Part shown: one piece after another, positions 1 through 64,000 of the stretch
Position numbering within the stretch: the stretch's first letter is position 1
Layout of the letters: each line of letters begins with the position of its first letter
Assembly: GCA_016927115.1 (NCBI GenBank)
Contig: JAFGNH010000170.1
Span: 7,541-71,540 of the forward strand
DNA from: Anaerolineales bacterium
Lineage (GTDB): Bacteria; Chloroflexota; Anaerolineae; Anaerolineales; E44-bin32
Length of the DNA: 64,000 nt
Direction of reading: 5' to 3'
Made by a program: the position numbers and the translations under genes
The notes under the pieces: generated by a model
Databases searched by the model: none
The model's input: the letters and a program-made list of their open reading frames with translations, nothing else
Told to the model about the DNA's origin: nothing

Positions 1-145
1 AATCGAACACACCCTGTGCTCGCTGGGGATCCGAACCGGTTACAATCATCACTTTCGAACCAAAACCGGCTGCATACCCACCTATCCCCCTGATTGACCC
101 CTCTCCAAAGAAAATCCGTGAGGCAGTCGCAAACTCAAACAGCAT
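1..145 (-). CDS. iron-containing alcohol dehydrogenase family protein, N-terminal fragment (gene runs off the left edge)
   Basis: Hand translation of the minus strand from the ATG at 145..143 gives [48 protein letters not shown]. This fits the Fe-ADH N-terminal pattern (x-I-x-FG-x-G ... K-x-x-IVT). It overlaps the stop of the upstream ABM gene by 11 nt. It is too short to appear in the ORF track. Confidence 0.5.
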
Positions 146-458
146 GATGGGTCTCCCATCCTGCAGTTTGCGGGAACAGTGGTATGAATTTTATGCTCGA
201 TCTGGGTTCTGCCATCATATCTGCGACCGTATCCCGCCAGCGCAAATAATGTTCCGTTTCCTTATGCCGTCCGGGGGCATCGACTGTCCGATAGACTTCC
301 ACCAGAACAAACGCACATGGATCGTCCTGCTGCTGAACAACATCAAAACGGACAATGCCCTGTTCCTGAAGGCTGCAGCGCGCATTCTCCAGCGTAGCAG
401 CAATAAAATCCTCAACGTAATCAGGTAAAACCTGGACATAGACAAGAACAACGAGCAT
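135..458 (-). CDS. antibiotic-biosynthesis-monooxygenase (ABM) domain protein
   Basis: 107-aa ORF. The size and the pattern ([16 protein letters not shown]...[22 protein letters not shown]) are typical of ABM/YgiN-like ferredoxin-fold monooxygenases. Confidence 0.65.
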
Positions 459-838
459 TCAGGAACCCTCCCGGTAGACTGCTGTGCACATATAGAGCGT
501 CTATCCTTGCGACAGAGTCTCCAGATTAATTACAGTCTAGCCATTCTTCCAGAAGGATGCAACCCTCAGACACGGTATTCATGAATCTGCCGCAGCCTGA
601 CAAAGCAGTTCTGTATTATGTCTGCAAAGCAAGATTCCCAATTCTTGTAACACATAAACCGAATCTTCTCTTCGAGCAGCAACCTGGCAGTACCGAAGCT
701 GGTGGACTTGATTTACGTTACAGAGTAATCTCGCCTGGAATGAATCCATTGGCTGAGTCGCGTCAAATGAAGGTTGCTTCGAACGCTCGTCTCATTCCGA
801 AAAACATTTTGGTGTAACTTCGTTATCTGCCTTTACCT

Positions 839-898
839 TGCGTTTACTTTTCTTTCCGCAATTCTTTACATACCTCACATTACGAATAACTTAGACTT
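839..898 (+). promoter_or_regulatory. conserved upstream element, copy 1 (TGCGTTTACNTTTCTTTCNGCANNNCTTTACA-N20-TTAGNCTT), 48 nt before the 947 start codon
   Basis: The 32-nt block is 27/32 identical to 9779..9810. The 20-nt spacer length and the distal octamer (TTAGACTT vs TTAGTCTT) are the same. The flanking intergenic sequence is not conserved. Confidence 0.4.
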
Positions 899-946
899 GT
901 TTCGAGGTTTGGTCTATTAAATTTATGAGAGAGGTGACGTGGAGCT

Positions 947-2515
947 ATGACAGAACCCACGATCAACAGCCTGTTGAAAAAGGCTGAATCCCACGCGTTA
1001 AACAGCGATTGGCTGAATTCCATAGCTGCCCTGCAGCAGGTACTGCAGCTGGAACCTCAGCATGCAGCAGCAAATTTCACACTCGGCACACTGCTGATGG
1101 AAACCGGCAGTCCTGCAGAAGCGATCTCCTATCTGCGAGCCTGTATCCTGACCACCCCCGATCACGAAGAAGCATCCGTCAGCCTGGCCAAAGCTCTGGC
1201 GCAGACTAATAAATTCCAGGAAGCCGAACGGATCCTGACCGGGATCACAGGGAATAACCCCGAGAATCGCAGCGCATGGAATGCGCTGTCCCAGATTCTG
1301 ATCCTTCAGGATAACCGTATCAGTGAAGCAGTCCAGATTCTGGCGGCACTGGTTCAGACCGATCCTACCGATCCCGATGCTCTGTACCTGATGGGCAAAG
1401 TGTATGAAAGTGTTGAAGATACCAATTCTGCACTTGAAATGTATCACCAGATACTGCGTCACCATCCTTCAGAACAAAGAGCCCAGGCCGCGCTGCAGGG
1501 TCTTGGAGAACCCACTACCGGCATTACTCTGCCTTCGGTATGTTTTATCGGTCCTCCCACATTCTCCACGGAAAACAGGTTGGGGCTTCCCGCAAGAGAG
1601 TTGTCCGGATTGGGCTACCCTGTTTCGGTGCATACATCCTGGGATCAGAGTATGGTGGCTCCTGATATTTTCGTTTTCAGTGAACCTCATTCAAATCCTG
1701 TATTCCTGGAAGCGTTCCTTCAGAGCAAAGCTGCGGGGAAAAAAGCATTTGTCAATCTGGATCTGCACTACCCCTCACTGACCAGCAACCATCCCAGGTA
1801 CCATGAGTCCGGCCCCGGGAACCCGGAAGGTATCCAGGCCCTGGAACATATCCTGGATTCAGCCGATATGCTTTTAACTTCCAGCCAGGCACTGTCGGAT
1901 GCATATCAAAAACCGGGGCGTCCAATCCAGATGTTCCCGCCTGTCTGGAATCCCGGAAACGAATTATGGCATAAACCACCTGAGAAGCGGGAAAAAATTC
2001 ATCTCGGTCTGATAGGTTCTCAGCTGCAGAAAGGTGATGCAGAAGTGTTGAAGGGTCCTGTTGAGACGCTATTTGACCTTAACGAAAATCTTATGCTTAT
2101 GGTACTTGAGGACTTTTCTCTGCTCGACCTTTTCAGCGGGATCAACGAACAGCGCAAGCTGTTCCTCCCCGCTGGTCGTTTCGAAGATTATCCCTATCAG
2201 CTCTCTCATATAGATATCCTGTTGATTCCAGGCGGGGATTCCCCCATCCATCAGACTCGTTCGGATCGGCCTCTGCTGGAAGCCGGTATCCGCCGCATTC
2301 CCTGGGTGGCTTCTCCCTGCCCCTCCTTTAAAGATTGGCATGAAGGGGGTATTCTGATCGAGAAACCGCTGGATTGGTTATCAACTCTGGAAAACCTGAT
2401 CGCCGGGGAAGAATTACGTTCTGTGCTTGGTGAAGCCGGAAGCCGGCAGGCACAGAGCCGCACTATAAGGCAGTCCATTTCGAGATGGCAGGAACTGATC
2501 CGGAGCGTACTCTGA
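947..2515 (+). CDS. TPR-repeat protein with C-terminal GT-B-like (glycosyltransferase-like) domain, paralog 1
   Basis: 522-aa ORF. The N-terminus has TPR-like repeats (LQQVLQLEPQHAAANFTLG..., AISYLRACILTTPDHEEA). The C-terminus (SDRPLLEAGIRRIPWVASPCPSFKDW) is clearly homologous to the C-termini of the ORFs at 9913 and 11586. Confidence 0.6.
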   Translation: MTEPTINSLLKKAESHALNSDWLNSIAALQQVLQLEPQHAAANFTLGTLLMETGSPAEAISYLRACILTTPDHEEASVSLAKALAQTNKFQEAERILTGITGNNPENRSAWNALSQILILQDNRISEAVQILAALVQTDPTDPDALYLMGKVYESVEDTNSALEMYHQILRHHPSEQRAQAALQGLGEPTTGITLPSVCFIGPPTFSTENRLGLPARELSGLGYPVSVHTSWDQSMVAPDIFVFSEPHSNPVFLEAFLQSKAAGKKAFVNLDLHYPSLTSNHPRYHESGPGNPEGIQALEHILDSADMLLTSSQALSDAYQKPGRPIQMFPPVWNPGNELWHKPPEKREKIHLGLIGSQLQKGDAEVLKGPVETLFDLNENLMLMVLEDFSLLDLFSGINEQRKLFLPAGRFEDYPYQLSHIDILLIPGGDSPIHQTRSDRPLLEAGIRRIPWVASPCPSFKDWHEGGILIEKPLDWLSTLENLIAGEELRSVLGEAGSRQAQSRTIRQSISRWQELIRSVL

Positions 2516-2550
2516 CACATACACGGATCCGTTCTCTACCGGGAGTCATC

Positions 2551-2727
2551 ATGCAAAAAACCAGTAATCTGAATGAATACTTACAGAAGGCGCTTAACCT
2601 GTTCCAGGAGGTCAAACTGGATGAATCAAGAATGTGGATTGACCGCATCATCGAGAAAGATCCATATTATTGGCAGTTCCCGATCGGTGGAAAGCAGCCC
2701 CAGCCTGGGTGGTGCCCAGAGAAGTGA
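2551..2727 (+). CDS. small ORF, TPR-like fragment (58 aa); possibly a gene remnant
   Basis: ATG at 2551 is preceded by GGGAG. The peptide MQKTSNLNEYLQKALNLFQEVKLDESRMWIDRIIEKDPYY resembles a single TPR helix pair. It is short and has no other support. Confidence 0.25.
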   Translation: MQKTSNLNEYLQKALNLFQEVKLDESRMWIDRIIEKDPYYWQFPIGGKQPQPGWCPEK

Positions 2728-2828
2728 TTTTTTTAGAATCGACCGCCCGTACGCAGAGGGCCTGGGTGGATGTCTGTCAACAGATTATGGTTCACGGCAA
2801 ATCCGCCCAATAATTAAGGAAAACGGCT

Positions 2829-5800
2829 ATGCAAATAAAACCCTTCCCGAAAAAACTCAGCAACCTCAAGGACCGCTTCAGAGGCCGGCGAGCCTTCATC
2901 CTGGGCAATGGGCCCAGCCTGACCGACCTGGATCTTTCCCACCTGGAGAATGAGTATACCTTCGGCGTGAACAGCATCTTCTACCTGTTTGAAGAAATCG
3001 GATTCAAACCATCTTTCTATGTCGTGGAAGACACGCTTGTGGCAGAAGACCGTGCTGCCGAGATTAATGAGCTCGACGGAATGGTCAAAATTTTCGGGAC
3101 GTATCTAAATTACTGCATAAACGACAGTAAAAATACTTTATGGGCGAACGTTCTTTTTAATTACGAAAACTATTCCGGTTTTCCCCACTTCTCGAGAGAT
3201 GCCTCCCAATGCCTCTGGGTGGGCGGCACCGTATCCTATGTCTGCATGCAGCTCGCCTATATGATGGGTTTTGATCCTGTTTACCTGATCGGCTTCGACC
3301 ACTCATATAACATACCTGACGATGCAGATATCGAAGGCACCATCATCACTTCAACTTCTCAGGATCCCAACCATTTCCACCCCGAATACTTCGGCAAAGG
3401 AAAACGATGGCATCTGCCCAGAGTTGACCGCATGCAGCTGTCTTACCTTAAAGCAAAAAAGGTCTTTGAACAGGATGGCAGGCAGATCGTCAATGCTACG
3501 GCCGGCGGAATGCTTGAGGTCTTCCCCCGTATCGCGTACGCCGCTATTTTTAAGGACGACGAAACGCGCAGCGGTAAGGATCAGAAAACAGCTGGAAAGC
3601 CCTCGAAAAAAGCAGCGGAAACCCCGCCTCCTGATCTCTCCGTTATCGTCTGTACCTACAACAACCATGTTTCTCTGGTAAACACCCTCGAAAGCCTCTA
3701 CCAGCAGAGCCTCTCACCTGACCGGTACGAAGTGCTGGTAGTGGATAATAATTCCGATGACCAGACAAAAGCTATATCAACGTCCTTCCCCCGTTGTAAA
3801 TATGTATTTGAGGAGAAACAGGGACTTGCCCAGGCACGAAACACGGGCATCGCTGAAGCAACCGGCCGCATAATCGCCTTTATCGATGATGATGCGGAAG
3901 CTGATTTCGAATGGCTCAGCAGAATTCTTGCCGCTTTTGAAAAAAACGAAAACATTTGGGCCGCGGGCGGGAAAGCCCTGCCGATCTGGGACGCAGAAAA
4001 GCCTGCCTGGCTTACCGAAACCTATTACCGTTCCCTGAGCCTGCTGGACTGGGGTGAAAATATCCGGCCGCTGGCCTGGCCGGAAAGGATCATCGGGACA
4101 AATTGCGCATTTCGTAAAGCAGTCTTCGAGGAAATCGGACGCTTCCAGACAGACCTTGGACGGGTCGGTTCTGTGCTGCTCGGTAATGAGGATACAGAAA
4201 TCCAGGAACGAATCCACGAAACCGGGCACCAGGTTCTCTACGTGCCTGATGCAATCGTTCACCACCACGTACCTGCAGATCGAATGACAGAGGCATATCT
4301 CCAGAAGCGGGATGAAGGGCACAGAATCTCGCAGCAGATCCTGCAGCTGCGCACAGAGGGCAAAGAAGCAGAAGCAAAAAAGATGGCGGAGAATTATATA
4401 CTCCAGCAGCAGCTTAAGGAACATGAAGCTACTATCAACCGCACCCTTCCTCAGTCGAACCTCAGACTGGCAACCTACAAGGATATCCATCGTGGGCAGC
4501 GCTGTGTGATCATCGGAAACGGACCCAGTCTGAACGACATGGATCTCTCCTTCCTGAAAAACGAAATTACCTTCGGTACCAATCGGATCTATCTGGGTTT
4601 CGAGCGCTTCGGTTTTACACCGGATTACTACCTTTCCATTAATCCGCTTGTGATCGAACAGAGTACAGAGGAAATCCTGGCCGTTCCCGCGCCAAAATTC
4701 CTCAGCCTGCATGGGATCAAACATATCCCTGAAGATCGCGAGGATGTAATGTACCTCCAGAGTGTGGACAGCCCGATTTTTTCTCGTGATCCTCGCTCAG
4801 GAATCTGGGAAGGATATACCGTTACCTATGCAGCGCTTCAGCTTGCCTACTATATGGGATTCTCCGAGATTTACCTGATTGGCTGTGATCACAGCTTCGC
4901 CACGACCGGCCCTGCCAATGCCGAAATCACCTCACAGGGAAAAGACCCGAATCATTTTGATTCTTCCTATTTCGGCAAGGGAACACGCTGGCATCTGCCC
5001 GACCTGGTTAACTCCGAGATGGCATACGGCCTGGCGAGGATGGTGTATGAGGCGGAAGGACGGCACGTATACGATGCAACGCTGAATGGAAAATTGAAGG
5101 TATTTCCGAAAGTGGATTATCGTGAATTCTTCCTCGATTCCCCCCCGGATAAAGAAATTCCTGCAAAACTTCAAACAGGTGAAACCATACAAGGGTCTCC
5201 GATCCTGGTCAGCGCCCTGGTATCCACATATAACGATGAGAAGCTGCTGAGAGCCTGCCTGGATGATCTTGAAAATCAGACTATCGCTGATCGAATGGAA
5301 ATCATTGTGATCGACAGCGGTTCCGAGCAGAATGAAGCTGCCATCGTTGCGGATTTCCAGGAACGGTACGCAAATATCCTGTATATCCGCACAGAGCGTG
5401 AGAGCCTGTACCAGGCGTGGAACCGCGGCATTCTGAAAGCCCGTGGCCGGTATATCACCAACGCAAATACTGACGACAGTCACCACCCGGAAGCGCTGGA
5501 AAAACTGGTCGCCGCACTGGAAACACATCCGGAAGCAGATCTGGCATATGCCGACTGCCAGTGGAGCGCCAGGCCGAATGATTCCTTCAACTCAGCCGAC
5601 ACTCTGCGTGACATCCATTATCCAGCCTTCCACCCCGCCCTGAACATGCTTTACTGCCCTCTCGGCCCTCATCCTGTCTGGCGCAGAAAAACATTTGAAA
5701 AGATCGGCCTGTTTGATGCACGCTTCAAAGCAGCCGGTGATTACGAATTCCTGCTTCGCTTTACCGCTGCCGGACTGAATGCAGTTCATGTACCCGAATT

Positions 5801-8800
5801 ACTGAGCGTTTTCTATCAGAACACCAGCGGGCTGACACTCGGTGCCAATGTGTCCGAAGAAGAGAACATGCGCATCCTGAACCGCTACCGCTCCTCTACC
5901 CCTATCCAATCGATCTGCCGGGTCACACCTGGCGATAAAACCAGCGAAGCGCTGGCATGGACTGCACTCGGAAATCAGGCCATCCGTTACCAGGTCCCCT
6001 GGCTTGATGAACCTGTCTCAGACCCGAACTATGCTGCTTACTGCTACCTTAAAGCAATCGAAACAGAGCCCATCATACCAGCGCTGAACAACCTGATCGC
6101 TGTGCTGGGCGCCATGGGGAACTGGGATCAGTGTGAAGCTCTTCTGGCCCAGCTTCCACCCGGAGAAATGCCCGAAATGCGACGTACAGTGACACAACGC
6201 GAGGTGCTGCAGCTGCTGCCTGTCGACATCGAACCCGCTGTGCAGCCGCTTTCCTGTCAAGTGGAACAACCGGAGCCTGCAGTAAGACCGCACAGTTCTC
6301 CGTCCAGCAGTTCAGCTCCCGAGGGATTCAACGTTATCAGCTACGCCAGCGGCAACCTGGGTATCGGTGTAACCGCCCGCAATGTCATCCAGCTTCTGCT
6401 TGACCACGGGTATCCTGTTTCCATCCTCGACATCGATCCCGGATTCGGCCGCGGCGGGAAAGACCTGCGCTTCCAGATGCATACCGTCCCCAATCCGGAA
6501 GATCTGCCTCACTCGATCAACCTCTTCATTCTCCCGCCCGGGGATCTCAGCGCTGTTCTGCAGCAGGCAGGAAGCCGCTTCTCCATGCAGCAGCGGTTGA
6601 ACGCCGCCTTCAGTATGTGGGAACTCCCTCGACTTCCCAGGGATTGGATTCCGACCCTTGAAGCAATGGATGTATTGATCGCGGAATCCGCCTTCATCGA
6701 GCATGCATTCAGTTTCAATCTCTCCGGTGTACACACAATCGCCGCCGACCATCCGCTCTATCTGCCGGATCGAATTCAGCCCAATCGTGCCCGGTTCGGC
6801 CTTCCTGAGGATGGCTGCCTGTTCATTACCAGCTTTGAACCATTCAGTGATCCCCAGCGCAAAAATCCGATGGCGGTGGTGCAGGCATTCGAAATGGCTT
6901 TCAAGCAAGAAAATAACACTCATCTGATCCTCAAGCTGAATAATGCCCAGCATGAAGGATCGTTCCATCCACTGGTTGAAGCGCTCCAGAAGCGCTGTCT
7001 GGCAAACCCTGACATCCATATCCTTAGCGAGACACTCACATATCGGGAAGTGCTGGAGTTATATGCCAGTTGTGACAGCTTTGTCTCGCTCCACCGTGCT
7101 GAAGGGCTCGGCCTGGGCCCCATGGAAGCGATGGCTCTCGGAAAACCTGTCATCGCTACCGGATGGTCGGGGAATTTGAGCTATATGAACCATACCAATG
7201 CCTGTTTGGTCGGGTATCGGCTCATCCCGGTTGATGGCACGATTCCGGCTTACAACCGGGAACGACTGGGTAGTGGAGCTGTGTGGGCTGACCCTGACCC
7301 GGCAGAAGCAGCTGCCTGGATGCGCCGCCTTGCCGAAAATCCCGAACTCCGAAGCACGATCGGCGGGAAGGCACAGCAAGCGATCCGGAACCACCACAAA
7401 AAAGCTGAACAAGCGTTGTTTATCGAGGAACTGCATGCCATCTGGCGGCAAAAACAGCTGTTTACGAATTTCCAACCGGTCAGCAGCTTCCATACAGAAT
7501 CATCAGTACAAAAAGCTGCAGATCTTAAAGATGCATCTGTAGATATCGTCATCCCTGTCTACGGACAGGCCGACCTGCTCAAGCGCTGTGTGAACAGCGT
7601 GCTGGAAACGACAGAAAAAGCACACCTGATCCTGGTCGATGACTGCAGTCCGGACAGTGAAATTCAGGAAGTTTTCTCCACCTGGGAAAACAACCCGCGC
7701 GTCACACTGGCTCGTACGCTTCAGAACTCCGGCTTTATCGGGTCTACACGACTGGGGGCAGGCATCGGTAACGCGCCTTTCATCCTGTTTCTCAACTCCG
7801 ACACAGAGGCCCCGGAAGCCGGATGGCTGGAGGCCCTTATCCCTGAAGAACCGGATATCGCCGTCACCGGTGCAAAACTGCTGTACCCGCCCGACGCGCC
7901 CGAGCCTTTTGCCGGAACGATCCAGCATGCCGGTGTAGCCCGAAATAACCTTGGCGTTCCGTACCACCCATTCATCGGCCAGCCCGGAACTATCCCGGAA
8001 GCATCGCTGGCAAAAGATATCAACGCGATAACCGGAGCCTGCTTCCTTGTTCGTCGTGAAGTCTGGGAACGGCTGGGAGGCTGGAATCCCGCTTTTGGAC
8101 GTGGTGTGTATGAGGATGTTGATTTCTGCTGGAGAGCTCGTTCACAGGGCTTCCGTGTCCGTTATAAGCCGGGTGCTGTGCTGTATCACCATGAAAGCGC
8201 CAGTCGGAGCGAGAATGGCCGACATTCCCTTAACGAACATATGTCCGCGAACCTGTCTACACTTCTGGAAAGCTGGCCGGGTATTACTTCCGATGAAGCG
8301 CTCTTTTACGCTCCGGAAGTCATCTCAGGCTGGCGACAGGCGGAACAACTGCTGCAGCGTGCACAGAGAGAGCTTTCTGAAGGAAAATTCCAGGCTGCAG
8401 TGCAGACCATGCAGTTAGCTGTGAAGGCAGCACCAAATCAGCCTGAAGTCCTGATTGGCTATGCACAGCTTCTCCTCCAGCAAAACAAGCACAAACCGGC
8501 CCTCGAGTCCCTTTATGCTGCGGTAGCCAATGCTCCCACACACTGGAGCGCACGGTTCCTGCTGATGGATACCCTCATCAACACACACAACGCTGCTGAA
8601 GCCTGGCAGCAAAGCCAGATCCTGCTGCACTATTTCCCCGAAAACGAGGAAATAAAACAGCGCAGAAGGCAGATCCTGTCCATGGACCCCACCCTGGTGT
8701 CTCCGAGCAGCACATCCCGTGCAGAACAACTGCTCGAAAAGCTCCTGCAGTCAGAAGATATGGTTGCCCTGCTGGAAGAACATAGAGAGGAATTGGATGG

Positions 8801-9410
8801 AACATTCCTCAGCCTTGTCCAGGAGTATGTGAATACAGCTGAAAAACAGGGTCATTTCGAAGTAGCCGCAGCCATGACAAACCTTATGGTTTATGTTGAG
8901 CAAGTATTGGCTTCCAGCTCTTCCGGTCTGGAAAAACTCAATCCGGATCAGATTCTCAATTATCTGCTCGATGCAGCAGACCCGGTGCAGGCACTCGTTG
9001 ATACAGAGCCATTCTTTACCGATGCTCTCCTCGACCATATCGAAGAGCAGGCTTTCCACTCCGCAACAAGCGGGAACAAGGGGATGTCTGCCGGCTACCA
9101 TGAACTCGCTGATTATGTCCGTGATGTCCTGCAGAAAACGAACGGAAGGGGAAGCCTCCCCGATGCAGAAATCTTGCTGCAGGAAATCCTTGCCGCTGAG
9201 GACATCCTTACTGTTCTGCAGAAGAATGAACACAGGTTGACACCCGCACTTCTGCACCTTGTTCAGGACAACATCCATGAGGCAGAAGCCCATGGCATGG
9301 AGGAAGTTGCCCGGGCACTCGAACATCTCGAAACATACCTGCAGCATCTTCTCGTTCCAGCCGCGCTGTCGGCTGCAGATAATGCCGAAATGACAAAAGA
9401 AGAAGACTGA
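2829..9410 (+). CDS. giant multi-domain glycosyltransferase (2 Maf/DUF115-like + 3 GT2 + 1 GT4 + TPR + C-terminal repeats), 2193 aa
   Basis: A single uninterrupted ORF. Two GNGPSL...GGTV/GYTV..QLAY.MGF..YLIG.DHS modules each carry DPNHF..YFGKG.RWHLP. Three GT2 signatures are present (VIVCTYNN..DDDAE; LVSTYND..NTDD; VIPVYG..LVDDCSPD..NSDTE). One GT4 EX7E motif is present (EGLGLGPME..GKPVIAT). See the domain sub-features. Confidence 0.85.
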   Translation: MQIKPFPKKLSNLKDRFRGRRAFILGNGPSLTDLDLSHLENEYTFGVNSIFYLFEEIGFKPSFYVVEDTLVAEDRAAEINELDGMVKIFGTYLNYCINDSKNTLWANVLFNYENYSGFPHFSRDASQCLWVGGTVSYVCMQLAYMMGFDPVYLIGFDHSYNIPDDADIEGTIITSTSQDPNHFHPEYFGKGKRWHLPRVDRMQLSYLKAKKVFEQDGRQIVNATAGGMLEVFPRIAYAAIFKDDETRSGKDQKTAGKPSKKAAETPPPDLSVIVCTYNNHVSLVNTLESLYQQSLSPDRYEVLVVDNNSDDQTKAISTSFPRCKYVFEEKQGLAQARNTGIAEATGRIIAFIDDDAEADFEWLSRILAAFEKNENIWAAGGKALPIWDAEKPAWLTETYYRSLSLLDWGENIRPLAWPERIIGTNCAFRKAVFEEIGRFQTDLGRVGSVLLGNEDTEIQERIHETGHQVLYVPDAIVHHHVPADRMTEAYLQKRDEGHRISQQILQLRTEGKEAEAKKMAENYILQQQLKEHEATINRTLPQSNLRLATYKDIHRGQRCVIIGNGPSLNDMDLSFLKNEITFGTNRIYLGFERFGFTPDYYLSINPLVIEQSTEEILAVPAPKFLSLHGIKHIPEDREDVMYLQSVDSPIFSRDPRSGIWEGYTVTYAALQLAYYMGFSEIYLIGCDHSFATTGPANAEITSQGKDPNHFDSSYFGKGTRWHLPDLVNSEMAYGLARMVYEAEGRHVYDATLNGKLKVFPKVDYREFFLDSPPDKEIPAKLQTGETIQGSPILVSALVSTYNDEKLLRACLDDLENQTIADRMEIIVIDSGSEQNEAAIVADFQERYANILYIRTERESLYQAWNRGILKARGRYITNANTDDSHHPEALEKLVAALETHPEADLAYADCQWSARPNDSFNSADTLRDIHYPAFHPALNMLYCPLGPHPVWRRKTFEKIGLFDARFKAAGDYEFLLRFTAAGLNAVHVPELLSVFYQNTSGLTLGANVSEEENMRILNRYRSSTPIQSICRVTPGDKTSEALAWTALGNQAIRYQVPWLDEPVSDPNYAAYCYLKAIETEPIIPALNNLIAVLGAMGNWDQCEALLAQLPPGEMPEMRRTVTQREVLQLLPVDIEPAVQPLSCQVEQPEPAVRPHSSPSSSSAPEGFNVISYASGNLGIGVTARNVIQLLLDHGYPVSILDIDPGFGRGGKDLRFQMHTVPNPEDLPHSINLFILPPGDLSAVLQQAGSRFSMQQRLNAAFSMWELPRLPRDWIPTLEAMDVLIAESAFIEHAFSFNLSGVHTIAADHPLYLPDRIQPNRARFGLPEDGCLFITSFEPFSDPQRKNPMAVVQAFEMAFKQENNTHLILKLNNAQHEGSFHPLVEALQKRCLANPDIHILSETLTYREVLELYASCDSFVSLHRAEGLGLGPMEAMALGKPVIATGWSGNLSYMNHTNACLVGYRLIPVDGTIPAYNRERLGSGAVWADPDPAEAAAWMRRLAENPELRSTIGGKAQQAIRNHHKKAEQALFIEELHAIWRQKQLFTNFQPVSSFHTESSVQKAADLKDASVDIVIPVYGQADLLKRCVNSVLETTEKAHLILVDDCSPDSEIQEVFSTWENNPRVTLARTLQNSGFIGSTRLGAGIGNAPFILFLNSDTEAPEAGWLEALIPEEPDIAVTGAKLLYPPDAPEPFAGTIQHAGVARNNLGVPYHPFIGQPGTIPEASLAKDINAITGACFLVRREVWERLGGWNPAFGRGVYEDVDFCWRARSQGFRVRYKPGAVLYHHESASRSENGRHSLNEHMSANLSTLLESWPGITSDEALFYAPEVISGWRQAEQLLQRAQRELSEGKFQAAVQTMQLAVKAAPNQPEVLIGYAQLLLQQNKHKPALESLYAAVANAPTHWSARFLLMDTLINTHNAAEAWQQSQILLHYFPENEEIKQRRRQILSMDPTLVSPSSTSRAEQLLEKLLQSEDMVALLEEHREELDGTFLSLVQEYVNTAEKQGHFEVAAAMTNLMVYVEQVLASSSSGLEKLNPDQILNYLLDAADPVQALVDTEPFFTDALLDHIEEQAFHSATSGNKGMSAGYHELADYVRDVLQKTNGRGSLPDAEILLQEILAAEDILTVLQKNEHRLTPALLHLVQDNIHEAEAHGMEEVARALEHLETYLQHLLVPAALSAADNAEMTKEED
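2880..3550 (+). other. domain: Maf/DUF115 (MptE-like) or GT42-like nonulosonic-acid-transferase-type module, copy 1
   Basis: RAFILGNGPSLTDLDLSHL..FGVN...GGTVSYVCMQLAYMMGFDPVYLIGFDHSY...QDPNHFHPEYFGKGKRWHLP. Confidence 0.55.
3636..4300 (+). other. domain: GT2 (GT-A fold) glycosyltransferase, copy 1
   Basis: LSVIVCTYNNHVSLVNTLESLYQQS..VLVVDNNSDDQT..GLAQARNTGIAEATGRIIAFIDDDAEAD. Confidence 0.7.
4465..5132 (+). other. domain: Maf/DUF115-like module, copy 2
   Basis: RCVIIGNGPSLNDMDLSFL..FGTN...GYTVTYAALQLAYYMGFSEIYLIGCDHSF...KDPNHFDSSYFGKGTRWHLP. It is colinear with copy 1. Confidence 0.55.
5199..5830 (+). other. domain: GT2 glycosyltransferase, copy 2
   Basis: ILVSALVSTYNDEKLLRACLDDLENQT..IIVIDSGSEQNE..LYQAWNRGILKARGRYITNANTDD. 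Confidence 0.65.
6325..7445 (+). other. domain: GT4/GT1-type (GT-B fold) glycosyltransferase
   Basis: FNVISYASGNLGIGVTARN... then SLHRAEGLGLGPMEAMALGKPVIATGWSGNLSYM (EX7E motif). Confidence 0.65.
7539..8210 (+). other. domain: GT2 glycosyltransferase, copy 3
   Basis: VDIVIPVYGQADLLKRCVNSVLETT..LILVDDCSPD..NSGFIGSTRLG..FLNSDTEA..ITGACFLVRREVWERLGGW..YEDVDFCWRARSQGF. Confidence 0.7.
8381..8650 (+). other. domain: TPR-like repeats
   Basis: GKFQAAVQTMQLAVKAAPNQPEVLIGYAQLLLQQNKHKPALESLYAAVANAPTHWSARFLLMDTLI.. Confidence 0.5.
8721..9407 (+). repeat. three tandem ~73-aa helical repeats at the C-terminus of the giant protein (starts near 8721, 8943, 9162)
   Basis: AEQLLEKLLQSEDMVALLEEH..FLSLVQEYV..; PDQILNYLLDAADPVQALVDT..LLDHIEEQA..; AEILLQEILAAEDILTVLQKN..LLHLVQDNI... 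They share the pattern x-[ED]-x-[IL]L-x2-[IL]L-x2-[ED]D/P-x3-[AV]L. Confidence 0.5.
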
Positions 9411-9778
9411 GAAATCCGTGCAAAATAAAAAGCGAGTGGCAGGAATGCCTGTTGACACAAACGGGCCTTGAAAATAATCCCGTCTGGATCCTCTCGCATG
9501 CCTGAAAGAGCAGCAGCAGGTGCCCGGATTTTCGACCAATTCGGAGATGGAAAATGTGCCTCAACCTGACGATAAATCACCCTGATTCAACTGACTGAGA
9601 ACACGCTTGATAAAAGCAGCACTGGAGTATCTGACACGGGCCAGGAAAACTGACCCGGCAAACCTGGAAACCTTTCAAGTATCCGAATGGTTTCTGCACA
9701 GTTGCACAGGTTTCTACGGGGCAGGCTGACTGACACGATAAACATCAATTTTTATCATGTTTCACCTATCCTTTAGGG

Positions 9779-9838
9779 TGCGTTTACGTTTCTTTCAGCA
9801 CCCCTTTACAGACCGTTCAGCAATTGGCTGTTAGTCTT
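9779..9838 (+). promoter_or_regulatory. conserved upstream element, copy 2, 74 nt before the 9913 start codon
   Basis: See 839..898. The architecture is identical: a 32-nt block, N20, then TTAGTCTT. Confidence 0.4.
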
Positions 9839-9912
9839 AGGAATGATGTAGTAGCTTCGATTCTCCATATCTAATCATATACAGTGGGATCCGATGGGCT
9901 GGTTAATTTTAC

Positions 9913-11589
9913 ATGTCTGATCTTGAATTTCGCAAACAACTTGGGCGATCACATCTTAATGCAAACAAACTGGGGCTCGCCCTGAGTATTTTTGCAGAGC
10001 TGGTTGAGGAATACCCGGATGATGTTGAAAGCCACATCATCCTGGGTGACTGCTATCTGGCTGGTGCAGATTATCAGTCCGCACAGCAGTTATATCAGCA
10101 AGCCCTGCAGATAGATCCCGACTCTGCTGATATTATTCGACGGCTGCAATTGACCCAGGCAGAATTGCTTAAGCAGGAACATTTGCCTGAATCATTCAGG
10201 CTTCCGACCAGCAAAGACAGCCTGTCGATGCTCCTGCAGGAACTTACCGGGAGAACCGGTCCGGTTGCAGACAACGAAATCCGCAGTGCAGCAGATCTGC
10301 TGCAGGAGATGGTCAACAGCAGCCAACCCGCAGAAGTTGTTGCCAGGCATCTCGACCAGATCGATGTCCTCCTGCCCGCTCTTCTGGAATTGAACATCAA
10401 ACAGGCCGAAGCAGATGGGAAACCCGACCTCGCTGCCGCACTGCAAATTCTTCAGGAGAATATCCAGCTCCAGAAAAAGAGTTTCCCGACCTACCCCCAG
10501 GCTCCCATGATTGAGAACCTTTCGGAGCCAGACAGAAACATTCGTTTGCTGATCATCCACCCTGCCGGATATCCATCCGCGCGACAGTTACAGATCCGGC
10601 AATCTCTCCAGCATATTAAAACTCTGGAACTGGTTGACATGGATCAGGATGTGGATTCGGCACTACCTGAAGAAATTGATCTTGTGCTGGCGTTCAACCC
10701 ACACACTGATGCAGGAATCATCAAAAAACTGGCGGACCTGGCATCAGGAAATATCCCGGTCGTTCTGGATCTGGAAACCGATTTCGAAAATCTCCCGATC
10801 CACCACCCACAGTACCCTCTGCTGGGATTGGGAACAGCAGCCCGTGCCAAAACGTACTCCGCCTGCCTATCTCTGGCTGACGTTATAACAACACCCTCCT
10901 ACATCCTGGGAGCCCAGCTGAAAACAATGGGGCATGAAACCGTTTTCCTCCCCGATGGATGGGATCCAGAGAATCCACTATGGCAAAAGGAATCTCCCCA
11001 GCGACAGACCATCAACATTGGCTGGATAGGTTCTCCGGGTTATCTTGAAGATATTGCTTCGGTCCGGCGATCCATTGTCCGCATACTCAGGGAATTTCCC
11101 CAGACGCAGCTTGTCATCAGCGGCGATCCACAGGTTTATCAGCTTTTCGATAATCTGCCAGAATACCGGCGGGTATTCCTTCCTCAGGTAGACCAAGAGG
11201 ATTTTCCATCTCTCCTTGCCCAACTGGATATCCGTCTTGTTCCGATGCGCAACACCGTATATAACCGATCTTCATCTGATCGCCCTCTCCTTGAAGCAGG
11301 TATACGTAAGACTCCCTGGATTGCATCCCCTATCCCTGCTTTTAAGAACTGGGCGGCTGGAGGACGGATCTTACACAATCGGGAGGATTGGTACACCTGT
11401 CTGAAAACACTCATTCAGGATCCCAATTTAATCCGGATGCTCGGTTATGAAGGATTCCAGACAGCACAGGAACGGTCTGTTATTGAACTCAGTAAACAGT
11501 GGCAAAAGCTGCTTGTCAGCCTGATGTCACGATCGACACAGCTTGTCCGGGAAAGCGGCCAAACAACTGTATCAGAAAGGGCTTCATGA
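9913..11589 (+). CDS. TPR-repeat protein with C-terminal GT-B-like domain, paralog 2
   Basis: 558-aa ORF with N-terminal TPRs (ALSIFAELVEEYPDDVESHIILGDCYLAGADYQSAQQLYQQALQIDPD). The C-terminus SDRPLLEAGIRKTPWIASPIPAFKNW is near-identical in pattern to the 947 protein. Confidence 0.6.
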   Translation: MSDLEFRKQLGRSHLNANKLGLALSIFAELVEEYPDDVESHIILGDCYLAGADYQSAQQLYQQALQIDPDSADIIRRLQLTQAELLKQEHLPESFRLPTSKDSLSMLLQELTGRTGPVADNEIRSAADLLQEMVNSSQPAEVVARHLDQIDVLLPALLELNIKQAEADGKPDLAAALQILQENIQLQKKSFPTYPQAPMIENLSEPDRNIRLLIIHPAGYPSARQLQIRQSLQHIKTLELVDMDQDVDSALPEEIDLVLAFNPHTDAGIIKKLADLASGNIPVVLDLETDFENLPIHHPQYPLLGLGTAARAKTYSACLSLADVITTPSYILGAQLKTMGHETVFLPDGWDPENPLWQKESPQRQTINIGWIGSPGYLEDIASVRRSIVRILREFPQTQLVISGDPQVYQLFDNLPEYRRVFLPQVDQEDFPSLLAQLDIRLVPMRNTVYNRSSSDRPLLEAGIRKTPWIASPIPAFKNWAAGGRILHNREDWYTCLKTLIQDPNLIRMLGYEGFQTAQERSVIELSKQWQKLLVSLMSRSTQLVRESGQTTVSERAS

Positions 11590-12722
11590 AAATCGTTTAT
11601 GTCTATGCAGACAATCAGCGTGAGTGGAATTGCAGCGAATGGCGCTGTGCCGTCCCTGCTCGTGCAATCAATCGCACAAAAGGGCACCAGGCTGTTTTAC
11701 TCTGGATAGAAGATTTTATGAGGACATCGCCAGCGGCAGTGGATACCTGTCAAGATGCAGACCTGATTGTAGTTCAGCGCAACCTCTTTGGTCCAACACT
11801 GGCAGCTATACAGCACTGGAAAGCGCGCGACCGGGTGGTTATTGCGGATTTTGATGATGCCTATGATCTGATGCCCCCCAGTGTAGGCAGCTACGATTTC
11901 TGGAGGCACGGGATCGCCAGTGAAAATGGTACTCCTCTCGAGAATGTCCAGCGTGTCGATCCACCACCTATTACTCAGTTCCGCTGGGGTCTTCGTCTGG
12001 TGCATGCAGCAACTGTGCCTTCCAAACGGCTTGCAGACGACTGGTCAACATACACTTCAATAAACTACGTTCCAAACTACATTGATCTTGAAAAATACAC
12101 ATCCGCTGCGCCTGTTCCACACGAAGGAATACATATAGGCTGGGGAGGAAGTCTCTCTCATTTCGACAGCTTTAATCATCAAGGTGTGTTGACAGCATTG
12201 AAAAGGATTTGTCAGAGCAGACCGCAGGTGAAAATTCTGATTAATGGGTCCAACAGGGAAATCTTTGATCTGCTGCCCGTTCCTCAGAACCAGAAAATCC
12301 TTCGACCCTGGGTCCCCTATGATCAATGGGCACGCGAACTGGCTACCTATGACATTGGACTTGCGCCCTTGAATGGCCCATATGATGACCGTCGCAGCTG
12401 GATAAAGGTGCTGGAATACCTTGTTTTGAAAATCCCCTGGGTCGCATCTGAAGGTCCGGCTTATCATGAACTGCGACCGTACGGCTGGCTGGTGCAAAAC
12501 AGTGCCCAGTCATGGGAAAGAGTTCTGTTGGATATGATTGATCATATCGATGACTATCGTGCAGAGGCAAGCAGGGAAGCATATCTATATGGAATCAGTC
12601 AGAGCATAGATGGCAATATTGATAAGTCACTCTCAATTTATGCAGAAATTATCGAAAAAGCCAGAGGGGTCAGAGTCAATCCATCCATTAAGGTAGAAGC
12701 TGAAACAAAGCGTGGGAGCTAA
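11586..12722 (+). CDS. GT-B-like glycosyltransferase-like protein, paralog 3 (no TPR region)
   Basis: The ATG at 11586 overlaps the upstream stop (ATGA), so I prefer it over the ORF-track start at 11499. The sequence MKIVYVYADN... then IGWGGSL..WIKVLEYLVLKIPWVASEGPAY aligns with the C-terminal halves of the 947 and 9913 proteins. Confidence 0.6.
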   Translation: MKIVYVYADNQREWNCSEWRCAVPARAINRTKGHQAVLLWIEDFMRTSPAAVDTCQDADLIVVQRNLFGPTLAAIQHWKARDRVVIADFDDAYDLMPPSVGSYDFWRHGIASENGTPLENVQRVDPPPITQFRWGLRLVHAATVPSKRLADDWSTYTSINYVPNYIDLEKYTSAAPVPHEGIHIGWGGSLSHFDSFNHQGVLTALKRICQSRPQVKILINGSNREIFDLLPVPQNQKILRPWVPYDQWARELATYDIGLAPLNGPYDDRRSWIKVLEYLVLKIPWVASEGPAYHELRPYGWLVQNSAQSWERVLLDMIDHIDDYRAEASREAYLYGISQSIDGNIDKSLSIYAEIIEKARGVRVNPSIKVEAETKRGS

Positions 12723-12726
12723 GAAA

Positions 12727-13521
12727 ATGTTAGGTTCAAAAAAAGCAGCAATCGATTTTGATGAGCAGCCTTTACCTTCCGCAACACTTCAGATTCGAAT
12801 CCCGGCAGGCGAATTCATCATGGGAACCAGCAACCAGCAGATCCAGAGTCTGTTGAGGACTGAAGAATGGGCAAACGAATGGATAGAGAAGGATCTGTTC
12901 AAGATTGAACAACCACAGCACATAATCGCTCTTCCGGCCTACTCAATCGCTCGTACTCCGGTCATCAATCATGAATATCAGGAATTTATCCTTGACACGA
13001 ACCATCGCGTACCTCGCCATTGGATGGGTTTTTCCTTTCCTGAAGAAACTGAAAACCACCCGGTAACGGAAGTATCTCTCGCCGACGCACTCGCCTTCTG
13101 CAGCTGGCTCTCCAAAAAGACAGGTTCTACCTTCCGCCTCCCCACTGAAGCCGAATGGGAACGAGCGGCACGGGGCGATGACGGGCGTATGTATCCCTGG
13201 GGAAATGAATTCGATCCCTGGCGCTGCAACACGAAGGAGCGCGGTAAATCCGGTGCCACACCGATTTTGAGCTACTCACCGGGTGGAGACAGCCCCTGGG
13301 GTGCGGCCGATATGTCCGGGAATGTGATGGAATGGACACACAGCACTATGCAGCCATATCCATTCAAACAAATACCGCCTCAATCCGGCAAGGAGGAATG
13401 TGTGGTAAGAGGAGGATCATGGTATTACAGCCGACGTCTGGCACGATGCTCTTCACGTGAAACAGTTCTATCCACACTCACCTCCCCGGCTCTTGGCTTC
13501 CGGGTTGTTCAGACAGACTGA
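12727..13521 (+). CDS. formylglycine-generating-enzyme (FGE/SUMF1, DUF323) domain protein
   Basis: HPVTEVSLADALAFCSWLSKKTGSTFRLPTEAEWERAARG..YPWGNEF...GNVMEWT...VRGGSWYYSRRLARCSSR is the characteristic FGE-sulfatase fold signature. I prefer the ATG at 12727 over the GTG at 12712. Confidence 0.7.
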   Translation: MLGSKKAAIDFDEQPLPSATLQIRIPAGEFIMGTSNQQIQSLLRTEEWANEWIEKDLFKIEQPQHIIALPAYSIARTPVINHEYQEFILDTNHRVPRHWMGFSFPEETENHPVTEVSLADALAFCSWLSKKTGSTFRLPTEAEWERAARGDDGRMYPWGNEFDPWRCNTKERGKSGATPILSYSPGGDSPWGAADMSGNVMEWTHSTMQPYPFKQIPPQSGKEECVVRGGSWYYSRRLARCSSRETVLSTLTSPALGFRVVQTD

Positions 13522-13586
13522 CATAGTACACTCCCCACCTGTACCTGATCCGTAACAGCAGGACCGTAAATTACACCTGACTCCCG

Positions 13587-13618
13587 ACCGGTGCGTTGCA
13601 CCGGTTATTTCTATCGTT
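13587..13618 (+). terminator. intrinsic terminator after the glycosylation operon
   Basis: Perfect 8-bp stem ACCGGTGC-gtt-GCACCGGT (13587..13605) followed by the T-rich run TATTTCTATCGTT. Confidence 0.55.
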
Positions 13619-13698
13619 GTAAGATAAACCCTTCACGCGATTCTCCAGCCGGATCCCCCCTGCCAAAAAGATATTTACGGTTCTTTTACGCTCGAGTC

Positions 13699-13725
13699 TA
13701 AAGTCTTTCCAGCCCCAACCGATAA
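13699..13725 (+). promoter_or_regulatory. sigma-28 (FliA/SigD) promoter of the flagellin gene
   Basis: cTAAAg-N15-aCCGATAA compared with the consensus TAAA-N15-GCCGATAA. It lies about 180 nt upstream of the flagellin ATG. Confidence 0.7.
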
Positions 13726-13865
13726 CAGAGCATAACAGAAACAAATGAAGGTAATTCTTATTCGGAGGTGTCCATCGAATAATTACTTCAGCAAGACCAA
13801 CCTTGACGCTGAACTTGGGGCTCCAGTCAGTGTCGCCTCTCTCGAATTGGAGCCAAACCAAATCT

Positions 13866-13900
13866 TAGGGAAGGATCCCTATTTTTCGATAACAAGGAGG
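13866..13900 (+). promoter_or_regulatory. putative CsrA binding sites in the flagellin 5' leader (GGA hairpin plus GGA in the Shine-Dalgarno)
   Basis: UAGGGA-AGGA-UCCCUA is a perfect 6-bp stem presenting AGGA in its loop (13866..13881). The SD AAGGAGG at 13894..13900 contains a second GGA. csrA and fliW are both in this window. Confidence 0.5.
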
Positions 13901-13905
13901 TTATC

Positions 13906-14760
13906 ATGGCAGGTGTAGACCTAACTCGTATTGCTGGAAATATCCAGGCACTGAATTCACTGAACTCACTGAACAAGATCAACAATCAGCTGGCAGCTCA
14001 TCAGCTGCGGCTCTCGACCGGCAAGCAGATCAATGAAGCGGCCGACGATCCTGCGGGCATGAGTATTGCCACAACTTTCGATATCCGCCGCCAGAGCCTG
14101 TCCACGGTTCTCAAATCCATTGGTGACGGCAAGAACTTGCTTGCTACCGCTGAAGGTGGTTTGACCAAGATCCAGGACATTCTGGTCAAGATGAAGAATA
14201 AAGCCCTCGAAGCACAGGGCGACACCATCGGTGCTGACGAGAAGGCAGCCATCCAGAAACAGGTTGTCTCCTTCAGAAACGAAATCGATGATATCGTCAG
14301 CGCCACTGAATGGAACGGCACAAAGCTGCTTTCCGGTTCCGCAGGCAGCGGGACCCCAAGCTCTCTGGCCTTCCTGACCGGCGCAGATGGCAGCACCACA
14401 TCCTTCGATCTCGGACAGGGTTTCGCGATCAGCGGCAGCGGCACATCCGGCATCAACCTGAGCGCCATCGATGTCAGCAGCAGCGCCTCAGCAGCGATGA
14501 CAGCTATCAATTCGGCCATCGATCTGCTCAAGACCGGTATTGCCGATGTCGGCTCCTTCACCGCTCGTTTGACCTTCAAAGAAGAAGCTCTCACAATCGC
14601 TCATGCCAACACCGAAGCGGCATACAACCGGATTATGAACGCCGATATGGCAAACGAACAGGTGCAGGCAAGCAAGCTGATGATCCTGCAGCAAACAGCA
14701 ACGGCCATGCTTTCTCAGGCCAACATGGCTCCACAGTTCGTTCTGTCTCTGTTCCAGTAA
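13906..14760 (+). CDS. fliC: flagellin (short form, 284 aa)
   Basis: The N-terminus LNSLNKINNQLAAHQLRLSTGKQINEAADDPAGMSIA and the C-terminus NRIMNADMANEQVQASKLMILQQTATAMLSQANMAPQFVLSLFQ are canonical flagellin D0/D1 segments. Confidence 0.95.
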   Translation: MAGVDLTRIAGNIQALNSLNSLNKINNQLAAHQLRLSTGKQINEAADDPAGMSIATTFDIRRQSLSTVLKSIGDGKNLLATAEGGLTKIQDILVKMKNKALEAQGDTIGADEKAAIQKQVVSFRNEIDDIVSATEWNGTKLLSGSAGSGTPSSLAFLTGADGSTTSFDLGQGFAISGSGTSGINLSAIDVSSSASAAMTAINSAIDLLKTGIADVGSFTARLTFKEEALTIAHANTEAAYNRIMNADMANEQVQASKLMILQQTATAMLSQANMAPQFVLSLFQ

Positions 14761-14783
14761 GCTTGAAACACACGATAGTCCAC

Positions 14784-14805
14784 GGGGAGCACAGCAGTGC
14801 TCCCC
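14784..14805 (+). terminator. hairpin downstream of flagellin (terminator or attenuator)
   Basis: GGGGAGCAC-agca-GTGCTCCCC is a 9-bp GC-rich stem. The trailing U-tract is weak (GTACTAGTTTG), so read-through into fliD is plausible. Confidence 0.45.
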
Positions 14806-14848
14806 GTACTAGTTTGAAACCAGAACCGGTAACTCCTGAGGGAACCTG

Positions 14849-16519
14849 ATGAGCAGTTACGTAGGATCACTTGACAGCAATTATGTAAATCTTATTTCCA
14901 ATTTGATGACTATTGAACGTCAACCGCTGGAACGGATGGAAACCCGCCGGGATACCATTTCCCTCCAGCGAAATACCTACTCTGACTCCCGGACCAAACT
15001 CGACGCTCTGCAGGATTCACTCCAGGCTCTGATCAGTACGGATGCTTTCTACAACTTTGAAATGGGACGTTCCTCGAATATCATTCCATCTGACCCGGAC
15101 GCCACAGTTCTCACGGCCAGCCCTTCATCAACCGCAGTCCCCGGGAAATATTCTGTGGAAGTCACACAGCTTGCCCTGGCCGATCGCGATGCTTCCTCAA
15201 TACAAGCCGGCACTGACGTGCCCCTGCGTTATAGTGGGGACTTCTGGCTGGGCGGAAACGGAACCGCATCCGTCTCGGTAATACCGGACTCCACCATCAC
15301 AGCCGCAGGCACCAGCGCAGCTCTCAATGATTGGTCTGAGCTGGGAACCAACTCATACGATGTTGAAGTAGCTGAATTTGACGGTGTAATGAAATTCCGC
15401 CTGAAGGATGTCGATGGCAATAAAGTTGGTATCAAGAACCTGTCTTCCGGTGATGAATCCCTGACCACATCCTGGCAGGAGATCACCGGTGGTACCATCG
15501 ATACCGGCCGAGGACTCACCCTCACCTTTTCCGGTACACCCTCAAGCGGCACAACCTCTGTCGAATACACAGCAGCTGGGACCAGCGTATCCATTGAGGA
15601 AAGCGACACCCTGGTAGACATTGCATCCAAAATAAACAATGCCGGCCAATCGTTCGGCAGGGAAATCGAAGCGACCATCGTCGACAACCAGCTTCTCCTT
15701 AGTGCCGCCAATACCGGAACCAATCACACAATGATCTATTCCGATGGTATAGGTTTGGGCTTCACCGATCTGCAGTCTGCTCGCAATGCTTCCTTCTCAG
15801 TGAATGGTATCTCCATCACGCGCTCCAGCAACGAAAACCTGACCAATGTAATCAGCGGTGTAACCCTGAATCTGGCCAGTGATGCCGAGGGGCAGAGTGC
15901 AGTTCTCAATGTGCTTTCCAATGATGAGCCTGCCCGTGAAGCAATCCAGGCCTTTATCGACAATTTCAACGAAGTACAGAAGTACATTGCCGCAAAGACT
16001 GCCATCACAAAAAATACTGACGGAGATAAAACCACATATTCCCGCGGTGCTCTGGCTGGAGATATTGTCTTCAACGATTTACGCAGCAATCTTTTTACAA
16101 GCCTCCTCACATCCCATGACAATGAGGGCGCCTATAACAATCTGCGAGAAATCGGGATCACCATCAATGACAGCCTGGAAGTCTCGATCACCGATAGTGA
16201 CGCCCTTGCAGAAGCGCTTTCAAAAGACTTTGATTCGGTGGTCTCCCTGCTCGATAACGTTATGAGCCAGCTTGATACCGTCATCAGCCGGTTCACCGGC
16301 AGTGAAACATCTGACGGTTATCTGGAGAACGCTCTCGATACATTCGATGATCAACTCAAGGATATAAACACAGATATCGAGCAGAAGAACGATTGGCTGC
16401 TTGACCGTGAAGCATACTACATCAAACAATTCGCTGAAGTGCAGGCTCAGATGCTAAGCCTGCAATACATGCAGCAGCAATGGTCATCCATTTATGGATC
16501 GAAAAACGGTTATTACTAG
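14849..16519 (+). CDS. fliD: flagellar filament cap protein FliD
   Basis: The N-terminus LISNLMTIERQPLERMETRRDTISLQRNTYSDSRTKLDALQDSL and the C-terminus YYIKQFAEVQAQMLSLQYMQQQ are typical of FliD. Its position after flagellin fits. Confidence 0.9.
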   Translation: MSSYVGSLDSNYVNLISNLMTIERQPLERMETRRDTISLQRNTYSDSRTKLDALQDSLQALISTDAFYNFEMGRSSNIIPSDPDATVLTASPSSTAVPGKYSVEVTQLALADRDASSIQAGTDVPLRYSGDFWLGGNGTASVSVIPDSTITAAGTSAALNDWSELGTNSYDVEVAEFDGVMKFRLKDVDGNKVGIKNLSSGDESLTTSWQEITGGTIDTGRGLTLTFSGTPSSGTTSVEYTAAGTSVSIEESDTLVDIASKINNAGQSFGREIEATIVDNQLLLSAANTGTNHTMIYSDGIGLGFTDLQSARNASFSVNGISITRSSNENLTNVISGVTLNLASDAEGQSAVLNVLSNDEPAREAIQAFIDNFNEVQKYIAAKTAITKNTDGDKTTYSRGALAGDIVFNDLRSNLFTSLLTSHDNEGAYNNLREIGITINDSLEVSITDSDALAEALSKDFDSVVSLLDNVMSQLDTVISRFTGSETSDGYLENALDTFDDQLKDINTDIEQKNDWLLDREAYYIKQFAEVQAQMLSLQYMQQQWSSIYGSKNGYY

Positions 16520-16576
16520 ACAGAAAATTATTGAACAAGGAAGTTCAATTCGAACGGAAAACCAAGGAGGGTAGTT

Positions 16577-16912
16577 ATGAGTGATCGATATATTTCATCC
16601 ATTGGATCTTCTGATCCAGATTACACCGGCAGCATGCATCAGATGGAATCTTATTCCCGGGTAAAATCAGCCGAGGCTGGTATGCCGCGGGGAGACCCGG
16701 AACCGAAAAAAGCGGAGCTTCGAGAAACAAACAGCGGACACTCCCAGGTAACAAAGCCTGCCAGTGTCCATCTGCAGTTTAAAATAGATCCATCAACCAA
16801 CGATATCACTGTCATCGTGATGGATCGTGAGTCAGAGCAAATCATTCGCACAATTCCTCCTGAGGAATTGAATGATCTGGTTGAAGGCGATCTGCTTGAA
16901 ATACTGACCTGA
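16577..16912 (+). CDS. flaG: FlaG family flagellar protein
   Basis: The C-terminal motif VHLQFKIDPSTNDITVIVMDRESEQIIRTIPPEELNDL matches the FlaG family. Its position after fliD fits. Confidence 0.75.
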   Translation: MSDRYISSIGSSDPDYTGSMHQMESYSRVKSAEAGMPRGDPEPKKAELRETNSGHSQVTKPASVHLQFKIDPSTNDITVIVMDRESEQIIRTIPPEELNDLVEGDLLEILT

Positions 16913-16979
16913 ATAATATAGCTGCTGCCCGGAACGACAGGAAAGCAATATGCCTGTCGGACAACCCTCTGCATCCCTG

Positions 16980-17015
16980 AAAAAAAACCTGGCCAACGCC
17001 AGTTTGTTTGGCGTT
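16980..17015. terminator. A-tract plus overlapping alternative hairpins downstream of flaG (possible terminator; strand ambiguous)
   Basis: aaaaaaaaCCTGGCcaacGCCAGtttgtttgg fits a + strand reading. Alternatively AACGCCA-gtttgtt-TGGCGTT is preceded by A8 on +, which is a U-tract on the - strand 7 nt after the stem. The stems are short. Confidence 0.3.
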
Positions 17016-17414
17016 AAGCATACCTGCCTCTCTCGTACCCTCCCTGTGCTGTGACACCTGAACCCACCTCAAGGCTCGTTCCTGGCAGTACAGTGATCCA
17101 GGGCGGCGCTGACGGCAAGCTAAACAGGGTATTTTACATCCATCATGGATAGAGGCAGTCATAGAGAAGACGTTCTGCCTGGCATATCAGCTTCCATTCG
17201 GCCCGGAGCACGATCACTCATCTCCCTGTGGAAGCATCCTCAGGCACCTGACAAGTATCCCTTCGGACAGGAAGGTTGCAGCGCTTCTCTTCCCCTCAGC
17301 AATCTCTGATTTCCAGTGAGAATGGTTACACCACCTGCCCGTCTGGTCAATCACTGCCATTTAGCGATTAATCAGATCCCGGAAAGGTTTAGGATTTTTT
17401 TACGCCCTCCAGGG

Positions 17415-17441
17415 TAAAGTCACACCAGTTGTCGCCGATAC
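17415..17441 (+). promoter_or_regulatory. sigma-28 promoter upstream of fliS
   Basis: gTAAAg-N15-GCCGATAc, about 30 nt upstream of the fliS start. Confidence 0.65.
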
Positions 17442-17472
17442 CTGATATCAGAGACTAAAACAGAGAAGGAGT

Positions 17473-17850
17473 GTGGCTGTGATTAATAACCCATATCAGA
17501 CAACACAGTATCAAGAGCAGGCAGTTATGGGCGCCAGCCCGCTGCGGTTGATCATCATGACTTATGATGTTGCTATCCGCGCTTGCGAAGAAAAGAATTT
17601 TAATAAAGCAGTCCATGCAGTAAGTATGCTTCGGGATGCTCTAAATTTTGATTACGGTGAAGCTGCGGCCGGCCTCTACCGCCTATATCAGTGGTGCCTG
17701 GATTGTATTCGAAGTGATGAATACCAGCAGGCAGGCGAAACACTGAAGGAAATACGAGAAGCGTGGGTCGTTGTAGAGCAGCGCCAGAATGAAATTCCTG
17801 CCTCCTCCATGCAGCTTGTAGAGGCATGGTCCACAGTCTGCGCAGCCTGA
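17473..17850 (+). CDS. fliS: flagellin-specific chaperone FliS
   Basis: NPYQTTQYQEQAVMGASPLRLIIMTYDVAIRACEEKNF..AVHAVSMLRDALNFDYGEAAAGLYRLYQWC is the FliS four-helix pattern. The start is GTG at 17473 or 17479, after GAAGGAG. Confidence 0.85.
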   Translation: MAVINNPYQTTQYQEQAVMGASPLRLIIMTYDVAIRACEEKNFNKAVHAVSMLRDALNFDYGEAAAGLYRLYQWCLDCIRSDEYQQAGETLKEIREAWVVVEQRQNEIPASSMQLVEAWSTVCAA

Positions 17851-17879
17851 GCTGAACGTTCTGTTTCAATCCTTCCTCC

Positions 17880-17918
17880 CCGGAAAGTGCGGTTGAATAT
17901 CCCAGCCGCAGTTTCCGG
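17880..17918 (+). terminator. long hairpin after fliS
   Basis: CCGGAAAGTGCGG-(13 nt)-CCGCAGTTTCCGG pairs at 12 of 13 positions. There is no clean U-tract. Confidence 0.3.
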
Positions 17919-18124
17919 TCGTATTCACGTAATTTTTACCCCCTCTTCATACCGCATTTACTGATCAAATCTCCCCTCAATGCTAGCATAAGTACCATAA
18001 GCACAGACACCTGGTAGTCCTGTCTCTGAGGTTCATTTTCTCTACGTGCAGGCTCAAACCATTAATCGGCTTATCAGCAAAATACCGGCATTTGCAGCAC
18101 AGGCAGGTATTTCGGGAGAAGGAA

Positions 18125-18580
18125 ATGAGTTTCTGGAGTTCATTTCGTATCGGTGCATCGGCACTCACGGCACAGCGCCTTCGATTGGATGTGATAGCAA
18201 ACAATATCGCCAATGCGGAAACCACTCGCACAGAAGATGGCGGGCCTTACCAGAGGAAAGATGTTGTATTCCAGGCAAAGGATGCTGAGAATCCATTCCC
18301 ATCCTTCCTCGTTTCCAACAGTGGAATGCTCCCCTATATGCAGTCCGGCGAAGGTGGTGTTGAAGTTGCCTCCATTATTGAAGATGACACACCTGGCGAA
18401 CGCGTATATGACCCCACCCACCCCGATGCGGATGAAGAAGGTTATGTGACGTATCCCAACGTCAACATCGTCATTGAAATGACAAACATGCTTTCAGCCA
18501 CCCGCTCCTATGAAGCCAATCTTGCAGCACTGGATTCAGCAAAAACGATGGCCCTTAAAGCACTCGAGATTGGGCGCTGA
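18125..18580 (+). CDS. flgC: flagellar proximal rod protein FlgC
   Basis: MSFWSSFRIGASALTAQRLRLDVIANNIANAETTRTEDGGPYQRKDVVF...VYDPTHPDADEEGYVTYPNVNIVIEMTNMLSATRSYEAN. The ATG at 18125 follows GGGAGAAGGA. Confidence 0.9.
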   Translation: MSFWSSFRIGASALTAQRLRLDVIANNIANAETTRTEDGGPYQRKDVVFQAKDAENPFPSFLVSNSGMLPYMQSGEGGVEVASIIEDDTPGERVYDPTHPDADEEGYVTYPNVNIVIEMTNMLSATRSYEANLAALDSAKTMALKALEIGR

Positions 18581-18613
18581 GCACAACAACAGGGGTAGAA
18601 CAGGATCAGGATT

Positions 18614-18913
18614 ATGGAACTGTCACGAATTAGCGGATCGCTTCCAATTACACCCGGGCAAAAAACCGGCTCAACTTCCCAGGCGGGTTCAGCACAGAAC
18701 CTGGGAAACACCTTCAAAACCGCATTAGAAGGCCTGAGCGCAGCCGAAAACAACGCTGACACGCTCATGGAAAGACTCGCCACCGGGGAAGATGTTGAAA
18801 TCCATGAAGTGATGATCGCCATGGAAGAAGCGGATGTAGGCTTCCGGGTCGCAATAGCTGTGCGAGACAAACTGATTGAATCCTATCAAGAAATTATGCG
18901 AATCCAGGTCTAG
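18614..18913 (+). CDS. fliE: flagellar hook-basal body protein FliE
   Basis: FKTALEGLSAAENNADTLMERLATGEDVEIHEVMIAMEEADVGFRVAIAVRDKLIESYQEIMRIQV. Confidence 0.9.
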   Translation: MELSRISGSLPITPGQKTGSTSQAGSAQNLGNTFKTALEGLSAAENNADTLMERLATGEDVEIHEVMIAMEEADVGFRVAIAVRDKLIESYQEIMRIQV

Positions 18914-18937
18914 ACATAAATTGAGGAATGGCTCCAC

Positions 18938-20611
18938 ATGATCGATCAACTCAGGGAACAATTCACAGCATTCTGGAAAAACCAGAGTTCAACACGAAAA
19001 GCAACGTTGATCACCCTGACAAGCGTGACCATCGTCGCGATTGTCCTGTTTATTCGGTGGGCAAACACACCCTCGTACGAGGTTGCCTTCAGCGGTCTCA
19101 GCGAAACCGACGCGGGCTTAATCGTCGAACAACTGCAGACATCCGACATTCCCTTTCAGCTGCAGGGCAGCGGCACTATCCTGGTCCCTGCAGATGATGT
19201 CTATACTGTCCGGCTGCAGATGGCAAAAGATGGTCTCCCACAGGGAGGAAGTGTTGGATACGAACTGTTCAGCGGCACATCACTGGGAATGACAGAATTC
19301 ACACAGCGGATCAATTACCAGCGGGCGCTTGAGGGAGAATTGGAACGCACAATCGGAAGCCTGCAAACTGTCGATGCCGTGCGTGTTCACATCGTTACCC
19401 CCGAGAAAAGCCTGCTGACCAGCCAACAGGATCCCACAACTGCTTCTGTGACTGTCCGGGTAGGATCAGGGCAAACCCTGTCCTCCCCCCAGGTCAAATC
19501 CATTACCCATCTTGTTGCCAGCAGTGTGGAAGGGCTCACACCCGAAAATGTTGTAGTGGTTGATATTAATGGCAACCTCCTCGCCTCTGGCCAATCGGAC
19601 GACAGTATGTCCGGCAGCGCTGCTGCAGCTGACACACATCGTGCTGCAGAAGTCGCCTATGCGATGGAAATTGAAAACAACATCAATGCACTTCTGGACT
19701 CTGTCCTCGGCCCTAACAGTTCGGTCGTTAAAGCCAGTGTTTTGATGAACTGGACCGAAAAGCAAATTACGACTCAGGCATTTGATCCTGAAACGGAAGC
19801 CATCCGAAGTTCACAGGTCATCAATGAAAATTATTCCGCCAACGGAGATGCTGCTGGAGGAATTCCGGGTGCCGAAACCAACCTTCCTGAGGACGAAACA
19901 ATGCTTACCACAACTGAGGCAAGCAGCAGTGATTACACACGGACGGAAGAGATTTTTAATTATGAGGTCACCCAAACTGAAACACTGGAACTCGTCTCTC
20001 CCGGTACTGTCAGTAAGATCTCTCTTTCCGTCATGGTCGATGGCATCACAGACACCGCGGAACTTGAAACACTTAGAACGACGATTGCCGCTGCGGCCGG
20101 CATTGATGCGGTTCGCGGTGATGTGCTTGCTGTTGAGAGCCTCGACTTTGACCATTCTTATTTTGAGACCCAGGCTGAAGAGATCGAACAGAGTGAAAAG
20201 ACTGCTTTCTACTGGCAAATTGGTGAAATTGCAGCAGCTGTCCTCATCCTGGCCGCCATTCTCTGGTACATCCAGCGAATGCTGGCCAACCTGCGTTTGA
20301 AATCTTCTAAGGAATGGACTCCGGTATTCCAGCCGGTATCCGAGATGGCGCTCAGTGATTCGATGGCCGGTGTCCCCGTTTCTGAAAGAATTCTCCAACC
20401 TGAATCAACGGGCCCACAAAAATTTGAGGACAAAGAGCAGGGGCAGGTGTCACAATCTATCGCGGCATCGGTAAAGAAATTCGAAAAAGTTCAGCCGAAG
20501 GAACATACCATCGAGGAAAAGGAACTTCAGAAGCAGATTGCACATATGGCACAGGAGAATCCCTCCAGTATTGCTGAAATTATTCACCTCTGGCTGAGTG
20601 AGGACGAGTAG
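18938..20611 (+). CDS. fliF: flagellar MS-ring protein FliF
   Basis: 557 aa with an N-terminal TM segment. The motif YEVAFSGLSETDAGLIVEQLQTSDIPFQL...RINYQRALEGELERTI.. and a C-terminal TM segment are present. Confidence 0.9.
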   Translation: MIDQLREQFTAFWKNQSSTRKATLITLTSVTIVAIVLFIRWANTPSYEVAFSGLSETDAGLIVEQLQTSDIPFQLQGSGTILVPADDVYTVRLQMAKDGLPQGGSVGYELFSGTSLGMTEFTQRINYQRALEGELERTIGSLQTVDAVRVHIVTPEKSLLTSQQDPTTASVTVRVGSGQTLSSPQVKSITHLVASSVEGLTPENVVVVDINGNLLASGQSDDSMSGSAAAADTHRAAEVAYAMEIENNINALLDSVLGPNSSVVKASVLMNWTEKQITTQAFDPETEAIRSSQVINENYSANGDAAGGIPGAETNLPEDETMLTTTEASSSDYTRTEEIFNYEVTQTETLELVSPGTVSKISLSVMVDGITDTAELETLRTTIAAAAGIDAVRGDVLAVESLDFDHSYFETQAEEIEQSEKTAFYWQIGEIAAAVLILAAILWYIQRMLANLRLKSSKEWTPVFQPVSEMALSDSMAGVPVSERILQPESTGPQKFEDKEQGQVSQSIAASVKKFEKVQPKEHTIEEKELQKQIAHMAQENPSSIAEIIHLWLSEDE

Positions 20612-20615
20612 ATCC

Positions 20616-21638
20616 ATGGCTGATTATGCAGGCATCAAAATGAGTGGGATCCAGAAAGCAGCCACCCTGCTGCTGATGCTTGGCGTTGATCAATCTTCAG
20701 CTGTCCTTCAGCATCTTGGGGAAAATGAACTCGAGCAGGTCCTGCTGGCTTTGAGTGAAGTGGGGCCGGTCCCCAATGATCAGCGTTCACAGGTTCTCGA
20801 AGAAGCCTCAACGCTGAACATAGCGGGAGCAGGAATCATGACTGGTGGAATAGAGTACACCCGTCAGGTTCTGTCCAGAGCTGTGGGCCCCCGGCGTGGA
20901 TCAGAAATTCTGGAGCGGATATCCGCCCATCAGCAGCTTTCATCCTTTGAAATCCTGAGAAATGCCGATCCCAACCAGGCAGCAGTGCTCCTCCAGGAAG
21001 AACATCCACAGACAATCGCCGTCGTTCTCTCCTACCTCGAGGCAAAACTTGCTGCAGACATCCTGGCGAATATGGAACCAGAAATGCAGACAGATGTTAC
21101 GCTGCGCCTGGCTCAGATGGACCGGATATCGCCACAGGTCATCCAGGTTGTGGAACAGGGATTAAAGAGAAAACTATCCTCTGTATTCAGCGAGGCTGAT
21201 TTTAAAGCGACAGGTGGTGTTGAATTCCTGGTGAAGGTACTCAATCAGGTGGATCGTGGAGTGCAAAAAAATATCTTTGAGTCATTGGAAACCACAAACC
21301 CCACGCTGGCAGAAGAAATCCGGGCGAATATGTTCACCTTTGATGACCTCATCAAACTGGACGATCGCGGGATGCAGCGTGTTCTTCGTGATATCAACAA
21401 ATCCGACCTTGCGCTCAGCCTCAAAGGTGCGCCTGAAAAAATTCAGGAACTGGTGTATCGAAACCTCTCCGAGCGTGCCCGGGATAACCTGAAGGATGAG
21501 GTTGAACTGTTAGGGCCGCAGCTGGCCCGCAATGTGTATGCAGCACAGCGCCGTATCGTCGACACCGTAAGGTCTCTCGAAGAATCCGAAGAGATCGTCA
21601 TAGCTGGATCTGGTGGTGCTGATGAAATCATCTACTAG
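20616..21638 (+). CDS. fliG: flagellar motor switch protein FliG
   Basis: SGIQKAATLLLMLGVDQSSAVLQHL...MFTFDDLIKLDDRGMQRVLRDI...LSERARDNLKDEVELLGP. The ATG at 20616 comes just after the fliF stop. Confidence 0.9.
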   Translation: MADYAGIKMSGIQKAATLLLMLGVDQSSAVLQHLGENELEQVLLALSEVGPVPNDQRSQVLEEASTLNIAGAGIMTGGIEYTRQVLSRAVGPRRGSEILERISAHQQLSSFEILRNADPNQAAVLLQEEHPQTIAVVLSYLEAKLAADILANMEPEMQTDVTLRLAQMDRISPQVIQVVEQGLKRKLSSVFSEADFKATGGVEFLVKVLNQVDRGVQKNIFESLETTNPTLAEEIRANMFTFDDLIKLDDRGMQRVLRDINKSDLALSLKGAPEKIQELVYRNLSERARDNLKDEVELLGPQLARNVYAAQRRIVDTVRSLEESEEIVIAGSGGADEIIY

Positions 21639-22374
21639 CGTGATCAAATCCGATATTCAGAGTCGGACATCCAGCTGGGCACCTTCCGAGCTGGATACAC
21701 TCGCGCCCCTGCACACAGATCCGATGCTCGATGAAACTGCAGTTTATACAAACCTGATCCCTCTACCTCCGGTTCAGAGCGGAACAAAAAATGCCCCGGG
21801 CAGCAATCTCTACACTGCACGGGAACAAGCTGAAACCATCCTCGCTGATGCCCGAAAACAGGCTGAAATCATCCTGAAGGAAGCCTATGAGCAGGGATAC
21901 CGTGAAGGCCGTGCAAACGTTGAACAGGATCTGATCGAGGCTTCAGCTGCAGCCCAAAAACTCGTTGAAGAAACAACAAAATGGCAGACCGAATTTTTAT
22001 CCTCTGCCGAACCTCAAATCCTGTCCATGGTTATCCAGATTGCAGAAAAACTATTCGGGAAAGGATTTCAACTCGAGGAGGAGGTCCTGCAGTCCGTCCT
22101 GACACAGGTACTGCAGCGTGCAAAATCACTCGGTGAACTGCGGTGTTTTCTCCATCCCGGGGATATTGCTGTCCTTAATAAGCAGTGGGCAGATAAGCAG
22201 CAGGTGTTTTTCGGAATCGGAATCAACTTCGTTCCGGACGAATCCATCCAGCGCGGCGGCTGTTTGATTGAAGGACTGTATGGCAGTGTGGATGCCCGGT
22301 TGGAAACAAGGCTGGAAAGCCTCATGGAAGCTCTCAAACAGGCGGCCAGCGCAGAACAAGGTGATTCACAATGA
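21622..22374 (+). CDS. fliH: flagellar export apparatus protein FliH
   Basis: ILKEAYEQGYREGRANVEQDL... then the C-terminal GGCLIEGLYGSVDARLETRLESL. It sits between fliG and fliI. Confidence 0.8.
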   Translation: MKSSTSVIKSDIQSRTSSWAPSELDTLAPLHTDPMLDETAVYTNLIPLPPVQSGTKNAPGSNLYTAREQAETILADARKQAEIILKEAYEQGYREGRANVEQDLIEASAAAQKLVEETTKWQTEFLSSAEPQILSMVIQIAEKLFGKGFQLEEEVLQSVLTQVLQRAKSLGELRCFLHPGDIAVLNKQWADKQQVFFGIGINFVPDESIQRGGCLIEGLYGSVDARLETRLESLMEALKQAASAEQGDSQ

Positions 22375-23705
22375 TTACCCCTTCCCTGCCGGACCTGACC
22401 AGATATGAACAGGCAATATCCACTACGGATACATTCCGGCTGGCCGGCCGCGTGGTTCAGGTCGTCGGGTTGACGATTGAAGCACTCGGGCTGGAAGCGC
22501 AGATTGGCGAAATCTGTGAGATTCCCACCAGAGATTCATCCCTGGTCTGTGAAGTTGTCGGGTTCCGGGAAAAACGAGCTCTCTTGATGCCATTGGGCGA
22601 GTTGGCCGGTATTCAGCCTGGTAGCCCTATCTTCCCAACCCGGACTGCTTTTGCCGTCCCCGTTGGTATGGAACTGCTGGGGAGAGTCCTTGATGGCCTG
22701 GGCAATCCAATCGACAGCAAAGGTCCGTTGGAGACCACAGAAACACGCAGCACAATCAATGCAGCCCCTCATCCACTCGATCGGAAGCCGATACATGAGT
22801 CACTGGTCACTGGTGTACGAGCTATAGACGGCTTCCTCACATGCGGAAAAGGCCAGCGGATGGGTATTTTTGCAGGAAGTGGTGTTGGAAAAAGCACACT
22901 CATGGGTGCCATTGCCCGCAGCACCGATTCTGATATCAGTGTAATCGCCCTGGTCGGCGAAAGAGGTCGTGAGGTCCAGGAGTTTATAGAACGCGATCTC
23001 GGTGAAGAAGGTTTGAAGCGTTCTGTACTGGTGGTTTCGACCTCTGATCAACCTGCTCTTCTTCGCCTGAAAGCCGCCTCCATAGCCACCACGATCGCAG
23101 AATATTTCCGTGACGGCGGCCTGGATGTCACCCTGATGATGGATTCTGTGACCCGCTATGCCATGGCCCAGCGTGAGGTTGGGCTGGCTATCGGAGAACC
23201 GCCTGCAAGCAAGGGGTACCCTCCTTCTGTTTTCTCGCTTCTGCCGAGACTCCTGGAGCGTGCCGGTGCGGGAAAACATGGAACAATCACCGGTTTCTTT
23301 ACAGTACTGGTGGAAGGTGATGATTTTAATGAGCCCATCTGTGATACATCACGCAGCATTCTCGACGGACATATTGTTCTCTCACGTGACCTGGCAGCCA
23401 GGAATCATTACCCTGCGATAGATGTGCTCAGCAGCGTCAGCAGGGTGATGCCTGCAGTAACATCCGAGAATCACCGCAGGGATGCGGCTATTGCGCGAAA
23501 ACACCTCGCGATATATGAAAAGGCCCGTGATCTGGTTAATATTGGTGCCTATGTCGCCGGATCAGATCCAGAAATAGACGCCGCTTTAAGCTCGCTTCCT
23601 TCATTGAATGACTTCCTTCTGCAGGGGCCTGACTTTATCCCATTTGAAACCACTCTGGATCTCCTCCACCAGATCGGGAAAGGAAAAGAAGCAAATGCCG
23701 CCTAA
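22371..23705 (+). CDS. fliI: flagellum-specific ATPase FliI
   Basis: Walker A GQRMGIFAGSGVGKSTL and Walker B VTLMMDSVTRYAMAQREV. The layout is F1-beta-like. Confidence 0.95.
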   Translation: MITPSLPDLTRYEQAISTTDTFRLAGRVVQVVGLTIEALGLEAQIGEICEIPTRDSSLVCEVVGFREKRALLMPLGELAGIQPGSPIFPTRTAFAVPVGMELLGRVLDGLGNPIDSKGPLETTETRSTINAAPHPLDRKPIHESLVTGVRAIDGFLTCGKGQRMGIFAGSGVGKSTLMGAIARSTDSDISVIALVGERGREVQEFIERDLGEEGLKRSVLVVSTSDQPALLRLKAASIATTIAEYFRDGGLDVTLMMDSVTRYAMAQREVGLAIGEPPASKGYPPSVFSLLPRLLERAGAGKHGTITGFFTVLVEGDDFNEPICDTSRSILDGHIVLSRDLAARNHYPAIDVLSSVSRVMPAVTSENHRRDAAIARKHLAIYEKARDLVNIGAYVAGSDPEIDAALSSLPSLNDFLLQGPDFIPFETTLDLLHQIGKGKEANAA

Positions 23706-24156
23706 ATTCAGTCTTCAGCCAGTTCTTGATTATCGCCACCGCCGCGTGGAAGCAATGGAAATCGAACTCGGCAGAATGATGCGTGAGAAAAACCGTGCGG
23801 AAGAAAAACTGCGATCGTTCTTTACCCGCCAACACGAAGTTCTTGAAGAAATCCGTATCGTTCAGGAAGGCGATCTGGATATACAGCGGATCCGTCAGCT
23901 GTACAACGGATTGAGAAACCTGCAGAAAATGATCGACAACCAGAAAATTATCCTGACCGAGATGATGCAGCGGATTGAAGAGAAGCGCAAGAAGATCGTC
24001 AATGCCCGGCAGGATGAAGAAACCCTCGAGATTCTCAAGGACAAAGAGGAAGAGAGGATCCTGGTGGAAGAAAACCGGAAAGAAAACGCTCTTCGCGACG
24101 ATATCTACATCGCACAGGCGTATCACAAATCGCAGAACCTGGAACAACAATCATGA
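23695..24156 (+). CDS. fliJ: flagellar export chaperone-escort FliJ
   Basis: A 153-aa coiled-coil protein ([35 protein letters not shown]..) placed after fliI. Confidence 0.75.
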
Positions 24157-24680
24157 TAGATCTGACTTCACGTATTCAATCTGTAATGGCACAGCTCATG
24201 ATGGATATCATGGAGCGTGAACCACCTGCAGAAAACATCGATCCCCAATGGTTTTATGACGGCATGCCGGTCTTAAATCTTGGCCCGGACAGTTTTGACA
24301 CCGCCATCGCCAGCGCAGCCGTAAAATATAATCTTGATCCCGCCCTTATTAGAGCTGTCATTAAAACCGAATCAAATTTCAATCCCATGGCTGTTTCAGC
24401 TGCCGGCGCGGAAGGTTTGATGCAGCTGATGCCCGGTACAGCTTCATCTCTGGGCGTGACCAACTCCTTCAATCCGTTGGAGAATATCGATGGCGGCGCA
24501 AACTACCTCCGTCAGATGCTCGACCGTTTTGACGGCAATGTACGCCTCGCACTCGCCGCCTACAACGCCGGACCCGGAGCCGTCGATGAATACGACGGAA
24601 TCCCGCCCTATCAGGAAACCCAGAACTACGTGCAGCGGGTTCTGAGCACGTATGAATCCATGTTTGATTGGAGTATATGA
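24153..24680 (+). CDS. SLT-domain lytic transglycosylase (flagellar peptidoglycan-remodelling enzyme candidate)
   Basis: [36 protein letters not shown]...[13 protein letters not shown]...[13 protein letters not shown]. The catalytic E-S motif and the AYNAG motif of SLT family 1 are present. Confidence 0.8.
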
Positions 24681-24681
24681 G

Positions 24682-25086
24682 ATGTCAGGAAGCATCCTTC
24701 CAGATAATGCCATCCGGACCGCAGCCAGTGCATTGAACGGCCTGGCTCGTCGCCAGGAGATGACCGCACAGAATATCGCCAATATCGATACACCAGGGTA
24801 CAGAGCTCAGGAAGTCGATTTTGAGACAGCCCTGCGGCAGGCAGCCGGATCCGAACGGCACCTGTCTGTCCAATCCACTCATGGCAATCACCTGGCATCG
24901 CAGTCTACACCCGTCGGATATCAAATTGAAACCCGGAAAGGAGGTACAGAACGCGCAGACGGAAATAATGTCGATATCGATCTTGAGCTTGCCACAATGG
25001 CTGAAACCGGCGTCCGCTATCAAGCGCTGACCAGCCTTATAAGCCGCAAGCTCAGCCTGCTGAAAAATATAGCGAACAGGAGTTAA
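24682..25086 (+). CDS. flgB: flagellar proximal rod protein FlgB
   Basis: ALNGLARRQEMTAQNIANIDTPGYRAQEVDFETAL...DGNNVDIDLELATMAETGVRYQALTSLI. Confidence 0.85.
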   Translation: MSGSILPDNAIRTAASALNGLARRQEMTAQNIANIDTPGYRAQEVDFETALRQAAGSERHLSVQSTHGNHLASQSTPVGYQIETRKGGTERADGNNVDIDLELATMAETGVRYQALTSLISRKLSLLKNIANRS

Positions 25087-25092
25087 TCATTT

Positions 25093-26373
25093 ATGCAGGA
25101 TATTTTAGTCCAGGCCCAATTCCTGGCACCAGCCCCTGCTGAAGTTCAATCAACACCAAAGCAGGAAGAAACTGCCCGGGAAACATCATTCGATGATGTC
25201 CTTGAAGCTCGCCTGGAAGATCGGGAACGGAAAAAAACCCGAAGTAAAGAAGCCCCGGAGCCGGAGCAGCTTGCTGCAACCGTGCAGAATCAGCAGACCG
25301 CCCCACCGATTCAAAAGCAGAAAGCTCCGGAACCCGAGTCAGCGATACAGGCAGAACCTGTCCAGATACCCACTGTCTCAACGGGCCAAAAAACCATGGG
25401 GCTTCCGGAAGCACTCACGGAAACCACCATGAGTGAATCTGCCGCTGCAGCTTTCTTTTCCGGGGAAATTCCAGAACAGCCTGTGGTTGAAAGTGTGCAG
25501 GAAACTGCAACTGGTTTTGAGGAAATGCTCGCTGAATCTCAATCCGCTGAGGCTGACCGTTCATCCGAGAAGGACATTATCCCAACACAGTCCGAAACGC
25601 TCCAGGCGATCACAGAAGAGAAAGGAAAACCGTTATCTGAGGATTTTGATAACCAGAAGAACAGTATTGAACAAACCGAAGAAAAGAACTTAAGGGTGCA
25701 ACCCCAAAAAACCGGTGAAAACTCTACCATCCCTGAACCTGAACCGGAGCCGACTGCGAATGAAATAAGAGCAGCGGTGGAAGATTCCAACCGGTACCAG
25801 GAAGATTCATCAGACACGGACATACAGCCAGACCTGGAAAAGACCAATGAAACAAACACACAGGTGAAATCCAGCCAGAACGAAGTCCGCGTCCAATTCC
25901 AGGAAGGGGCTCCACCAGCACAAGTATCCGTCGTATCTGAGCCGGCCCGTACAGCGGAAGCTCAGCCAGCAGTTATTCTCCCCCAGATTGAAGATGGGAT
26001 CACCCAACTAATGAAATCCAGGAAGACGTCCATTCGGATCCAGCTGCAACCTGAGGATCTGGGGCGAATCCGGATCAAACTGGTACAGGATAACAACGGC
26101 CTGCGAGTGGCAATGAGCGCAGAGCAGCAGGACACAAACCAGCTGCTGGAACGCCATCTGCACACCCTGCAGAAATCGCTGTCCGACGCAGGCATTCAAC
26201 TCACCGGCTTTGATATAGGGTCTCGAAATCAGCACAACCCCTCACAGACATCGGATTCCTGGCAGACATTCACTACCAGAAAGCCCGAGTACGTTTCTGC
26301 ACCATCTGTTCCTGAGCTGATTCAAACACCCATTCAATACAGCATCGATTCTGCTGTAGATTACCGAATATGA
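25093..26373 (+). CDS. fliK: flagellar hook-length control protein FliK
   Basis: An acidic, Pro/Glu/Gln-rich spacer is followed by a C-terminal Flg_hook-type domain IRIQLQPEDLGRIRIKLVQDNNGLRVAMSAEQQDTNQLLERHLHTLQKSLSDAGIQLTGFDI. Confidence 0.8.
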   Translation: MQDILVQAQFLAPAPAEVQSTPKQEETARETSFDDVLEARLEDRERKKTRSKEAPEPEQLAATVQNQQTAPPIQKQKAPEPESAIQAEPVQIPTVSTGQKTMGLPEALTETTMSESAAAAFFSGEIPEQPVVESVQETATGFEEMLAESQSAEADRSSEKDIIPTQSETLQAITEEKGKPLSEDFDNQKNSIEQTEEKNLRVQPQKTGENSTIPEPEPEPTANEIRAAVEDSNRYQEDSSDTDIQPDLEKTNETNTQVKSSQNEVRVQFQEGAPPAQVSVVSEPARTAEAQPAVILPQIEDGITQLMKSRKTSIRIQLQPEDLGRIRIKLVQDNNGLRVAMSAEQQDTNQLLERHLHTLQKSLSDAGIQLTGFDIGSRNQHNPSQTSDSWQTFTTRKPEYVSAPSVPELIQTPIQYSIDSAVDYRI

Positions 26374-26383
26374 GAGGTGCCTT

Positions 26384-26806
26384 ATGACAGTATCAGCTGT
26401 AACAGCTGCATCCAGCAGTACGCAGAGCTCCGCCAGTGTGAACACGTTCTCCAATATGCAGAGCAATGAGTTCATGATGCTGCTGCTGGTCGAACTAAAA
26501 AATCAGGACCCACTCGAACCCATGGACAGCAATGAAATCATGGGGCAGATCACCCAGCTCAACTCGCTGCAGGAACTGCAAGCCATCAACGGAGGCATAG
26601 CGAACCTTGCTCAAAATAATAAGCTGGTTGAAGCTGCTTCCCTCCTCGAAAAGATGGTCTCATACGTCTCCGGGGACGACCTTGTGAAAATCGGACTTGT
26701 CGAGGGGATCACACAATCGGGAGAAGAAATCAGTCTTCTGATTGGAGATGATGCAGTAGCGCTGGACAGCATTCTATCCATCCAGCCGGCTGCAAAGGAA
26801 AGCTGA
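26384..26806 (+). CDS. flgD: hook capping/scaffold protein FlgD
   Basis: NEFMMLLLVELKNQDPLEPMDSNEIMGQITQLNSLQELQ. Confidence 0.85.
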   Translation: MTVSAVTAASSSTQSSASVNTFSNMQSNEFMMLLLVELKNQDPLEPMDSNEIMGQITQLNSLQELQAINGGIANLAQNNKLVEAASLLEKMVSYVSGDDLVKIGLVEGITQSGEEISLLIGDDAVALDSILSIQPAAKES

Positions 26807-26807
26807 A

Positions 26808-27191
26808 ATGGTCGATAAAATAATTCTCAGCCAGGTTGGTGGAATCTTACCTACCCCATCATCATCACAGGCAGGGAAAACGGCTGAAGCCAATGGCTCA
26901 TTCGCAGATGTGCTTTCAAAAGCCAGTAATGGTGTGCAGTTTTCGAACCATGCACAGAAGCGCATGCAGGTACGCGATATTGCTCTCAACGATGAAGGCA
27001 TCAACCGATTGACCCGTGCGGTCGAGAAAGCTGAAAAGCGGGGCTGCCAGGAGTCACTGATCCTGATGGATGATCTGGCCTTTATCGTCAACGTCAAAGA
27101 TCGAATGATTGTCACTGCTTTAGATGTAGAACAAAAAGGCGAAGGGGTCTTCACTCAGATAGACAGTGTCGTCCTCGCCGATAATGGCTGA
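26808..27191 (+). CDS. flagellar operon protein of unknown function (TIGR02530-like, found between flgD and flgE in Firmicutes and spirochaetes)
   Basis: VQFSNHAQKRMQVRDIALNDEGINRLTRAVEKAEKRGCQESLILMDDLAFIVNVKDRMIVTALD, recognised from memory of that family. The position is conserved. Confidence 0.55.
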   Translation: MVDKIILSQVGGILPTPSSSQAGKTAEANGSFADVLSKASNGVQFSNHAQKRMQVRDIALNDEGINRLTRAVEKAEKRGCQESLILMDDLAFIVNVKDRMIVTALDVEQKGEGVFTQIDSVVLADNG

Positions 27192-27258
27192 AAAAAAATC
27201 TAAATAAACAGGCCGGCCCTCTTGGAGGAAGCCTGTAAATATTACCAGGAGGAAACAA

Positions 27259-28467
27259 ATGTTACGCGCAATGTCTACCGCAATTACTTCTTTAGGACTG
27301 CATCAATCCTATATGGACGTCATCGCCGACAACCTGGCAAATGCCAACACATCTGGATTCAAATCAAGTACTGTTACATTCCAGGACCAATTCGGGCAGC
27401 TGCTCGGGGCTGGTTCTTCTCCCACAGCAGACCTGGGTGGTATCAATCCCACACAGATCGGCCTGGGTGTACGCCTGGGTTCCATCAGCCGCAACTTCAC
27501 CCAGGGCACCCTGAAAGACACCGGTCGGTCCCTCGACATGGCTCTCCAGGGAGATGGCTTTTTCATCTACCAGGATGGCGAAACCCGCTACTACTCCCGC
27601 GACGGCTCACTGGAGCTGGACTCCGAGGGTGTGCTGGTGAACGCCTCCACCGGCCAGCGAATCCTTGGCTGGATGCCCAACGCTGCCGGTGTCATCGACA
27701 CAGGAACCGGGCTCAGCGAAATATCTATCCCGCTGGACGATGCCCTTGCCCGCGCTACCACCGAAGCCCTGCTGGGTGGTAATATCGACGCCTCAGCTGG
27801 TATCAGTGATACTATGCAGATCACAATCGGCGCCTATGACTCCCTCGGCGACCTGCAGACCCTGTCCATTGAATTCGAAAAGACTGCAGATAACGAATGG
27901 GACTGGACAGTTACATCAGGCGGCTCCGGTACCGGAACACTGACCTTCAACTCGGATGGCTCGTATGACGCAGTCACAGCGACACAGATCACCATCACGG
28001 GCGCAGGCGGCGCAGCCAATACAGTTTTCGACATCGACTTCAGTGACCTGACCCAGCTCTCCACCGATGACACCGTAGCCCTGGTCAGCCAGAATGGTTT
28101 GGCTGCCGGCACTATCTCAGGATTTGATGTTGTATCCAACACCGGTGAAATTTATGGGCTGTACTCCAACGGCCTGCAGCAGCTGCTCGGTCAGATTTCA
28201 ATCGCTTCATTCGTCAACCCTGTAGGTCTGAACCGTGTCGGTCAGAACATGTATACAGTTGGCCTGAACTCCGGCGAACCCCAGGTAGGTGAAGCCGGCA
28301 CAGGCGGCCGCGGTACCATTTCTTCCGGATACCTCGAGGCTTCGAACGTCGACCTTTCCAAAGAATTTACGAACATGATCCTTGCCCAGAGAGGTTTCCA
28401 GGCCTCCTCACGAATTATCACCACCTCGGATGAAATGCTGCAGGAATTGGTCAATTTGAAACGATAA
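27259..28467 (+). CDS. flgE: flagellar hook protein FlgE
   Basis: MLRAMSTAITSLGLHQSYMDVIADNLANANTSGFKSS...GYLEASNVDLSKEFTNMILAQRGFQASSRIITTSDEMLQELVNL. Confidence 0.95.
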   Translation: MLRAMSTAITSLGLHQSYMDVIADNLANANTSGFKSSTVTFQDQFGQLLGAGSSPTADLGGINPTQIGLGVRLGSISRNFTQGTLKDTGRSLDMALQGDGFFIYQDGETRYYSRDGSLELDSEGVLVNASTGQRILGWMPNAAGVIDTGTGLSEISIPLDDALARATTEALLGGNIDASAGISDTMQITIGAYDSLGDLQTLSIEFEKTADNEWDWTVTSGGSGTGTLTFNSDGSYDAVTATQITITGAGGAANTVFDIDFSDLTQLSTDDTVALVSQNGLAAGTISGFDVVSNTGEIYGLYSNGLQQLLGQISIASFVNPVGLNRVGQNMYTVGLNSGEPQVGEAGTGGRGTISSGYLEASNVDLSKEFTNMILAQRGFQASSRIITTSDEMLQELVNLKR

Positions 28468-28478
28468 AAGTAGTTCCA

Positions 28479-28505
28479 GCCGGGGCTGGCTAGGCCAGCC
28501 CCGGC
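28479..28505 (+). terminator. GC-rich perfect hairpin after flgE (no U-tract)
   Basis: GCCGGGGCTGGC-tag-GCCAGCCCCGGC is a 12-bp stem. It is followed directly by the tandem repeat array rather than a T-run. Confidence 0.4.
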
Positions 28506-28588
28506 CTTGATTAAAAGCTTAAGTGAAGGCTTGAGTAAGGGCTTGAGTGAGGGCTTGATTAAAGGCTTGAGTGAAAGCTTGAGTAAAA
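28505..28588 (+). repeat. 7 x 12-bp tandem repeat (consensus GCTTGAKTRARR), ending 4 nt before the next start codon
   Basis: The units are ccttgattaaaa, gcttaagtgaag, gcttgagtaagg, gcttgagtgagg, gcttgattaaag, gcttgagtgaaa and gcttgagtaaaa. Confidence 0.9.
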
Positions 28589-28592
28589 GACT

Positions 28593-29930
28593 ATGGAAAC
28601 CTCCGGCATACAGCCTGTTCTTCCCCAACAACGGGTCAACGACCCGTCACATGCGCTCAGGGTAAACCAACGGATCTCTGCTGAAATATTGAAGGTAGCA
28701 GCAGATCATGTTGTGCTTGCACTGGATGGTTTCCCGGTCATCGCTCAGCTGACTTCCCCGGATCAGACAGCCGAACTGGCTGACCGAAAAAATGCTCAAT
28801 TTCTAGTGAAGGATTCAAGTGGGAAACAGCTTCTTCTGCAATTGGTCCCGGAAGAATCCGCCCGATCAACCGCCAGTACCAGTGAAACCGCCCTCATTGC
28901 CAAACTATTGAACCATCTGGGCATCCCGATGGAAAACTCAAACCTTATCCTTGCTCAGCAGTTGATCGAAGCCGGGATTCCCATAACTCCCCCGGCACTG
29001 GCTGTTCTGCGAAAGCTGCTGGATCAGACCGGTCCGTGGGAACAACAGCAGGCACATTCAGCAGTTCAACTCCTGAAGGCAGGCATTCCACTCACTTTAA
29101 AAACCCTCAATCTTGCGTTGGCAGAACACCCGGGAATAATACCTGCATTGCAGGAGTTATTCGCCAGGCTGCAAATATTTGAAACAGTCCAAACCTCACC
29201 CTGGCTGAAGTCCTCAGTCCAGAAGGTTTTACAATTCTTGAATCAGATCCTCTCCACTGACAACAGCACCTCAGCAGATCCGAAAGCAATGGCTTTCCTG
29301 GTAAACAACCTGGGCAGCACACTGGAAAATCACCTGCTGAAGCTGCTTTCACAACCCGATGCAGCGAACACAGACCCTCTTTTCCAGCTGTTAGCGCTGC
29401 GCTCACAGCTGCAGGCAGCCAACCATACAGCTTTGACAGACCTGATTGACCGTGTCCTGACTGAACTGGAGTTTCAGGGATTACAGAATCTTCCCCCTGC
29501 AGACCAGCACCAGGAAGGCGACTGGTTCACAGTGGACCTGCCTTTTCTGGTTTCGCAGACACAGGCTCAGCAGCATCAGCGGATGAAAACGGTACGGCTG
29601 CGTATAGCATACCAGCAGGAGAACGGGGAGGCTGTGATCGACCCTGCCAGTACCCATTTGAAGCTTCATTTTCCAATAGGTGCGTACAGGGAACTGACTT
29701 TTGATCTCATTCTGACGGAGGAATCCGTAGCCGCCCGTATCAATGCTTCTGATGAAGAACTGCAAGGATATGCGGAACAGGAACTTCCGGATCTGAAGTC
29801 GAAGCTTGAAGCCCTGGGCTACCACATCCAGCGGGTGGAATGTATGGTCAGCACCGGGAATGACATATTGAACACACTCCAGCCTCCTGTCGCCTCACTG
29901 CCGGACAGGGCTATTAATGTGGAGGCCTGA
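28593..29930 (+). CDS. FliK-like protein (second hook-length-control-type paralog), otherwise uncharacterised
   Basis: 445 aa. The C-terminus (TVRLRIAYQQENGEAVIDPASTHLKLHF...VAARINASDEELQGYAEQELPDLKSKLEALGYHIQRVECMV) follows the Flg_hook pattern x-L-x-L-x-P..v-x-f-x-a....L...L..L...G. The gene precedes an FlhB-CTD gene. Confidence 0.45.
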   Translation: METSGIQPVLPQQRVNDPSHALRVNQRISAEILKVAADHVVLALDGFPVIAQLTSPDQTAELADRKNAQFLVKDSSGKQLLLQLVPEESARSTASTSETALIAKLLNHLGIPMENSNLILAQQLIEAGIPITPPALAVLRKLLDQTGPWEQQQAHSAVQLLKAGIPLTLKTLNLALAEHPGIIPALQELFARLQIFETVQTSPWLKSSVQKVLQFLNQILSTDNSTSADPKAMAFLVNNLGSTLENHLLKLLSQPDAANTDPLFQLLALRSQLQAANHTALTDLIDRVLTELEFQGLQNLPPADQHQEGDWFTVDLPFLVSQTQAQQHQRMKTVRLRIAYQQENGEAVIDPASTHLKLHFPIGAYRELTFDLILTEESVAARINASDEELQGYAEQELPDLKSKLEALGYHIQRVECMVSTGNDILNTLQPPVASLPDRAINVEA

Positions 29931-29932
29931 CA

Positions 29933-30232
29933 GTGGCTGCAGAAAATTCTTCCCCACCATCAGGAAAGCAGAAAACGGAGAGGCAGAAGGCGGTTGCTCT
30001 GGGCTATGATCCCGGCCTGGATTCAGCGCCGCGCGTTCTGGCGGGTGGTGCCGGAAAAACAGCTGAACGGATCATACAGCTGGCTGAAGAACACGGAATT
30101 GTCATCCAGGAAGATCCTCTTCTGGTTGAAGCGTTGTCTCAGGTTGAACTGGGATCCGTGATTCCTCCCGAATTGTATCGTATTGTTGCTGAAATCTTTG
30201 CCTATGTTTACCGCATCCAGGACCGTATTTGA
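29933..30232 (+). CDS. stand-alone FlhB C-terminal-domain protein (EscU/YscU/HrcU-type, YlqH-like)
   Basis: KAVALGYDPGLDSAPRVLAGGAGKTAERIIQLAEEHGIVIQEDPLLVEALSQVELGSVIPPELYRIVAEIFAYVYRI aligns with FlhB 49749 (AIALGYEAEKMKAPVVLAKGAYKVAERIRDLATEKNIPVIQNVPLARALY..IPPEFYMAIAEILAQVYKL). It lacks the NPTH motif. GTG start. Confidence 0.8.
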   Translation: MAAENSSPPSGKQKTERQKAVALGYDPGLDSAPRVLAGGAGKTAERIIQLAEEHGIVIQEDPLLVEALSQVELGSVIPPELYRIVAEIFAYVYRIQDRI

Positions 30233-30366
30233 TCCTTACAGAAGAGGCAGCCAAAACCCCATCCGGCCACCAGAAATACCGTCGGGGAGCGACTATCACA
30301 CTCAGATAGTCATCATCAGATTATCTCTGATGCGGCACCGGGGGTGAGTATCCTTCCGGTGGATAA

Positions 30367-30816
30367 TCAGGGATGGTAGCTGATCAACGCCACTCCTGCG
30401 ATACTCAACACAACCCCGACTGCATTGACCGGTGTCAGCTTCTCTCCTGCGAGAAGCACACCGATTGCCAGCAAACCGATATTTACAAAGATACCCGTAA
30501 CCAGATTCCCGGTGCTTAAATTCCAGCCATATCGATACATCAGCAGAAAGCCTAACTCCAGAAGCAGCACTGAACCGCCAACTGCAGCCTGAGTCCAGTT
30601 CAGCTCCTGCAAATGTTTGGTAAAGCCCCCCTGCACGGGAAAAATCAGCAGCAGGAACAATCCAAGAGCAAGAACTACCAGATAGACTGCCAGAATGGAA
30701 ATGATCGGGTTAATCGATGGAGAAACCCTTTTTACAAAAGATTGATAAGCAATAGCCCCTACAATGGCAATTATGGCAGAAATGTAGAACATAGGTTTAC
30801 GCTTCCCAGGATTCAT
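30367..30816 (-). CDS. small multi-pass membrane protein, EamA/DMT-like
   Basis: 149 aa with about 5 hydrophobic helices. The C-terminal G-rich helix LLAGEKLTPVNAVGVVLSIAGVALI is typical of EamA-type half-transporters. Confidence 0.5.
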   Translation of the reverse strand: MNPGKRKPMFYISAIIAIVGAIAYQSFVKRVSPSINPIISILAVYLVVLALGLFLLLIFPVQGGFTKHLQELNWTQAAVGGSVLLLELGFLLMYRYGWNLSTGNLVTGIFVNIGLLAIGVLLAGEKLTPVNAVGVVLSIAGVALISYHP

Positions 30817-31220
30817 AGCTTGCTGCCTGTCTGAACATATCTGGATGCTTCTTCCTCATAAGATCCATACAAAAAACCTCCCATAGTCCTCTCTATGTTT
30901 CCAGCTGCAAGCATAGAAAAACGCGGTATCCGAACCAACCATGCAGCCAGGTTCTGCCTGCAACCCGGTCCTGGCATCAGGGATGGAACAGAATTACGAG
31001 TCTCCATAAAATCCTTTCCTCAGCACGATGGAGCACCAGCTTGCTCGCTGATGATTGTAACGGATCACGTCCAATCGGGAAATACAATTACCATGGATCG
31101 ATTAGTGAAAAAAGACTGTCATCAGTTCCACAGGATAGCAGCCCGGATAGATTTCCTGGAACCTGCCCGTACTCCGCTTAGACCGGAAATAAATCGACTG
31201 CTATTTTTTTGCTGCAGGTT

Positions 31221-32144
31221 TCAATCACTATCCTCAAACAGCCATTCATTAAAGAAGTCAGTGATCTCCGCTTCATATTCAACCGGGCGGACCTCCGGAA
31301 TCTGGCCATGCTTTGCTTCAGGTACCGACCACCATTCCTTAGGTTCGTCCACCAGATCGTAATAGTAGCGTACCATGATGTATTCCGCATCTTCTTCTTC
31401 ATGACTGGCTATGAACATCATGGGTCTGGGAGTAATTTTCGCCAATCCTTCAACAACCCCGGAGGGATTGGTAACACCTGTACGCCAGCGGATGCCGAAC
31501 AACCCAATCCTGTACTGAAAAACAAGCCAGCGATCGTACAGGTTGTTAAATTCAGGGATATCCTCCATCACAGAAAAGCCAGGCTCTTCCGCAATAGCAG
31601 CTTTGATCTGTTCATTTTCTGCGGCAGCACGGAGTGCAATTTGCCCGCCCTGAGAAAAACCGAGGATACCTATCCGATCCTGATCCACATCCGGATATGT
31701 AGTGAGAAGATCCAGCGCTGCTCGAACATCTTCCACATCCAACCAGCCGAACGAACGCAACTCCCCTTCACTCTCACCACTGGCCCTCTGATCGTATAGA
31801 AAGACACCATAGCCATGATCCGCCAGCATCACCGCACGCCCCAGCATCTCCATCCGGTTCGCACCATACCCATGGAGCAGGATTACAGCAGCGCCATTTT
31901 TTGAAGGAATATACCAGCCTGAAAGTACCGGGCCGTCCTGTGTGGAAAACTTCACATCTTTAAAAGAGTATCCGTAGTCCAGCGGTGTGCTGCAGCAGAT
32001 CTCCCGGCGAACCGGGTTCGAGTTTGCATACACCCACATGATGTCATAGCCAGCCAGGAACAGCACCAGGCCCGATACGAGAGCAAACAACAGAAGCCGA
32101 ATCCATCGTGTACAACCTGACCTCTCTTTACCTTTTCCTTCCAT
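31221..32144 (-). CDS. membrane-anchored alpha/beta hydrolase (dienelactone hydrolase / S9-like)
   Basis: An N-terminal TM segment, then VILLHGYGANRMEM, the nucleophile elbow GILGFSQGGQIAL and a C-terminal EAKHG. Confidence 0.7.
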   Translation of the reverse strand: MEGKGKERSGCTRWIRLLLFALVSGLVLFLAGYDIMWVYANSNPVRREICCSTPLDYGYSFKDVKFSTQDGPVLSGWYIPSKNGAAVILLHGYGANRMEMLGRAVMLADHGYGVFLYDQRASGESEGELRSFGWLDVEDVRAALDLLTTYPDVDQDRIGILGFSQGGQIALRAAAENEQIKAAIAEEPGFSVMEDIPEFNNLYDRWLVFQYRIGLFGIRWRTGVTNPSGVVEGLAKITPRPMMFIASHEEEDAEYIMVRYYYDLVDEPKEWWSVPEAKHGQIPEVRPVEYEAEITDFFNEWLFEDSD

Positions 32145-32311
32145 TGAAATACCTTTCCATAATGACCGGGAGGTGTGAGAAACAACACCGTTTTTTCACA
32201 CCCGGAAGGGATCAACACTGACATGAATATGACATGGTTTTGCTGTTTGCTGCGGTAGTTCAATCTGCGATACTCTGATTCATCCCTGGATTGGATATAA
32301 AATACATGCTC

Positions 32312-33250
32312 TTAATGAATACTGCGGATTTCAGCCTCATAGGCCTTCAGAATTCGCAGCGCCAGCAGTGTATTCCAGCGGCCAGGTTTGCGAGGTGTTT
32401 CCATTATCAGATGGGTAGCACCAGGATGAGCTGCCTCCGCCCGCCAGTAGCCTTCAGGTGTGCGTTTTGCGAGCACAACCCCCAACGCATCCGCCATGCT
32501 CGGGTCCCATGGAGCCAGTGCCGCCTGGAAATAATCCAGAGCCCGAAGAATATTATATTTCCAGCGCGAGGGGAACGAGAACTTGAGAAACTCACGGTGA
32601 ATGACCTTACCGGTGCGGTCTGATTTGTACAATCGGTGCATGAGGAGGAACTCTTCCGCCTCCCTCGCAACCTGCTGCAGTTCCTCCACCCGGTAGCTGT
32701 AGCCATGATCCCTGTACGAAAGAATTCCTTCCAGAACAGAGATTGTTGAATGCATGGAGCTGTGATGGGCACCCGAACGATTGCGCTGACAGTTGAAACC
32801 ACCGTCCTCCATCCTCTGGCCCAGAACAAAATCCACGACAGTATGAATAGAATGTTCAGGCACATTGAAATAGCAGGCATAATTGAGGAACATACCATTG
32901 ATACACACGTCGCTCTGCTTGATCGTCTCGGATGGATTAACCCCTCCATCAGGGCCTGTATGATTATACAGAATTTGTTCGATACTGAGCCTTGCCTGCG
33001 AGTTATCGGGAGGAAGCCCGAACGTTTTCAGATCAAGTAATGTATAGTGAGAACTGGTCCATTTTGGTTGGTAGAAAGCGCGTCCCCAGGTTCCGTCAGC
33101 ATTCTGGCATTTGAGATACAGTGCACCCCATCCCTCCTGTGCGATTCTCTCCTGCAACGCCTTATCCTTTTGACCCAGCAGATCACGCTTTGTAAGGTAT
33201 TGAATAGATACATCGCCATTTAGCAGCCAGTCGATAACATCCATATTCAT
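32312..33250 (-). CDS. hypothetical protein, possible alpha/alpha-toroid (prenyltransferase/terpene-cyclase-like repeat) fold
   Basis: 312 aa with recurring xDG[TG][WVF] motifs (NADGTWG, GPDGGVNP, MEDGGFNC). No catalytic motif was recognised. Confidence 0.35.
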   Translation of the reverse strand: MNMDVIDWLLNGDVSIQYLTKRDLLGQKDKALQERIAQEGWGALYLKCQNADGTWGRAFYQPKWTSSHYTLLDLKTFGLPPDNSQARLSIEQILYNHTGPDGGVNPSETIKQSDVCINGMFLNYACYFNVPEHSIHTVVDFVLGQRMEDGGFNCQRNRSGAHHSSMHSTISVLEGILSYRDHGYSYRVEELQQVAREAEEFLLMHRLYKSDRTGKVIHREFLKFSFPSRWKYNILRALDYFQAALAPWDPSMADALGVVLAKRTPEGYWRAEAAHPGATHLIMETPRKPGRWNTLLALRILKAYEAEIRSIH

Positions 33251-33420
33251 AATTGTTTCCTTAATGGAACAAATATAAGGACTTATGATTTTTCAGAATG
33301 GAAACCGGATCCAATTTCCTGCCGCGGTCCTTCAGCATCCAGCTTCTTTTCTCGTCCATGTGGCTATTATACGTTCAGAGATAGTCGTCTCGCAAAATTC
33401 CCGGCCGTTGATTTGCATCA

Positions 33421-33460
33421 TTGTACCGGGTTATGCCGGGGGATACCGGGCCATGCCGGG
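33421..33460. repeat. four CCGGG-containing decamers in exact 10-bp phase
   Basis: ttgtACCGGG ttatGCCGGG ggatACCGGG ccatGCCGGG, inside an ~860-nt ORF-poor gap. Confidence 0.8.
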
Positions 33461-34113
33461 ACTGATAAATCCAGAAGCCGGTTTTTTTACTCCTTTATGT
33501 ACCGATCAGCTTCCGGCACAGCCTGGAGCGATTCGATCAGGCCGCGATGTTCAAAAACTGCACCCGACAGGATACCTCTCTGACCACAAGCGCAAAGTGG
33601 ATCAACTCAGGCAAGATGCATAATTTGGACTTCACTCCTTTCCTGTCTGACGTTAGAACAGCCTGGTAAAACTATGGGGCAGAAAACGGTAATCCTGTCC
33701 TATTCCTGCACAGCAATGCGTCTTCCTCAACGTTCTGGAAGGAGATCATGCTCAAACTCCCGGATGGCTTCAAAGGTGTTGCGTCAGGTCTGCACGGTTA
33801 CAGCGACACCCAGGACAAGCTGATAAACGCCACATGCGGAACAGGTGACTGGATTGACGACTTGCCCGCACCTTCTGGCGGTGCTGGAAAGACGAAATCA
33901 TGATGGCTGGAACAACTCGCTCCCCCTTTATAAAAAAAGCCGGATGAGTTCATGGATATCTTTCCCGGAATACCTGTGGAGGGCTTGCATGATCTTATGT
34001 AACGGAAACACAGTGGTGATCCTTTAGCCACTCTGTTTCTTTTTTTTAGTGAACACACCTGCATACAGGAAAGTGTTGGATGAGGGACGCCGGCTATCTA
34101 AAAAGAATGATTC

Positions 34114-34704
34114 TCAGCCAGCCAATGCGTGGAACAGGAGGAAACCGCCTGCCACGCCTGCTGCTGCTCCTATAAGCACACACACAGTATACACCTTTCG
34201 GTACAACAGATCTTTGAAGGGCTGTTGTACTTGAGGTCGCCACATCATTCCGCCGCCGAAAAGGTCCTCTCCACGCAGCAGGTTAATCACCGGAATAAGC
34301 CCCATCGGGATAAAAACCACGGCACACAGAACCCATCCCCACGCAATACCTCCACCACCAGGCGGACTGAACCCCATGATTCCAAATTGAACCCCCAGCG
34401 AAATAAACAATGCCCCCCACACTGGCACAATCAGGTTGTAACCGCCGGATCTGTTGGATGCACTGAGTGATAAACCGCCAAAAGCAAAACCGGACAGAAT
34501 AGATGCTGGAATGAGTAACGCCCAATCCGGCGCTTCCACGGCAATCTCATATGCCCCACCCGATGCCACAAATCCTCCCATTCCCATGATGACTCGACTA
34601 GCCAGATTGAGAATGGTGATAGCTGCTGCCAACCCCAGAGAGGACACAAACAATTCAATCAGCCATATTACACTGGCCTTATACCAGATCCGCTGATTAA
34701 CCAT
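34114..34704 (-). CDS. hypothetical integral membrane protein
   Basis: 196 aa with about 5-6 hydrophobic, Gly-rich helices. No family was recognised. Confidence 0.5.
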   Translation of the reverse strand: MVNQRIWYKASVIWLIELFVSSLGLAAAITILNLASRVIMGMGGFVASGGAYEIAVEAPDWALLIPASILSGFAFGGLSLSASNRSGGYNLIVPVWGALFISLGVQFGIMGFSPPGGGGIAWGWVLCAVVFIPMGLIPVINLLRGEDLFGGGMMWRPQVQQPFKDLLYRKVYTVCVLIGAAAGVAGGFLLFHALAG

Positions 34705-35084
34705 TCTTCACCTCCGTAGAATATTTTTTTGGATGAAAAAGGATAACCATTCTGAGACATCCCGCCAGAAACCAGACTCACAAGTATTAGTGAATCAACG
34801 ATGCAAGAATCCAGTATAGTAATAATCGGGAATCCTGCCAGGGTTTTTGGAAACAGAATCCGATTCAACTCCACCAATCCCCAGAAAGGCAGTACTGCCC
34901 CAACTGCTGCAGCCAGCATCTTCACCCAGAGACATTTGGATCGGAAACCGGGCAGCATAAAAGGCGTTATTCCGTGATAATCCTCGCAATCTTCTCCAGA
35001 TCGATCCTCAAGATGGCGTCCTTGCACCAGCGCAAGCAAGATCCAGGCTGCCAGTGTAACCAAACCAGTCCAGCAGCGCTCCAC
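34668..35084 (-). CDS. hypothetical membrane protein (weak call)
   Basis: 138-aa ORF with 2-3 hydrophobic segments. It overlaps the downstream ORF by 37 nt. No motif was recognised. Confidence 0.3.
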   Translation of the reverse strand: MERCWTGLVTLAAWILLALVQGRHLEDRSGEDCEDYHGITPFMLPGFRSKCLWVKMLAAAVGAVLPFWGLVELNRILFPKTLAGFPIITILDSCIVDSLILVSLVSGGMSQNGYPFSSKKIFYGGEEWLISGSGIRPV

Positions 35085-35693
35085 TGGGACCTAATCAGCC
35101 CACATCCCCCTGCACTTGTCGATAAGAGCAGCTTGCTTAGTTCCAGTTTAAAAGGGTCCCTGCGGAATATTGGAAACCAGCACAAGCTGCGATAAAAACA
35201 CTGATTTGATCTCTTTTATCAAACGCAACCGATGCCCGGTGTTCAGATATTCGATCTCCGGGCCGGATAGTAACCCGAATCTCTTCCTCGCCACACTGCT
35301 CTCCTCCCTCAACCAGCACGATGGAACACTCGGGCATCATCCATCGCTCATTCTGAATCTGACTGAATCAACCCGGGGAGAAGGTCTGATCACACTGATC
35401 AAGGATACGCTTCCGGAAATTGTGCTGATGATGAACGGCAACCTGTACTTCCTGCTCGCTCTTCTCACAGCAGTATCATTCGGCATCCTTATTGGTGTGA
35501 TCGTTGAAACGCTGCCTATCCGGCTCCTGAACCAGCGGTCATTAATCCTTATTCCGTACCTCAATAAACCGGTTTGCTCTTCACCCTGCAGAGATCTGCT
35601 TTCTTTCCCCTCCAACAAAGCTGGGTGGGAAAATCAATACGGTCCTGCTTCTGAATGGCTGAAGCACTTTCCTGTTCCCGGGGTGCCCTACAT

Positions 35694-36266
35694 CTAGCCG
35701 ATCTCACCGGATTCCAGCAGCATTTCGATCCGTTTGTAATACGTCAGATCCCGATCTTCCTTCTCCGGAAAAACTTTGGCCCCCTCATGCCAGAAGTGTT
35801 CCAACCCCCGTCCCATTTCCTTGCCCGCCTGTGTATGCATATCAATTGCGTAATCAGGAATTGTCAGAGAGATCTTGCCTGTGTTTACACTGTGGAGGAT
35901 CCAGTTGATCATTTCATCGCTGGAGCGGTCTTTCTCACAACCGCTCAGGAAACGGGCAGCGTGGACAGCAAACAATTTACGCTCTGCCACAGAACGGTCG
36001 AATTTATCCAGCATCTGAACCAGGGCATTGATAACTACCGGCGCAAGCGGATTGCCGGTACCCACATCTTCAACCGAAATTACCATGATCCGCTGCCAGA
36101 AATAGTCCTCCAGCGCCGGGCTGGTGGCAGCCATCTCGTAAGCCAGCAGTGCGGCGTTTTCCGTGTTCCCGCGCCGGATTTCCTTCTGCAGCGCAGATAT
36201 AACCTGGTCTGCAGGGAATCCGTGTACTGTTTTTACTTCGACCCAGGGATCACGTGGTTTGTTCAT
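35694..36266 (-). CDS. MgsA/RarA C-terminal-domain-like protein (stand-alone, no AAA+ module)
   Basis: DQVISALQKEIRRGNTENAALLAYEMAATSP..FWQRIMVISVEDVGTGNPLA resembles the MgsA_C signature (ISA.QKSIRGSD.DAAL.WL..M...GED...I.RRL...A.EDIGLA.P). The ATG at 36266 follows AAGGAG. Confidence 0.5.
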   Translation of the reverse strand: MNKPRDPWVEVKTVHGFPADQVISALQKEIRRGNTENAALLAYEMAATSPALEDYFWQRIMVISVEDVGTGNPLAPVVINALVQMLDKFDRSVAERKLFAVHAARFLSGCEKDRSSDEMINWILHSVNTGKISLTIPDYAIDMHTQAGKEMGRGLEHFWHEGAKVFPEKEDRDLTYYKRIEMLLESGEIG

Positions 36267-36349
36267 TGGATACTCCTTTATCAAGCCCGCCACCATATAG
36301 GCCTTCATGGCTGTAAAGCGTTCAGACACACAGTGCAATCCCTGCTATA

Positions 36350-37288
36350 TCAGGGCTGATTATGCAGCGGAAGCCCCGCGAGTTCCTGGAACCTGTTTTG
36401 ATTAACTCCCATCACGATTCTGGCAGATGCCGGCTTTCCACTGCGGTTTTTCCAATCCACCACCGTCTGACCGCGTGTGTGTTCCCCTGAAAGTTCCACA
36501 AAGAGAGCATGGTCCTCTGCCTGTTCAACGATTGTCGGCTCGAGGGCAACGGCCATCGCCAGTACATCAGCTGCATACAGAACCATCGTACTCAACTTTT
36601 CCTCCAGGAACTTCAGAACCTTGCGTGTGATTTGAAACAGGAACCTTGATTCCGGGGTATCGAAGGCACGCCATTTTTCCATGGTTTCCGGGCTGATCCC
36701 GTTTGCAACCGTGGTCTCCCAGGATACCAGCGTGTATGCAGGAAAGGCATTGAACACGATAAAAGCGGCTTCCGGGTCAGCATAGATATTGTATTCAGCA
36801 GAAAGGTTCGGCGTATTGCCATCTGCATGGATCGCCCCACCCATAATCACCAGTTCTTTGATCTTTCGGGGCAGGGACGGGTCGAGTTTGAGAGCAACTG
36901 CAATATTGGTCAGCGGCCCGAGAGTAACGAGAGTGAATTCACCCGGTTCTGCATTCGCGAGGCGCACTAGAGCCTGAGAAGCTGGTTCCGGTTCCGCCTT
37001 TCTGCTTGAAGGAGGGAACCACATATCGCCGAGTCCATCCGATCCATGGATGCTGGAGGCGTCTGATCCGGGTCGATGCATGAGTGGACCGGCACAGCCG
37101 CGGTATACCGGCACATCCGCCTTCATCAGATCCAGAACAATCTGTGCGTTGGCAGTGGTGTAATCGATACCGACATTTCCGGAAACAGTCAGAATCGCTT
37201 CAACCTGAACATCCGGGTACCGGAGAGCCAGCATGATCGCATGCGCATCATCCACACCCGGATCGGTATCAATAATCAAACGCTGCAT
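36350..37288 (-). CDS. inosine/uridine-preferring nucleoside hydrolase
   Basis: The N-terminal fingerprint RLIIDTDPGVDDAHAIMLAL, the size (312 aa) and an internal GPLTNIA. Confidence 0.85.
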   Translation of the reverse strand: MQRLIIDTDPGVDDAHAIMLALRYPDVQVEAILTVSGNVGIDYTTANAQIVLDLMKADVPVYRGCAGPLMHRPGSDASSIHGSDGLGDMWFPPSSRKAEPEPASQALVRLANAEPGEFTLVTLGPLTNIAVALKLDPSLPRKIKELVIMGGAIHADGNTPNLSAEYNIYADPEAAFIVFNAFPAYTLVSWETTVANGISPETMEKWRAFDTPESRFLFQITRKVLKFLEEKLSTMVLYAADVLAMAVALEPTIVEQAEDHALFVELSGEHTRGQTVVDWKNRSGKPASARIVMGVNQNRFQELAGLPLHNQP

Positions 37289-37574
37289 CCCTTCCTCCTT
37301 GACTCACAACAGTAGGCCCTCCATACCACTGGCCCTGTACTCTATGTATTCAAATGGATAGGGTATTGTAGCAAATCGGGAACATACAGACAAAGCGGTA
37401 GTGGCTGCCAGACGATTAAAAACCCGGTTTGAGATTGGCAGGAAATACCGTCCATACAGTTGGTTTTTTTTAAGTTCATCGTGATATTCTTTTCAATGGT
37501 TTCATTTATGATAATCATCAAAATACTTTGCAGACCCGGATAATCTTCGGATTCATCTACCAAAGAGCAATATT

Positions 37575-37949
37575 ATGCGCCGGGCAATATTAATTTTGCT
37601 GGTTACATTTCTGTGCACCTCCTGTTCAACAACTTCAGAAAATAGACAGGCAACTGTGACCAATGTCGCAGCGCAGATATACGCATCCCAAACAGCACAA
37701 GCACCCACCATAACCGTGACACCCTCAGCTCATCCAACACTCACTCATACACCAGAACCGACGCTTGCCACTGCACCAACTGCGATCTCTCAGGCAGATT
37801 TTGAAGATTTACTCATTTGCTATCAGGCTGGAACTGCGGTTATGGCAGATGCGCACTCTGCAGCCTGGCTTGCACAAAAGTATCCCCAGAAAGAAGCTCA
37901 ACTCGGTAATCCTGAAATCGCACGCTTTTTTTACCAGCAGGGCGAATAA
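37575..37949 (+). CDS. putative lipoprotein (possibly truncated by a frameshift; see findings)
   Basis: Signal peptide with lipobox MRRAILILLVTFLCTSC, then a Thr/Pro/Ala-rich linker. It overlaps a +1-frame ORF (37765..38220). Confidence 0.45.
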   Translation: MRRAILILLVTFLCTSCSTTSENRQATVTNVAAQIYASQTAQAPTITVTPSAHPTLTHTPEPTLATAPTAISQADFEDLLICYQAGTAVMADAHSAAWLAQKYPQKEAQLGNPEIARFFYQQGE

Positions 37950-38296
37950 CGAAGCACTTTCACTGATCGACTGTACCAACAACATTATGGACTTCAACTG
38001 GCTTCCAAAGTTCGGCGCCTGTGCTCCCTGGTATGAGACTATCGTGGTAACTCATATCTCTATCAACACTGTCTCCTACTCATGTATCAGATCCAACCAC
38101 CTTGCTGAGGATGTTGATATCAATCTTATCGGTCGAACAATATACAGTCTGCGATACTACCTGAGGGACACCGGCGGTATCCCGCGTGAAGCACTCGATG
38201 AGATTGAGACACTTTTCTGAGTGGCAGCGGCGCTCGAATGGGGCACACCCCGGATGCGTTTGACTTCCAATTAAGCTTCGATAGAAGGATCCGAAG

Positions 38297-38992
38297 ATGA
38301 AAACATGAATACACCTCTCTCTGCTTATCCTCCTCTTCCTGGGAGCTTGCAGCCCTTCAGCCGCAGAGGTTGAAGCGTCAATCACCCAGATCGCAGCTGA
38401 AATCCTTGCCACCGGGGAAGCACTTGCTGCTTCAGAGTCAACTTCATCTCCCCCAACCCCACTACCAACAGCCACCCTTACCCAGGTTCCTGATGCCGTC
38501 ATTTTCGGTTCTTCCAGTTTTGCCGTCAGAGAGGGACCGAATTATTCCAACGATGCCATTGTGGTAATTCCTTCCGGATCAACGCTGACAGTTATTGGAA
38601 AACGCTATGAAAGCTGGTTATTTCTGAAAGTGATCGACCCCGAATTCGGTGAAGGGTGGATAAGGAATTACGAGGACTATCTACAATTGAATCTGGATTG
38701 TGAGGAAATCCCCTTCGGCAGGGAAACGTCCTCTCATTCAGCTTGTTCAAGCATCCTTCTTCAGGATGACATTGGAAAAGAAATGTTCCATCATTCAGAG
38801 TCGTCACTCGTTCTGCCTCAGGAAAACATCGGAGCGGTTCTGCCTTCCGTGCGATCGGCAATTTTATCGGCTAAAACAAAACCGACCAATCCAGACAAGC
38901 ATGGCGGTCGGCATAATCAGTATTCTCAGCACAAACAGCGGTTCAGCGGTTATCGGTTCAACGATTATCGGTTCAATCTCCGCGCAGCATAA
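38297..38992 (+). pseudogene. lipoprotein with SH3b-like domain; in-frame TGA at codon 4 (38306..38308), so either disrupted or a non-canonical start
   Basis: GAAGGA-N7-ATG at 38297, then MKT-TGA-IHLSLLILLFLGACSPS (a canonical lipobox). The frame is continuous to 38992. VIPSGSTLTVIGKRYESWLFLKVIDPEFGEGWI is SH3b-like. Confidence 0.4.
38871..38911 (-). terminator. intrinsic terminator of the flgM-csrA operon
   Basis: Minus strand: CCGACC-(18 nt, with inner CCA/TGG pairing)-GGTCGG followed by UUUUGUUUUA, about 60 nt after the csrA stop. Confidence 0.5.
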
Positions 38993-39215
38993 TCCGGATT
39001 CGCTGCAGCGTATCATCTTTTGCTGCCATAAACTGCTTCGAAGCCGCCAGGTTCTGAACCTGTACCGCTTCAAACAACTCCTTGCGCAGAATACGCACTT
39101 CCTGCGGAGCAGCAATCCCGAGCTTGACCTTGTCCCCTTCCACGCTCAGTACGGTTACAATAATGTTATCCTGGATAACTATCCCCTCATCTGTACGCCT
39201 GGTCAGAACAAGCAT
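38973..39215 (-). CDS. csrA: carbon storage regulator CsrA (flagellar type)
   Basis: MLVLTRRTDEGIVIQDNIIVTVLSVEGDKVKLGIAAPQEVRILRKELFE. The ATG at 39215 follows AGGAGAG, and the gene lies directly after fliW. Confidence 0.9.
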   Translation of the reverse strand: MLVLTRRTDEGIVIQDNIIVTVLSVEGDKVKLGIAAPQEVRILRKELFEAVQVQNLAASKQFMAAKDDTLQRIRIMLRGD

Positions 39216-39217
39216 TG

Positions 39218-40018
39218 TTATCTCTCCTGATCCAACCCGGCTAGCTGCCCGAGGCGATAGCTGGCGGAATAACCTGAATTGGAAAGAACTACCTGCTTTC
39301 CCCACCCGGTCCGTGGATTAAAAACCAGTGGCCCCAACAGATTTACAAATACTTCAAAGGGATCATTCTGAATATTCAGAATGGAAAGCCAGTGCAGCGG
39401 TTCCCCCCCTTCTTTGTCCAGCTCACCCGACTCAACCTCTCCCCTCGAAGGCTGATAATCGGGCAGTACCTGGAAAGGATCAACCACAGCAAGCGAAACA
39501 GAACGTGATGCCAGTGGGATCAACACCCCGATCGATTCGCCTTCATACTGATAAAAAAGCAGGAATTCTTTCCATTCAGTCAATCCCAGTAGTCCATCTG
39601 GAAAAACCAACCGCTGCAGAGAGTGCAGCTCGACAGAATCTCCCGCAGCAGGTTCCTCGCGCCAGACTGCCGCTCCGCTGTTTTCCATAACGAGAGTGAC
39701 CGCCGGATTCATCCTCACCCGGCAGGAATCAGCTTCCATCTCCAGAGGTTTCCAATGAAAAACTCCCTGCTCCTCCGCCCCGGTATGCCGTTTTGCCGGT
39801 CTGCCATCCGGATTCCAGAACGTCGGATCGGTCAGAATAATCGAACGGTCCGGTCTATCTTCCATCACCAATTCAGCCAGTGGAACCAACCCGCTGATTT
39901 GCCGCAGTGTGGCTTGCCCCGCAGTGCCGTAGTCCCCCATAAGAACCGGCCCTGATATCTGCAGAACAAATTCACGGGATCCAGAGTCTGCATCCTGCAT
40001 GTGTGCTTCCTGATTCAT
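39218..40018 (-). CDS. fliW: flagellar assembly factor FliW with a ~105-aa N-terminal extension
   Basis: The C-terminal ~150 aa are FliW-like (LVFPDGLLGLTEWKEFLLF...LAVVDPFQVLPDYQP...VNLLGPLVFNPRTGWGKQVVL). The best RBS (AGGAAG) precedes the ATG at 40000. There is no RBS before the internal Met at 39688. Confidence 0.75.
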   Translation of the reverse strand: MNQEAHMQDADSGSREFVLQISGPVLMGDYGTAGQATLRQISGLVPLAELVMEDRPDRSIILTDPTFWNPDGRPAKRHTGAEEQGVFHWKPLEMEADSCRVRMNPAVTLVMENSGAAVWREEPAAGDSVELHSLQRLVFPDGLLGLTEWKEFLLFYQYEGESIGVLIPLASRSVSLAVVDPFQVLPDYQPSRGEVESGELDKEGGEPLHWLSILNIQNDPFEVFVNLLGPLVFNPRTGWGKQVVLSNSGYSASYRLGQLAGLDQER

Positions 40019-40047
40019 CCTGAATCATCTCCCGAATTATTTTTTAT

Positions 40048-40935
40048 TTACCCCAGAAAACTGAATAGAGTTGGCAGATTAAGAGCCATTTTTCCCGATT
40101 CAAGCACCGATTGGTACACCACTTCCTGGTACTGCAGATCGGAAATAACCTCTGCCATGTTGATATCTTCCTTTTGTGAAAGAAGTGTTTCCATGTCGCT
40201 CTTTGTATCTGTCAGGCGATCTATCGTGTTATTCACCTGTCTCTTGCGCGAACCGTTATTCGTGCGAACGATCTTGACGCTTTCGATTGCATTCTGTAAA
40301 TCCGTGATAGCTGCCCCAATCTCAGTTTTATTATTTGCCGCCAGCGCATCACGCCCGCGGATGATAGCATCGAATACAGGGTTGAATGCTGCATCACCAT
40401 CAATATTGACTGTGATAAGCTGACCGGGGCTTACAGCGCGTTGGATCACCCCGGTATCACCGGAATAGCTGACCGTGTCCGGTGTGCCGGATACAAGCTC
40501 AAACGGCCTTGTCTGAGTCAGGAAACCTGCAAAAAGGTAATCCCCTTCGTGCTGCGTATTTCCGATCTCAATAATTTCATTCAGGATGCTGTTGAGTTCT
40601 TCCGAAAGTGTTGTCCGCTCCTCTTCACCCACAGTATCGGACACACCGGTTTCAGACAGAACAAGCGCACGGGTAACCTCATCAATCACCTGTCCAAGTG
40701 CAACATCATTGGCATCAAGCCAGTTGCCGGTTGTATTGGCCAGATCGATGTAATTCTCACAATTACGGATCCCGGAACGCGCGCTCAAACCCGCCACTGC
40801 AACCGCCGGATCGTCGGAGGGAGCCTGGATTTTCTTGCCTGAAGCATATTTTGAGTTCAAATCAGCCAAACGCGCCATACTTGCTTCCATATTTTCTACC
40901 GCATTACTGATGAGCATCCTGTGAGTTATTCGCAT
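40048..40935 (-). CDS. flgL: hook-filament junction protein FlgL (HAP3)
   Basis: MRITHRMLISNAVENMEASMARLADLNSKYASGKKIQAPSDDPAVAV and a flagellin-like C-terminus. It follows flgK. Confidence 0.85.
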   Translation of the reverse strand: MRITHRMLISNAVENMEASMARLADLNSKYASGKKIQAPSDDPAVAVAGLSARSGIRNCENYIDLANTTGNWLDANDVALGQVIDEVTRALVLSETGVSDTVGEEERTTLSEELNSILNEIIEIGNTQHEGDYLFAGFLTQTRPFELVSGTPDTVSYSGDTGVIQRAVSPGQLITVNIDGDAAFNPVFDAIIRGRDALAANNKTEIGAAITDLQNAIESVKIVRTNNGSRKRQVNNTIDRLTDTKSDMETLLSQKEDINMAEVISDLQYQEVVYQSVLESGKMALNLPTLFSFLG

Positions 40936-40961
40936 ATATCCGGGCCTCCTGCATATAAACC

Positions 40962-42365
40962 TTATCGCCCAACCACACCCATACCATTGATAACAGTATC
41001 CAGCATTTCATCAATCGCTGTCATCAGCCGTGCCGCCGCCTCAAATGATTTCTGGGCACTGATCAGATTCGCAGCTTCTTCATCAAGTGAAACACCGACT
41101 ACGGATTCTCGCTGTTTCCCGAGAGCTGATGCTACCAGCCGCCGGTCACTTGCATTCCGTTTCGCCTGCCCTAACGCCAGGCCCAGGTCCGCAACCGTAC
41201 CTGTATAAAAATCATTCATTGTGGTGGTACCACCATCCATCACTTCCGCACCATCAAGCTGTGCAATAACGAGGGCAATGGAACCATCCCCGGGCTGGTC
41301 AGCACCGGATGCTGCGCCAATACTTTCAAGATCCTCCAGGACGGAATTCACCTCGATCGACAGTGCATCTGTACCCAGGAAGAAATCGAGCCCGGTTGCA
41401 TTATTGGTTCCATAACCCGTGGAGTGAATATTGTTTACCTCCGAAATCAAAACGGCCGCCAGCTCATTCAGGTCGTCCAGTTGGTCGACAATGTTATTGT
41501 CCCGGGCATCAAGAATACCCAGCACTTCTCCGGTTGGAGGATCAAAGTCATTACCATCCTCCCAGCGGATGGAGAGCAAACTGTCATTACCAGCATCCCG
41601 GTATGTCTCGATGGAAAATGTGCTTTTCCCAATCACCATAGCGTGTCCACCGATCGAGACAAGTGCCTGCCCACTTTCTTCTATTGAGACGCTCGCTCCT
41701 GCCAGTTCGGACAGGGATTCAAGGATCCGGTCACGCTCATCGAGCAGATCGTTGGGACTGTCACCTACAGACAATACATTCGAAATCTGCACATTCAGGC
41801 CTGCAACCTGTGCAGCCTTTTCGTTGATTTCATCCACGCGCTGCTGCAATGCAACATCCTGATCCCGTCGAATCATCTCCAGCGACATAGCCCTACGATT
41901 TAAGCCATCTACCAATGCCTGAGAACTCATAAGCAGCTGGGAGCGATAGGCGGAACTGCTGGGATCCGAACTCAATGTGTACCAGCCACTCCAGAATTCA
42001 TCCAGCTTGTTTATCAAACCATCATCCGACATTTCTGCCATCACAGCTTCAACCTGCTGGAGAACCTGCTCCTGCATTTCATAACGGCTGGCATCCCCAA
42101 TTTCCTTGCGGTAGTGGTGGTTAAATAATTCCACCGAAGCTCGCCTGATCGTCTCTACCCTGACACCGGTGCCAAGCTGCCCGGAAGAGATGGATGTATA
42201 CATACCCGGAGAGCCATATGGAATTCCGGCTGACATCACAGCTTCCTGCCTGTGATAACCAGGGGTATTGGCATTGGCAACGTTGTGGTCGATCACCTGA
42301 ATGGCCTGCTGCTGGCTCAGAATGGAACTGAGGGCAATATGAATGGAAGAGAGAAGGGAAGACAT
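40962..42365 (-). CDS. flgK: hook-filament junction protein FlgK (HAP1)
   Basis: SSIHIALSSILSQQQAIQVIDHNVANANTPGYHRQEAVM...VSLDEEAANLISAQKSFEAAARLMTAIDEMLDTVI. Confidence 0.9.
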   Translation of the reverse strand: MSSLLSSIHIALSSILSQQQAIQVIDHNVANANTPGYHRQEAVMSAGIPYGSPGMYTSISSGQLGTGVRVETIRRASVELFNHHYRKEIGDASRYEMQEQVLQQVEAVMAEMSDDGLINKLDEFWSGWYTLSSDPSSSAYRSQLLMSSQALVDGLNRRAMSLEMIRRDQDVALQQRVDEINEKAAQVAGLNVQISNVLSVGDSPNDLLDERDRILESLSELAGASVSIEESGQALVSIGGHAMVIGKSTFSIETYRDAGNDSLLSIRWEDGNDFDPPTGEVLGILDARDNNIVDQLDDLNELAAVLISEVNNIHSTGYGTNNATGLDFFLGTDALSIEVNSVLEDLESIGAASGADQPGDGSIALVIAQLDGAEVMDGGTTTMNDFYTGTVADLGLALGQAKRNASDRRLVASALGKQRESVVGVSLDEEAANLISAQKSFEAAARLMTAIDEMLDTVINGMGVVGR

Positions 42366-42370
42366 TTACA

Positions 42371-42892
42371 TCACACCCTTTCTTCCAGTTTCCAGCTGGC
42401 TGTGGTCGCCTGGTCTTTCTTCTTGCCTGACGACACATAATGATCCGTTGGCTGATCAAAACTGAGGATCAGTGTTCGCATGTGATCCAGCCTTTCAAGT
42501 GCAGACACTGCCAGTGCCTGATTTCCTCTGGTCATATCACGCAGCTCCACCGAGATCGACAGAATGCCGGACCGGATCCGCTCAAGACGCTGTGCGGTCG
42601 GCTGCGGCATATAGTGGACAAGATCCTGAATCGTTGGTGAGCTGGAAGTAAAACCTGTCCGCTCTGCCCACTCACGGACCACCTGGCTGCGCCCCTTCTC
42701 CAATCGATGGATTTCATCCATCAGACTGTCCTTCTGTTCGACAATACCAGCCAGCGTGAGAATATCCGCTTTAACCAGCGCCATTCTCTCCTGCTTCGTG
42801 AGTTTGAGCAGAGTCTGATACGCTCTGAATTCGCTTACGAGGAAGCTTTCCAGAGGAATACTCATCTTTGTATTTTGGTCGACCTGTTCCAT
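42371..42892 (-). CDS. flgN: FlgN-family export chaperone
   Basis: A helical 173-aa protein, FRAYQTLLKLTKQERMALVKADILTLAGIVEQKDSLMDEI. It lies between flgM and flgK, as in Bacillus. Confidence 0.65.
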   Translation of the reverse strand: MEQVDQNTKMSIPLESFLVSEFRAYQTLLKLTKQERMALVKADILTLAGIVEQKDSLMDEIHRLEKGRSQVVREWAERTGFTSSSPTIQDLVHYMPQPTAQRLERIRSGILSISVELRDMTRGNQALAVSALERLDHMRTLILSFDQPTDHYVSSGKKKDQATTASWKLEERV

Positions 42893-42965
42893 ACGCTCTC
42901 ATCCCGACAGCACTATCAGAATGAGCACAATTCCCATGTTTTACTGCCAGAAGCTGTAAACACTC

Positions 42966-43265
42966 TTATTCAGGCTTGAATAGATCCTCAATCCGGTTTG
43001 CGAGTTTGTTTACGTCAACCTCATACTCGCCGGCCTGCACCTTCTCTTTCAGTGCCGCCACTTTATTTTCCCGTACTTCGGAAACCTCATCGAGATGTGT
43101 CCGTGCTCTGGCGAGGGTCTGTGCTTTTTCTGAAAGCGCAGCCTCATCCTTTCTGCGCCCATCCAGTGATGCGTTCTGTGCCTCCTGCTGTTTTCGGTCT
43201 ACAGCATTCGTTGCATCCGAACGATTCTGGATCAGCTTATCAACGTTACTATGTTCAACCTTCAT
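42966..43265 (-). CDS. flgM: anti-sigma-28 factor FlgM
   Basis: 99 aa. The C-terminus VRENKVAALKEKVQAGEYEVDVNKLANRI is the FlgM signature. Confidence 0.85.
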   Translation of the reverse strand: MKVEHSNVDKLIQNRSDATNAVDRKQQEAQNASLDGRRKDEAALSEKAQTLARARTHLDEVSEVRENKVAALKEKVQAGEYEVDVNKLANRIEDLFKPE

Positions 43266-43314
43266 TGCCAGATTGCCTCCAGCTGCTTATGGGAATGTTG
43301 GAACCTTATCCCTA

Positions 43315-43341
43315 TTATCGGACAGTTTTCCACAAACTTTA
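43315..43341 (-). promoter_or_regulatory. sigma-28 promoter of the flgM-flgN-flgK-flgL-fliW-csrA operon
   Basis: Minus strand: TTAAAGTTT..(N15 spacer after TAAA)..tCCGATAA. The -35 overlaps the flgG stop codon. Confidence 0.65.
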
Positions 43342-44079
43342 ACCTCTCCGCATCTGAATTGCCTGGCTGATCATCGTATCCGTCATCTCGTAGCTGTGAA
43401 TGGCCATATCAAACGCCCTTTGCAGTGTGATCATACGGCTCATTTCTGCTACCATGTCCACATTAGACTGCTCAACTGCGTTTCCAATTACCTGGCCATA
43501 CCCATCTTCACTGAATGCTCCTTCCTGAGCCTCACCTGAAAGCTCACTTTCCAACCATAAATTTTTTCCAAAGGACAGCAGCCCCTGTGAATTGGCGAAG
43601 CGATAACCGGTGATCGTGCCAATCTCATCCCATGTTCCACCACGGGCGACATATACTGTTCCATCCGGGTTAACATGAACATCTTCGGCATCTTCCGGAA
43701 TGGTTCCGTTCCAGATCAGTTCATAGCCGTTGGAATCTACGATCCGGCGATCCTCATCCAGGGAAAACTGCCCGTCACGTGTATAACCAATCTGATCCGT
43801 TTCAATCTGAACAGCAAAGAAACCGGAGCCATTAATAGCAAGGTCGAGAGGGTTATCTGAATCCTGCAGACTGCCCTGAGTCATAATGCGCTGTGTGGTA
43901 CCGATTTCCACACCTGCCAGGCCGAACTCATCCAGCAATTCCTGGAAAGCCGAACGGCTGCTCTTATATCCAGGTGTGTTGATATTGGCCAGATTATGGC
44001 TGACTACATCCAGGTCTGTCATACGGCTCATGATGCTGCTGCGTGTTATGTTCAATATTTGAATAAATGAGGATGCCAT
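43339..44079 (-). CDS. flgG: flagellar rod protein, FlgG family (distal rod candidate)
   Basis: MTDLDVVSHNLANINTPGYKSSRSAFQELL...VEQSNVDMVAEMSRMITLQRAFDMA. The ATG at 44079 follows GGGAGGAGGAAAG, so I prefer it over the ORF-track start. Confidence 0.8.
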   Translation of the reverse strand: MASSFIQILNITRSSIMSRMTDLDVVSHNLANINTPGYKSSRSAFQELLDEFGLAGVEIGTTQRIMTQGSLQDSDNPLDLAINGSGFFAVQIETDQIGYTRDGQFSLDEDRRIVDSNGYELIWNGTIPEDAEDVHVNPDGTVYVARGGTWDEIGTITGYRFANSQGLLSFGKNLWLESELSGEAQEGAFSEDGYGQVIGNAVEQSNVDMVAEMSRMITLQRAFDMAIHSYEMTDTMISQAIQMRRG

Positions 44080-44098
44080 TCTTTCCTCCTCCCAATCC

Positions 44099-44854
44099 TT
44101 ACAATCTGCCCAGGGTCTGGATGGATCTGCCGAGCAGCTCATCCTGAACCTGGACCAGGCGCTGGGCTGCTTCATACGCCCGTGCCACCGTAACCATCTG
44201 TGTCATGAGTTGGGCCGGGTCAGCATTCGATCCTTCCAGGGCTCCCTGGAGAATCGTGCCCACTTCATCGCTGGTTGCTCCACCCTCTGCCATAAACACA
44301 CCGGGAGCCTGGCGCTCCAGCTCCGCCTCCGGATCTTCAAAAGCAGCCAGGCCAATCGTTCCGGCCTCCACCCCATCAACCAGTACCTGGCCATCCGGCT
44401 GTACCACAAAATCGCTGCTATCCAGCTGGATTCGATTTTCATTCGCATCCAGAATATACTGGCCACTCAGATTCACCAGATTACCGTCCACATCAACTGC
44501 CAGCCTTCCATCACGTGTATAGCGGGTGCCCTGGGGCGTTTCGATCATAAAAAAGCCTGCGCCATCAATTGCCAGATCCAGTGCCTCGCCTGTAGTGGAA
44601 ATCCCGCCGACGCTGAAATCTGTTATTTCATCTCCAGTCTCCACCCCCAGGCCAAGTGCGCCTAGATAATCCAGTGAACCAAGCCCGGATAGGGAATTAC
44701 CGGAATAAGCCGGGGTTTCCAGGAACTCATTAAGCGAAACCAGCAGCTGCTTGAAGCCGGGCGTATCCACATTGGCAACATTATGGGATAAAACTTTCTG
44801 TCGCTCCATATTTGCCAGCATTGCTGAAGACGCAGCGTACAATCCTTTCAGCAT
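44099..44854 (-). CDS. flgF: flagellar rod protein, FlgF/FlgG family
   Basis: MLKGLYAASSAMLANMERQKVLSHNVANVDTPGFKQ...LEGSNADPAQLMTQMVTVARAYEAAQRLV. Confidence 0.8.
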   Translation of the reverse strand: MLKGLYAASSAMLANMERQKVLSHNVANVDTPGFKQLLVSLNEFLETPAYSGNSLSGLGSLDYLGALGLGVETGDEITDFSVGGISTTGEALDLAIDGAGFFMIETPQGTRYTRDGRLAVDVDGNLVNLSGQYILDANENRIQLDSSDFVVQPDGQVLVDGVEAGTIGLAAFEDPEAELERQAPGVFMAEGGATSDEVGTILQGALEGSNADPAQLMTQMVTVARAYEAAQRLVQVQDELLGRSIQTLGRL

Positions 44855-44856
44855 TC

Positions 44857-45255
44857 TTACCTCCTGTCCAGCGGGGTGGCCGGGCGCGAAATGTTCAATA
44901 TGAGTCGGACTTCTTCCCTGGAGACACCCATGTAACGGGCGATATCCAGTTCTGACATTCCACCTTCAGCCATAGCCGCAACAACGTGATTCTTCGCCTG
45001 AGGCGATTCTGCCAGAGGAGCAGCGGGGTCAGCCTCCCCCATTTTTACCAGCATCTGCCTGAAATCCGGGCCCAACAGTTCCTCACCAGGAGCGGATCCT
45101 TCCAGATTATTCCTCGCCTCTACAAGGCTTCGAAGCTCATCCACCACCGGCGACAAACGCTCTGCCTGCTGATTTATCCCCCTGGAGTGCGCTGCTTCCT
45201 TCGCCAGCGAAACAAGATTCAGCGTATCTTCCAACAATGAATTTGTAATTCTCAT
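44857..45255 (-). CDS. hypothetical protein with C-terminal HTH-like segment, translationally coupled to fliA
   Basis: 132 aa. Its ATG overlaps the fliA stop (ATGA). The C-terminus GMSELDIARYMGVSREEVRLIL resembles a sigma region-4 / small HTH motif. Confidence 0.55.
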   Translation of the reverse strand: MRITNSLLEDTLNLVSLAKEAAHSRGINQQAERLSPVVDELRSLVEARNNLEGSAPGEELLGPDFRQMLVKMGEADPAAPLAESPQAKNHVVAAMAEGGMSELDIARYMGVSREEVRLILNISRPATPLDRR

Positions 45256-46127
45256 AAGCCACCGCCACTTATCTGCTCTGATTTCATCACCTGGGACTGA
45301 TATTCACTGAGCTGATAATCCTTCCTCTGTGCTCCTGCCTTTTTCTGCAGCTGATCGACGTTGCCTTCTCCCTCCTGCGAGGAAAGTTTGGCTTTCAGGT
45401 TCATGGCTGCTCGGGCATGGATCTGACAAACGCGTGATTCAGAGACTTCCATCACTTCTCCAATTTCGCGCATGGTAAGGCCTTCGTTGTAATAGAGTGC
45501 AAGGACCAGCTGATCCTTTTCCGGAAGTTCCTTCAATGCATCCATCAGCCTGCTTTTGAGATCCTTCTCGATCAGGATTTCAGAAGGATCCTCCTGGGTT
45601 TCGTCACTGACGATCTCATACAGCGAACCATCGTTATCACCATCACTTACAAGATCCGAATCGATCGAAATAATCATCCGGCTCGCATCGACCATCGCCT
45701 GACGCAGCTTGTCCTGGTCGTAATTCAGATACGCTGCCAATTCCTCATCGGTAGGCATTCGACGCAGCCGTGAGAACAATTCATGTGTCGCTTCCTGAAC
45801 AGCTCGTGCTCGCTGACGTGCAGCACGGGAAAGCCAATCCCGTTTTCGCAGGAAATCAAGAACCTGTCCACGAATACGCAGTGTAGCATATGTACTGAAC
45901 TGGGTACCGAATTCGGGATTATATCGATCCACCGCATCAATCAACCCCAGCAATCCATAACTCACCAGATCCTCATAATCCGGACCATATTCTTTCGAGA
46001 TACCGAGCCTGCCCAACACAAAATGAACGAGCGGAATATAACGCAGAATGATCGCATCCCGCTTTTCAGCAGTTGGGTTGCGGTGAAATTCCAGCAGCAT
46101 TTCAGTATCGTTCTGCGTATTCTGCAC
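45252..46127 (-). CDS. fliA: flagellar sigma factor sigma-28 (FliA/SigD/WhiG family) with a ~45-aa C-terminal tail
   Basis: Region 2: DLVSYGLLGLIDAVDRYNPEFGTQFSTYATLRIRGQVLDFLRK. Region 4: LALYYNEGLTMREIGEVMEVSESRVCQIHARA. Confidence 0.9.
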   Translation of the reverse strand: MQNTQNDTEMLLEFHRNPTAEKRDAIILRYIPLVHFVLGRLGISKEYGPDYEDLVSYGLLGLIDAVDRYNPEFGTQFSTYATLRIRGQVLDFLRKRDWLSRAARQRARAVQEATHELFSRLRRMPTDEELAAYLNYDQDKLRQAMVDASRMIISIDSDLVSDGDNDGSLYEIVSDETQEDPSEILIEKDLKSRLMDALKELPEKDQLVLALYYNEGLTMREIGEVMEVSESRVCQIHARAAMNLKAKLSSQEGEGNVDQLQKKAGAQRKDYQLSEYQSQVMKSEQISGGGL

Positions 46128-46134
46128 CCTTCAG

Positions 46135-46449
46135 CTACACCTTCCACTCTTGCGTACTGGACTGTGGTTCATCCTGCTTCAGAGCCGCCAGCTGCTTGAA
46201 GATGACATCCAATGTACCATCCGAAATCAGCCAGTTTATCGCATACAGGACAAATCCGAGGATCAATGTTACCGATCCTGCACGCAGCACTACCGCTTTC
46301 CAGCTGCATCCAGCCATCAATGAAAAAACTACTGTCAGTACAAGGACCACCACAACCAGGATCTTTGAAATCGTAAAACTGGTTTCAAGAAGGAGAATGG
46401 GAAATGTCCCTTCCTTCCCTTGCGGTTCCTCTTTCGGTTTCTTACTCAT
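46135..46449 (-). CDS. small two-pass membrane protein of unknown function (occupies the slot between flhF and fliA)
   Basis: 104 aa with two hydrophobic helices (ISKILVVVVLVLTVVFSLMAG; VTLILGFVLYAINWLI). It is tightly packed, 7 nt before fliA and 11 nt after flhF. Confidence 0.55.
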   Translation of the reverse strand: MSKKPKEEPQGKEGTFPILLLETSFTISKILVVVVLVLTVVFSLMAGCSWKAVVLRAGSVTLILGFVLYAINWLISDGTLDVIFKQLAALKQDEPQSSTQEWKV

Positions 46450-46460
46450 CTACACTCCCT

Positions 46461-47609
46461 TTACCGGAATCTGCTGTCGCCCATAAGAGCGTCCACCAGC
46501 CTGGCTGGATTCGCCGGCCGCAGGTCATCGAACACATCCGGGCCCGAAGCAAAATACGCCAATGGAATGCCGCTCCTGCTGGCAAAATTAAAAATGGAAC
46601 CATACGTTCCTGTTTCATCCAGCTTTGTCAGGATCAGGCTGTCCGGTTGGAAGGGTTCAAATGCGGCGGCCATATCTATCAGATCCGCTTCCTTGGTGGA
46701 AGCCGGAGCCAGCAGATAGGTGGATCTTCCGGGAACAGCTGTCAGGAATTTGCCCACCTGGAGAACATCAGACTCGAGGTATGGATTGAACCCTGGTGTA
46801 TCGACCAGAATGAGGTCACTGCCTTCCGCTTCTCTGATACAGTCCACCATTTCACGCGGCGTATATGCCAGCAGCAGCGGTACACCGAGGCTGTCGGTAT
46901 AAACCCGTGCCTCATTGATCGATGCTGCACGGATGGTATCTGCACAAATCCACGTTACCTTCTTTTTCAAATCTTCACTGAAATATACAGCGAGTTTTGC
47001 GGCCATGGTCGTTTTTCCGCTGCCGCGCGGTCCTATCAGGAAAACAATCCGATCCTGCTGCAGCCGTATGGAGTTATAGGCCTTAACCATCACCAAAAGC
47101 TGCTGTTTGACATGGCGCTTCAGTACTTCCGGATTCTGCAGGTGTGCCGGGCTTAAGGTACTGGCTGCATTCTGAAAGATCCTGTCCGAAAAGTCGGAAG
47201 CCAGGCCCTTACTCTTCAAGTAGTCCCTCATCTGTTCCAGCGTGGAACAAGCCGGATCTTCCTTTTGGGCCACTGGCTCAGCATCGGTTGCTGCGGAACG
47301 TGTTCCCTCAGGGATACCAGACGTATGGGCCTCAACCAGTGAAACCAGCTTTCGAGCTGTCTCCACCGATGGATCTTCAGTCGGCTGCCGGATTGAAACC
47401 GTTTCAAACCCATCGTCTGAAAAATCGGCAGGGGGTATCACCATCACTTCCACTTCCTGCGGTTTCCAGACTTCCCACGAAGCGCCGCCCGGGATTTCAC
47501 GTACGGAAACAACCAGTGCTTCCTCTCCCAGATCGCGCTGGATTTCTTCCAGCGTGCTGCTGATCGAGCTTCCACGATACGTTCGGACCAATGCTGTCTC
47601 AGGATTCAC
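46461..47609 (-). CDS. flhF: flagellar SRP-type GTPase FlhF
   Basis: G1 LIGPRGSGKTTMAAKLA, G3 LILVDTPG, G4 ILTKLDET. It lies downstream of flhA. Confidence 0.9.
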   Translation of the reverse strand: MNPETALVRTYRGSSISSTLEEIQRDLGEEALVVSVREIPGGASWEVWKPQEVEVMVIPPADFSDDGFETVSIRQPTEDPSVETARKLVSLVEAHTSGIPEGTRSAATDAEPVAQKEDPACSTLEQMRDYLKSKGLASDFSDRIFQNAASTLSPAHLQNPEVLKRHVKQQLLVMVKAYNSIRLQQDRIVFLIGPRGSGKTTMAAKLAVYFSEDLKKKVTWICADTIRAASINEARVYTDSLGVPLLLAYTPREMVDCIREAEGSDLILVDTPGFNPYLESDVLQVGKFLTAVPGRSTYLLAPASTKEADLIDMAAAFEPFQPDSLILTKLDETGTYGSIFNFASRSGIPLAYFASGPDVFDDLRPANPARLVDALMGDSRFR

Positions 47610-49683
47610 GTGTTTCCTCCGCCAGTTCTACCATGCCATGCGCCTGCACTTTTGTACCCTGGCTGACTTCAGAGAATGCCAGTATCGTAAGGCCTGGCAG
47701 CGAACGTTCTACCAGTAATCGAAGCGCTCTGCGGATCTCCCGCGATGTCAGCAGTATGGGCATATTCCCGGTATGAGCCATCTGCTCCATTTTTTCTCCA
47801 ATCGCCGACAGCACAGCCCGAGCTACAGATGGATCCAGCTGCAGTGCAAGGCCGTCCTCTGAAGAAACCAGAGCCTGTTTCAAATGGAGCTCCACAACAG
47901 GAGACAGAGTGAAGACATTCAGGGTCTTGGTATCATCGCGGTATTGGTTGGAAAGTGTACGTGCCATCCGCTGCCGAACTGCCTCAGACAGGATACCTGG
48001 ATCCTGCGTTATACCAGCATTGTTTGCCAGAATTTCCAGAATTCCAGCAAGATCACGAATGGGCACCCGTTCCTTGAGTAGATTCCGCAGCACAGCCTGC
48101 ACCCTCCCCAGGCTTAGCTGTTCGGGAACCAGACCCTCCACAGCAGCCGGCCTCTCCCGCCGCACACGATCAATCATTTCCTGTACTTCCTGCCTGCCGA
48201 GCAGTTCAGGTGCCTGCTCACGTACGATTTCGGTCAGGTGTGTGCTGAGGACAGAAACGGGATCAACAACGGTGTATCCCATCATCTCGGCCCGTGCCTT
48301 ATCCGTATCTGTGATCCATAGAGCAGGCAGCCCAAACGCAGGCTCCCGTGTTCGCACACCGGAAAGCTGGCCGTCTGCCTGAGACCCAGGAATCGCCAGC
48401 TGCCGCTCAAGCATCAGTTCACCGCGGGCAACTTCCTCACCGCGGATCTTCACAAGGTATTCGTTGGGTGAAAGACGCAGATTGTCCCGAACCCGTACGA
48501 TTGGCAATACCATTCCCAACTCGCCTGCAATCTGACGACGGATCGAAGTTATCCGCCGCAGCAGATTATCTGACCGATCTTCACTGACAAGCGGAATCAA
48601 CCCATACCCGATTTCAAGCTCTACAGGGTCCACCATCAGCATGCCGTACATGTCTTCCGGTCCTTCAGGCCGTGCTTCTTCCACAACAGGCAGTTCTTCT
48701 TCCCGTTTCGTAGCCTGCCAGGCCGCATAGGTTGCACCTGCCAGAATCAGCGCCAACCCGATAAAGGGTACCTTGGGCATACCGGGAACCAGAGCAACAG
48801 CCATCAGCATGGCGCTTACAAGTCCAAGTGCCTGTACATTGGAAAGCTGGCCGATTACGTCACTTCCGAGAGATGAATCAGCGGTAGATCGGGTTACTAT
48901 TAATCCAGCTGCAGTAGACACAAGCAGCGCAGAAATCTGAACGACCAGGCCGGAACCAACGGTCAGCAGTGTGTATTGCTGCAGTGATTCCATCACAGTC
49001 ATATCGTACATCAGTGCACCGATGACAAACCCGCCTATGATGTTCACTGCTACGATGATCAACCCCGCTGTTGCATCCCCCTTTACGAATTTCACCGAAC
49101 CATCCATCGCTCCGTAAAAATCCGCCTCAGCTGCAATATCTTTACGGCGCCTGCGTGCATCATCTTCATCAATCAGCCCTGAGTTCAGGTCTGCATCGAT
49201 CGAAAGCTGCTTGCCGGGCATGGCATCCAGCGTGAACCGGGCAGCAACTTCGGCCACACGGCCGGTGCCGTTCGTGATCACCACGAACTGGATAATCATC
49301 AGCATCAGAAATACAACTACGCCAACCACATAATTCCCACCAACCACCAGGGAACCAAAGGTTTCGATCACTTTCCCGGCCTGTGCTTCAAGCAGAATAG
49401 ATCGGCTTACTGCGATGTTGATCCCCAGTCTGAACAGAGTTGCCATCAACAGGATGGTCGGGAAAGCGGAGAAATCCAGCGGGCGGGATATATACATCGC
49501 TGTCAGCAAAATACTGATGGATAATGCCAGATTGAAGGCGATGAGCATATCTATAACCAATGCGGGAAGTGGAACAATGATCATCAGCAGGATCAACAAC
49601 ATTAATACAGCAAGAGCTGCATCTTTTGATCGAGCGATCATTTCCAGTGAAAATGGGGTTGCCATTTTGGTTTGTGTGGTCAT
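47599..49683 (-). CDS. flhA: flagellar export gate protein FlhA
   Basis: 694 aa. FPTILLMATLFRLGINIAVSRSILL, VVGVVVFLMLMIIQFVVITNGTGRVAEVAARFTLDAMPGKQLSIDADL, and the FHIPEP signature. Confidence 0.95.
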   Translation of the reverse strand: MTTQTKMATPFSLEMIARSKDAALAVLMLLILLMIIVPLPALVIDMLIAFNLALSISILLTAMYISRPLDFSAFPTILLMATLFRLGINIAVSRSILLEAQAGKVIETFGSLVVGGNYVVGVVVFLMLMIIQFVVITNGTGRVAEVAARFTLDAMPGKQLSIDADLNSGLIDEDDARRRRKDIAAEADFYGAMDGSVKFVKGDATAGLIIVAVNIIGGFVIGALMYDMTVMESLQQYTLLTVGSGLVVQISALLVSTAAGLIVTRSTADSSLGSDVIGQLSNVQALGLVSAMLMAVALVPGMPKVPFIGLALILAGATYAAWQATKREEELPVVEEARPEGPEDMYGMLMVDPVELEIGYGLIPLVSEDRSDNLLRRITSIRRQIAGELGMVLPIVRVRDNLRLSPNEYLVKIRGEEVARGELMLERQLAIPGSQADGQLSGVRTREPAFGLPALWITDTDKARAEMMGYTVVDPVSVLSTHLTEIVREQAPELLGRQEVQEMIDRVRRERPAAVEGLVPEQLSLGRVQAVLRNLLKERVPIRDLAGILEILANNAGITQDPGILSEAVRQRMARTLSNQYRDDTKTLNVFTLSPVVELHLKQALVSSEDGLALQLDPSVARAVLSAIGEKMEQMAHTGNMPILLTSREIRRALRLLVERSLPGLTILAFSEVSQGTKVQAHGMVELAEETRES

Positions 49684-49748
49684 AGCTTCCTACTCTGCCT
49701 TTAATCCGGTTAATTCCAATTTTTTCTGACCGGTTCCTTACAAATCTT

Positions 49749-50852
49749 TCACATGCTCATTTGTGACGTATAAGCAGCTGTTTGTATCGATGCTTTTTGT
49801 CCAGGACGCCGTGCCTTCAACTTGTAAACCTGGGCCAGGATTTCTGCGATGGCCATATAAAACTCGGGTGGTATCTGTTGATCGACTTCTACAGCTGCAT
49901 ACAGGGCTCTCGCCAGCGGGACATTCTGGATGACAGGAATATTCTTTTCTGTGGCCAGATCACGGATCCTCTCAGCCACCTTATAAGCGCCTTTCGCCAG
50001 CACAACGGGAGCCTTCATTTTTTCAGCTTCATATCCGAGTGCGATCGCCAGATGGGTGGGGTTTACTATCACCACGTCAGCCTTGGCAACATTGGAAAAC
50101 ATGCGCTGTCGGGCAAAAGCCATCTGCTTGGATCGGATCCGGCTCTTCAGGAACATATCGCCTTCAGACCGCTTCCTGTCTTCTTTGACTTCCTCTTTTG
50201 TCATCCGTAATGATTTTTTCGTCTGCCATAGCTGGTATCCATAGTCTGCCGCAGCCAGCAGCAGGTATGCGCCGCCTACCCGGAAAAACAATGCCAGCAC
50301 CATGGATCCCCATTCTTCCACAGCTGCTCTCATATCCATCTGGATCAGGTTGAGCAGCCGGTGCTGTTCGGACTGGAGAAATCGGTAGACTATAAAGCCG
50401 ACTATTCCCAGCTTCAGAATGCCCTTCAGCAGTTCCACCAATCCCATCCCCGAGAAAATCCGTTTAAAACCATCAATTGGATTGATCTTTTTCAAATCAA
50501 AACCCAGTCGTTTGGTAGCAAACATCAACTTGGTCTGAGCAACCGTAATACCCACACCACAAACAAGAAAAGCAAGGATGATCAGGGCCATCTGCGGCAA
50601 AAGCATCATTATCTCTTCCCTGATAAGTGCGCCCAGCCATTGGCTGGTTGCCTCAGCAGAGGGCAGTTTTATAAGAACATCCTTCATCGCCACACCAAGA
50701 TTTACAATCAGCAACCTGACCGGATTCCCCATCAACACTGCAGCCAGGAGCAGGCCTGCAGCGGCATTTAGCTCACGGCTGTATGCTACCTGGCCCTGCT
50801 CTCTTGCTTCCTGCAGCCTTCGTGGGGTTGGGGCTTCTGTTCGGTCAGCCAT
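49749..50852 (-). CDS. flhB: flagellar export switch protein FlhB
   Basis: MADRTEAPTPRRLQEAREQGQVAYSRELN..., LRMTKEEVKEDRKRSEGD, and the autocleavage site VIVNPTHLAIAL. Confidence 0.95.
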   Translation of the reverse strand: MADRTEAPTPRRLQEAREQGQVAYSRELNAAAGLLLAAVLMGNPVRLLIVNLGVAMKDVLIKLPSAEATSQWLGALIREEIMMLLPQMALIILAFLVCGVGITVAQTKLMFATKRLGFDLKKINPIDGFKRIFSGMGLVELLKGILKLGIVGFIVYRFLQSEQHRLLNLIQMDMRAAVEEWGSMVLALFFRVGGAYLLLAAADYGYQLWQTKKSLRMTKEEVKEDRKRSEGDMFLKSRIRSKQMAFARQRMFSNVAKADVVIVNPTHLAIALGYEAEKMKAPVVLAKGAYKVAERIRDLATEKNIPVIQNVPLARALYAAVEVDQQIPPEFYMAIAEILAQVYKLKARRPGQKASIQTAAYTSQMSM

Positions 50853-50858
50853 TTATCC

Positions 50859-51620
50859 CTATCCTGCCAGTAAATTCATCATACGCTCCCCCATCCTCTC
50901 AAACAGATTGAAAATGAAGGGATAAAGCACATTTAATGCAATCGCCAGGCCAACGAGCGCCAGACCTGCTTTCAGGGGAATCGCCAGAAAAAATACCTGA
51001 ACCTGCGGGGCAACCTTGGCCAACAATCCGAAAGCAATTTCCACCAACAGCATCGCACCCAGGATCGGTAACGACATATGGATCCCGGTAGATACCAACT
51101 GAGCACTGGTAAGCATCAACTTCCCCATTGAGAATCCAGTAATCGAGCCATTGATGGGGAATATTTCAAAGGTCCTCTGAGTCGCAAGCAGCACCTGAAA
51201 ATGACCATCCATCAGCAGAAAAATCATAATTGCAAGAATAGACAGAATGCTGCTGTAAGAAGTACCCTGTTCCTGGAAAGCCGGATTAAGCATCTGGGCT
51301 GATCCAAACGCACTGGAGGTACTCATGACTTCCCCGGCAATCTGCAGTGCCCCGAAAGTGAGTGCTGCACCAAAACCAGCCAATGTTCCGGTCAGGATTT
51401 CTTTTCCAATCGCAAGGCTGAAACCCAGCAGCGGCATTGCTGCCGAGTCTGCCGGCAGTACGTTCCAGGGCAGCAGCACAAACGTCAGGATCAAACCAAA
51501 TCCTATGCGCACCATGTTCGGGACCAGACGCCCGGCAAGAACCGGGACATGGACCAGGACAGCCAGGATACGGGTGAGGGCCAGAAAAAAAAGCTGCGCC
51601 TGTGCAACTGATATGGTCAA
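50859..51620 (-). CDS. fliR: flagellar export apparatus protein FliR
   Basis: A hydrophobic 253-aa protein. The TTG at 51620 follows AGGACGAGG. The 60 codons upstream in the ORF track are Arg-rich and non-hydrophobic, so I discount them. Confidence 0.8.
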   Translation of the reverse strand: MTISVAQAQLFFLALTRILAVLVHVPVLAGRLVPNMVRIGFGLILTFVLLPWNVLPADSAAMPLLGFSLAIGKEILTGTLAGFGAALTFGALQIAGEVMSTSSAFGSAQMLNPAFQEQGTSYSSILSILAIMIFLLMDGHFQVLLATQRTFEIFPINGSITGFSMGKLMLTSAQLVSTGIHMSLPILGAMLLVEIAFGLLAKVAPQVQVFFLAIPLKAGLALVGLAIALNVLYPFIFNLFERMGERMMNLLAG

Positions 51621-51772
51621 AGTGATCCTCGTCCTTTCAGAATAAGGATACCTTTGCCCTTTCTTTCCGTCAGTAAAACATGGGTGAAGCACAGGTAAAA
51701 TTTGCGTTAATCCCCCTTCAAAAGGCTCAACTTCTGATGTCTCTGTCCGATAACCTTTCTTTCTGTTGCAAG

Positions 51773-51867
51773 TACTCCCCCTGCTCAATCTCCTCTGCAC
51801 TGCAGCTGCACAAGCCGGCAGCAGGCTTTGCCGGGCAATAAAAAACCGCTTTACTCCCCCTGCTCAA
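51773..51867 (-). repeat. 16-nt perfect direct repeat (TACTCCCCCTGCTCAA on +) at 51773..51788 and 51852..51867
   Basis: Read directly. The second copy overlaps the stop codon of the receiver gene. A CCGGCA/TGCCGG hairpin lies between the copies. Confidence 0.85.
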
Positions 51868-52262
51868 GCCAGGTCCGCCAGCCTTTTTAGCAGGACGACG
51901 GGATCGATCGGCTTCTTCAAAAAACCAGACACATTCAGTGGTGCTACTTGTTTGATCACTTCCTTGAATCCAAGTGCAGACATGAGGATAAAGTGCGGTT
52001 GGTGCATCGAAGAGTCCTCGCGTATTTTGCGGATCAGCTGTAGTCCGTTAATACCGGGGAGTAAAATCTCCAGGAGAACCGCGAAATACACTGTATTCCG
52101 CAGAAACACTTCAGCTCTTGCCGGATCCCCGGGGCATTCAACGCGATACCCTTCACGTTCAAGAATCATGTGCAGAAGATCCCTTTGAACCGCATCCGTT
52201 TCCAGAATGAGGATTTCTTTACCGGGCTTCCCGGAAGTCTGGCTTGCTGCAGTATCAGGCAA
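51864..52262 (-). CDS. CheY-like receiver domain protein with Glu at the phospho-acceptor position (pseudo-receiver candidate)
   Basis: Hand alignment to CheY: LVVDDFS/ILETDAV (D12->E, D13->T), VISDWNMP/VLLEILLP (D57->E), LMVTA/ILMSA (T87->S), VVKPF/LKKPI (K109 kept). Confidence 0.75.
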   Translation of the reverse strand: MPDTAASQTSGKPGKEILILETDAVQRDLLHMILEREGYRVECPGDPARAEVFLRNTVYFAVLLEILLPGINGLQLIRKIREDSSMHQPHFILMSALGFKEVIKQVAPLNVSGFLKKPIDPVVLLKRLADLA

Positions 52263-53106
52263 CAGCGGCTCCTATCTTCATCGCTGCATTGCACTCCTTT
52301 TTAAGATTCTCCAGCATCTCCGGATTCAGATTCAGAATCTCCAGTGAACTTTCATGAACAAAACGTCCCTCCAGAAAATCTGAACGAACAGAATCATTAG
52401 GGCTGAACGCATTGGCCAGGTTCACAACTGCAGAAATGGTATGGTCTTTTTTAGCTTGATCAGGCCGATGATGTGATTCGATCGCATCAACCAGGGACAG
52501 CGGAAACCGCCAGTGCTTGGCAATCAGCCCGCCTGCCTCAGCATGATGTATGCTGAACAATCTCTCCTCAATCTCCCAGAGAGGCTGTTTACTTGTCTGG
52601 AGAAGTTTCATGAGATGTTCTCTGTCTTTCAGAAGGTACTGGTCAAGCAGAAGTTTTCCAATATCATGAAGCAGGCCAGCCACATAGACTTCATCAGGGT
52701 TAGGAACTATCAGCGCTTGAGCAAGCCAGAGTGCGATTGTACCCGTGGAAACCGCATGCCGCATCATATCACCGCCACCCAGACTGTATCCCCGGAGCGA
52801 TCCGGACATCGAATCAGCTGCACCGACACCGAGAGTAATCAACTTTATCCGTTTCATCCCCAACCGTACAGCAGCTTCATTGATCGACCCACAGGTGCGG
52901 CCATATCCAAGTAAAGCTGAATTGGCAACTTTTAGAACTTCCGCTGTCAGCACCTGATCCATGCTGATGAAATTCGCAATGTTGCCTATAGACGTTTCCG
53001 GATCCTCAACCGCTCTGAGCACCCTGGTCACACTGTTGGGCATCGGCTTCAACCGCCTCGCAGCTTCAAATATTCGTGTTTTAAGTGGATTGACTGATGA
53101 AGACAT
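52255..53106 (-). CDS. HDOD domain protein
   Basis: IANFISMDQVLTAEVLKVANSALLGYGRTCGSINEAAVRLGMKRI...AGLLHDIGKLLLDQYL...HHAEAGGLIAKHW. Its stop overlaps the receiver start by 8 nt. Confidence 0.8.
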   Translation of the reverse strand: MSSSVNPLKTRIFEAARRLKPMPNSVTRVLRAVEDPETSIGNIANFISMDQVLTAEVLKVANSALLGYGRTCGSINEAAVRLGMKRIKLITLGVGAADSMSGSLRGYSLGGGDMMRHAVSTGTIALWLAQALIVPNPDEVYVAGLLHDIGKLLLDQYLLKDREHLMKLLQTSKQPLWEIEERLFSIHHAEAGGLIAKHWRFPLSLVDAIESHHRPDQAKKDHTISAVVNLANAFSPNDSVRSDFLEGRFVHESSLEILNLNPEMLENLKKECNAAMKIGAAVA

Positions 53107-53120
53107 TCGAACACCTGAAT

Positions 53121-53390
53121 CTAATAGATTAATTCCGGAAGACTGGTCAGCAGATCCCGGGTAAAAGAAAGCAGCTGCTGCCCCATCCAGGACCCCAGGA
53201 TGGCAAAGATTAATCCCACACCGAGTATTTTTGGCACAAAGTTCAGGGTCGTTTCACTGATCTGAGTAGCTGCCTGGAACAGACTTACCAGGCTACCGAT
53301 GACAAGGCTCGCAAGCAGAAATGGGCCGGCGAGAATAAGCGCAGTCATCAGCGCGTTCTGCCCCAGGTTCAGTACATATGTTTCGGTCAC
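53121..53390 (-). CDS. fliQ: flagellar export apparatus protein FliQ
   Basis: 89 aa. LILAGPFLLASLVIGSLVSLFQAATQISETTLNFVPKI. Confidence 0.9.
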   Translation of the reverse strand: MTETYVLNLGQNALMTALILAGPFLLASLVIGSLVSLFQAATQISETTLNFVPKILGVGLIFAILGSWMGQQLLSFTRDLLTSLPELIY

Positions 53391-53425
53391 CTCTTCCTCC
53401 AGGTGCTGTTTAATACATTTCAGGA

Positions 53426-54184
53426 TTACTGGAAACTGGCCACCAACGACTGGGTGATCAGGTACCAGCCATCCACCATCACAAACAGAAGAATCTTGAA
53501 CGGAAGGGAAATCAGCGATGGCGGAAGCATCATCATTCCCATTGAAAGCAGAATACTTGAAACCACAAGGTCGATTAATAAGAATGGCACATAGATGACA
53601 AATCCCATGAGAAATGCTGCTCGAAGTTCACTGATCACAAAAGCCGGCAGCAGTGCAATAGTGGGAATATCCTCTTCAACTGCCGGTGCATCCAGGTCCT
53701 GAATCGCCAGGAACAACTCGAGATCTTTCTCCCTGGTATGGGTAAACATAAACTCCCGCAGTGGGTCCATTGCCCGCTCTAACGCGGTGTCCTGGTCAAT
53801 TTCCTCATTCAGATACGGCTGGAAAGCTTCCTGATCCATTTGATTATAGACCGGCATCATGACAAAGAAAGTGAGGAGAAGCGAGAGACCCAGGATGACC
53901 TGCGTTGGTGGCGCGTTCGGGGTGCCAATGGCCGTGCGGACCATCGACAGCACTATCACAATCCGGGTGAAGGACGTTGTCAACACCAGGATTGATGGCG
54001 CCAGCGAGAGCACCGTTACCAATACAAGCAGCTGAACGCCGGAACTCACCTGTTCAGGTCCATCCGGTGTATCAATATTCAGCGAAAAGCCACTCGCTGT
54101 CGATTCTGGTACTGCTGCACAGGAGGATAAAGCTATCCCGAGCAACCCCAGTACCAGAAGAGTGATCCAGAATTTCTTTTTCAT
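53426..54184 (-). CDS. fliP: flagellar export apparatus protein FliP
   Basis: LAPSILVLTTSFTRIVIVLSMVRTAIGTPNAPPTQVILGLSLLLTFFVM...FVISELRAAFLMGF...PFLLIDLVVSSILLSMGMMMLPP. Confidence 0.95.
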   Translation of the reverse strand: MKKKFWITLLVLGLLGIALSSCAAVPESTASGFSLNIDTPDGPEQVSSGVQLLVLVTVLSLAPSILVLTTSFTRIVIVLSMVRTAIGTPNAPPTQVILGLSLLLTFFVMMPVYNQMDQEAFQPYLNEEIDQDTALERAMDPLREFMFTHTREKDLELFLAIQDLDAPAVEEDIPTIALLPAFVISELRAAFLMGFVIYVPFLLIDLVVSSILLSMGMMMLPPSLISLPFKILLFVMVDGWYLITQSLVASFQ

Positions 54185-54726
54185 TCCTGCTGGAAACCTT
54201 GCGTCACTTCCTGTATTTTGTCTTCGAATCTATCTGTTTCCAATTCTTCTGCAGAGCGTGCGAGTTCCTGGGCGAAAGAGGAGCCTGACTCCTGCCCGGA
54301 CGACCCCTTTCGTTCAGATTGAAGCTCTGATAGCAGTGACAGACCATGATCTGTTGCACCGATCAGGAACACACGCTTTCCAGCCCGGATAAGATGGACT
54401 GCCTGTTTCGGTGACAGATGTTTCGATTCCAGGATTTGCAGCTGTCGTGACCCTGCGCCAACAGAACCACTCTGCCAGCGCCGCATAAAATACAATCCGA
54501 TAAAAATCAGTCCGAGCAGGAATGTCGATTTGAGAATGATATCCAGTATCAATCCTGCAGAACCCGTCGCAGAAACGTTTGCCCGTTCAGATACTGTGGG
54601 GCTGCTTATCTGCTGAATGATCAGGGCTCCTGTGATAATGACTACAAGCAGAATGACTCCCCAGAGCCACTGCGGTATTCCTGCCGGTTTCAGTTTCCTG
54701 ATTAACTCGGAGAACCAGTTTTTCAC
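54181..54726 (-). CDS. fliO: FliO/FliZ-type flagellar export protein
   Basis: A TM segment, then LQILESKHLSPKQAVHLIRAGKRVFLIGATDHGLSLLSEL. It lies between fliN and fliP. Confidence 0.7.
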   Translation of the reverse strand: MKNWFSELIRKLKPAGIPQWLWGVILLVVIITGALIIQQISSPTVSERANVSATGSAGLILDIILKSTFLLGLIFIGLYFMRRWQSGSVGAGSRQLQILESKHLSPKQAVHLIRAGKRVFLIGATDHGLSLLSELQSERKGSSGQESGSSFAQELARSAEELETDRFEDKIQEVTQGFQQE

Positions 54727-55280
54727 GTTAAACCATTCCCTTTGTTGTAACTACCCATCATCTCGGTAATACGAACACCGAATTTATCATCAACCACCAC
54801 AACTTCACCCTTGGCGATCAATCGTTCATTAATCAGGATATCCACGACCTCACCAGCCATTCGATCGAGCTCAACAACCGACCCGGACTGCAGGTCAAGG
54901 ACCTCCCTTACAATCATTCGCGTTCTGCCCAGTTCAACGGTCACTTTAAGGGGAACATCCATCAGCATATCAATACTTGAACGTCCACTGTTTCCGTTTG
55001 AATCTGCAGGGGAGAGCGACTGAAAATCCGCTGCCATAATATTCCCGGGAGCATCCTGTGATGCCGGAGGAGCTGCAGCAGGAGTTAGCTCTGCTGCACT
55101 CTGGCTGCCGGTTTCCCCTGCAACATTAATATCCTGCTCCTGAAGCACCGAAAGATCTCCCAGAGTGGAAAGATCATCCTCCGATATTCCGATCGGATCG
55201 CCTTCCGGGACCATTCCTGCTTCTTCTGGTTGGACAGGCGCTGGAGCTGCCTGCTTCATTTCATCGCTCATATCAACCAC
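54723..55280 (-). CDS. fliN: flagellar switch protein FliN (SpoA domain) with acidic N-terminal region
   Basis: DVPLKVTVELGRTRMIVREVLDLQSGSVVELDRMAGEVVDILINERLIAKGEVVVVDDKFGVRITEM. Confidence 0.9.
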   Translation of the reverse strand: MVDMSDEMKQAAPAPVQPEEAGMVPEGDPIGISEDDLSTLGDLSVLQEQDINVAGETGSQSAAELTPAAAPPASQDAPGNIMAADFQSLSPADSNGNSGRSSIDMLMDVPLKVTVELGRTRMIVREVLDLQSGSVVELDRMAGEVVDILINERLIAKGEVVVVDDKFGVRITEMMGSYNKGNGLT

Positions 55281-55281
55281 C

Positions 55282-56325
55282 TCATTCTTCCTCGGCTACC
55301 AGATCAACCGGTTCCACCGAAACTATCTGGACAGCCATGCGCCTGCCTTGTTTGCCCGCCCTGGCGCGGAAACGTGTCCTTCCGGATATATTGACTTCAA
55401 GATCCTGGTCAATCCGCCTGTCCAGTCGGATAACATCTCCGGTGCCGAGATTGGCCAATTCACCGATGGTAAGATCAGCAGTGCCAAGAATAACCCTGAA
55501 GGGAAGTTTAATTCGGGATAGGCCTTCCATGGCATATTCTCTGGATTCGTTGTTGACTGTATTTTCTTCCCGGCCAACGATCCATGCATGCGGATTCAAC
55601 ACATCTGCAATCGGTTTCAACATTGCAAAGGGGAGATAGATACTCATCGTGCCGGTAACAGCCCCGATGGCGAGCTCAAATGTCACCAGCATCACGCGGG
55701 CATTGCCCATGATCATCTGAACCCAGTGGTGATTGGTTGTGCTGTCCTCGACATGCGGCTCCAGGGTAACAACTTTCCCCCACGAGGCTTTGATATCATT
55801 GAGCATATATCCGACGACGACATTCATCAGCGACTGCCCGATTTCCGTAATCGGCCCCGATCCAGTCACTTCATCCGTTGTATTTCCACCCAGCATGCGC
55901 CCCAGAACAACCCAGCTTATCTCCGAACTGACCGTGATCACAATTCTGCCCGGAAGCGGATCCAGATTTACCAGATGGTAAAGGCTTGAGGGAGAAAGGT
56001 CACGCATAAAATCATCAAAGCGCCCCTGTTCAATATGGACGACCCGCAAACGCATTTCAGAATGGAGGTAAGGCGGCAGTGTGCTGGAAAGACGCTCTGC
56101 AAGGTCCTCATGCACAAGTTCCACGGCCCGCATCTGATCTTTAGAGAATCGGTCAGGGGACCAGAAGTTATAGGGGCGTACCTGTTTTACAGTCTCCGCA
56201 CTAACTCCCTGCGATCCGGGATGACCACCCATGATCTCCGCAAGGTTGACACCTCCCCGAGAATCAGATTGTTCAACTTCGATAGCACCCGATAACAGGG
56301 CGTCAATTTCAGCTTGTGTCAGCAT
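55282..56325 (-). CDS. fliM: flagellar switch protein FliM
   Basis: N-terminal CheY-P docking motif MLTQAEIDALL. The middle FliM domain and a C-terminal SpoA-like segment (LGTADLTIGELANLGTGDVIRLD) are present. Confidence 0.9.
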   Translation of the reverse strand: MLTQAEIDALLSGAIEVEQSDSRGGVNLAEIMGGHPGSQGVSAETVKQVRPYNFWSPDRFSKDQMRAVELVHEDLAERLSSTLPPYLHSEMRLRVVHIEQGRFDDFMRDLSPSSLYHLVNLDPLPGRIVITVSSEISWVVLGRMLGGNTTDEVTGSGPITEIGQSLMNVVVGYMLNDIKASWGKVVTLEPHVEDSTTNHHWVQMIMGNARVMLVTFELAIGAVTGTMSIYLPFAMLKPIADVLNPHAWIVGREENTVNNESREYAMEGLSRIKLPFRVILGTADLTIGELANLGTGDVIRLDRRIDQDLEVNISGRTRFRARAGKQGRRMAVQIVSVEPVDLVAEEE

Positions 56326-56333
56326 GCAATCCT

Positions 56334-56951
56334 CTATTGAACAACAAATTCAGTGAAGTAGGCATAAATAATTACGTGCTCAGGCATCCGTTCATTCAAC
56401 GCGTCCACCAGTTCAACCCGCAGAATATCTTTCCCCTCCATGGTATACACATCTTCAAACGTCTTGGAAGAGAGGATGGTAGTAATGCAATCATTTATGA
56501 TCGGCATCCTTGCATTGAGTTCCTCGATGAAGGTTGTCAGGTAAACTTCCTGCTCTTCTGCCGTTATCGAGTAATACTCATAATCCTCTGGTGCGAATTC
56601 CAGCACAACAGTTGTGCGCAGGTACTTCCTGCCGGTCGGATCTGCCAGGTTGATCACCTTCGTGCCGGTATTGATCATAATCCCCTGCCCGGGAAGTACT
56701 TCTATACGAGGTTCCGGCACGCTCGCTACCTCATTCCCGGATTCAGTTTCCTGCTCCACTGCGGCTGAAGATACAACTGCCTCCTCCGTCGCACCGCTTT
56801 CGGCTCCCGATCCCGGATAAGTGAGGTGGATAGGTTTGGGGAAGGTGTCCGGTGTAAAGAGCAGGTAAACGATGCCAAGATTCAGGGCAAAGGTGGTAAA
56901 CAACACCAGCCCGACAAGCACTTTTCCAATAATTCCCATAATCTTACCCAT
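56334..56951 (-). CDS. fliL: flagellar basal-body-associated protein FliL
   Basis: A single N-terminal TM segment, then LADPTGRKYLRTTVVLEF...ILSSKTFEDVYTMEGKDILRVELVDALN. Confidence 0.8.
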   Translation of the reverse strand: MGKIMGIIGKVLVGLVLFTTFALNLGIVYLLFTPDTFPKPIHLTYPGSGAESGATEEAVVSSAAVEQETESGNEVASVPEPRIEVLPGQGIMINTGTKVINLADPTGRKYLRTTVVLEFAPEDYEYYSITAEEQEVYLTTFIEELNARMPIINDCITTILSSKTFEDVYTMEGKDILRVELVDALNERMPEHVIIYAYFTEFVVQ

Positions 56952-56960
56952 CGCTGCTCG

Positions 56961-57749
56961 TTATCCTCCTGGTAATTCAAGCTCTGATTCAGAGCTGGAC
57001 GTATTAAATAGATCGAAGTTCAGATTCAGGATTTCAGACTCGATCGGATAGATTATTATGATATCCGCCCGGCTGTTATAAGCACGGTGCTCCGCTGAAT
57101 CATTGGGAAACACAGGGCTGAACTCTCCTCTTCCACTTGCAGTCAGACGGTCAGGGGTGATTCCACTCTCAAGCAGATATTCCACCACTGTCACCGCCCG
57201 CTGAACGGAAAGCGCCCAATTAGATGATATTGACGGGTCAACGGGCGGGCTGTCATCAGTATGCCCTACCACGCGCACATCATTGTCCATATCCTGCAGC
57301 ATTTCAGCCAGACTATCCAACACCGGATAGGCAGAATCCTTCAGATCCGCAGTACCCGGATGGAAAAGCAGTTTCTCACTGATCGAAATCAACAGACCTT
57401 CAATGTTGTTATGAACACTCACATCACCAGCCATATCATGTGCGTTCAGAATGGTATTCATGCGGCTGGCTACATCCAGAGAATCCGTCAGACGCGCGGG
57501 CATATCATCAAGTGTGATCGGGGAAGGCGATGAATCGCCAGTGCCCGATCCACCCTGATTAATTCCAGGGTCCACCACCTGAGCCGGTCCGCCGGAAAAC
57601 GCCTCATGCAGGCTCTCAGCAAGCTCTTTATACTTCTCCAGATCCGTCTGCCCCATAGCATACAGAATCACAAAAAGCACGAATAGCAGTGTGATGAAAT
57701 CCGCATAGCTGACCAACCAGCGCTCTGAACCGCCGCCACCATGACTCAT
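56961..57749 (-). CDS. motB: stator protein MotB (OmpA-like C-terminus)
   Basis: ERWLVSYADFITLLFVLFVILYAM, then VRVVGHTDDSP...NWALSVQRAVTVVEYL...GRGEFSPVFPNDSAEHRAYNSRADI. Confidence 0.9.
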   Translation of the reverse strand: MSHGGGGSERWLVSYADFITLLFVLFVILYAMGQTDLEKYKELAESLHEAFSGGPAQVVDPGINQGGSGTGDSSPSPITLDDMPARLTDSLDVASRMNTILNAHDMAGDVSVHNNIEGLLISISEKLLFHPGTADLKDSAYPVLDSLAEMLQDMDNDVRVVGHTDDSPPVDPSISSNWALSVQRAVTVVEYLLESGITPDRLTASGRGEFSPVFPNDSAEHRAYNSRADIIIIYPIESEILNLNFDLFNTSSSESELELPGG

Positions 57750-58546
57750 GCTTCAGCTCCTGCGGTTGCTCCGGCCTGAGCAACTTCTTCCGCCCGGGAA
57801 GAAGGCGCAACGTAAGCCATCAGTTTGTCGCGTACCATTCGTGGGTTCTCACCGGCCTGCAGAGAGAGGATCCCCTCAACCAGCATTTCCCGGTAAGCAG
57901 CTTCCTTTTCGCTGTTGAAAGCGAGTTTCCCGCCGATAGGAAGCCAAAACACATTTGCCGACATAATTCCCCAGAGGGTAGCCAGGAATGCAGCTGCAAT
58001 TGATTCACCCAGTGCTCCGGGATCGTCCAGCTTCTTCAACACGCTGATCAACCCCATAACGGTACCGACAATACCCATTGTAGGGCCGTAACCGCCACAG
58101 GCATTAAAGAACCCGTAGCCGACCGCATGGCGATGCTTCATATTCTCGACTTCAATATGCAAAATCGCTTTAACCTGGGCTGGATCCACACCGTCAACCA
58201 CCAGCATGACTCCCTTACGCAGGAAGGCATCTTCCAGTGATTTAGCCTGGTCTTCCAATGCAAGCAAACCCTCTCGCCGTGCCTGGTCAGCCATGTCCGT
58301 CAGAATATCAATAGCCGGGACTGGATCAATTTCCTTTCCGGTAAAAGCGAGCATAAACAATTTGGGGAGATTCAGCATCGTTTTCAGGGGAACGGAAACG
58401 AGACTTGCCATCATGGCGCCACCCACTGTCAGCAAAATCGCCTGTGGATGTGCAAACAACTCCGCTGGTGATCCACCATCCAGAATCATGGCAAAACTGA
58501 TAATGACAAGCGCTAAAACCAGTCCAAGTATGGTTGCGAGATCCAT
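57746..58546 (-). CDS. motA: stator protein MotA
   Basis: MDLATILGLVLALVIISFAMILDGG..., GPTMGIVGTVMGLI..., AAFLATLWGIMSANVFWLPIGGKL. Confidence 0.9.
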   Translation of the reverse strand: MDLATILGLVLALVIISFAMILDGGSPAELFAHPQAILLTVGGAMMASLVSVPLKTMLNLPKLFMLAFTGKEIDPVPAIDILTDMADQARREGLLALEDQAKSLEDAFLRKGVMLVVDGVDPAQVKAILHIEVENMKHRHAVGYGFFNACGGYGPTMGIVGTVMGLISVLKKLDDPGALGESIAAAFLATLWGIMSANVFWLPIGGKLAFNSEKEAAYREMLVEGILSLQAGENPRMVRDKLMAYVAPSSRAEEVAQAGATAGAEA

Positions 58547-58758
58547 TAACCTTCTCCTGCTTCATCAATAACACGTTTCACCCTGACCTGACGCTGGTAA
58601 TCCAAAATTCGTTCCACGAGAATCTCGGGGGGTTCCAGGGCTATTATCTTTGTACCGTCTGTGAGGCTGATCACGGAGTCCGGTGTTCCTTCCACAAACT
58701 GGATCATCTCAGCATTTACATATAATTGTTTTCCATTTAAGCGTGTAACCCGGATCAT
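58546..58758 (-). CDS. flbD: flagellar protein FlbD
   Basis: MIRVTRLNGKQLYVNAEMIQFVEGTPDSVISLTDGTKIIALEPPEILVERI. Confidence 0.85.
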   Translation of the reverse strand: MIRVTRLNGKQLYVNAEMIQFVEGTPDSVISLTDGTKIIALEPPEILVERILDYQRQVRVKRVIDEAGEG

Positions 58759-58916
58759 ATCTATTCCTGAAAATTCAATTTTGTTCTGTGCGAACCCACT
58801 TCAGTAGCATAAATCGGAAAGATCAACAGGATCCGACTCCGGTTTCACTTTAACATGACACACAGTGCTTGTCCGTAAATCGCCTGTTAATGTGCGTAAA
58901 AACAACGCAAAAACGA

Positions 58917-60521
58917 TCAGGTGATAATCGGAAGACTGACGATAAACTCTGTGCCCTGCCCGGTTTCACTCCGCACCTGGATTTTGCCCCCAAGCTGGCG
59001 AACGATCCTGTGGCACACCGAGAGTCCCAGCCCTGGTCCTTCACCTGGATCTTTTGTGGTATAGAAAGGTTCAAAAATACGGGAGAGTTTCTCTTCCGAT
59101 ATACCGATCCCATCATCCTGTACGGTTACCACAACATAGTTACCCTGCTGCACAGAAGTAATCCGGATACGTCCCTGCATCTGGTTTAACGCATCACGTG
59201 CGTTGAACAGCAGATTCAGCCACATCGCCTGCAGATGATTCGGGCTCGCCTGGAGCAGGGGAAGCTCAGGAGAAAGGAAAAGATCCAAATCAATCTCTTC
59301 CGAGGCCAGACGGTGTTTGATAAGATGAACTGCTGAACGGATCGATTCATTGATATCGGTCGGTTTGAAATTATATGAATCCTGTTGCGCGAGATCAAGC
59401 AGCGCCTGGACCACACCAAGTGCCCGATCCCCTGCCTGTGCAATCAGATCAATCGATTCCAGTTTGGAATCATCGGGTTCCAGTTCACGCTGCAAGAGCT
59501 GGCTGTTGGCAATAATTGCAACCAGGGGATTGTTTATTTCATGAGCAACTCCTGCCGCCAGCTGCTCCACAGCAGCCAGTTTTGCTGTGCGAGCCAGGGA
59601 TTCTATCAGACGGTTCTTCTCTGTCGCATCCTGTTCAAGTACAACAGCCTCAACCACCTGGCCATGATCATCCCGTAGAGGATAGGTGCTGATCTCCCAT
59701 TCCCGGGGATCGCCATCCTGTTCCCAATTCCTGCCCTGGCGAAACGTCATGATTCCCGCCGTTAATGATTCACCGATTCTGCATCCGGGGCATGGTTCTG
59801 ATCGATGATAGAGGGCTTCATAACAACGCAATCCCAACAGGCGATATGCCTCACTGTTACCCCGAAGCGCTGTGAAAGTATTGATCGCCACAAGGCGATA
59901 ATCCCGATCAATACAGTAGAATGGGAATGGCAGGTTATCAAACACATTGGCCAGAATCGAACGCTCACGCCTGATTTCCCAGCAGCGAGCTTCCAGATCT
60001 GCATTTAAAACTGTCTGTTGATGGATCTTTTGCCCGGAGATCACAACTGAGGCCAGCAGTGGGGCCAGCAGTTCCACGATATTCCGTTTATCCTGCCCGT
60101 CATTTGCCAAAAACGCGCTCCGTACCTCCACGACACCTATGGTCCGGTCCCTCGCTGTAAGTGGAACATACAGACTGGTTTCTGCAGTTGATCGATCGGT
60201 TTTGTTTCCATTCGATCGGTGTACATTTTCCTCTCTCCCTGATTGCTGCTGGATCGTCTCTCCAGACTGCAAACAGGCCGCAACCGGACCTTCTCCCACA
60301 CCAATAAACTCAAATTCAGCTGTGCCTGTATTAGCGTGACGATAAACCTGCAGTGTCTCCTTGTTTTCCTCGGATTGAAGGTATACAACACACATGTCAG
60401 CCCGGAGAAGTTCCGTTATCCCTGCTGCCGTGAGATTTACAGCTTCCACATTGCTGGTTGGCCTGGAAAGTGCCATGGTAATATCTTTAAGTTTGGTTTG
60501 AGTCCTACTATTTTCTGTCAT
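58917..60521 (-). CDS. cytoplasmic sensor histidine kinase (GAF-like + PAS-like + HisKA + HATPase_c)
   Basis: H-box AAGVAHEINNPLVAI, N-box LNLLFNARDA, G-boxes DDGIGI and GPGLGLSVC. There are no TM segments. I prefer the ATG at 60521 (MTENSRTQ..) over 60650. Confidence 0.8.
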   Translation of the reverse strand: MTENSRTQTKLKDITMALSRPTSNVEAVNLTAAGITELLRADMCVVYLQSEENKETLQVYRHANTGTAEFEFIGVGEGPVAACLQSGETIQQQSGREENVHRSNGNKTDRSTAETSLYVPLTARDRTIGVVEVRSAFLANDGQDKRNIVELLAPLLASVVISGQKIHQQTVLNADLEARCWEIRRERSILANVFDNLPFPFYCIDRDYRLVAINTFTALRGNSEAYRLLGLRCYEALYHRSEPCPGCRIGESLTAGIMTFRQGRNWEQDGDPREWEISTYPLRDDHGQVVEAVVLEQDATEKNRLIESLARTAKLAAVEQLAAGVAHEINNPLVAIIANSQLLQRELEPDDSKLESIDLIAQAGDRALGVVQALLDLAQQDSYNFKPTDINESIRSAVHLIKHRLASEEIDLDLFLSPELPLLQASPNHLQAMWLNLLFNARDALNQMQGRIRITSVQQGNYVVVTVQDDGIGISEEKLSRIFEPFYTTKDPGEGPGLGLSVCHRIVRQLGGKIQVRSETGQGTEFIVSLPIIT

Positions 60522-60941
60522 ATCCGCCTGTATCCACAAAGGCCCCCTTGCTCTCTGTTTTCCATTCAACCTGCAGAATGCTTTCTGCGGCCCCTCTCTG
60601 AATAGTTTTCTGGATGGTCGCTTCTTTTTCTGCGCACCCAGGAGAACCACTCATAAAACAGGCACCCTGCTGCCCTTCCCGTCAAACCAGACCATACGAA
60701 GGTCTGCATTTGAAGTATCGGCTGCTTCTGCTGTGACTCAATTGAATCTGAGTAAAAACGGGGTGAATATCCCTGCTGCCATCTATCCAGTCCGAACAGG
60801 AACGGAGCGATCTTGTCGCCAGCATCTCCTATCCCCTCCGCCTGGGCTGTCAAAACATATCACAGAACAGGAACCAAAACTCACCGGGCTGCAGAATGAG
60901 TATTGCTGACTCATGATAATGGCTTTACCTGCATCCTGTTC

Positions 60942-61454
60942 TCAGATTGGCTTATTCGGAACCATAAAATCACCTGAGGCTACCCCACTTTTATGCCCTT
61001 CACGAATGGCAAGGTGGATGCATATTCGTCCCAGAGAACAATCCAGAGGAACAATAATCCGTGCAAAATCCATCGTGGAGATACGGGACCCCTTTCCCAA
61101 CAGAAGTGCAGGTGGGGAAATATTAGATTCGAAACCAGCATCCGCTATCTTTACACTTGCCATACCAGTAATCACATTTCCCATCTCAGCTATACCGCTC
61201 TGGGCAAGCTCATTGAATTCGCTCAACACTTCCCCGAGCATGGACGAAGATAACGCCAGCGCAGTCTCCTCATTCATGCTGTAAAAAACAAGTCCTTCAA
61301 CCTGACCAACCAGGCTTAAGATCACTGTGACGTCATCTGTGATGAACGCCTCATTTTTCAGGCTGAGATTTCCCCGGCGGACCTCGGTCTTCGCATCCGC
61401 GAGCAGTGTTTCATACGCAGCTTCAATAAAGGGGTTGAGAAATTTTACATTCAT
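60942..61454 (-). CDS. cheX: CheX/CheC-family CheY-P phosphatase, paralog A
   Basis: MNVKFLNPFIEAAYETL.. and a single active-site consensus S-GIA-E-MG-N-x22-P (SGIAEMGNVITGMASVKIADAGFESNISPP). Confidence 0.75.
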   Translation of the reverse strand: MNVKFLNPFIEAAYETLLADAKTEVRRGNLSLKNEAFITDDVTVILSLVGQVEGLVFYSMNEETALALSSSMLGEVLSEFNELAQSGIAEMGNVITGMASVKIADAGFESNISPPALLLGKGSRISTMDFARIIVPLDCSLGRICIHLAIREGHKSGVASGDFMVPNKPI

Positions 61455-61517
61455 TCACATATCCTGCTTTCCGATAACTGGTTCATTAGCAATTTGCACC
61501 ATACCTCAACCATGCGA

Positions 61518-62033
61518 TTATTTGATCGCATCTGGAATAAGTTGAACAAAATTATTGTTTTCATGGTCAAGCGAACTCTCCCGTAACGCCAGGTGAGCTG
61601 TAATTATCCCGGCGTCAGTTGTCAGCGGAATAATAATCCGGGAAAAATCGACCATGGAAACTTTGGCTCCCTGCCCCTCAATCACAGTAGGCGGTGAGAT
61701 ATTAGACTCCATACCATCCTCCGAGAACTTGATACTCGCCCTTCCTGTGATCACGTTTCCCATTTCGGCTATGCCGCTGCGGGCAAGGTTATCAAATTCA
61801 GTAAATTCCTGCCCCATCATTCTGGTGACCAGGTTTAACGCCGTCCGGGTTGACAGGCCATATAGAGCCACGCCTTGCACAGCTCCAACAATGGAGATCA
61901 ATACAGTGATATCCTCTGTGGTCAGGGCAGATTTCTCCAATTCAATCTTGCCTTTCGTTACGGTCAGGCCTGTCTCGGCATGCAAAACATCATTGGCAGC
62001 TTCAAGAAAAGGGTTTAAAAATCGAACGTTCAT
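61518..62033 (-). CDS. cheX: CheX/CheC-family CheY-P phosphatase, paralog B
   Basis: MNVRFLNPFLEAANDVL.. and SGIAEMGNVITGRASIKFSEDGMESNISPP. It is colinear with paralog A, at roughly half identity by eye. Confidence 0.75.
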   Translation of the reverse strand: MNVRFLNPFLEAANDVLHAETGLTVTKGKIELEKSALTTEDITVLISIVGAVQGVALYGLSTRTALNLVTRMMGQEFTEFDNLARSGIAEMGNVITGRASIKFSEDGMESNISPPTVIEGQGAKVSMVDFSRIIIPLTTDAGIITAHLALRESSLDHENNNFVQLIPDAIK

Positions 62034-62036
62034 AGT

Positions 62037-62882
62037 TTACTCACTTCCCATCTTTAAGAATGACTCAGTTTCATTAATAAAGATCTGTATCCTATTTGCG
62101 AGTGCGCTGAAATCAGCATGGCTTAATCGCAGTCGTTCCAATGCACTCTCTTCAGGCAGCAGCTCTTCCTCCATATCAGAAGAAAGCTGGTTCATTGCGC
62201 AATCAGCCACATTTACTGCAGCAGCAAGGATCAGGCCTTCCGTCGCATTTTCAGGATTATGATGAAAAGCAATCGCATCCTGAAGTTCTAAGGGTAAATT
62301 CCATTGCTGTGTTATGGCTGCGCCAAGCTCTGCATGGTTAATACCAATCAGCTCCTGCTCCACCAGAATATAGGTTCGATCTCCCATTTTCGCAGTCTGG
62401 ATTGTGTGCTCACACAGATAGGAATCCAGGGCAAGCTTTCCAATATCGCACAACAGCCCAGCAAAATAAGCATCCTCTGCCTTGCGACGGCCAAAGATTT
62501 TTGTCACCCATCTTGCTCCCGCAGCGACTCCAATCGCATGTTTCCACAATTCACCGCGTTCCATATGATATCCATGGAGAGGCCGGTCCATTAGATTCAC
62601 CATCGAGGCTGCCAGGATCAAATTCTCCACGGTCCGGTATCCCAGGTAAACCATCGCTTGTTTCACGGTGGACACCGGGCGTGCCAAACCGTAATAAGCT
62701 GAATTTGCCCAACGCAGGATTAAAATGGTAAGAGCTTCATCCAGAGCGAGTATGTCCGCAATTTCGGAAATATTCGAATCAGGATCCTGGATCAATGTCA
62801 TTGCTCGCTGAGCAACATCCGGCATCGGAGGAAGTTCACCGATTTGTGCGATTAGTTTTTCTTTTGCCAGTTGTACATTCAT
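62037..62882 (-). CDS. HDOD domain protein (second copy in the window)
   Basis: LPPMPDVAQRAMTLIQDPDSNISEIADILALDEALTILILRWANSAYYGL...AGLLCDIGKLALDSYL...NHAELGAAITQQW. The ATG at 62882 is 1 nt after the cheR stop. Confidence 0.8.
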   Translation of the reverse strand: MNVQLAKEKLIAQIGELPPMPDVAQRAMTLIQDPDSNISEIADILALDEALTILILRWANSAYYGLARPVSTVKQAMVYLGYRTVENLILAASMVNLMDRPLHGYHMERGELWKHAIGVAAGARWVTKIFGRRKAEDAYFAGLLCDIGKLALDSYLCEHTIQTAKMGDRTYILVEQELIGINHAELGAAITQQWNLPLELQDAIAFHHNPENATEGLILAAAVNVADCAMNQLSSDMEEELLPEESALERLRLSHADFSALANRIQIFINETESFLKMGSE

Positions 62883-62883
62883 A

Positions 62884-63684
62884 TCAGCCTGTTTTCTGGT
62901 ACAGCGAGATTCCACAGCTTCGCAATCCCAAGTCCGCTGCCTGGGGAATGATCTCAGTGCCACCTACAAATAGAATTCCTCCAGGGCGCAGCGCCGCACT
63001 GAACTTTTGAAATAAATATTTCTTCGTCACGGTCGTGAAATAGATCACAACATTCCTGCAAATGATCAGATCAAAATTCTCTTCAAAATTATCATTTATA
63101 AGATCAAGTTCACTGAATTTGGCCCGTCGAATATACTCGGGTTTTACATAAAATGGAGGAGCAACGGAGATAAAATATTTTTCCAATCGCTCAGCTGAGA
63201 TGTTATCAACATCCTCTTTCCGATATGGACCTCCTTCGCTCGCTAATTTCAGGGCACCCCGGTCCAGATCGGTAGCCAGCAAGTGATAGGAATTACGATG
63301 GTTCATCTCATCAAGCTGGAAAATGAGGGAATAAGGCTCAGCACCAATTGAGCAGCCTGCACTCCAGAAGCGCATCTCCCCAGATGTGCGGCTTCCTGCT
63401 CTCCCAGCATACAGGAGCGGCAGGATCTCTTTCTGCATCGTCTTCCAACGCTCTGGATCCCGAAAAAATGAGGAAACGTTTATGGTGAGATAATCGCGAA
63501 GCCGGCCGTTTTCCTTCTCATCCTGCTTGATTTGCGCGAAATAGGTGTCCCAGTCAGAATACCCCGACCTCACAAGCCAGGAACCCAGGCGTCGCTTCAT
63601 CTGCTGATCTTTATAATGCTCAAGATCAATACCATATAATTGTTTTACTCTTACCTTGATATTTTGATATAACAAATCATCCAT
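62884..63684 (-). CDS. cheR: chemotaxis protein methyltransferase CheR
   Basis: LTINVSSFFRDPERWKTM...RFWSAGCSIGAEPYSL...LLATDLD...DLIICRNVVIYF. Confidence 0.9.
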   Translation of the reverse strand: MDDLLYQNIKVRVKQLYGIDLEHYKDQQMKRRLGSWLVRSGYSDWDTYFAQIKQDEKENGRLRDYLTINVSSFFRDPERWKTMQKEILPLLYAGRAGSRTSGEMRFWSAGCSIGAEPYSLIFQLDEMNHRNSYHLLATDLDRGALKLASEGGPYRKEDVDNISAERLEKYFISVAPPFYVKPEYIRRAKFSELDLINDNFEENFDLIICRNVVIYFTTVTKKYLFQKFSAALRPGGILFVGGTEIIPQAADLGLRSCGISLYQKTG

Positions 63685-63689
63685 ATTCT

Positions 63690-64000
63690 CTATCCCGGTA
63701 TACCAGTACTTTGTCCCTGATTATGGTGAAACGCCCGAACGGATGATTCCAGCGCAGCAGCCATTTCCTTCAACCCTACCACCTCATCAGGTAAACCAGC
63801 TTCCATTACAGACCTCGGCATGCCCCAGACAACACATGTGGACTGATCCTCTGCGATCACTTTTCCTCCAGCACTGTGAATAAGTGCCGAGCCATTCGTA
63901 CCATCGCGCCCCATCCCGGTCATTATCACTGCTATACATCGGTTGCCAAAGTATGAGGCAAGGGAAGACAGGGTTACATCTACAGCCGGGCGTACGCCAT
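63690..64000 (-). CDS. cheB: chemotaxis methylesterase CheB, C-terminal part (gene runs off the right edge)
   Basis: Hand-extended reading frame to the window edge: ..GVRPAVDVTLSSLASYFGNRCIAVIMTGMGRDGTNGSALIHSAGGKVIAEDQSTCVVWGMPRSV. Confidence 0.85.
   Translation of the reverse strand, partial: GVRPAVDVTLSSLASYFGNRCIAVIMTGMGRDGTNGSALIHSAGGKVIAEDQSTCVVWGMPRSVMEAGLPDEVVGLKEMAAALESSVRAFHHNQGQSTGIPG

Follow-up and report, generated by a model that had tools for sequence, protein, structure and literature searches.

What do five consecutive same-strand genes, most of them resembling glycosyltransferases (GTs), do in an Anaerolineales (Chloroflexota) bacterium known from a metagenome-assembled genome, where they stand immediately upstream of the gene for flagellin, and which protein or glycan do they act on? 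ORF calling of the window (i.e., the whole stretch of 64,000 nucleotides analysed) places these genes at 947-13521, all on the + strand, in agreement with the sequence-only reading of this DNA, and a complete flagellar regulon adjoins them, in which flagellin is followed by FliD, FlaG and FliS. As argued below, the cluster probably encodes the machinery by which this flagellated bacterium O-glycosylates its flagellin in the cytoplasm. The features on which the argument draws are as follows.

947-2515, + strand: ORF1, 522 aa, TPR (aa 1-190) and C-terminal GT-B domain
2829-9410, + strand: ORF2, 2193-aa soluble multi-glycosyltransferase, a mosaic accessory
2853-3557, + strand: ORF2 module 1 (aa 9-243), MptE-like/DUF115 (Maf-type), first of two PF01973 stretches (E 1.5e-31)
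3630-4280, + strand: ORF2 module 2 (aa 268-484), GT2 domain a, PF00535/PF13641
4464-5138, + strand: ORF2 module 3 (aa 546-770), second MptE-like/DUF115, second PF01973 stretch
5205-5828, + strand: ORF2 module 4 (aa 793-1000), GT2 domain b, PF10111/PF00535
6321-7448, + strand: ORF2 module 5 (aa ~1165-1540), GT1/GT4 (GT-B), PF00534 (E 3e-10) and PF13692
7512-8198, + strand: ORF2 module 6 (aa 1562-1790), GT2 domain c, PF00535/PF13632/PF13506
8337-8657, + strand: ORF2 TPR segment (aa 1837-1943), TPR_19 (E 6e-8)
8706-9368, + strand: C-terminal part of ORF2, helical repeats (about 3 x 65 aa) with sequence similarity to the linker of ORF3
9730-9758, + strand: candidate sigma-70-type promoter, weak, CTGACA-17-TATCAT, in the 502-nt gap 5′ of ORF3
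9913-11589, + strand: ORF3, 558 aa, core gene 1, TPR and GT-B
11586-12722 (longer frame from 11499), + strand: ORF4, 378 aa, core gene 2, stand-alone GT-B paralog
12712-13521, + strand: ORF5, ~265 aa, core gene 3, FGE-fold
13586-13613 (hairpin 13586-13606), + strand: intrinsic terminator, closing the cluster
13699-13724, + strand: sigma-28-type fliC promoter, TAAAGT-N14-CCGATA
13906-14760, + strand: flagellin (fliC), 284 aa, Flagellin_N and Flagellin_C, the proposed acceptor

The gene domains given by the sequence-only reading were borne out by a Pfam search of each ORF. The ‘unusual composition’ that it ascribed to the cluster holds for gene content only, since neither GC (0.517 in the cluster, 0.505 outside it) nor tetranucleotide usage is deviant.

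Related loci tell which of the five genes belong together. A metagenome scan gave 52 close loci, with denominators that differ per feature (39, 42 and 31), and a protein look-up gave seven contexts in eight locus records (L004 and L005 being one arrangement in two samples). Directly 5′ of ORF4 stands a TPR-bearing GT-B paralog, ORF3- or ORF1-like, in 38/39 loci, and an FGE-like gene lies 3′ of it in 35/42; the latter is not obligatory, as the remaining seven lack it. All seven look-up contexts have the triad, each time inside a flagellar or chemotaxis cluster. The conserved unit is therefore ORF3-ORF4-ORF5 (i.e., TPR and GT-B, GT-B paralog, FGE-fold), a three-gene set without earlier description, which went unremarked when the five genes were taken as one island; ORF1 and ORF2 vary. 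The three are probably one operon, and the ATG at 11586, which overlaps the ORF3 stop (ATGA) and was also picked by the gene caller, is most likely the ORF4 start. ORF4 is conserved better than any other gene here and has 407 relatives; of the 120 that were listed, all those with a source name come from Chloroflexota.

Any flagellar or chemotaxis (che) gene accompanies the core in 22/31 loci and fliC lies downstream in 17/31, its start mostly 1.0-1.2 kb past ORF4; in the look-up, the triad is directly 5′ of fliC-fliD-flaG-fliS in L003, L006, L008 and L009, and near those genes in L007. Within 7-8 kb, nine of the 31 close loci, which represent about three lineages, lack flagellar genes altogether; the linkage is thus strong without being universal. 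In ORF4 relatives farther off (34-48% identity) the flagellar neighbours disappear along with both the TPR and the FGE partner, from which the triad appears as a specialised clade.

Could the flagellar adjacency be a lineage-specific accident, and the product a cytoplasmic or cell-envelope polysaccharide, or the target proteins in general? In the nine loci without flagellar genes the neighbours are GT, methyltransferase and rmlBCD genes and, beyond these, housekeeping genes; enzymes for sugar nucleotides surround the distant ORF4 relatives; and of the ORF2 relatives, one in Henriciella accompanies rmlABCD and genes for a Wzm/Wzt ABC transporter, and another in Planctomycetota has no flagellar context. 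Even so, this is rather unlikely given the flagellar or chemotaxis link in most close loci and every look-up context, at ORF4 identities as low as 39% (L007, in the protein look-up) and as high as 86%. Moreover, the window has no transporter, flippase or polyprenyl-phosphate transferase, none of ORF1-5 has a transmembrane segment, and GTs that act on proteins are typically the ones fused to TPRs. Nor is the core consistently linked to exopolysaccharide or S-layer genes, the neighbourhood pattern set beforehand as the one that would speak against a role at the flagellum.

A flagellar target other than the filament (hook, cap, junction, a motor/stator-associated protein, or several at once) is suggested by loci with the triad beside motAB or che genes and not fliC: in L004/L005, the P0029 locus, L025, L046 and L053-L055 it adjoins a two-component system and flbD-motA-motB-fliL-fliM, and the TPR domains do not indicate who the client is. 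We consider such a target unlikely, as the position directly 5′ of fliC is nonetheless the commonest arrangement and the glycosylated flagellar protein of all well-studied systems is flagellin (PMC7591256, PMC11339370). Glycan assembly on the filament protein, as proposed from the sequence, thus stands as the best reading of a flagellum-linked locus whose core is syntenic with flagellar genes in most loci, with the restriction that this linkage is not universal.

That the GT-B paralogs are glycosyltransferases is read from their predicted fold. ORF3 comprises TPRs (aa 1-89), a helical linker (100-188) and a GT-B domain (205-540). ORF3 and ORF4 each give a sub-threshold Pfam match to Glyco_trans_1_4, the family of ORF1, ORF3 and ORF4 staying below every Pfam GT curated cut-off, and the ORF4-family profile, the sole family profile run against PDB, has no sequence match there. 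Structure prediction, already proposed as a check on the sequence-only reading, gives GT-B folds for both. The AF2 model of ORF3 (mean pLDDT 82.5) has as top Foldseek matches SPINDLY/OGT (TPR and GT-B, E 1e-14) and the GT4 enzymes PimA and MshA, and that of ORF4 (pLDDT 89.6) matches PimA, MshA and BshA at TM 0.67-0.70, as well as SdgB and GtfA. Profile comparison makes ORF4 a paralog of the ORF3 GT domain (hhalign probability 99.6%, E 2e-24), and ORF1 is 30% identical to ORF3 over 439 aa (E 6e-45); the catalytic domain of all three is GT4-like. The C-terminal motif formerly assigned to all three paralogs is exact (SDRPLLEAGIR..PW(V/I)ASP.P.FK.W) in ORF1 and ORF3 only, ORF4 having the diverged DDRRSWIKVLEY..KIPWVAS.GPAY; described as unplaceable, it can be located in the C-terminal Rossmann half of this fold, although the family does remain under the Pfam GT thresholds. 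That one or more of these paralogs is catalytically inactive and mainly a flagellin regulator or chaperone, with glycosylation secondary, has precedents in the anti-repressor function of Listeria GmaR and the non-catalytic GtfB partner of GtfA, and would fit the strict ORF3-type/ORF4 pairing, the low Pfam scores and the much weaker conservation of ORF3-family GT domains (identity averaged over alignment columns 42%, invariant polar residues being few, against 66% in ORF4), but is very unlikely, since ORF3 and ORF4 carry the same family motifs (an acidic DxD-like segment, TVPS, GWxGS and an LE(A/Y) helix) and the accessory genes clearly encode catalytic GT2/GT4 modules, which would be pointless unless a glycan is built.

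The closest architectural analogue of ORF3 is FlmG of Caulobacter crescentus and Brevundimonas, which the earlier reading did not mention. Both are soluble proteins of ~550-600 aa with N-terminal TPRs and a C-terminal GT-B domain, encoded by flagellum-associated genes and accompanied by short flagellins of ~270-290 aa. In FlmG the TPR domain binds flagellin and the GT-B domain transfers the sugar (PMC7591256; bioRxiv 10.1101/2022.03.25.485807); an equal division of labour, with GT-B binding the donor, is proposed here, and by this analogy the suggestion that the TPRs could be docking modules gains a precedent (PMC7591256). The catalytic domains show no detectable homology, however: BLASTP gives TPR matches only, and the GT domain of FlmG bears a faint likeness to GT9 (PF01075, E 0.16) whereas ORF1, ORF3 and ORF4 are GT4-like. 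FlmG also acts alone, with Pse/Leg pathways, while the present system has an obligatory second GT-B paralog, usually an FGE-fold partner, and no NulO genes nearby. The GT41 enzymes (human OGT, Arabidopsis SPINDLY, Xanthomonas XcOGT) are the best whole-chain Foldseek matches for the model of ORF3, with a TPR array likewise placed ahead of GT-B and activity on protein Ser/Thr, but their TM-scores are low (0.32-0.41), ORF3 has neither a Pfam Glyco_transf_41 match nor the intervening domain, and its GT-B half superposes better on PimA, MshA and BshA. GtfA/GtfB of streptococcal serine-rich adhesins and SdgA/SdgB are likewise cytoplasmic GT4-type GT-B enzymes, encoded by paralogous genes side by side, that glycosylate Ser-rich protein segments; the likeness to ORF3/ORF4 is at fold level only, the targets being different and TPRs absent.

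ORF5, the third core gene, has the full FGE-sulfatase fold (PF03781, E 5e-47) common to FGE, pFGE, EgtB/OvoA C-domains, PvdO, ToxD, CalU17 and PorK/GldK. Its best PDB match is ToxD (7spq, E 3e-39; 40-45% identity over 220 aa), true FGEs reaching only 2e-16. True FGEs have a Cys-x4-Cys copper site, which is absent from seven ORF5 orthologs that all keep the motif RGGSWYYSxxLARC; ORF5 is thus a cytoplasmic FGE-fold protein without the FGE catalytic cysteine pair. It also lacks the DinB domain of EgtB/OvoA and the signal peptide or lipobox of PorK/GldK. There is no sulfatase or Cys-containing target nearby, the flagellins having no Cys, and the literature searched ties no FGE-family member to flagellin modification.

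ORF1 and ORF2 are lineage-variable accessories. ORF1, with a TPR_19 match (PF14559, E 1e-23) and no Pfam match to its C-terminal domain, is a second TPR-GT-B paralog whose type recurs in some related loci only (L006, the P0029 locus, L036, L037, L058 and L060). ORF2 comprises two MptE-like/DUF115, three GT2 (PF00535, E 4e-74) and one GT1/GT4 domain besides TPRs. Modules 1 and 3 are an internal duplicate (local alignment score 467) with GNGPSL and DPNHF motifs in common; the GNGPSL motif, found also in GT42 sialyltransferases, gives module 1 a weak match to the sialyltransferase Cst-II (E 0.02), and GT2 domain a weakly matches the Listeria flagellin O-GlcNAc transferase GmaR in PDB (E 6e-5). 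The mosaic is evident from GT2 domain b, 45% identical to an accessory GT of L004, from aa 1164-1917, 41% identical to a 1004-aa accessory GT of L008, and from the C-terminal repeats, which recur in accessory GTs of L004, L014, L061 and L068 and of which aa 2095-2172 match ORF3 aa 102-185 (32-36% identity, BLASTP E 1e-4 to 1e-7). Full-length relatives (P0158, P0159) reach only 59-77% identity, and elsewhere the modules are combined differently. A giant MptE/GT2/TPR relative adjoins flagellin-flaF-flbT in a Thermodesulfobacteriota genome, and others occur in non-flagellar and ABC-transporter polysaccharide loci. The idea that Maf/DUF115 modules are the conserved hallmark of the locus must therefore be abandoned.

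Maf proteins themselves (PF01973/DUF115; Campylobacter, Helicobacter, Aeromonas, Magnetospirillum, Geobacillus, Clostridium) are flagellin nonulosonic-acid transferases, and the two PF01973 domains of ORF2 likewise belong to a flagellin-adjacent cluster. Maf is a three-domain protein, however, whilst the ORF2 modules are bare ~235-aa domains fused to GT2/GT4, and most related loci lack them. In addition, Pse/Leg/Neu and CMP-transferase genes, like all sugar-nucleotide synthesis genes, are missing from the whole window, as the sequence-only reading had it, and from a further 8.5 kb upstream. Fgt1/Fgt2 and FgtA of Pseudomonas and Burkholderia, and Listeria GmaR, are GT2-type, often multi-domain and TPR-bearing, are encoded beside fliC and use ordinary NDP-sugars (e.g., rhamnose, GlcNAc). 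They have neither a GT4-like paralog pair nor an FGE-fold partner, and ORF2, with six catalytic modules, is far larger.

The following picture of the acceptor, the sequence of steps, the donors and sugars, complex formation (if any) and the role of ORF5 is inferred. The N-terminal TPRs and helical linker of ORF3 would dock unfolded or unassembled flagellin, as in FlmG, OGT and SPINDLY; ORF3 and the translationally coupled ORF4, jointly or sequentially, would then use a housekeeping NDP-sugar to place the first sugar(s) on Ser/Thr in the short central segment of flagellin (54 aa, 35% Ser+Thr). Donor-sugar genes are not local to the cluster, and rmlBCD genes flank the triad in L041. ORF5, the least certain step, may act as a third subunit that tailors the glycan or the site, or holds the peptide, and ORF1 and ORF2 could extend and diversify the glycan. 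A full-text literature search for Anaerolineae, flagellin and glycosyltransferase together returned nothing, and the word stem ‘glycosyl’ is absent from a Chloroflexota flagellar-genomics paper.

Transcription signals separate the cluster from its proposed substrate. The strong hairpin at 13586-13606 (9-bp stem with six GC pairs, loop of three, then ATTTCT) is the top terminator-like match in 400-14000; both it and the fliC sigma-28 promoter are present as claimed before, the gap between them being ~90 nt and not 80. The candidate promoter in front of ORF3 matches 10/12 positions, the best in the region, where sigma-70-type matches in total do not exceed those in shuffled sequences. Where 0.15 matches to the sigma-28-type pattern would be expected, the window has three, those besides the fliC promoter lying 5′ of fliS and in the flgM/flgN region; with no such promoter of their own, the proposed glycosylation enzymes can therefore be present before flagellin is made.

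The five consecutive genes that a sequence-only reading had placed upstream of the flagellin gene were recovered by ORF calling at the same positions, and their make-up of TPR, glycosyltransferase (GT) and FGE-like domains by Pfam search, the GT-B domains of ORF3 and ORF4 being borne out by AlphaFold2 models and Foldseek.

Genes and signals of the cluster region
947-2515 (+): ORF1, 522 aa, strong TPR matches (Pfam)
2829-9410 (+): ORF2, 2193 aa, two MptE-like/DUF115, three GT2, one GT1/GT4 and TPR (Pfam)
9913-11589 (+): ORF3, 558 aa, TPR plus a sub-threshold Glyco_trans_1_4 match
from ATG 11586 (+): ORF4, a sub-threshold Glyco_trans_1_4 match only
after ORF4 (+): ORF5, FGE-sulfatase domain PF03781 over its full length (E 5e-47; profile positions 5-254 of 255)
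13586-13606: top terminator-like hairpin of the cluster region
13699-13724: promoter TAAAGT-N14-CCGATA
17415-17440 (+): second site of this pattern, before fliS
43316-43341 (-): third site, flgM/flgN region
45252-46127 (-): FliA-like sigma factor

ORF4 almost certainly starts at ATG 11586, in an ATGA overlap with the stop of ORF3, a start that a second, independent gene prediction for this contig also uses. The gap of 502 nt before ORF3 (9411-9912), which holds a weak sigma-70-like site, probably separates an ORF1-ORF2 unit from a core operon of ORF3, ORF4 and ORF5 (i.e., the triad); such sigma-70-like matches are not commoner in the cluster region than in shuffled sequence. In the other gap, of 313 nt (2516-2828), a 58-aa ORF was called on a sister contig (2551-2727), and an Rfam search of positions 1-20000 found no structured RNA, both gaps included. 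Three copies of the promoter pattern stand in the window where 0.15 would be expected, and as the other two sites lie at fliS and flgM/flgN, it makes a credible sigma-28 consensus for this organism; a scan of the window with this pattern found no such promoter before ORF1 or ORF3. The view of the cluster as a horizontally acquired island is unsupported, its GC content and tetranucleotide usage being ordinary.

What ties the triad to the flagellum is its neighbourhood in related genomes. Seven protein look-ups with relatives of ORF3 (38-63% identity) and ORF4 (39-75%) gave eight locus records, two of which (L004 and L005) are one arrangement in two samples. The order TPR-GT-B, GT-B, FGE-like was found in every one of these loci (tblastn check made), with a short TPR gene between the GT-B and FGE-like genes in L007, and the triad always lies within a flagellar or chemotaxis cluster (all seven contexts). 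It is directly upstream of fliC-fliD-flaG-fliS in L003, L006, L008 and L009 and near it in L007, and it sits between che genes and a two-component system with flbD-motAB-fliLM in L004/L005 and in the locus of protein P0029. A metagenome scan with a profile of the ORF4 family gave 79 loci, 52 of them with an ORF4 homolog at least 49% identical and 27 at 34-48%. In the closer set the TPR paralog is immediately 5′ of ORF4 in 38 of the 39 loci whose sequence extends far enough, the FGE-like gene immediately 3′ in 35/42, and fliC downstream in 17 of the 31 having at least 3 kb there, mostly 1.0-1.2 kb past ORF4. A flagellar or che gene of any kind is present in 22/31 close loci with enough flank, so that in the neighbourhood comparison called for by the first reading the GT genes mostly stay beside flagellar genes. 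The nine without any fall in about three lineages and have the triad beside GT4+GT2, TPR-methyltransferase, MptE-TPR and rmlBCD genes, followed by housekeeping genes. Among the 27 distant relatives the TPR and FGE partners and the flagellar neighbours are mostly missing together, and NDP-sugar enzymes surround the gene; the flagellum-linked triad thus forms a clade of its own, specialised within a small GT family. This family counts 339 representatives (E<=1e-30) among 1.84 billion, and for the 120 ORF4 relatives listed of 407 every source name given is from Chloroflexota.

Both GT-B paralogs modelled, ORF3 and ORF4, gave models that are confident in the GT parts (mean pLDDT 82.5 for ORF3, its GT half mostly above 90, and 89.6 for ORF4). 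From Pfam and the model, ORF3 has its TPRs at aa 1-89, and its two Rossmann halves span aa 205-540. The predicted GT-B fold of the two proteins is nearest to GT4 structures: the ORF4 model matches the GT4 enzymes PimA, MshA, BshA and BA1558 at TM 0.66-0.70 (E 1e-12 to 1e-13), with the protein O-GlcNAc transferases SdgB and GtfA also among its matches, and the GT half of ORF3 matches PimA and MshA at TMt 0.59-0.63. SPINDLY and OGT, which are TPR plus GT-B protein O-glycosyltransferases, are the best whole-chain matches of full-length ORF3, at a low TM of 0.32-0.41; this likeness to GT41 is architectural only, and no match to PF13844 was found here. In profile-profile comparison ORF4 and the GT domain of ORF3 are paralogs (probability 99.6%, E 2e-24), sharing the motifs (F/L)D(D/x)D(A/F)(Y/E), TVPS, IGW(G/I)GS and DI(G/R)L(A/V)P and a helix (RRSWIKVLEY/SDRPLLEAGIR)..IPW(V/I)AS. 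This shared helix suggests that the C-terminal motif SDRPLLEAGIR, described earlier as fitting no named GT family, is this family's version of the donor-binding helix region in the C-terminal Rossmann half. By sequence the motif indeed remains unplaced (Pfam, PDB), yet its place in a GT4-like GT-B fold can now be assigned, and it falls inside the weak Glyco_trans_1_4 match. The Pfam check agrees with an unplaced family, as the paralogs stay below all GT cut-offs (PF13692 at 20.5-22.9 bits against 27); the C-terminal 320 aa of ORF1, its GT domain, had no Pfam match at all, and the ORF4 family profile found nothing among PDB sequences at E<=1. In sequence and profile alignments of the region of E-x7-E, the donor-binding motif of GT4, the second Glu is kept (E277 in ORF4, LLEAG in ORF3), with Arg in ORF4 and Ser in ORF3 eight residues before it.

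The N-terminus of ORF4 (aa 1-28, 11586-11670) carries EWRC-A-V-P-A-R, in which C21 and P24 are invariant across the ORF4 family and A22, A25 and R26 nearly so. It resembles CxPxR, the motif oxidised by true FGEs, but has one residue too many; its gene neighbours that of the FGE-fold protein, and by prediction C-A-V-P-A-R forms part of helix alpha-1 in the N-terminal Rossmann half. Long family members that could have been ‘Rosetta-stone’ fusions of ORF4 with an FGE (P0278, P0292 and P0321) have no similarity to ORF5.

ORF5 has the PF03781 fold of true FGEs, but among solved structures ToxD (7spq, E 3e-39) matches it best, CalU17 and OvsA come next, and true FGEs reach just 2e-16. Seven orthologs share EQPQH, WERAAR, YPWG..FDPWRCNT, YSPxGDS, GNVxEWT and RGGSWYYSxxLARC. 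The last segment, RGGSWYYS(R/H)(R/K)LARC in 7/7, has no Cys pair: the two catalytic, copper-binding cysteines of the C-terminal C-x4-C segment of true FGE, as placed in the human enzyme, are missing in all seven. Since, moreover, the six flagellins examined contain no Cys and a Pfam scan of the ORFs found no sulfatase in the window, ORF5 does not seem to be a formylglycine-generating enzyme, and its action as one on flagellin or on a sulfatase was rejected. ORF5 has no hydrophobic N-terminus. Its role could, with low confidence, be oxidative tailoring or the holding of a peptide, and its absence from 7/42 loci indicates that it is dispensable in some lineages. A literature search found no paper on FGE together with flagellin glycosylation.

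The two accessory genes are far less constant. ORF1, paralogous to ORF3 (30% identity, E 6e-45), occurs in some related loci only. ORF2 shows the matches of a mosaic protein: its aa 778-1001 and 1958-2175 align with a 1396-aa GT of L004, and its aa 1164-1917 with a 1004-aa GT4-GT2-TPR protein of L008, whilst only two near-full-length relatives (59-77% identity) were found. In other loci this position is taken by an NDP-sugar epimerase/dehydratase (L006), APS kinase and ATP sulfurylase (L004/L005), sulfotransferases (L008, L009) or GT92 (L007), and L009 has a 1014-aa MptE-GT2-GT2 protein. ORF2 shares with Maf, the flagellin nonulosonic-acid transferase, the domain PF01973 (DUF115/MptE-like, MAF_flag10) in two copies (aa 9-243 and 546-770; E 1.5e-31). 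It differs from the stand-alone three-domain Maf in that PF01973 begins at residue 9, GT2 follows directly and the second copy is internal; the domain found no Maf sequence match in the PDB. Giants mixing MptE, GT2, methyltransferase, radical-SAM and TPR domains are widespread, being found in Thermodesulfobacteriota, Planctomycetota, Cyanobacteria and Hyphomonadaceae. Of three such loci examined, one lies beside flagellin-flbT-flaF with CMP-sugar genes, the second has no flagellar context and the third is accompanied by rmlABCD and a Wzm/Wzt transporter. These mixed contexts make Maf-type modules suggestive rather than diagnostic. The earlier argument, which took Maf/DUF115 modules next to flagellin as the hallmark of such loci, rests on the least conserved gene, and ORF2 was dropped as a flagellin-specific marker, having relatives in cyanobacteria and in polysaccharide loci.

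Several recurrent elements accompany these accessories. A helical module of about 65 aa with no Pfam family occurs three times at the C-terminus of ORF2 (8706-9368, aa about 1960-2180), once in the TPR-to-GT linker of ORF3 (10210-10476, aa 100-188) and C-terminally in accessory giant GTs of L004, L014, L061 and L068; it may serve these proteins as a common means of docking or oligomerisation. Sulfation genes (APS kinase and ATP sulfurylase, Sulfotransfer_1/3 domains, an SGSH_C-like protein) turn up repeatedly in the variable portion of related clusters (L004/L005 1-1635, L008 1429-3728, L009 1-662) and are also fused into ORF2-like giants (P0203, P0210-P0212, P0235, P0259), which hints that flagellar glycans of these relatives are sulfated; the window itself holds no sulfation genes. 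A trio of GT2, CTP_transf_3 (CMP-sugar synthetase-like) and 2-hydroxyacid dehydrogenase genes accompanies MptE/GT2 giants in a flagellin-linked Thermodesulfobacteriota locus (L010 4574-7844) and in an ABC-transporter polysaccharide locus of Henriciella (L012 22287-24958).

The absence of sugar-nucleotide synthesis genes from the window, remarked on from the sequence, was confirmed and extends to 8.5 kb upstream, where HU, an M24 peptidase, a PIN/Phd pair, a radical-SAM protein, TetR, Fe-ADH and ABM are encoded. In the 64 kb and this flank there is no gene of Pse, Leg or Neu synthesis or of CMP activation, unlike the linkage typical of Maf. The donor sugars must be drawn from housekeeping pools or depend on genes in other parts of the genome, and what the related loci encode hints at rhamnose (rmlBCD in L041), at other NDP-sugars (the L006 epimerase/dehydratase) and at sulfation.

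The system defining TPR plus GT-B flagellin glycosyltransferases is the 596-aa FlmG of Caulobacter, in which the TPR part (aa 1-313) binds flagellins and the GT-B part sets the specificity towards Pse or Leg (PMC7591256; bioRxiv 10.1101/2022.03.25.485807). ORF3 matches its arrangement of N-terminal TPR and C-terminal GT-B in one polypeptide. When flmG (CCNA_01524), taken from Caulobacter vibrioides via a published primer sequence, was compared by BLASTP with ORF1 and ORF3, the TPR repeats aligned and nothing else did, so that homology of the catalytic domains was not found; in Pfam the GT domain of FlmG leans faintly towards GT9, as opposed to GT4 for the ORF1/3/4-type domains. We therefore reject membership of the FlmG family and keep FlmG as an analogue, with the same architecture and, by this analogy, likely the same logic.

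All five proteins are soluble and the window holds no lipid-carrier or export genes, which fits modification of flagellin in the cytoplasm before type-III export, as in, to our knowledge, all known flagellin O-glycosylation systems. The flagellin of 284 aa, with a central segment of 54 residues that is 35% Ser+Thr, resembles the short Caulobacter flagellins modified by FlmG. Lacking a sigma-28 promoter before the cluster, the core operon could possibly be expressed ahead of flagellin, which is the timing described for FlmG (PMC7591256). We consider a cytoplasmic flagellin O-glycosylation system the best available interpretation of the cluster and a reasonably probable one. Such a system is not categorically new; its interest lies in the conserved pair of GT-B paralogs of an unplaced family, the FGE-fold partner and the phylum.

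It is tempting, though rather doubtful, to go further and see in the triad a third, hitherto undescribed class of flagellin glycosyltransferase beside Maf and FlmG, made of a docking TPR-GT-B, a catalytic GT-B, an FGE-fold step and variable giants. The TPR-bearing paralog would then be the flagellin-docking subunit for the highly conserved catalytic paralog, and the cysteine-less, ToxD-like ORF5 would either tailor the glycan or the acceptor site by oxidation or present the peptide, a step that would be without precedent in flagellin modification. The giant multi-GT proteins would subsequently make lineage-specific glycans, part of them sulfated. The triad of this putative class has so far been named from Chloroflexota only.

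Good knowledge of flagellin glycosylation exists for Proteobacteria, Campylobacterota and Firmicutes, where the dedicated Maf and FlmG classes and some GT2-type enzymes are known, whilst we know of nothing on it in Chloroflexota. Our literature search found no paper on flagellin glycosyltransferases of Anaerolineae, nor on FgtA plus TPR, and Chloroflexota flagella were seen in culture only recently (PMC10284905). The cluster provides a candidate system that is compact, conserved and made up of three genes, with a GT-B family left unplaced by standard HMMs and an FGE-fold partner. If the interpretation is correct, this would be a new family of protein-directed glycosyltransferases, usable in glyco-engineering like FlmG and Maf, and the ToxD/CalU17-like proteins, a large orphan branch within the FGE superfamily, would gain a testable biological context. 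The modular giants (Maf, GT2, GT4, methyltransferase, sulfotransferase) would likewise illustrate how filament surface chemistry diversifies, probably under pressure from phages or predators.

A flagellar regulon borders the cluster.

Flagellar genes beyond the cluster
+ strand, after the cluster: flagellin, FliD, FlaG, FliS, a rod protein (FlgB/C-like), FliF, G, H, I, J, an SLT-domain protein, FliK, FlgE
other strand: CsrA, FliW, FlgL, FlgK, FlgN, two rod proteins (FlgF/G-like), the FliA-like sigma factor, FlhF, FlhA, FlhB, FliR, P, O, N, M, L, MotB, MotA, CheX

No homolog of the L/P-ring proteins FlgH, FlgI and FlgA was found among scanned ORFs of at least 150 aa in 16000-58600, which is consistent with a monoderm-type flagellum. 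Sizeable ORFs with no Pfam match at E<=1e-4 sit inside or beside the regulon, at 28593-29930 (+), 32312-33250 (-), 34114-34704 (-) and 35655-36359 (+), one of them (445 aa) directly 3′ of flgE. The flagellar cluster is flanked by two HDOD proteins, at 52255-53106 (-) and 62037-62963 (-), and by two CheX (60942-62033, -). In the 5′ UTR of fliC (13728-13905), a hairpin TAGGGAAGGATCCCTA at 13866-13881 has GGA in its loop, and a second GGA is part of the Shine-Dalgarno sequence AAGGAGG (13894-13900). This matches the two-site layout bound by CsrA in the hag mRNA of B. subtilis. The genes of FliW and of a CsrA homolog (MLVLTRRTDEGIVIQDNI...) lie together 3′ of flgL, at 38973-39305 (-) and 39218-40018 (-), which suggests that flagellin homeostasis in this Chloroflexota genome runs through a FliW-CsrA-flagellin loop.

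Follow-up and report, generated by a model that had tools for sequence, protein, structure and literature searches.

A 2193-aa protein encoded just upstream of a flagellin gene in an uncultured Anaerolineales bacterium is probably (roughly 60%, by our estimate) a soluble cytoplasmic mega-glycosyltransferase of a flagellin glycosylation island, which would build or extend a hetero-oligosaccharide on flagellin. Flagellin glycosylation is usually ascribed to single-domain enzymes that add one sugar each, such as Maf, FlmG, GmaR, and small GT2/GT4 proteins. Here, we describe the giant (NCBI MBN1267431.1, annotated "MAG: glycosyltransferase [Anaerolineales bacterium]"), its genomic neighbourhood, and its relatives, as found from a 64-kb stretch of a metagenome-assembled genome that was analysed whole (the window).

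From the N terminus, the protein reads DUF115 / GT2 / DUF115 / GT2 / GT-B (GT4-like) / GT2 / TPR / three 63-aa helical repeats (Table 1), which places six predicted glycosyltransferase (GT) modules on one chain: two of the GT42/Maf superfamily, three inverting GT-A/GT2, and one retaining-type GT-B. An original prediction made from the sequence had called six GT-type domains in this order, and Pfam, run on the full-length protein and on separate segments, returned the same calls (PF01973 twice, PF00535 three times, PF00534/PF13692 once).

Table 1. Features of the giant gene and its surroundings (nucleotide positions in the window; aa, residues of the giant protein)
Feature	Position	Strand	Details
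TPR + GT-B protein, 522 aa, OGT/SPINDLY/FlmG-like	947..2515	+	candidate protein O-glycosyltransferase
Deletion scar	2551..2789	+	tblastn remnants: Methyltransf_24 N-terminus, RGP (PF03214) C-terminus
Whole ORF	2829..9410	+	2193 aa, predicted soluble multi-module glycosyltransferase
DUF115/GT42-like module 1 (aa 6-245)	2844..3563	+	GNGPSL 26-31, IGFDHS 154-159, DPNHF 179-183
GT2 module a (aa 268-490)	3630..4298	+	PF00535 108.7 bits; DDD 353-355
Charged helical linker, ~55 aa, between duplicated cassettes	4299..4475	+	no Pfam match
DUF115/GT42-like module 2 (aa 550-780)	4476..5168	+	GNGPSL 563-568, IGCDHS 684-689, DPNHF 706-710
GT2 module b (aa 794-1000)	5208..5828	+	PF00535 90.8 bits; TDD 881-883
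Middle region (aa 1001-1165): helical/TPR-like, then Pro/Ser-rich linker	5829..6323	+	no Pfam match
GT-B (GT4-like) module (aa 1166-1545)	6324..7463	+	EX7E 1425-1433
GT2 module c (aa 1572-1805)	7542..8243	+	PF00535, PF13641, PF13632; NSD 1656-1658, YEDVDF 1761-1766
TPR domain (aa 1838-1945)	8340..8663	+	TPR_19, TPR_14, TPR_16
Three helical repeats, ~63 aa (aa 1965-2027, 2038-2102, 2112-2175)	8721..9353	+	
558-aa paralog of 522-aa TPR + GT-B protein	9913..11589	+	one 63-aa repeat
378-aa paralog of GT-B-like domain, without TPR	11586..12722	+	
FGE-sulfatase-domain protein	12727..13521	+	PF03781 4.7e-47
Flagellin, 284 aa, D0/D1 only	13906..14760	+	Flagellin_N, Flagellin_C
FliD filament cap	14849..16519	+	start of flagellar structural genes filling rest of window

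The flagellar context that had been predicted for the gene was borne out. Flagellin is encoded 4.5 kb downstream on the same strand, and a complete flagellar and chemotaxis regulon takes up the remainder of the window. Related islands (L002/L003 and L006) keep the gene order TPR-GT-B, giant, TPR-GT-B, GT-B paralog, FGE, flagellin, FliD, FlaG, FliS, and L092 has a similar arrangement; in L002 and L006, the flagellin is 92 to 95% identical and an FGE-sulfatase-domain gene likewise lies directly 5' of it. The two flanking proteins had been described as TPR proteins, which is correct but missed that both are OGT/SPINDLY-like TPR + GT-B proteins. In an AF2 model of the 522-aa protein (pLDDT 89.5), TPRs (6-185) precede two Rossmann-like halves (198-520), Foldseek matched it to the protein O-glycosyltransferases SPINDLY (1e-15) and OGT (~4e-13), and its homologs carry PF13692 or PF13524. 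The 378-aa protein is 28 to 30% identical to the 522-aa and 558-aa proteins, and its ortholog has a weak PF13692 match. Given its place a short way upstream of flagellin, the giant most likely builds a complex glycan on this filament protein. The presumed acceptor is the central loop of the flagellin (aa 141-200), in which 21 of 60 residues are Ser/Thr.

What the giant acts on, which donors it uses, in what sequence its modules act, and whether it works processively like an assembly line, as the original prediction suggested, are inferred as follows. The flagellin would be O-glycosylated before export, on its exposed Ser/Thr-rich D1 loop, while the C-terminal TPR and the three helical repeats would most likely bind flagellin or the TPR-GT-B proteins encoded nearby. 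The first sugar would be added either by the flanking OGT/SPINDLY-like enzymes or by a single module within the giant; its other modules would then contribute a single type of linkage each, a division of labour known from multi-module glycan polymerases, to give a hetero-oligosaccharide with up to some six or more types of residue. Cytoplasmic action fits a protein with neither a transmembrane segment (maximum Kyte-Doolittle 19-residue mean, 1.27) nor a signal peptide. A Maf is known to glycosylate a short flagellin (297 aa) on the D1 loop, and in Maf-1 and FlmG the TPRs bind flagellin (bioRxiv 10.1101/2023.12.03.569772); by analogy, the TPR domain of the giant is a candidate flagellin- or partner-binding element.

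Several points run against this reading. A long glycan would have to traverse the narrow flagellar export channel, and sugar-donor synthesis genes (a NeuB/PseI/KdsA-like synthase, a CMP-sugar synthetase, or other nucleotide-sugar/ulosonic-acid genes for Pse, Leg, or Neu) were absent from the 64-kb window and the 10 kb upstream. A cassette of cyclase, CTP_transf_3, and 2-Hacid_dh genes that stands beside distant relatives is likewise absent from the giant's locus.

The giant might instead assemble a non-protein glycan (for an envelope or sheath, or capsule-like) on a lipid or other carrier, with its flagellar position due to co-regulation or chance. Three of its more distant giant relatives have polysaccharide-type neighbourhoods that lack flagellar genes (P0058, with an ABC_tran gene, epimerases, and a GT2 gene nearby; P0061 in a cyanobacterium; P0009 in a large sugar-biosynthesis cluster). 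The wider DUF115-module family, in part as stand-alone modules, is common in non-flagellated Bacteroidota and cyanobacteria and in polysaccharide-type loci, so flagellin is not its universal acceptor. Multi-module GTs that make lipid-linked O-antigens are also known, namely, WbbB (a Kdo-transferase module plus two other GT modules), WbdA, and Klebsiella pneumoniae ORF6-O7 (PMC11231755). These resemble the giant in carrying several GT modules on one soluble chain, one per linkage type, but have two or three GT modules, an extended coiled-coil ruler, a membrane-association element, and co-encoded Wzm/Wzt transporters for ABC-transporter-dependent O-antigens, whereas the giant has six modules, a helical linker of ~55 aa (aa 491-549), and no ABC-transporter genes at its locus. 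Its sequence appears to lack a membrane anchor and an extended coiled-coil ruler, and neither the window nor its flank encodes a priming phosphoglycosyltransferase, Wzm/Wzt, Wzx/Wzy, or a ligase. The genes around it encode OGT/SPINDLY-like protein glycosyltransferases and flagellin, and 7 of the 11 homolog loci whose flanks were usable have flagellar genes within 10 kb, 3 of these 7 in unrelated lineages; for instance, P0006 lies between FlgK/FlgL and FliD/FlhB. On balance, we regard a non-protein glycan as unlikely. Flagellin was not matched at any of 80 genome loci drawn with the module profile, in a scan biased by its 10-kb flank (in this window, flagellin and module 1 are 11 kb apart) and by loci most of which also hold stand-alone modules from non-flagellated phyla; we therefore do not count it against the flagellin linkage of the giants.

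Were the acceptor a protein other than flagellin, such as the FliD cap, the hook, a pilin, or an S-layer protein, the same soluble enzyme could serve, since soluble TPR-bearing GTs can act on non-flagellin proteins; a cyanobacterial Ogt reportedly modifies a pilin, and FliD is encoded directly after flagellin here. Yet flagellin is the sole neighbour with an obvious exposed Ser/Thr-rich stretch, it recurs (with FlaF and FlbT) beside the distant relatives P0008 and P0012, and the characterised PF01973 protein glycosyltransferases all act on flagellin. Another protein acceptor thus seems distinctly unlikely, and flagellin remains our preferred one.

PF01973 (MptE-like/DUF115) matched twice, at aa 6-161 (64.5 bits) and aa 550-691 (54.4 bits; cut-off, 34.6), and the two modules are 41% identical. 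Both carry GNGPSL, QLAY.MGF...YLIG.DHS, and DPNHF...YFGKG.RWHLP (aa 179-197 and 706-724), as the original prediction had noted, except that it gave two-residue spacers where there are three. Its "Maf-like" label stands at the superfamily level (PF01973) only. A canonical Maf identity was rejected: neither module matched an NCBIfam model, and the N- and C-terminal helical domains that surround DUF115 in Maf (architecture of ~400 to 820 aa) are missing from modules of ~240 aa that directly adjoin GT2.

An AF2 model of module 1 (pLDDT 92.6) was searched with Foldseek, in which Maf (5MU5) was the top match (E 3.3e-6, probability 1.00, query-normalised TM-score 0.53), followed by MptE (8SD5, E 5e-5) and then GT29 sialyltransferases. 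A family profile built from 31 diverse modules matched the GT42 enzymes Cst-II and Cst-I and a LOS sialyltransferase (1RO8/1RO7/2P2V/9C08) at 6e-11 to 6e-8 over ~140 residues, and Maf 5MU5 at 3e-5 in an alignment confined to 5MU5 residues 269-436; hhalign paired the family with the Escherichia coli KdoIII-associated protein WaaZ (92% probability), and PF27901 (WaaZ_KDO_III) appears in the precomputed Pfam list. WaaZ is classed in CAZy GT73, and stand-alone relatives of the module are of its size (~270 to 300 aa). Sequence and modelling place the modules in a branch of the PF01973 superfamily whose members are short (~240 aa), closest to GT42 by profile and to Maf by fold. Characterised relatives of GT42/Maf-superfamily modules use CMP-activated ulosonic acids, e.g., Kdo, Neu5Ac, Pse, or Leg.

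Across the 31 modules, D179, N181, and H182 are nearly invariant and F183 is invariant in DPNHF...YF. The HMM alignment ends before this region, so the equivalence of its putative catalytic His to His188 of Cst-II is proposed from motif resemblance alone (DPNHF to DNSHY). Conceivably, one or both modules are not GTs but MptE-like pyrophosphokinases or non-catalytic nucleotide/sugar-binding scaffolds, which would leave four GT modules: the Pfam family takes its name from archaeal MptE, a pterin pyrophosphokinase whose structures rank second among the fold matches, and our literature search returned no characterised member of the short subfamily. However, the GT42 profile match spans the whole nucleotide-sugar-binding half (GNGPSL, a conserved Asn, and the (Y/I)L(S/I)G(I/x)D strand), the fold alignment covers 272 columns against the glycosyltransferase Maf and 165 to 173 against MptE, the DPNHF...YF segment conserved across the 31 modules is missing from MptE-length matches, and the modules invariably occur in fusion with other GTs. 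We consider a non-GT role very improbable.

Set beside known Mafs (Magnetospirillum 5MU5; Shewanella Maf-1/Maf-2; Geobacillus and Clostridium botulinum Maf), the giant shares the PF01973/DUF115 fold, a gene adjoining flagellin, a C-terminal TPR (flagellin binding in Maf-1), and a short flagellin of the kind that Maf enzymes glycosylate on the D1 loop. It differs in having the module twice and fused to four other GT modules, in a profile nearer GT42, and in a locus without nearby Pse, Leg, or Neu biosynthesis genes. With GT42 (Campylobacter Cst-I/Cst-II) and WaaZ, it shares the GNGPSL nucleotide-sugar loop, the conserved Asn, and the YL(S/I)G(I/F)D strand, but the similarity is limited to the N-terminal two thirds and DPNHF...YFGKG.RW is specific to the giant's subfamily; the known enzymes are single-module and act on lipo-oligosaccharide rather than protein. 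FlmG (Caulobacter), GmaR (Listeria), and OGT/SPINDLY (GT41) also combine TPR and GT for a protein substrate, and a TPR fused to GT in a flagellar locus, the trait of FlmG, Maf-1, and GmaR, is present in the giant; those enzymes have one GT and transfer one sugar, whereas the giant's TPR is on a six-module chain with OGT-like enzymes encoded on both sides.

PF00535 spans aa 271-436, 795-903, and 1572-1745 (~34 bits for the third segment; 248.5 bits summed over the whole protein), and DXD-type motifs occur in all three GT2 modules, with EDVD (1762-1765) accompanying NSD in module c. The closest solved sequences to module a are chondroitin synthase, 6YV7, and GmaR; module c has an MftF-like NCBIfam match (3e-25) and weak PDB matches to polypeptide GalNAc-transferases. 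The C-terminal half of the GT-B module (~aa 1343-1508) matched PF00534 (45.7 bits; cut-off, 26.4) and PF13692 (41.9 bits), and its EX7E motif (EGLGLGPME, E1425-E1433) is conserved in three orthologs; the GT4 label has its basis in the Pfam GT1-group match and EX7E alone. None of the PDB or NCBIfam matches for the GT2 and GT-B modules comes near an equivalog cut-off, and they give no sugar specificity. The TPR and three repeats foreseen at the C terminus were also recovered (TPR_19/TPR_14 at aa 1838-1905; repeats within 1965-2175), and the 63-aa repeat recurs in orthologs P0002 to P0005 and P0013 and, as a single copy, at aa 128-187 of the downstream 558-aa protein.

The first two DUF115 + GT2 pairs are an internal duplication, as predicted (aa 9-476 versus 545-992, 33% identity, E 3e-74). 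This core is common to several phyla, and orthologous modules are 59 to 73% identical, compared with 41% between the giant's own DUF115 copies; the duplication is ancient, not local. The original prediction was aware of no described flagellin-associated enzyme with this many catalytic modules, but a check for the architecture elsewhere showed that it is not singular: there are orthologs and more than 100 giant relatives, several of them next to flagellin in other phyla, 73 of the 120 best database matches carry at least two of these DUF115 modules, and relatives reach 7 (P0004, 2621 aa) and 8 (P0008, 3448 aa) GT modules. In P0004, a syntenic ortholog, the GT-B module is swapped for two extra GT2 modules while its flagellin is still 92% identical, the pattern expected for glycan diversification on a constant acceptor. 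The short subfamily comprises 4109 representative clusters (E <=1e-30), labelled in databases as pterin pyrophosphokinase-like, FkbM methyltransferase, or generic glycosyltransferase. The literature search, of incomplete coverage and so giving absence of evidence only, returned no description of multi-module DUF115/GT2 flagellar enzymes; what is new is the class, apparently undescribed and widespread, rather than the protein itself, which is not unique. More tentatively, the giants may form a cross-phylum class of flagellar-locus mega-GTs with an ancient DUF115-GT2-DUF115-GT2 core, which would make long, polysaccharide-like heteroglycans with unusual CMP-activated acidic sugars directly on short D0/D1-only flagellins; the resulting coat would in effect stand in for the missing protein domains D2/D3, and module swaps inside the one gene would diversify the surface of the filament.

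If a single polypeptide with six active sites, flanked by OGT-like enzymes, does glycosylate flagellin, this would be the most elaborate protein-glycosylation enzyme tied to the flagellum and a naturally occurring, soluble "one gene, one oligosaccharide" system of interest for glyco-engineering. A large subfamily of short GT42/Maf-like modules, as yet uncharacterised, also comes to light, and the analysis offers a concrete, testable pairing of giant enzyme, putative acceptor (the 284-aa flagellin), and candidate donor-synthesis cassette.

The ORF, predicted to run uninterrupted for 6.6 kb, does so, with an ATG start ~8 nt behind AAGGA (Shine-Dalgarno-like) and no internal stops. Although its source is a metagenome-assembled genome and GC climbs somewhat across the gene (0.49 to 0.57), an assembly chimera, or ordinary genes fused by sequencing errors, was rejected and is effectively refuted already by the identical 2193-aa ORF in an independent Logan assembly of SRR13394437, by a 77% identical ortholog of 2207 aa in the JGI, ENA, and Logan assemblies alike (3/3), by a 59% identical ortholog of 2267 aa with unchanged domain order, and by a reading frame and motifs intact despite saturated synonymous sites (dS >1.5). 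Both full-length orthologs lie on independent contigs and retain every catalytic motif; GNGPS, IGxDH, DPNHF, and EX7E are kept in 3/3 orthologs. Wherever dS was calculable, dN/dS was <=0.1, and all modules are under purifying selection. Catalytic modules are 76 to 85% identical to P0002 and 61 to 73% to P0003, with merely 36 to 57% for linkers and repeats; the helical linker (37% to P0003) diverges faster than the catalytic modules, and the middle region (36% to P0003) is among the two least conserved parts.

Both genes represented in the deletion scar upstream of the giant, Methyltransf_24 and RGP, are intact in related islands. In a promoter/terminator scan of positions 500 to 17000, counts equalled those of shuffled sequence, and the sole strong terminator-like hairpin (13586-13606) lies between the FGE gene and flagellin.

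The giant glycosyltransferase carries six GT-type modules, intact and conserved, on one soluble chain with a tail of tetratricopeptide repeats (TPR) and further repeats. Its ORF starts with ATG, preceded by a ribosome-binding-like AAGGA, and runs for 2193 codons without a stop, as originally predicted. Pfam, run on the whole protein and on eight segments, recovered the predicted order of DUF115 ("Maf-like" in the original prediction), GT2, and GT4-type domains, with every catalytic domain passing the gathering thresholds; the stretch at aa 1001-1165 drew no domain assignment. Catalytic signatures are intact in the GT2 modules (DDD, 353-355; TDD, 881-883; NSD, 1656-1658, with EDVD, 1762-1765) and in the GT-B module (EX7E, 1425-1433), and no transmembrane segment was predicted. 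The two DUF115-GT2 pairs share 33% identity over 478 residues (E = 3e-74), in agreement with the internal duplication proposed earlier; the motifs quoted for it occur in both copies, with a spacer of three residues where two had been given.

Features of the giant glycosyltransferase, its neighborhood, and related loci (aa, residues of the named protein; other coordinates in nucleotides; donor cassette, candidate donor-synthesis set)
Feature	Location	Coordinates	Detail
TPR protein, 522 aa	window	947-2515	same-strand block
Methyltransf_24 + RGP remnants	window	2551-2789	
Giant glycosyltransferase	window	2829-9410	+ strand
TPR protein, 558 aa	window	9913-11589	same-strand block
378-aa protein	window	11586-12722	same-strand block
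FGE-sulfatase-domain protein	window	12727-13521	same-strand block
Flagellin	window	13906-14760	same-strand block; short
FliD	window	14849-16519	same-strand block
FliW homolog	window	39218-40018	
HDOD/HD-domain proteins	window	52255-53106; 62037-62963	
GAF-PAS histidine kinase	window	58917-60650	
DUF115 module 1	giant	aa 6-161; module to about 245	Pfam PF01973, MptE-like/DUF115
GT2 module a	giant	aa 271-436; module about 268-490	Pfam
Charged helical linker	giant	aa 491-549	
DUF115 module 2	giant	aa 550-691; module to about 780	Pfam PF01973
GT2 module b	giant	about aa 794-1000	Pfam
Helical and Pro/Ser-rich stretch	giant	aa 1001-1165	
GT-B module	giant	about aa 1166-1545	Pfam; contains GT-B C-terminal domain, PF00534/PF13692
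GT2 module c	giant	about aa 1572-1805	Pfam
TPR	giant	aa 1838-1945	Pfam
Three helical repeats, about 63 aa each	giant	aa 1965-2027, 2038-2102, 2112-2175	window 8721-9353
63-aa repeat, single copy	558-aa protein	aa 128-187	window 10294-10473
Donor cassette	L007	4574-8602	
Donor cassette	L091	985-5024	
Donor cassette	L093	7529-9908	
Donor cassette	L094	3942-7923	
Donor cassette	L095	2292-6332	
Donor cassette	L008	2455-5153	
Flagellin beside giant homolog	L007	22223-23065	short
Flagellin beside giant homolog	L091	25150-26007	short
Flagellin beside giant homolog	L092	19872-20777	short

From end to end, the window is occupied by a flagellar and chemotaxis regulon (flagellin, FliD, FliF/G/H/I, FliK, FlgE, FliW, FlgL/K, FlgN, rod proteins, FliA, FlhF/A/B, FliR/P/O/N/M/L, MotA/B, and CheR), in which the giant gene heads the same-strand block immediately 5' of flagellin. 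The 522-aa, 558-aa, and 378-aa proteins of this block are paralogous over their C-terminal 170 to 290 residues, and some of their database homologs have GT-B Pfam matches; in the flanking TPR proteins themselves, Pfam detects TPRs alone. For the 522-aa protein, AlphaFold (pLDDT, 89.5) places about nine TPR-like pairs of helices ahead of two Rossmann-like halves. Fold matches to this model were SPINDLY (E = 1e-15), OGT of human and bacterial origin (about 4e-13 to 9e-10), and MshA, a GT4 enzyme. Because of this TPR and GT-B fold, which the original prediction had missed, the proteins on both sides of the giant are candidate OGT/FlmG-like protein O-glycosyltransferases.

At 284 aa, the window flagellin is short and has D0/D1 only, and its central loop (residues 141 to 200) holds 21 Ser/Thr in 60 residues. 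In short flagellins, the D1 loop is the modification site. Flagellin is O-glycosylated in the cytoplasm by Maf enzymes before export, and Maf-1 and FlmG bind it through their TPR domains (bioRxiv 10.1101/2023.12.03.569772). In multi-module O-antigen polymerases, each linkage type is served by one GT module (PMC11231755). We favor, at a probability of roughly 0.6, a giant that builds or extends a glycan on flagellin, initiated by the flanking OGT-like enzymes or by one of its own modules. The acceptor would be the flagellin loop; the remaining modules would add one linkage each, including up to two CMP-ulosonic-acid-type residues, while the TPR and repeat tail would keep the substrate or partner proteins close, letting the glycan reach adjacent active sites as it grows. 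The giant has no carrier domain, so the "assembly line" amounts to an argument from proximity rather than a demonstrated processive mechanism. Its putative function would work like a combination of TPR-guided flagellin glycosyltransferases (Maf-1, FlmG, and GmaR) and multi-module glycan polymerases (WbbB and WbdA).

Likeness to the polymerases bears on the alternative of a non-protein glycan product, which we consider unlikely; the giant falls outside the polymerase-terminator class because it shows no coiled-coil ruler and has no transporter genes in the window or its upstream flank. Another protein as acceptor is more doubtful still. No flagellar genes were found within 10 kb of the homologs P0009, P0014, P0058, and P0061; by the same distance criterion, they are linked to the Anaerolineae group (P0001, P0002, P0004, and P0005) and to P0006, whose gene lies between FlgK/FlgL and FliD/FlhB, and P0008 and P0012 adjoin FlaF, FlbT, and a flagellin (280 and 285 aa, respectively). 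Linkage of the giant to flagellin and OGT-like enzymes is conserved. All flagellins found adjoining giants are short (280 to 301 aa, without D2/D3), and in this small sample mega-glycosyltransferases may correlate with minimal flagellins.

An alignment of 31 diverse copies of the DUF115 module from the giant and its database relatives had N27-G28-P29-S30-L31, G147, G155, D157, F183, Y187, and F232 invariant; nearly invariant positions include N48, D179, N181, and H182. The AlphaFold model of module 1 (pLDDT, 92.6; pTM, 0.91) best matched, in the PDB, the Magnetospirillum flagellin glycosyltransferase Maf (5MU5; E = 3.3e-6), followed by archaeal MptE kinase and GT29 sialyltransferases. Ranking differed by method, the sequence profile placing GT42 enzymes (Cst-II, Cst-I, and LOS sialyltransferase; 6e-11 to 6e-8) ahead of Maf (3e-5). 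Aligned with hhalign, the profile reached 92% probability against Escherichia coli WaaZ, the precomputed Pfam list of the giant includes PF27901 (WaaZ_KDO_III), and no NCBIfam model matched either module. On these fold, profile, and family results, we assign the modules, about 240 aa long, to a short subfamily within the Maf/GT42/WaaZ superfamily. "Maf-like" holds at the superfamily level only, and the giant stands outside full Maf membership because it has neither the Maf flanking domains nor nearby NulO genes. DPNHF resembles Cst-II DNSHY, the site of catalytic His188, and may be its equivalent, although the profile alignment stops short of that region. CMP-activated ulosonic acids are the donors of characterized GT42 and GT73 glycosyltransferases. 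They also serve characterized Maf-type enzymes (bioRxiv 10.1101/2023.12.03.569772). That the DUF115 modules are not glycosyltransferases, a doubt overlapping the other readings, is improbable given these matches. With a cut-off of E = 1e-30 the subfamily numbers 4109 representative clusters, and with one of 1e-10 it numbers 9192. Bacteroidota, Chloroflexota, Alphaproteobacteria, and other groups have stand-alone proteins of about 270 to 300 aa.

No nucleotide-sugar biosynthesis genes were found in the window or 10 kb upstream of it. Many of the giants outside the Anaerolineae, in several phyla, have upstream of them a cassette of GT2, Cyclase (PF04199), CTP_transf_3 (PF02348), 2-Hacid_dh, and often SDR genes, absent from the window. 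One of its members is of the CMP-sugar-synthetase type, which makes the cassette a candidate for donor synthesis; its product may be an unusual CMP-activated donor, but the set does not correspond to a canonical pathway for Kdo, Neu, Pse, or Leg.

The architecture is not singular: 73 of the 120 best database matches have two or more DUF115 modules. Among these 120, the exact layout (2 DUF115, 3 GT2, and 1 GT-B) is confined to P0001 to P0003. The syntenic ortholog P0004 (2621 aa, from another Anaerolineae genome; L006 10001-17866) has seven GT modules (two DUF115 and five GT2), with two GT2 modules in place of the GT-B (window 6324-7463) and a flagellin still 92% identical, which indicates module swapping within the gene, as expected for surface-glycan structural variation. 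P0008, a protein of 3448 aa from Thermodesulfobacteriota, combines two DUF115 with six GT2 modules. Orthologous core modules share 59 to 73% identity across phyla, versus 41% between the giant's own DUF115 copies, and the four-module core is ancient. We rate the giant as one representative of a widespread, uncharacterized class, not a one-off. Full-text literature searches found no description of such multi-module enzymes; the sequence is already deposited, auto-annotated "glycosyltransferase."

An artefactual ORF can practically be discounted. Its product is the same protein as NCBI MBN1267431.1 ("MAG: glycosyltransferase [Anaerolineales bacterium]"), encoded on a contig of 102 kb; the ORF recurs in a Logan assembly made independently from SRR13394437, and diverged full-length orthologs keep it. 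P0002 (77% identity) is exactly 2207 aa in the JGI, ENA, and Logan assemblies, and P0003 (59%, 2267 aa) has the same domain order. Catalytic modules are 76 to 85% identical to P0002 and 61 to 73% to P0003; linkers, TPR, middle region, and repeats are 57 to 87% and 36 to 49% identical, respectively. With dS saturated (above 1.5), dN/dS was 0.1 or less wherever calculable, and every motif is retained in all three orthologs; all six modules are thus under purifying selection.

The 63-aa repeat, present three times at the giant's C terminus and once in the 558-aa protein, also occurs in orthologs P0002 to P0005 (internal in P0004) and P0013; it matched no Pfam family and might serve in docking or in binding flagellin. 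Directly 5' of the giant, loci L002, L005, L006, L092, and L095 have an intact Methyltransf_24 and RGP (PF03214) pair; in the window, a 40-aa Methyltransf_24 N-terminal remnant and a 31-aa RGP C-terminal remnant are its deletion scar, and a called 58-aa ORF (about 2551-2727, L001 gene call) overlapping the methyltransferase remnant is probably merely scar. The FGE-sulfatase-domain protein (PF03781, EgtB/PvdO-like) lies immediately 5' of flagellin in the window, L002, and L006. Elsewhere in the window, the FliW homolog is unusually long (265 aa), its FliW domain limited to aa 137 to 254 behind an unassigned N-terminal extension of about 135 aa. The window also encodes a GAF-PAS histidine kinase and, amid the genes for flagellar export and chemotaxis, two HDOD/HD-domain proteins.

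Follow-up and report, generated by a model that had tools for sequence, protein, structure and literature searches.

We found that fliQ-HDOD-REC-fliR is the ancestral, standard gene order of flagellated Anaerolineae (Chloroflexota), with a stand-alone HDOD protein (HDOD1) and a single-domain receiver (REC) encoded between two genes of the flagellar export gate. Its sequence and context mark the pair as a lineage-typical candidate flagellar regulator rather than a one-off insertion. In the clade of the DNA analysed here, a stretch of 64,000 nucleotides from an Anaerolineales bacterium (the window), the receiver carries Glu in place of the phospho-accepting Asp, which appears to be a derived, minority state of its family.

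Results

The features of the window that bear on this finding are as follows.

17935-17964, plus strand: copy of the cis-element upstream of the flgB operon, TTTACCCCCTCTTCATACCGCATTTACTGA
49749-50852, minus strand: flhB (ORF list and Pfam scan)
50859-51620, minus strand: fliR, 253 aa from the TTG at 51620 (Pfam Bac_export_1, 6.5e-49); first gene past the cis-element
51621-51863, minus strand: REC-fliR spacer, 243 nt (sequence)
51645-51699, minus strand: cis-element 5' of fliR, TTTAC-N6-TTCAC-N6-TTTACTGA, then 19 nt, then TATCCT
51864-52262, minus strand: REC, single-domain receiver, 132 aa, TTG start (Pfam Response_reg PF00072, 3.3e-16)
52255-53106, minus strand: HDOD1, stand-alone, 283 aa (Pfam HDOD PF08668, 3.6e-51; HD PF01966, 2.9e-10)
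53121-53390, minus strand: fliQ, 89 aa (Pfam Bac_export_3, 3.3e-27), directly upstream of the HDOD1-receiver pair
53426-54184, minus strand: fliP (ORF list and Pfam scan)
58872-58900, minus strand: copy of the element upstream of flbD, TTTACGCACATTAACAGGCGATTTACGGA; conserved in L001 and L005, present in L013
58917-60650, minus strand: GAF-PAS-HisKA-HATPase histidine kinase (Pfam), heading the flbD-fliQ unit
62037-62882, minus strand: HDOD2, stand-alone (ORF list and Pfam), followed by two CheX genes

A first-pass annotation of this DNA had placed a 283-aa HDOD protein and a 132-aa receiver, overlapping by 8 nt, between fliQ and fliR, and the open reading frames and Pfam profiles agree. HDOD1 starts 14 nt past fliQ, its stop codon (52255-52257) overlaps the TTG start of REC (52262-52260) by 8 nt in a different frame, and an AGGAG Shine-Dalgarno sequence lies 6 nt upstream of that TTG, a start shared by the orthologues. 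The fliR reading frame is open up to 51800 and the start kept in relatives is the TTG at 51620; we take fliR to be 253 aa because this TTG matches 253-aa orthologues. Downstream of fliR follow flhB, flhA and flhF, in that order.

The order fliQ-HDOD-REC-fliR was present in every HDOD-containing Anaerolineae flagellar cluster examined, including that of the cultured Leptolinea tardivitalis, and recurs in more than 20 independent contigs, so the arrangement is not due to chance. It persists where HDOD identity has fallen to 40-45% and REC identity to about 30%, and the pair has diverged in step with the flagellar genes around it. At their junction the two genes overlap by up to 8 nt or lie up to 25 nt apart, and they are always adjacent where both are present. 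Thus the pair is not, as first described, "inserted" in this genome: the survey, which covered Anaerolineae and took the genomic context from relatives, found a class-wide, lineage-typical layout in which most relatives keep an Asp receiver. The accompanying premise that fliP, fliQ and fliR are almost invariably contiguous was also overstated, these genes being dispersed in Epsilonproteobacteria. Our literature searches on HDOD with fliR and on Anaerolineae with fliQ found no description of the arrangement.

Several variants of the layout were seen. Six loci (L018, L020-L024) have fliQ-REC-fliR without HDOD, indicating that the receiver does not strictly require an adjoining HDOD; they were located with a search pattern taken from the receiver's alpha4 motif, so the presence of that motif in them is partly by construction. 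In one lineage, REC and fliR are separated by two unrelated genes. A reduced cluster, L040, retains an OmpR-type regulator, the kinase, REC in an Ala form and sigma/FlgN; over the 7.4 kb covered, the flbD-fliQ genes, HDOD and the fliR-flhF genes are all missing between kinase, REC and sigma/FlgN. When the receiver pattern was scanned against genome contigs, only two unrelated Desulfovibrio/deltaproteobacterial receivers were among the matches listed.

REC scores 59.9 bits against PF00072 (cut-off 30.2), and its AlphaFold model (pLDDT 80) has the (beta-alpha)5 fold of five strand-helix units, with Foldseek matches to RR468, PleD, CheY and DivK at TM of about 0.8. In alignments to PleD, a designed REC and Escherichia coli CheY, the acceptor position (D57) is E65, within LLEILLPG, whereas E21 stands at D12, T22 at D13, S95 at T87 and K117 at K109. 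The initial reading of the active site (Glu at D57, Thr at D13, T87 as Ser and K109 kept) was therefore correct. E65 lies at the C-terminal end of beta3 and is found in every alignment where a canonical phosphorylatable regulator has Asp, and the Mg2+-binding acidic pair is incomplete, E21 being kept and position 13 being Thr. The Ser at the end of beta4 and the Lys after beta5 are present (S95, K117-P118). We asked whether a different Asp serves as acceptor, and neither the alignments nor the model offered a substitute at the end of beta3. REC is thus an aspartate-less receiver, with the receiver fold but no phospho-Asp, and its acceptor Glu is invariant within the window's clade. The residue after position 13, D23, is invariant as well.

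The receiver family forms a discrete group, with about 95 proteins above 110 bits and then a drop to generic regulators. Its 96 members have Asp (87), Glu (7) or Ala (2) at the acceptor position, and the predominance of Asp suggests that the module was originally phospho-controlled. All nine Asp-less members also have no acidic residue at position 13, which 70 of the 96 retain. The equivalents of S87 and K109 are essentially invariant throughout the family, and a conserved motif, SALGFKEVIKQVA, occupies alpha4. The early description of a pseudo-receiver thus holds for the Asp-to-Glu change and the loss of D13, but this state would be derived and belongs to a minority of the family. The family also stands apart from CheY. 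REC as a CheY equivalog was rejected, since a canonical orthologue (L012) scores 60 bits against the CheY equivalog model, with a cut-off of 189, and CheY models are absent from the best 25 NCBIfam matches of the window's REC.

The Glu-form receiver is under purifying selection. Its dN is 0.25-0.29 with dS saturated (dN/dS about 0.09 against L005), and 62 of its 132 positions are invariant across clade sequences whose synonymous sites are saturated. FliQ and FliR evolve more slowly, with dN of 0.04-0.14.

HDOD1 matches PF08668 at 173.9 bits (cut-off 22.9) over profile positions 2-196 of 196, and its AlphaFold model (pLDDT 80) is all-helical. The top Foldseek matches are all HDOD proteins, namely 3HC1 (the best, TM 0.77), SadB 9QZK, 3M1T, 3MEM, 3I7A, MmoQ and Cj0248, and 3HC1 is also the best PDB sequence match (1.2e-26). 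The metal site H..HD..H..HH is complete (H117, H147, D148, H188, H212 and H213); the six ligand positions align to the motifs of 3HC1 and are invariant in a 47-sequence alignment of HDOD1-type proteins. In 3HC1, five His and one Asp coordinate two iron ions (PMC12075610). By its ligand residues, HDOD1 belongs to the metal-binding, 3HC1-like HDOD subtype, with a predicted di-iron site. An exact-sequence look-up of HDOD1 gave no match, although an NCBI protein 100% identical to it is listed. The best 120 HDOD1 homologues are all stand-alone proteins of about 235-303 aa, and HDOD1 and REC are separate reading frames with HDOD first, rather than the single polypeptide with N-terminal receiver that defines the fused GsmR type. 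Pfam recognizes only HDOD/HD and Response_reg domains in the pair, and none of the PilZ or glycosyltransferase domains of the YcgR/MotI and EpsE brakes and clutches. HDOD2 begins 1 nt past the cheR stop, which supports the coupling to cheR first suggested for it; it is 33% identical to HDOD1, and its HD motif is altered to CD.

The histidine kinase, whose true start is probably downstream of 60650, has orthologues in L001, L005, L013, L039 and L040, and is a candidate for the kinase that ancestrally served the receiver. An OmpR-type regulator adjoins it in Leptolinea and L040 and is the more obvious kinase partner there. A tblastn search of the 64-kb window with the L039 and L040 regulators found no OmpR-type regulator.

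The spacer between REC and fliR contains three direct repeats at 11-bp spacing (51670-51699) and a -10-like box, TATCCT (51645-51650). The window and each of the 19 related loci that cover this region have the element ahead of fliR; elsewhere in 292 kb of loci the fliR-type element had no match except upstream of flbD. We consider it a candidate activator site and promoter, a role suggested by the pattern of its conservation. Because the element precedes fliR, as it does the flbD and flgB operons, and because one lineage has interlopers between REC and fliR, the pair probably closes the flbD-fliQ unit at its 3' end, with fliR-flhBAF under their own control. The earlier suggestion that embedding in the operon ensures stoichiometric co-expression with the gate is accordingly doubtful. 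A simple promoter and terminator scan gave nothing meaningful for a promoter in the spacer and detected no canonical terminator after REC, its only terminator-like match falling inside the fliR coding sequence, so some read-through into fliR may occur. The spacer RNA has a folding z-score of -0.46, giving no sign of structured RNA; a search of the entire window against Rfam at gathering scores was negative, as was one of the spacer at E<=1.

Discussion

A plausible, if tentative, overall explanation of these results is that the pair belongs to the flagellar regulon of Anaerolineae as a conserved, accessory signalling module. It may represent the REC+HDOD response-regulator architecture divided over two proteins and with the order reversed, its two genes closing a flbD-motAB-fliLMNOPQ transcription unit and fliR-flhB-flhA-flhF lying behind the separate conserved activator/promoter element. 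Having no output domain, the receiver must act through partner binding, and its likely contact surface would be the invariant alpha4-beta5 face (S95, E101, Q105 and K117-P118). The receiver was presumably phosphorylatable ancestrally, most likely by the GAF-PAS kinase, a constant member of these clusters; this would place the receiver in a two-component system for flagellar genes, as an auxiliary branch, a sink or a feedback arm. In the window's sub-clade, the acceptor Asp and D13 would have been lost together, leaving a Glu receiver that may work without phosphotransfer, docking on the kinase or serving as an adaptor fixed in one state, possibly a mimic of the phosphorylated one. HDOD1, with its full di-metal centre kept, may supply a small-ligand or redox input, or hydrolytic activity. 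We infer the kinase-receiver link, the contact between HDOD and receiver, and an output that concerns the expression of flagellar genes or flagellar assembly, not torque. A more specific version, possible but rather doubtful at present, is a so far undescribed, Chloroflexota-specific module whose di-iron HDOD would respond to a nucleotide, O2, NO or redox state and feed back, via a receiver that has repeatedly become phosphorylation-independent (Glu, Ala), on the kinase and OmpR-type master regulator driving TTYAC-repeat promoters of the flgB, flbD and fliR operons.

Instead of feeding into gene control, the receiver, alone or with HDOD, could bind the switch complex or stator like CheY or Cle proteins and act as a motor brake, clutch or switch, locked in one state in this clade and so imposing a constitutive bias on the motor or a checkpoint on export. 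CheY uses its alpha4-beta5 surface for FliM, REC is likewise a single-domain receiver with that face conserved, the pair is probably co-transcribed with motAB, fliL, fliM, fliN and fliOPQ, and Bacillus subtilis cheY lies in the same operon region. Moreover, stand-alone HDOD proteins change swimming while leaving Congo-red phenotypes unaltered (PMC11813219). However, the family fails CheY-specific models, and locked Glu or Ala forms arose at least twice with the gene kept, which fits a fast switch poorly although it is compatible with a constitutive brake. The lineages without HDOD and the reduced L040, where the receiver sits beside kinase and sigma in the absence of the intervening flagellar genes, favour a regulatory role tied to the GAF-PAS kinase, and we regard the motor reading as unlikely. 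The same HDOD-less loci, in which the alpha4 motif and the cis-element of fliR are retained, as well as L040 and the receiver-less, cheR-coupled HDOD2, could mean that the receiver is the functional core and HDOD an independent metal-dependent enzyme or sensor that shares the operon without forming a complex. The motif in those loci is partly a product of the search pattern, though, and the two genes are always adjacent where both occur, usually overlapping or a few nucleotides apart. REC+HDOD fusions are also recurrent, and HDOD outputs are enriched among receivers that have no acceptor Asp (PMC4395418), so that full independence of the two proteins seems improbable.

It is very unlikely that the Glu receiver has lost its function and is decaying from a formerly active regulator. 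Two active-site acids are gone and the receiver changes faster than FliQ and FliR, but its reading frame is intact, the Shine-Dalgarno sequence and the coupling are conserved in all clade members, S95, K117 and the alpha4 motif are retained, and the invariant positions and low dN/dS point to constraint. A recent horizontal or mobile insertion into this genome's fliPQR operon, already contradicted by the synteny survey, has next to no likelihood. Its one token is an exact 16-nt direct repeat flanking 63 nt just 3' of the REC stop, seen in this window only. We rejected this repeat as an insertion scar of the pair, since it encloses spacer DNA instead of HDOD1 and the receiver and is not conserved in L001 or L005; the G+C content and skew of the pair are the same as those of its flanks, and distant Anaerolineae share both the layout and its divergence in step with flagellar neighbours.

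HDOD is among the commonest signalling domains still without a mechanism, and a metal-site-intact HDOD fixed beside a dedicated receiver within flagellar clusters throughout a class narrows the search to few candidate partners and outputs. The Asp, Glu and Ala forms of one orthologue in the same genomic context constitute a natural experiment on the loss of phosphorylation, and if the sensing-module reading is true, this series would come with a defined biochemical role for HDOD. The repeat element and, in some clusters, the kinase/OmpR-type pair outline possible control of flagellar genes in Chloroflexota, where such regulation is unstudied; to our knowledge, most cultured members of the phylum have been described as non-motile. 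Current concepts are not overturned, and the organisms are hard to work with. The split HDOD/receiver module and the aspartate-less receiver are each variants of kinds already known.

Single-domain receivers near flagellar and kinase genes have precedents. In B. subtilis, cheY sits in the fla/che operon between fliY and fliZ-fliP. Common to both cases is a single-domain receiver encoded amid the switch and export-gate genes of a flagellar operon of Firmicute-like type. Unlike that cheY, REC is no CheY equivalog, occupies another position, is paired with HDOD and is non-phosphorylatable in this clade. DivK and phosphate-sink CheY are auxiliary single-domain receivers of branched two-component systems, and REC resembles them as a small receiver encoded with a kinase, which adjoins a DNA-binding regulator in at least two related clusters; however, its Glu and Ala forms cannot act as sinks. 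As in ChxR-type aspartate-less receivers, Glu replaces the phospho-Asp, the first acid and the Lys are kept and the second acid is lost (PMC4395418). Among Asp-less receivers, which are statistically enriched with HDOD outputs, Glu is the commonest substitution, at 26% (PMC4395418). In contrast to ChxR, REC is single-domain, without a DNA-binding output, and in contrast to other such receivers it belongs to a family with about 90% Asp members, which makes the Asp and Asp-less states comparable within one orthologous group.

The link between HDOD proteins and motility raised in the first-pass annotation is supported by the literature (PMC11813219, PMC11004494). Xanthomonas campestris GsmR (REC-HDOD) likewise combines a receiver and an HDOD domain, and its loss reduces swimming through altered flagellar gene expression, as summarized in articles citing Liu et al. 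2013 (PMC4114195, PMC11004494). By contrast, the pair described here consists of two polypeptides with HDOD first, encoded within the flagellar cluster, and HDOD1 keeps six metal ligands where GsmR, in those summaries, is without the conserved His and without hydrolase activity. PSPTO_4229 (PMC11813219), Campylobacter Cj0248 (PDB 1VQR) and Pseudomonas SadB (PDB 9QZK, PMC12075610) share the HDOD fold with HDOD1 and have motility or flagellar phenotypes, but none of their genes lies between fliQ and fliR or is coupled to a receiver. SadB is a protein adaptor that needs no ligand (PMC12075610), and its pocket is without most of the His ligands, whereas HDOD1 resembles the di-iron Geobacter protein 3HC1.

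Gene order and distribution of the HDOD-receiver pair

Between 46 and 64 kb every gene of the window lies on the minus strand (ORF list, Pfam), and a 283-aa HDOD protein (HDOD1) and a 132-aa CheY-like receiver (REC) are encoded between fliQ and fliR, in this transcription order:

46-64 kb, minus strand: cheB (partial), cheR, a second HDOD gene (HDOD2), CheX, CheX, then a GAF-PAS-HisKA-HATPase kinase gene
46-64 kb, minus strand: after the kinase gene, flbD, motA, motB, fliL, fliM, fliN, fliO, fliP, fliQ
52255-53106, minus strand: HDOD1, directly after fliQ (HDOD/HD match, 3.6e-51)
51864-52262, minus strand: REC, directly after HDOD1 (receiver match, 3.3e-16)
46-64 kb, minus strand: after REC, a 243-nt spacer, then fliR, flhB, flhA, flhF

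ORF list, Pfam and sequence agree with the first-pass annotation in placing both genes here with an 8-nt overlap, formed by the HDOD1 stop and a TTG start of REC that has AGGAG 6 nt upstream. The fliR start conserved in relatives corresponds to the TTG at 51620, which yields 253 aa, the same length in all relatives. Also on the minus strand of the window are genes for a FliA-type sigma factor, for FliW and for a second flagellin-like protein, and the plus-strand half carries flagellin, fliD, fliS and flgB/C-fliF-fliG-fliI-fliK.

A protein annotated to an Anaerolineales MAG matches HDOD1 at 100% identity, and hundreds of homologues that are 40-56% identical carry the names Anaerolineaceae, Bellilinea and Chloroflexi. 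In the contexts examined, three variants aside, the order is fliP-fliQ-HDOD-REC-(spacer)-fliR-flhB-flhA-flhF. Among related flagellar loci from Anaerolineae genomes and metagenome contigs (L001-L040), we saw this layout in L001-L006, L009, L010, L012 and L013, in the cultured Leptolinea tardivitalis genome (L039), and in eight more metagenome contigs, in full in L015, L017, L019, L027 and L028 and interrupted by the contig end in L016, L026 and L031; it also occurs in P0149, a listed HDOD1-homologue entry. Since the layout is common to these contexts, the pair is an old, class-wide feature of Anaerolineae and not peculiar to the source genome, with which base composition is consistent, and its earlier description as inserted is not borne out.

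The variants differ in what they add or lack. In Chloroflexi HGW-Chloroflexi-10 (L010), the REC-fliR interval (6424-9566) contains genes for a 757-aa C11 peptidase and for a 263-aa protein without domain match, so this junction tolerates insertions. In L018 and L020-L024 the order is fliP-fliQ-REC-fliR, with no HDOD gene. In L040 (2250-7431), genes for an OmpR-type regulator, the GAF-PAS kinase, a receiver whose acceptor residue is Ala, a FliA-like sigma factor, a 95-aa ORF and FlgN follow one another without any flbD-fliQ, HDOD or fliR-flhF gene in between; it looks as if these flagellar genes had been lost from the lineage and the regulators retained.

Leptolinea tardivitalis (GCA_001306095.1) is described as non-motile; 20 kb of its genome carry the flbD-fliR-flhBAF-sigma-rod-flgMNK part of a flagellar cluster, HDOD-REC pair included. 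In the clusters of L001, L005 and L039, flhF is followed by an ORF of ~100-120 aa without Pfam match (15782-16093, 15817-16122 and 15923-16282, respectively; window equivalent about 46130-46460) and then by a FliA-like sigma factor gene, and no MinD-type FlhG gene was seen in these clusters.

Loss of the phospho-acceptor in the receiver

Alignments of REC with PleD and others (phmmer) and with Escherichia coli CheY (MAFFT) equate E65 with D57 and E21 with D12, as well as T22 with D13, S95 with T87 and K117 with K109, so the residues first assigned (Glu at D57, Thr at D13, Ser at T87, and K109) were right. An alternative acceptor Asp was looked for at the D57 position, and neither the alignments nor the AlphaFold model (pLDDT 80), a standard (beta-alpha)5 domain whose beta3 ends at E65, offers one. 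Foldseek matches of this model are generic receivers, and NCBIfam assigns REC to no equivalog, CheY included.

Only five close REC homologues were found in 5.8 billion proteins, all with Glu. A profile search delimits a family of about 95 proteins scoring >110 bits, below which the matches are generic regulators.

Residues in the receiver family (CheY numbering; n = 96, family members plus the window REC)
Position 57 (acceptor): Asp 87, Glu 7, Ala 2
Position 12: Glu 87
Position 13: acidic in 70/96; Thr, Ser or Pro in 9/9 members lacking the acceptor Asp
Position 14: Asp or Glu 90
Position 87: Ser 93, Thr 3
Position 109: Lys 96/96

By sequence comparison, Glu at the acceptor position is a derived state. 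The acceptor and D13 disappeared together, which speaks for a genuine loss of phosphorylation chemistry, and by the same comparison this loss occurred at least twice, once to Glu and once to Ala. There is no decay of the Glu form: its dN/dS is about 0.09 (dN 0.25-0.29 against L001 and L005, with synonymous sites saturated). Glu mimics phospho-Asp in some regulators and often does not (PMC4395418), and the state of REC is therefore readable as either "on" or "off". Conservation on the receiver surface is highest in the alpha4 motif S[AS]LG[FY][KR]E[VI][VI]xQA, with E101 and Q105 invariant, which suggests that it binds a conserved partner. This motif served to pick up the metagenome loci, and its presence there is partly by construction.

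The receivers of the HDOD-less loci L018 and L020-L024 keep the acceptor Asp, and the fifth residue after it is Gln (usually Gly or another residue); in L020-L024 the fourth is His or Asp (usually Pro).

Metal sites of the HDOD proteins

The closest solved structure to HDOD1 is Geobacter 3HC1 (1.2e-26 by sequence, TM 0.77 by fold), in which five His and one Asp hold two iron ions (PMC12075610). H117, H147-D148, H188 and H212-H213 of HDOD1 fall on these ligand positions and are invariant in 47 HDOD1-type sequences. HDOD1 is thus predicted to be of the metal-site-intact type and may sense or hydrolyze a small molecule; we know of no HDOD with a known substrate. The coupling of HDOD2 (62037-62882, minus strand) to cheR was confirmed, with two CheX genes next. 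HDOD2 shares 33% identity with HDOD1, and Cys replaces the His of its HD motif (CD, in GLLCDIGK), so its metal site, unlike that of HDOD1, is probably altered.

REC+HDOD regulators (GsmR), motility-linked HDOD proteins (PSPTO_4229, Cj0248 and SadB) and aspartate-less receivers are already known. What is new is a split, order-reversed HDOD/REC pair at a fixed fliQ-fliR position across the whole class Anaerolineae, with an intact HDOD metal site and with Asp, Glu and Ala forms side by side in one orthologous group. We found no description of the fliQ-HDOD-REC-fliR arrangement in the open-access literature. The ligands of HDOD1 are intact, whereas SadB has lost most of them and GsmR is missing the conserved His (PMC4114195).

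A candidate promoter upstream of fliR

In the window, L001 and L005, the ~100 nt before fliR are conserved far above synonymous coding sites. The core across all lineages, TTTA[CG]-N6-TTCA[CT]-N6-TTTAC[TG]G[AT], consists of three TTYAC-like direct repeats with 11-bp spacing, and TAT[CTG]CT stands 19 nt after it. A regular-expression scan found the core upstream of fliR in the window and in 19/19 related loci that include the region (L001, L005, L009, L010, L012, L013, L015, L017, L019-L024, L027, L028, L031, L033 and L039); on both strands of 292 kb of loci, the only other matches lie upstream of flbD. The window itself has five matches, against 0.44 expected from shuffles, including:

51645-51699, minus strand: repeats and TATCCT-type box before fliR
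58872-58900, minus strand: copy before flbD
17935-17964, plus strand: copy before the flgB operon
9784-9812, plus strand: weaker copy preceding a TPR-glycosyltransferase gene close to the flagellin genes

We read the element as a candidate activator site overlapping a promoter. Tandem repeats at 11 bp are typical of OmpR/PhoB-type regulators, and an OmpR-type regulator gene adjoins the kinase gene in L039 and L040; none was found in the 64-kb window. This regulator may bind the element and act on the promoter there, and if so, the regulator and the GAF-PAS kinase would be candidates for the flagellar master regulator of Anaerolineae.

On this reading of the element, fliR-flhBAF is most likely transcribed from a regulated promoter of its own, with HDOD-REC as the tail of the flbD-fliQ unit. 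The proposal that the pair's position ensures co-expression with the export gate is weakened to that extent; no terminator is detectable between REC and fliR, so read-through could still link them. The spacer has no Rfam match and no excess RNA structure.

Possible role of the pair

In the best-supported reading, HDOD and REC would serve the flagellar regulon as an accessory signalling module. The receiver would be a single-domain adaptor, originally under phospho-control and partnered with a di-metal HDOD; its most plausible phospho-donor would be the conserved GAF-PAS kinase of the cluster, which has orthologues in the related clusters. In the window's clade the receiver would be fixed in one state. 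L040 keeps kinase, receiver and sigma factor without structural genes, and some lineages have no HDOD. We therefore favor a regulatory role, which would lie at the level of the kinase and of gene expression, over a motor brake.

Minor sequence features

An exact 16-nt direct repeat, TTGAGCAGGGGGAGTA, occurs in the REC-fliR spacer at 51773-51788 and 51852-51867 (minus strand), 79 nt apart, with 0.03 matches expected in shuffles; the REC stop codon falls partly or wholly within its first copy. L001 and L005 lack the repeat, which may stem from a local duplication or small insertion. A 2193-aa ORF (2829-9410, plus strand) lies upstream of the flagellin/glycosyltransferase region, and the 12-nt unit CTTGAGTAAAGG forms a tandem array of 6.8 copies at 28506-28587.
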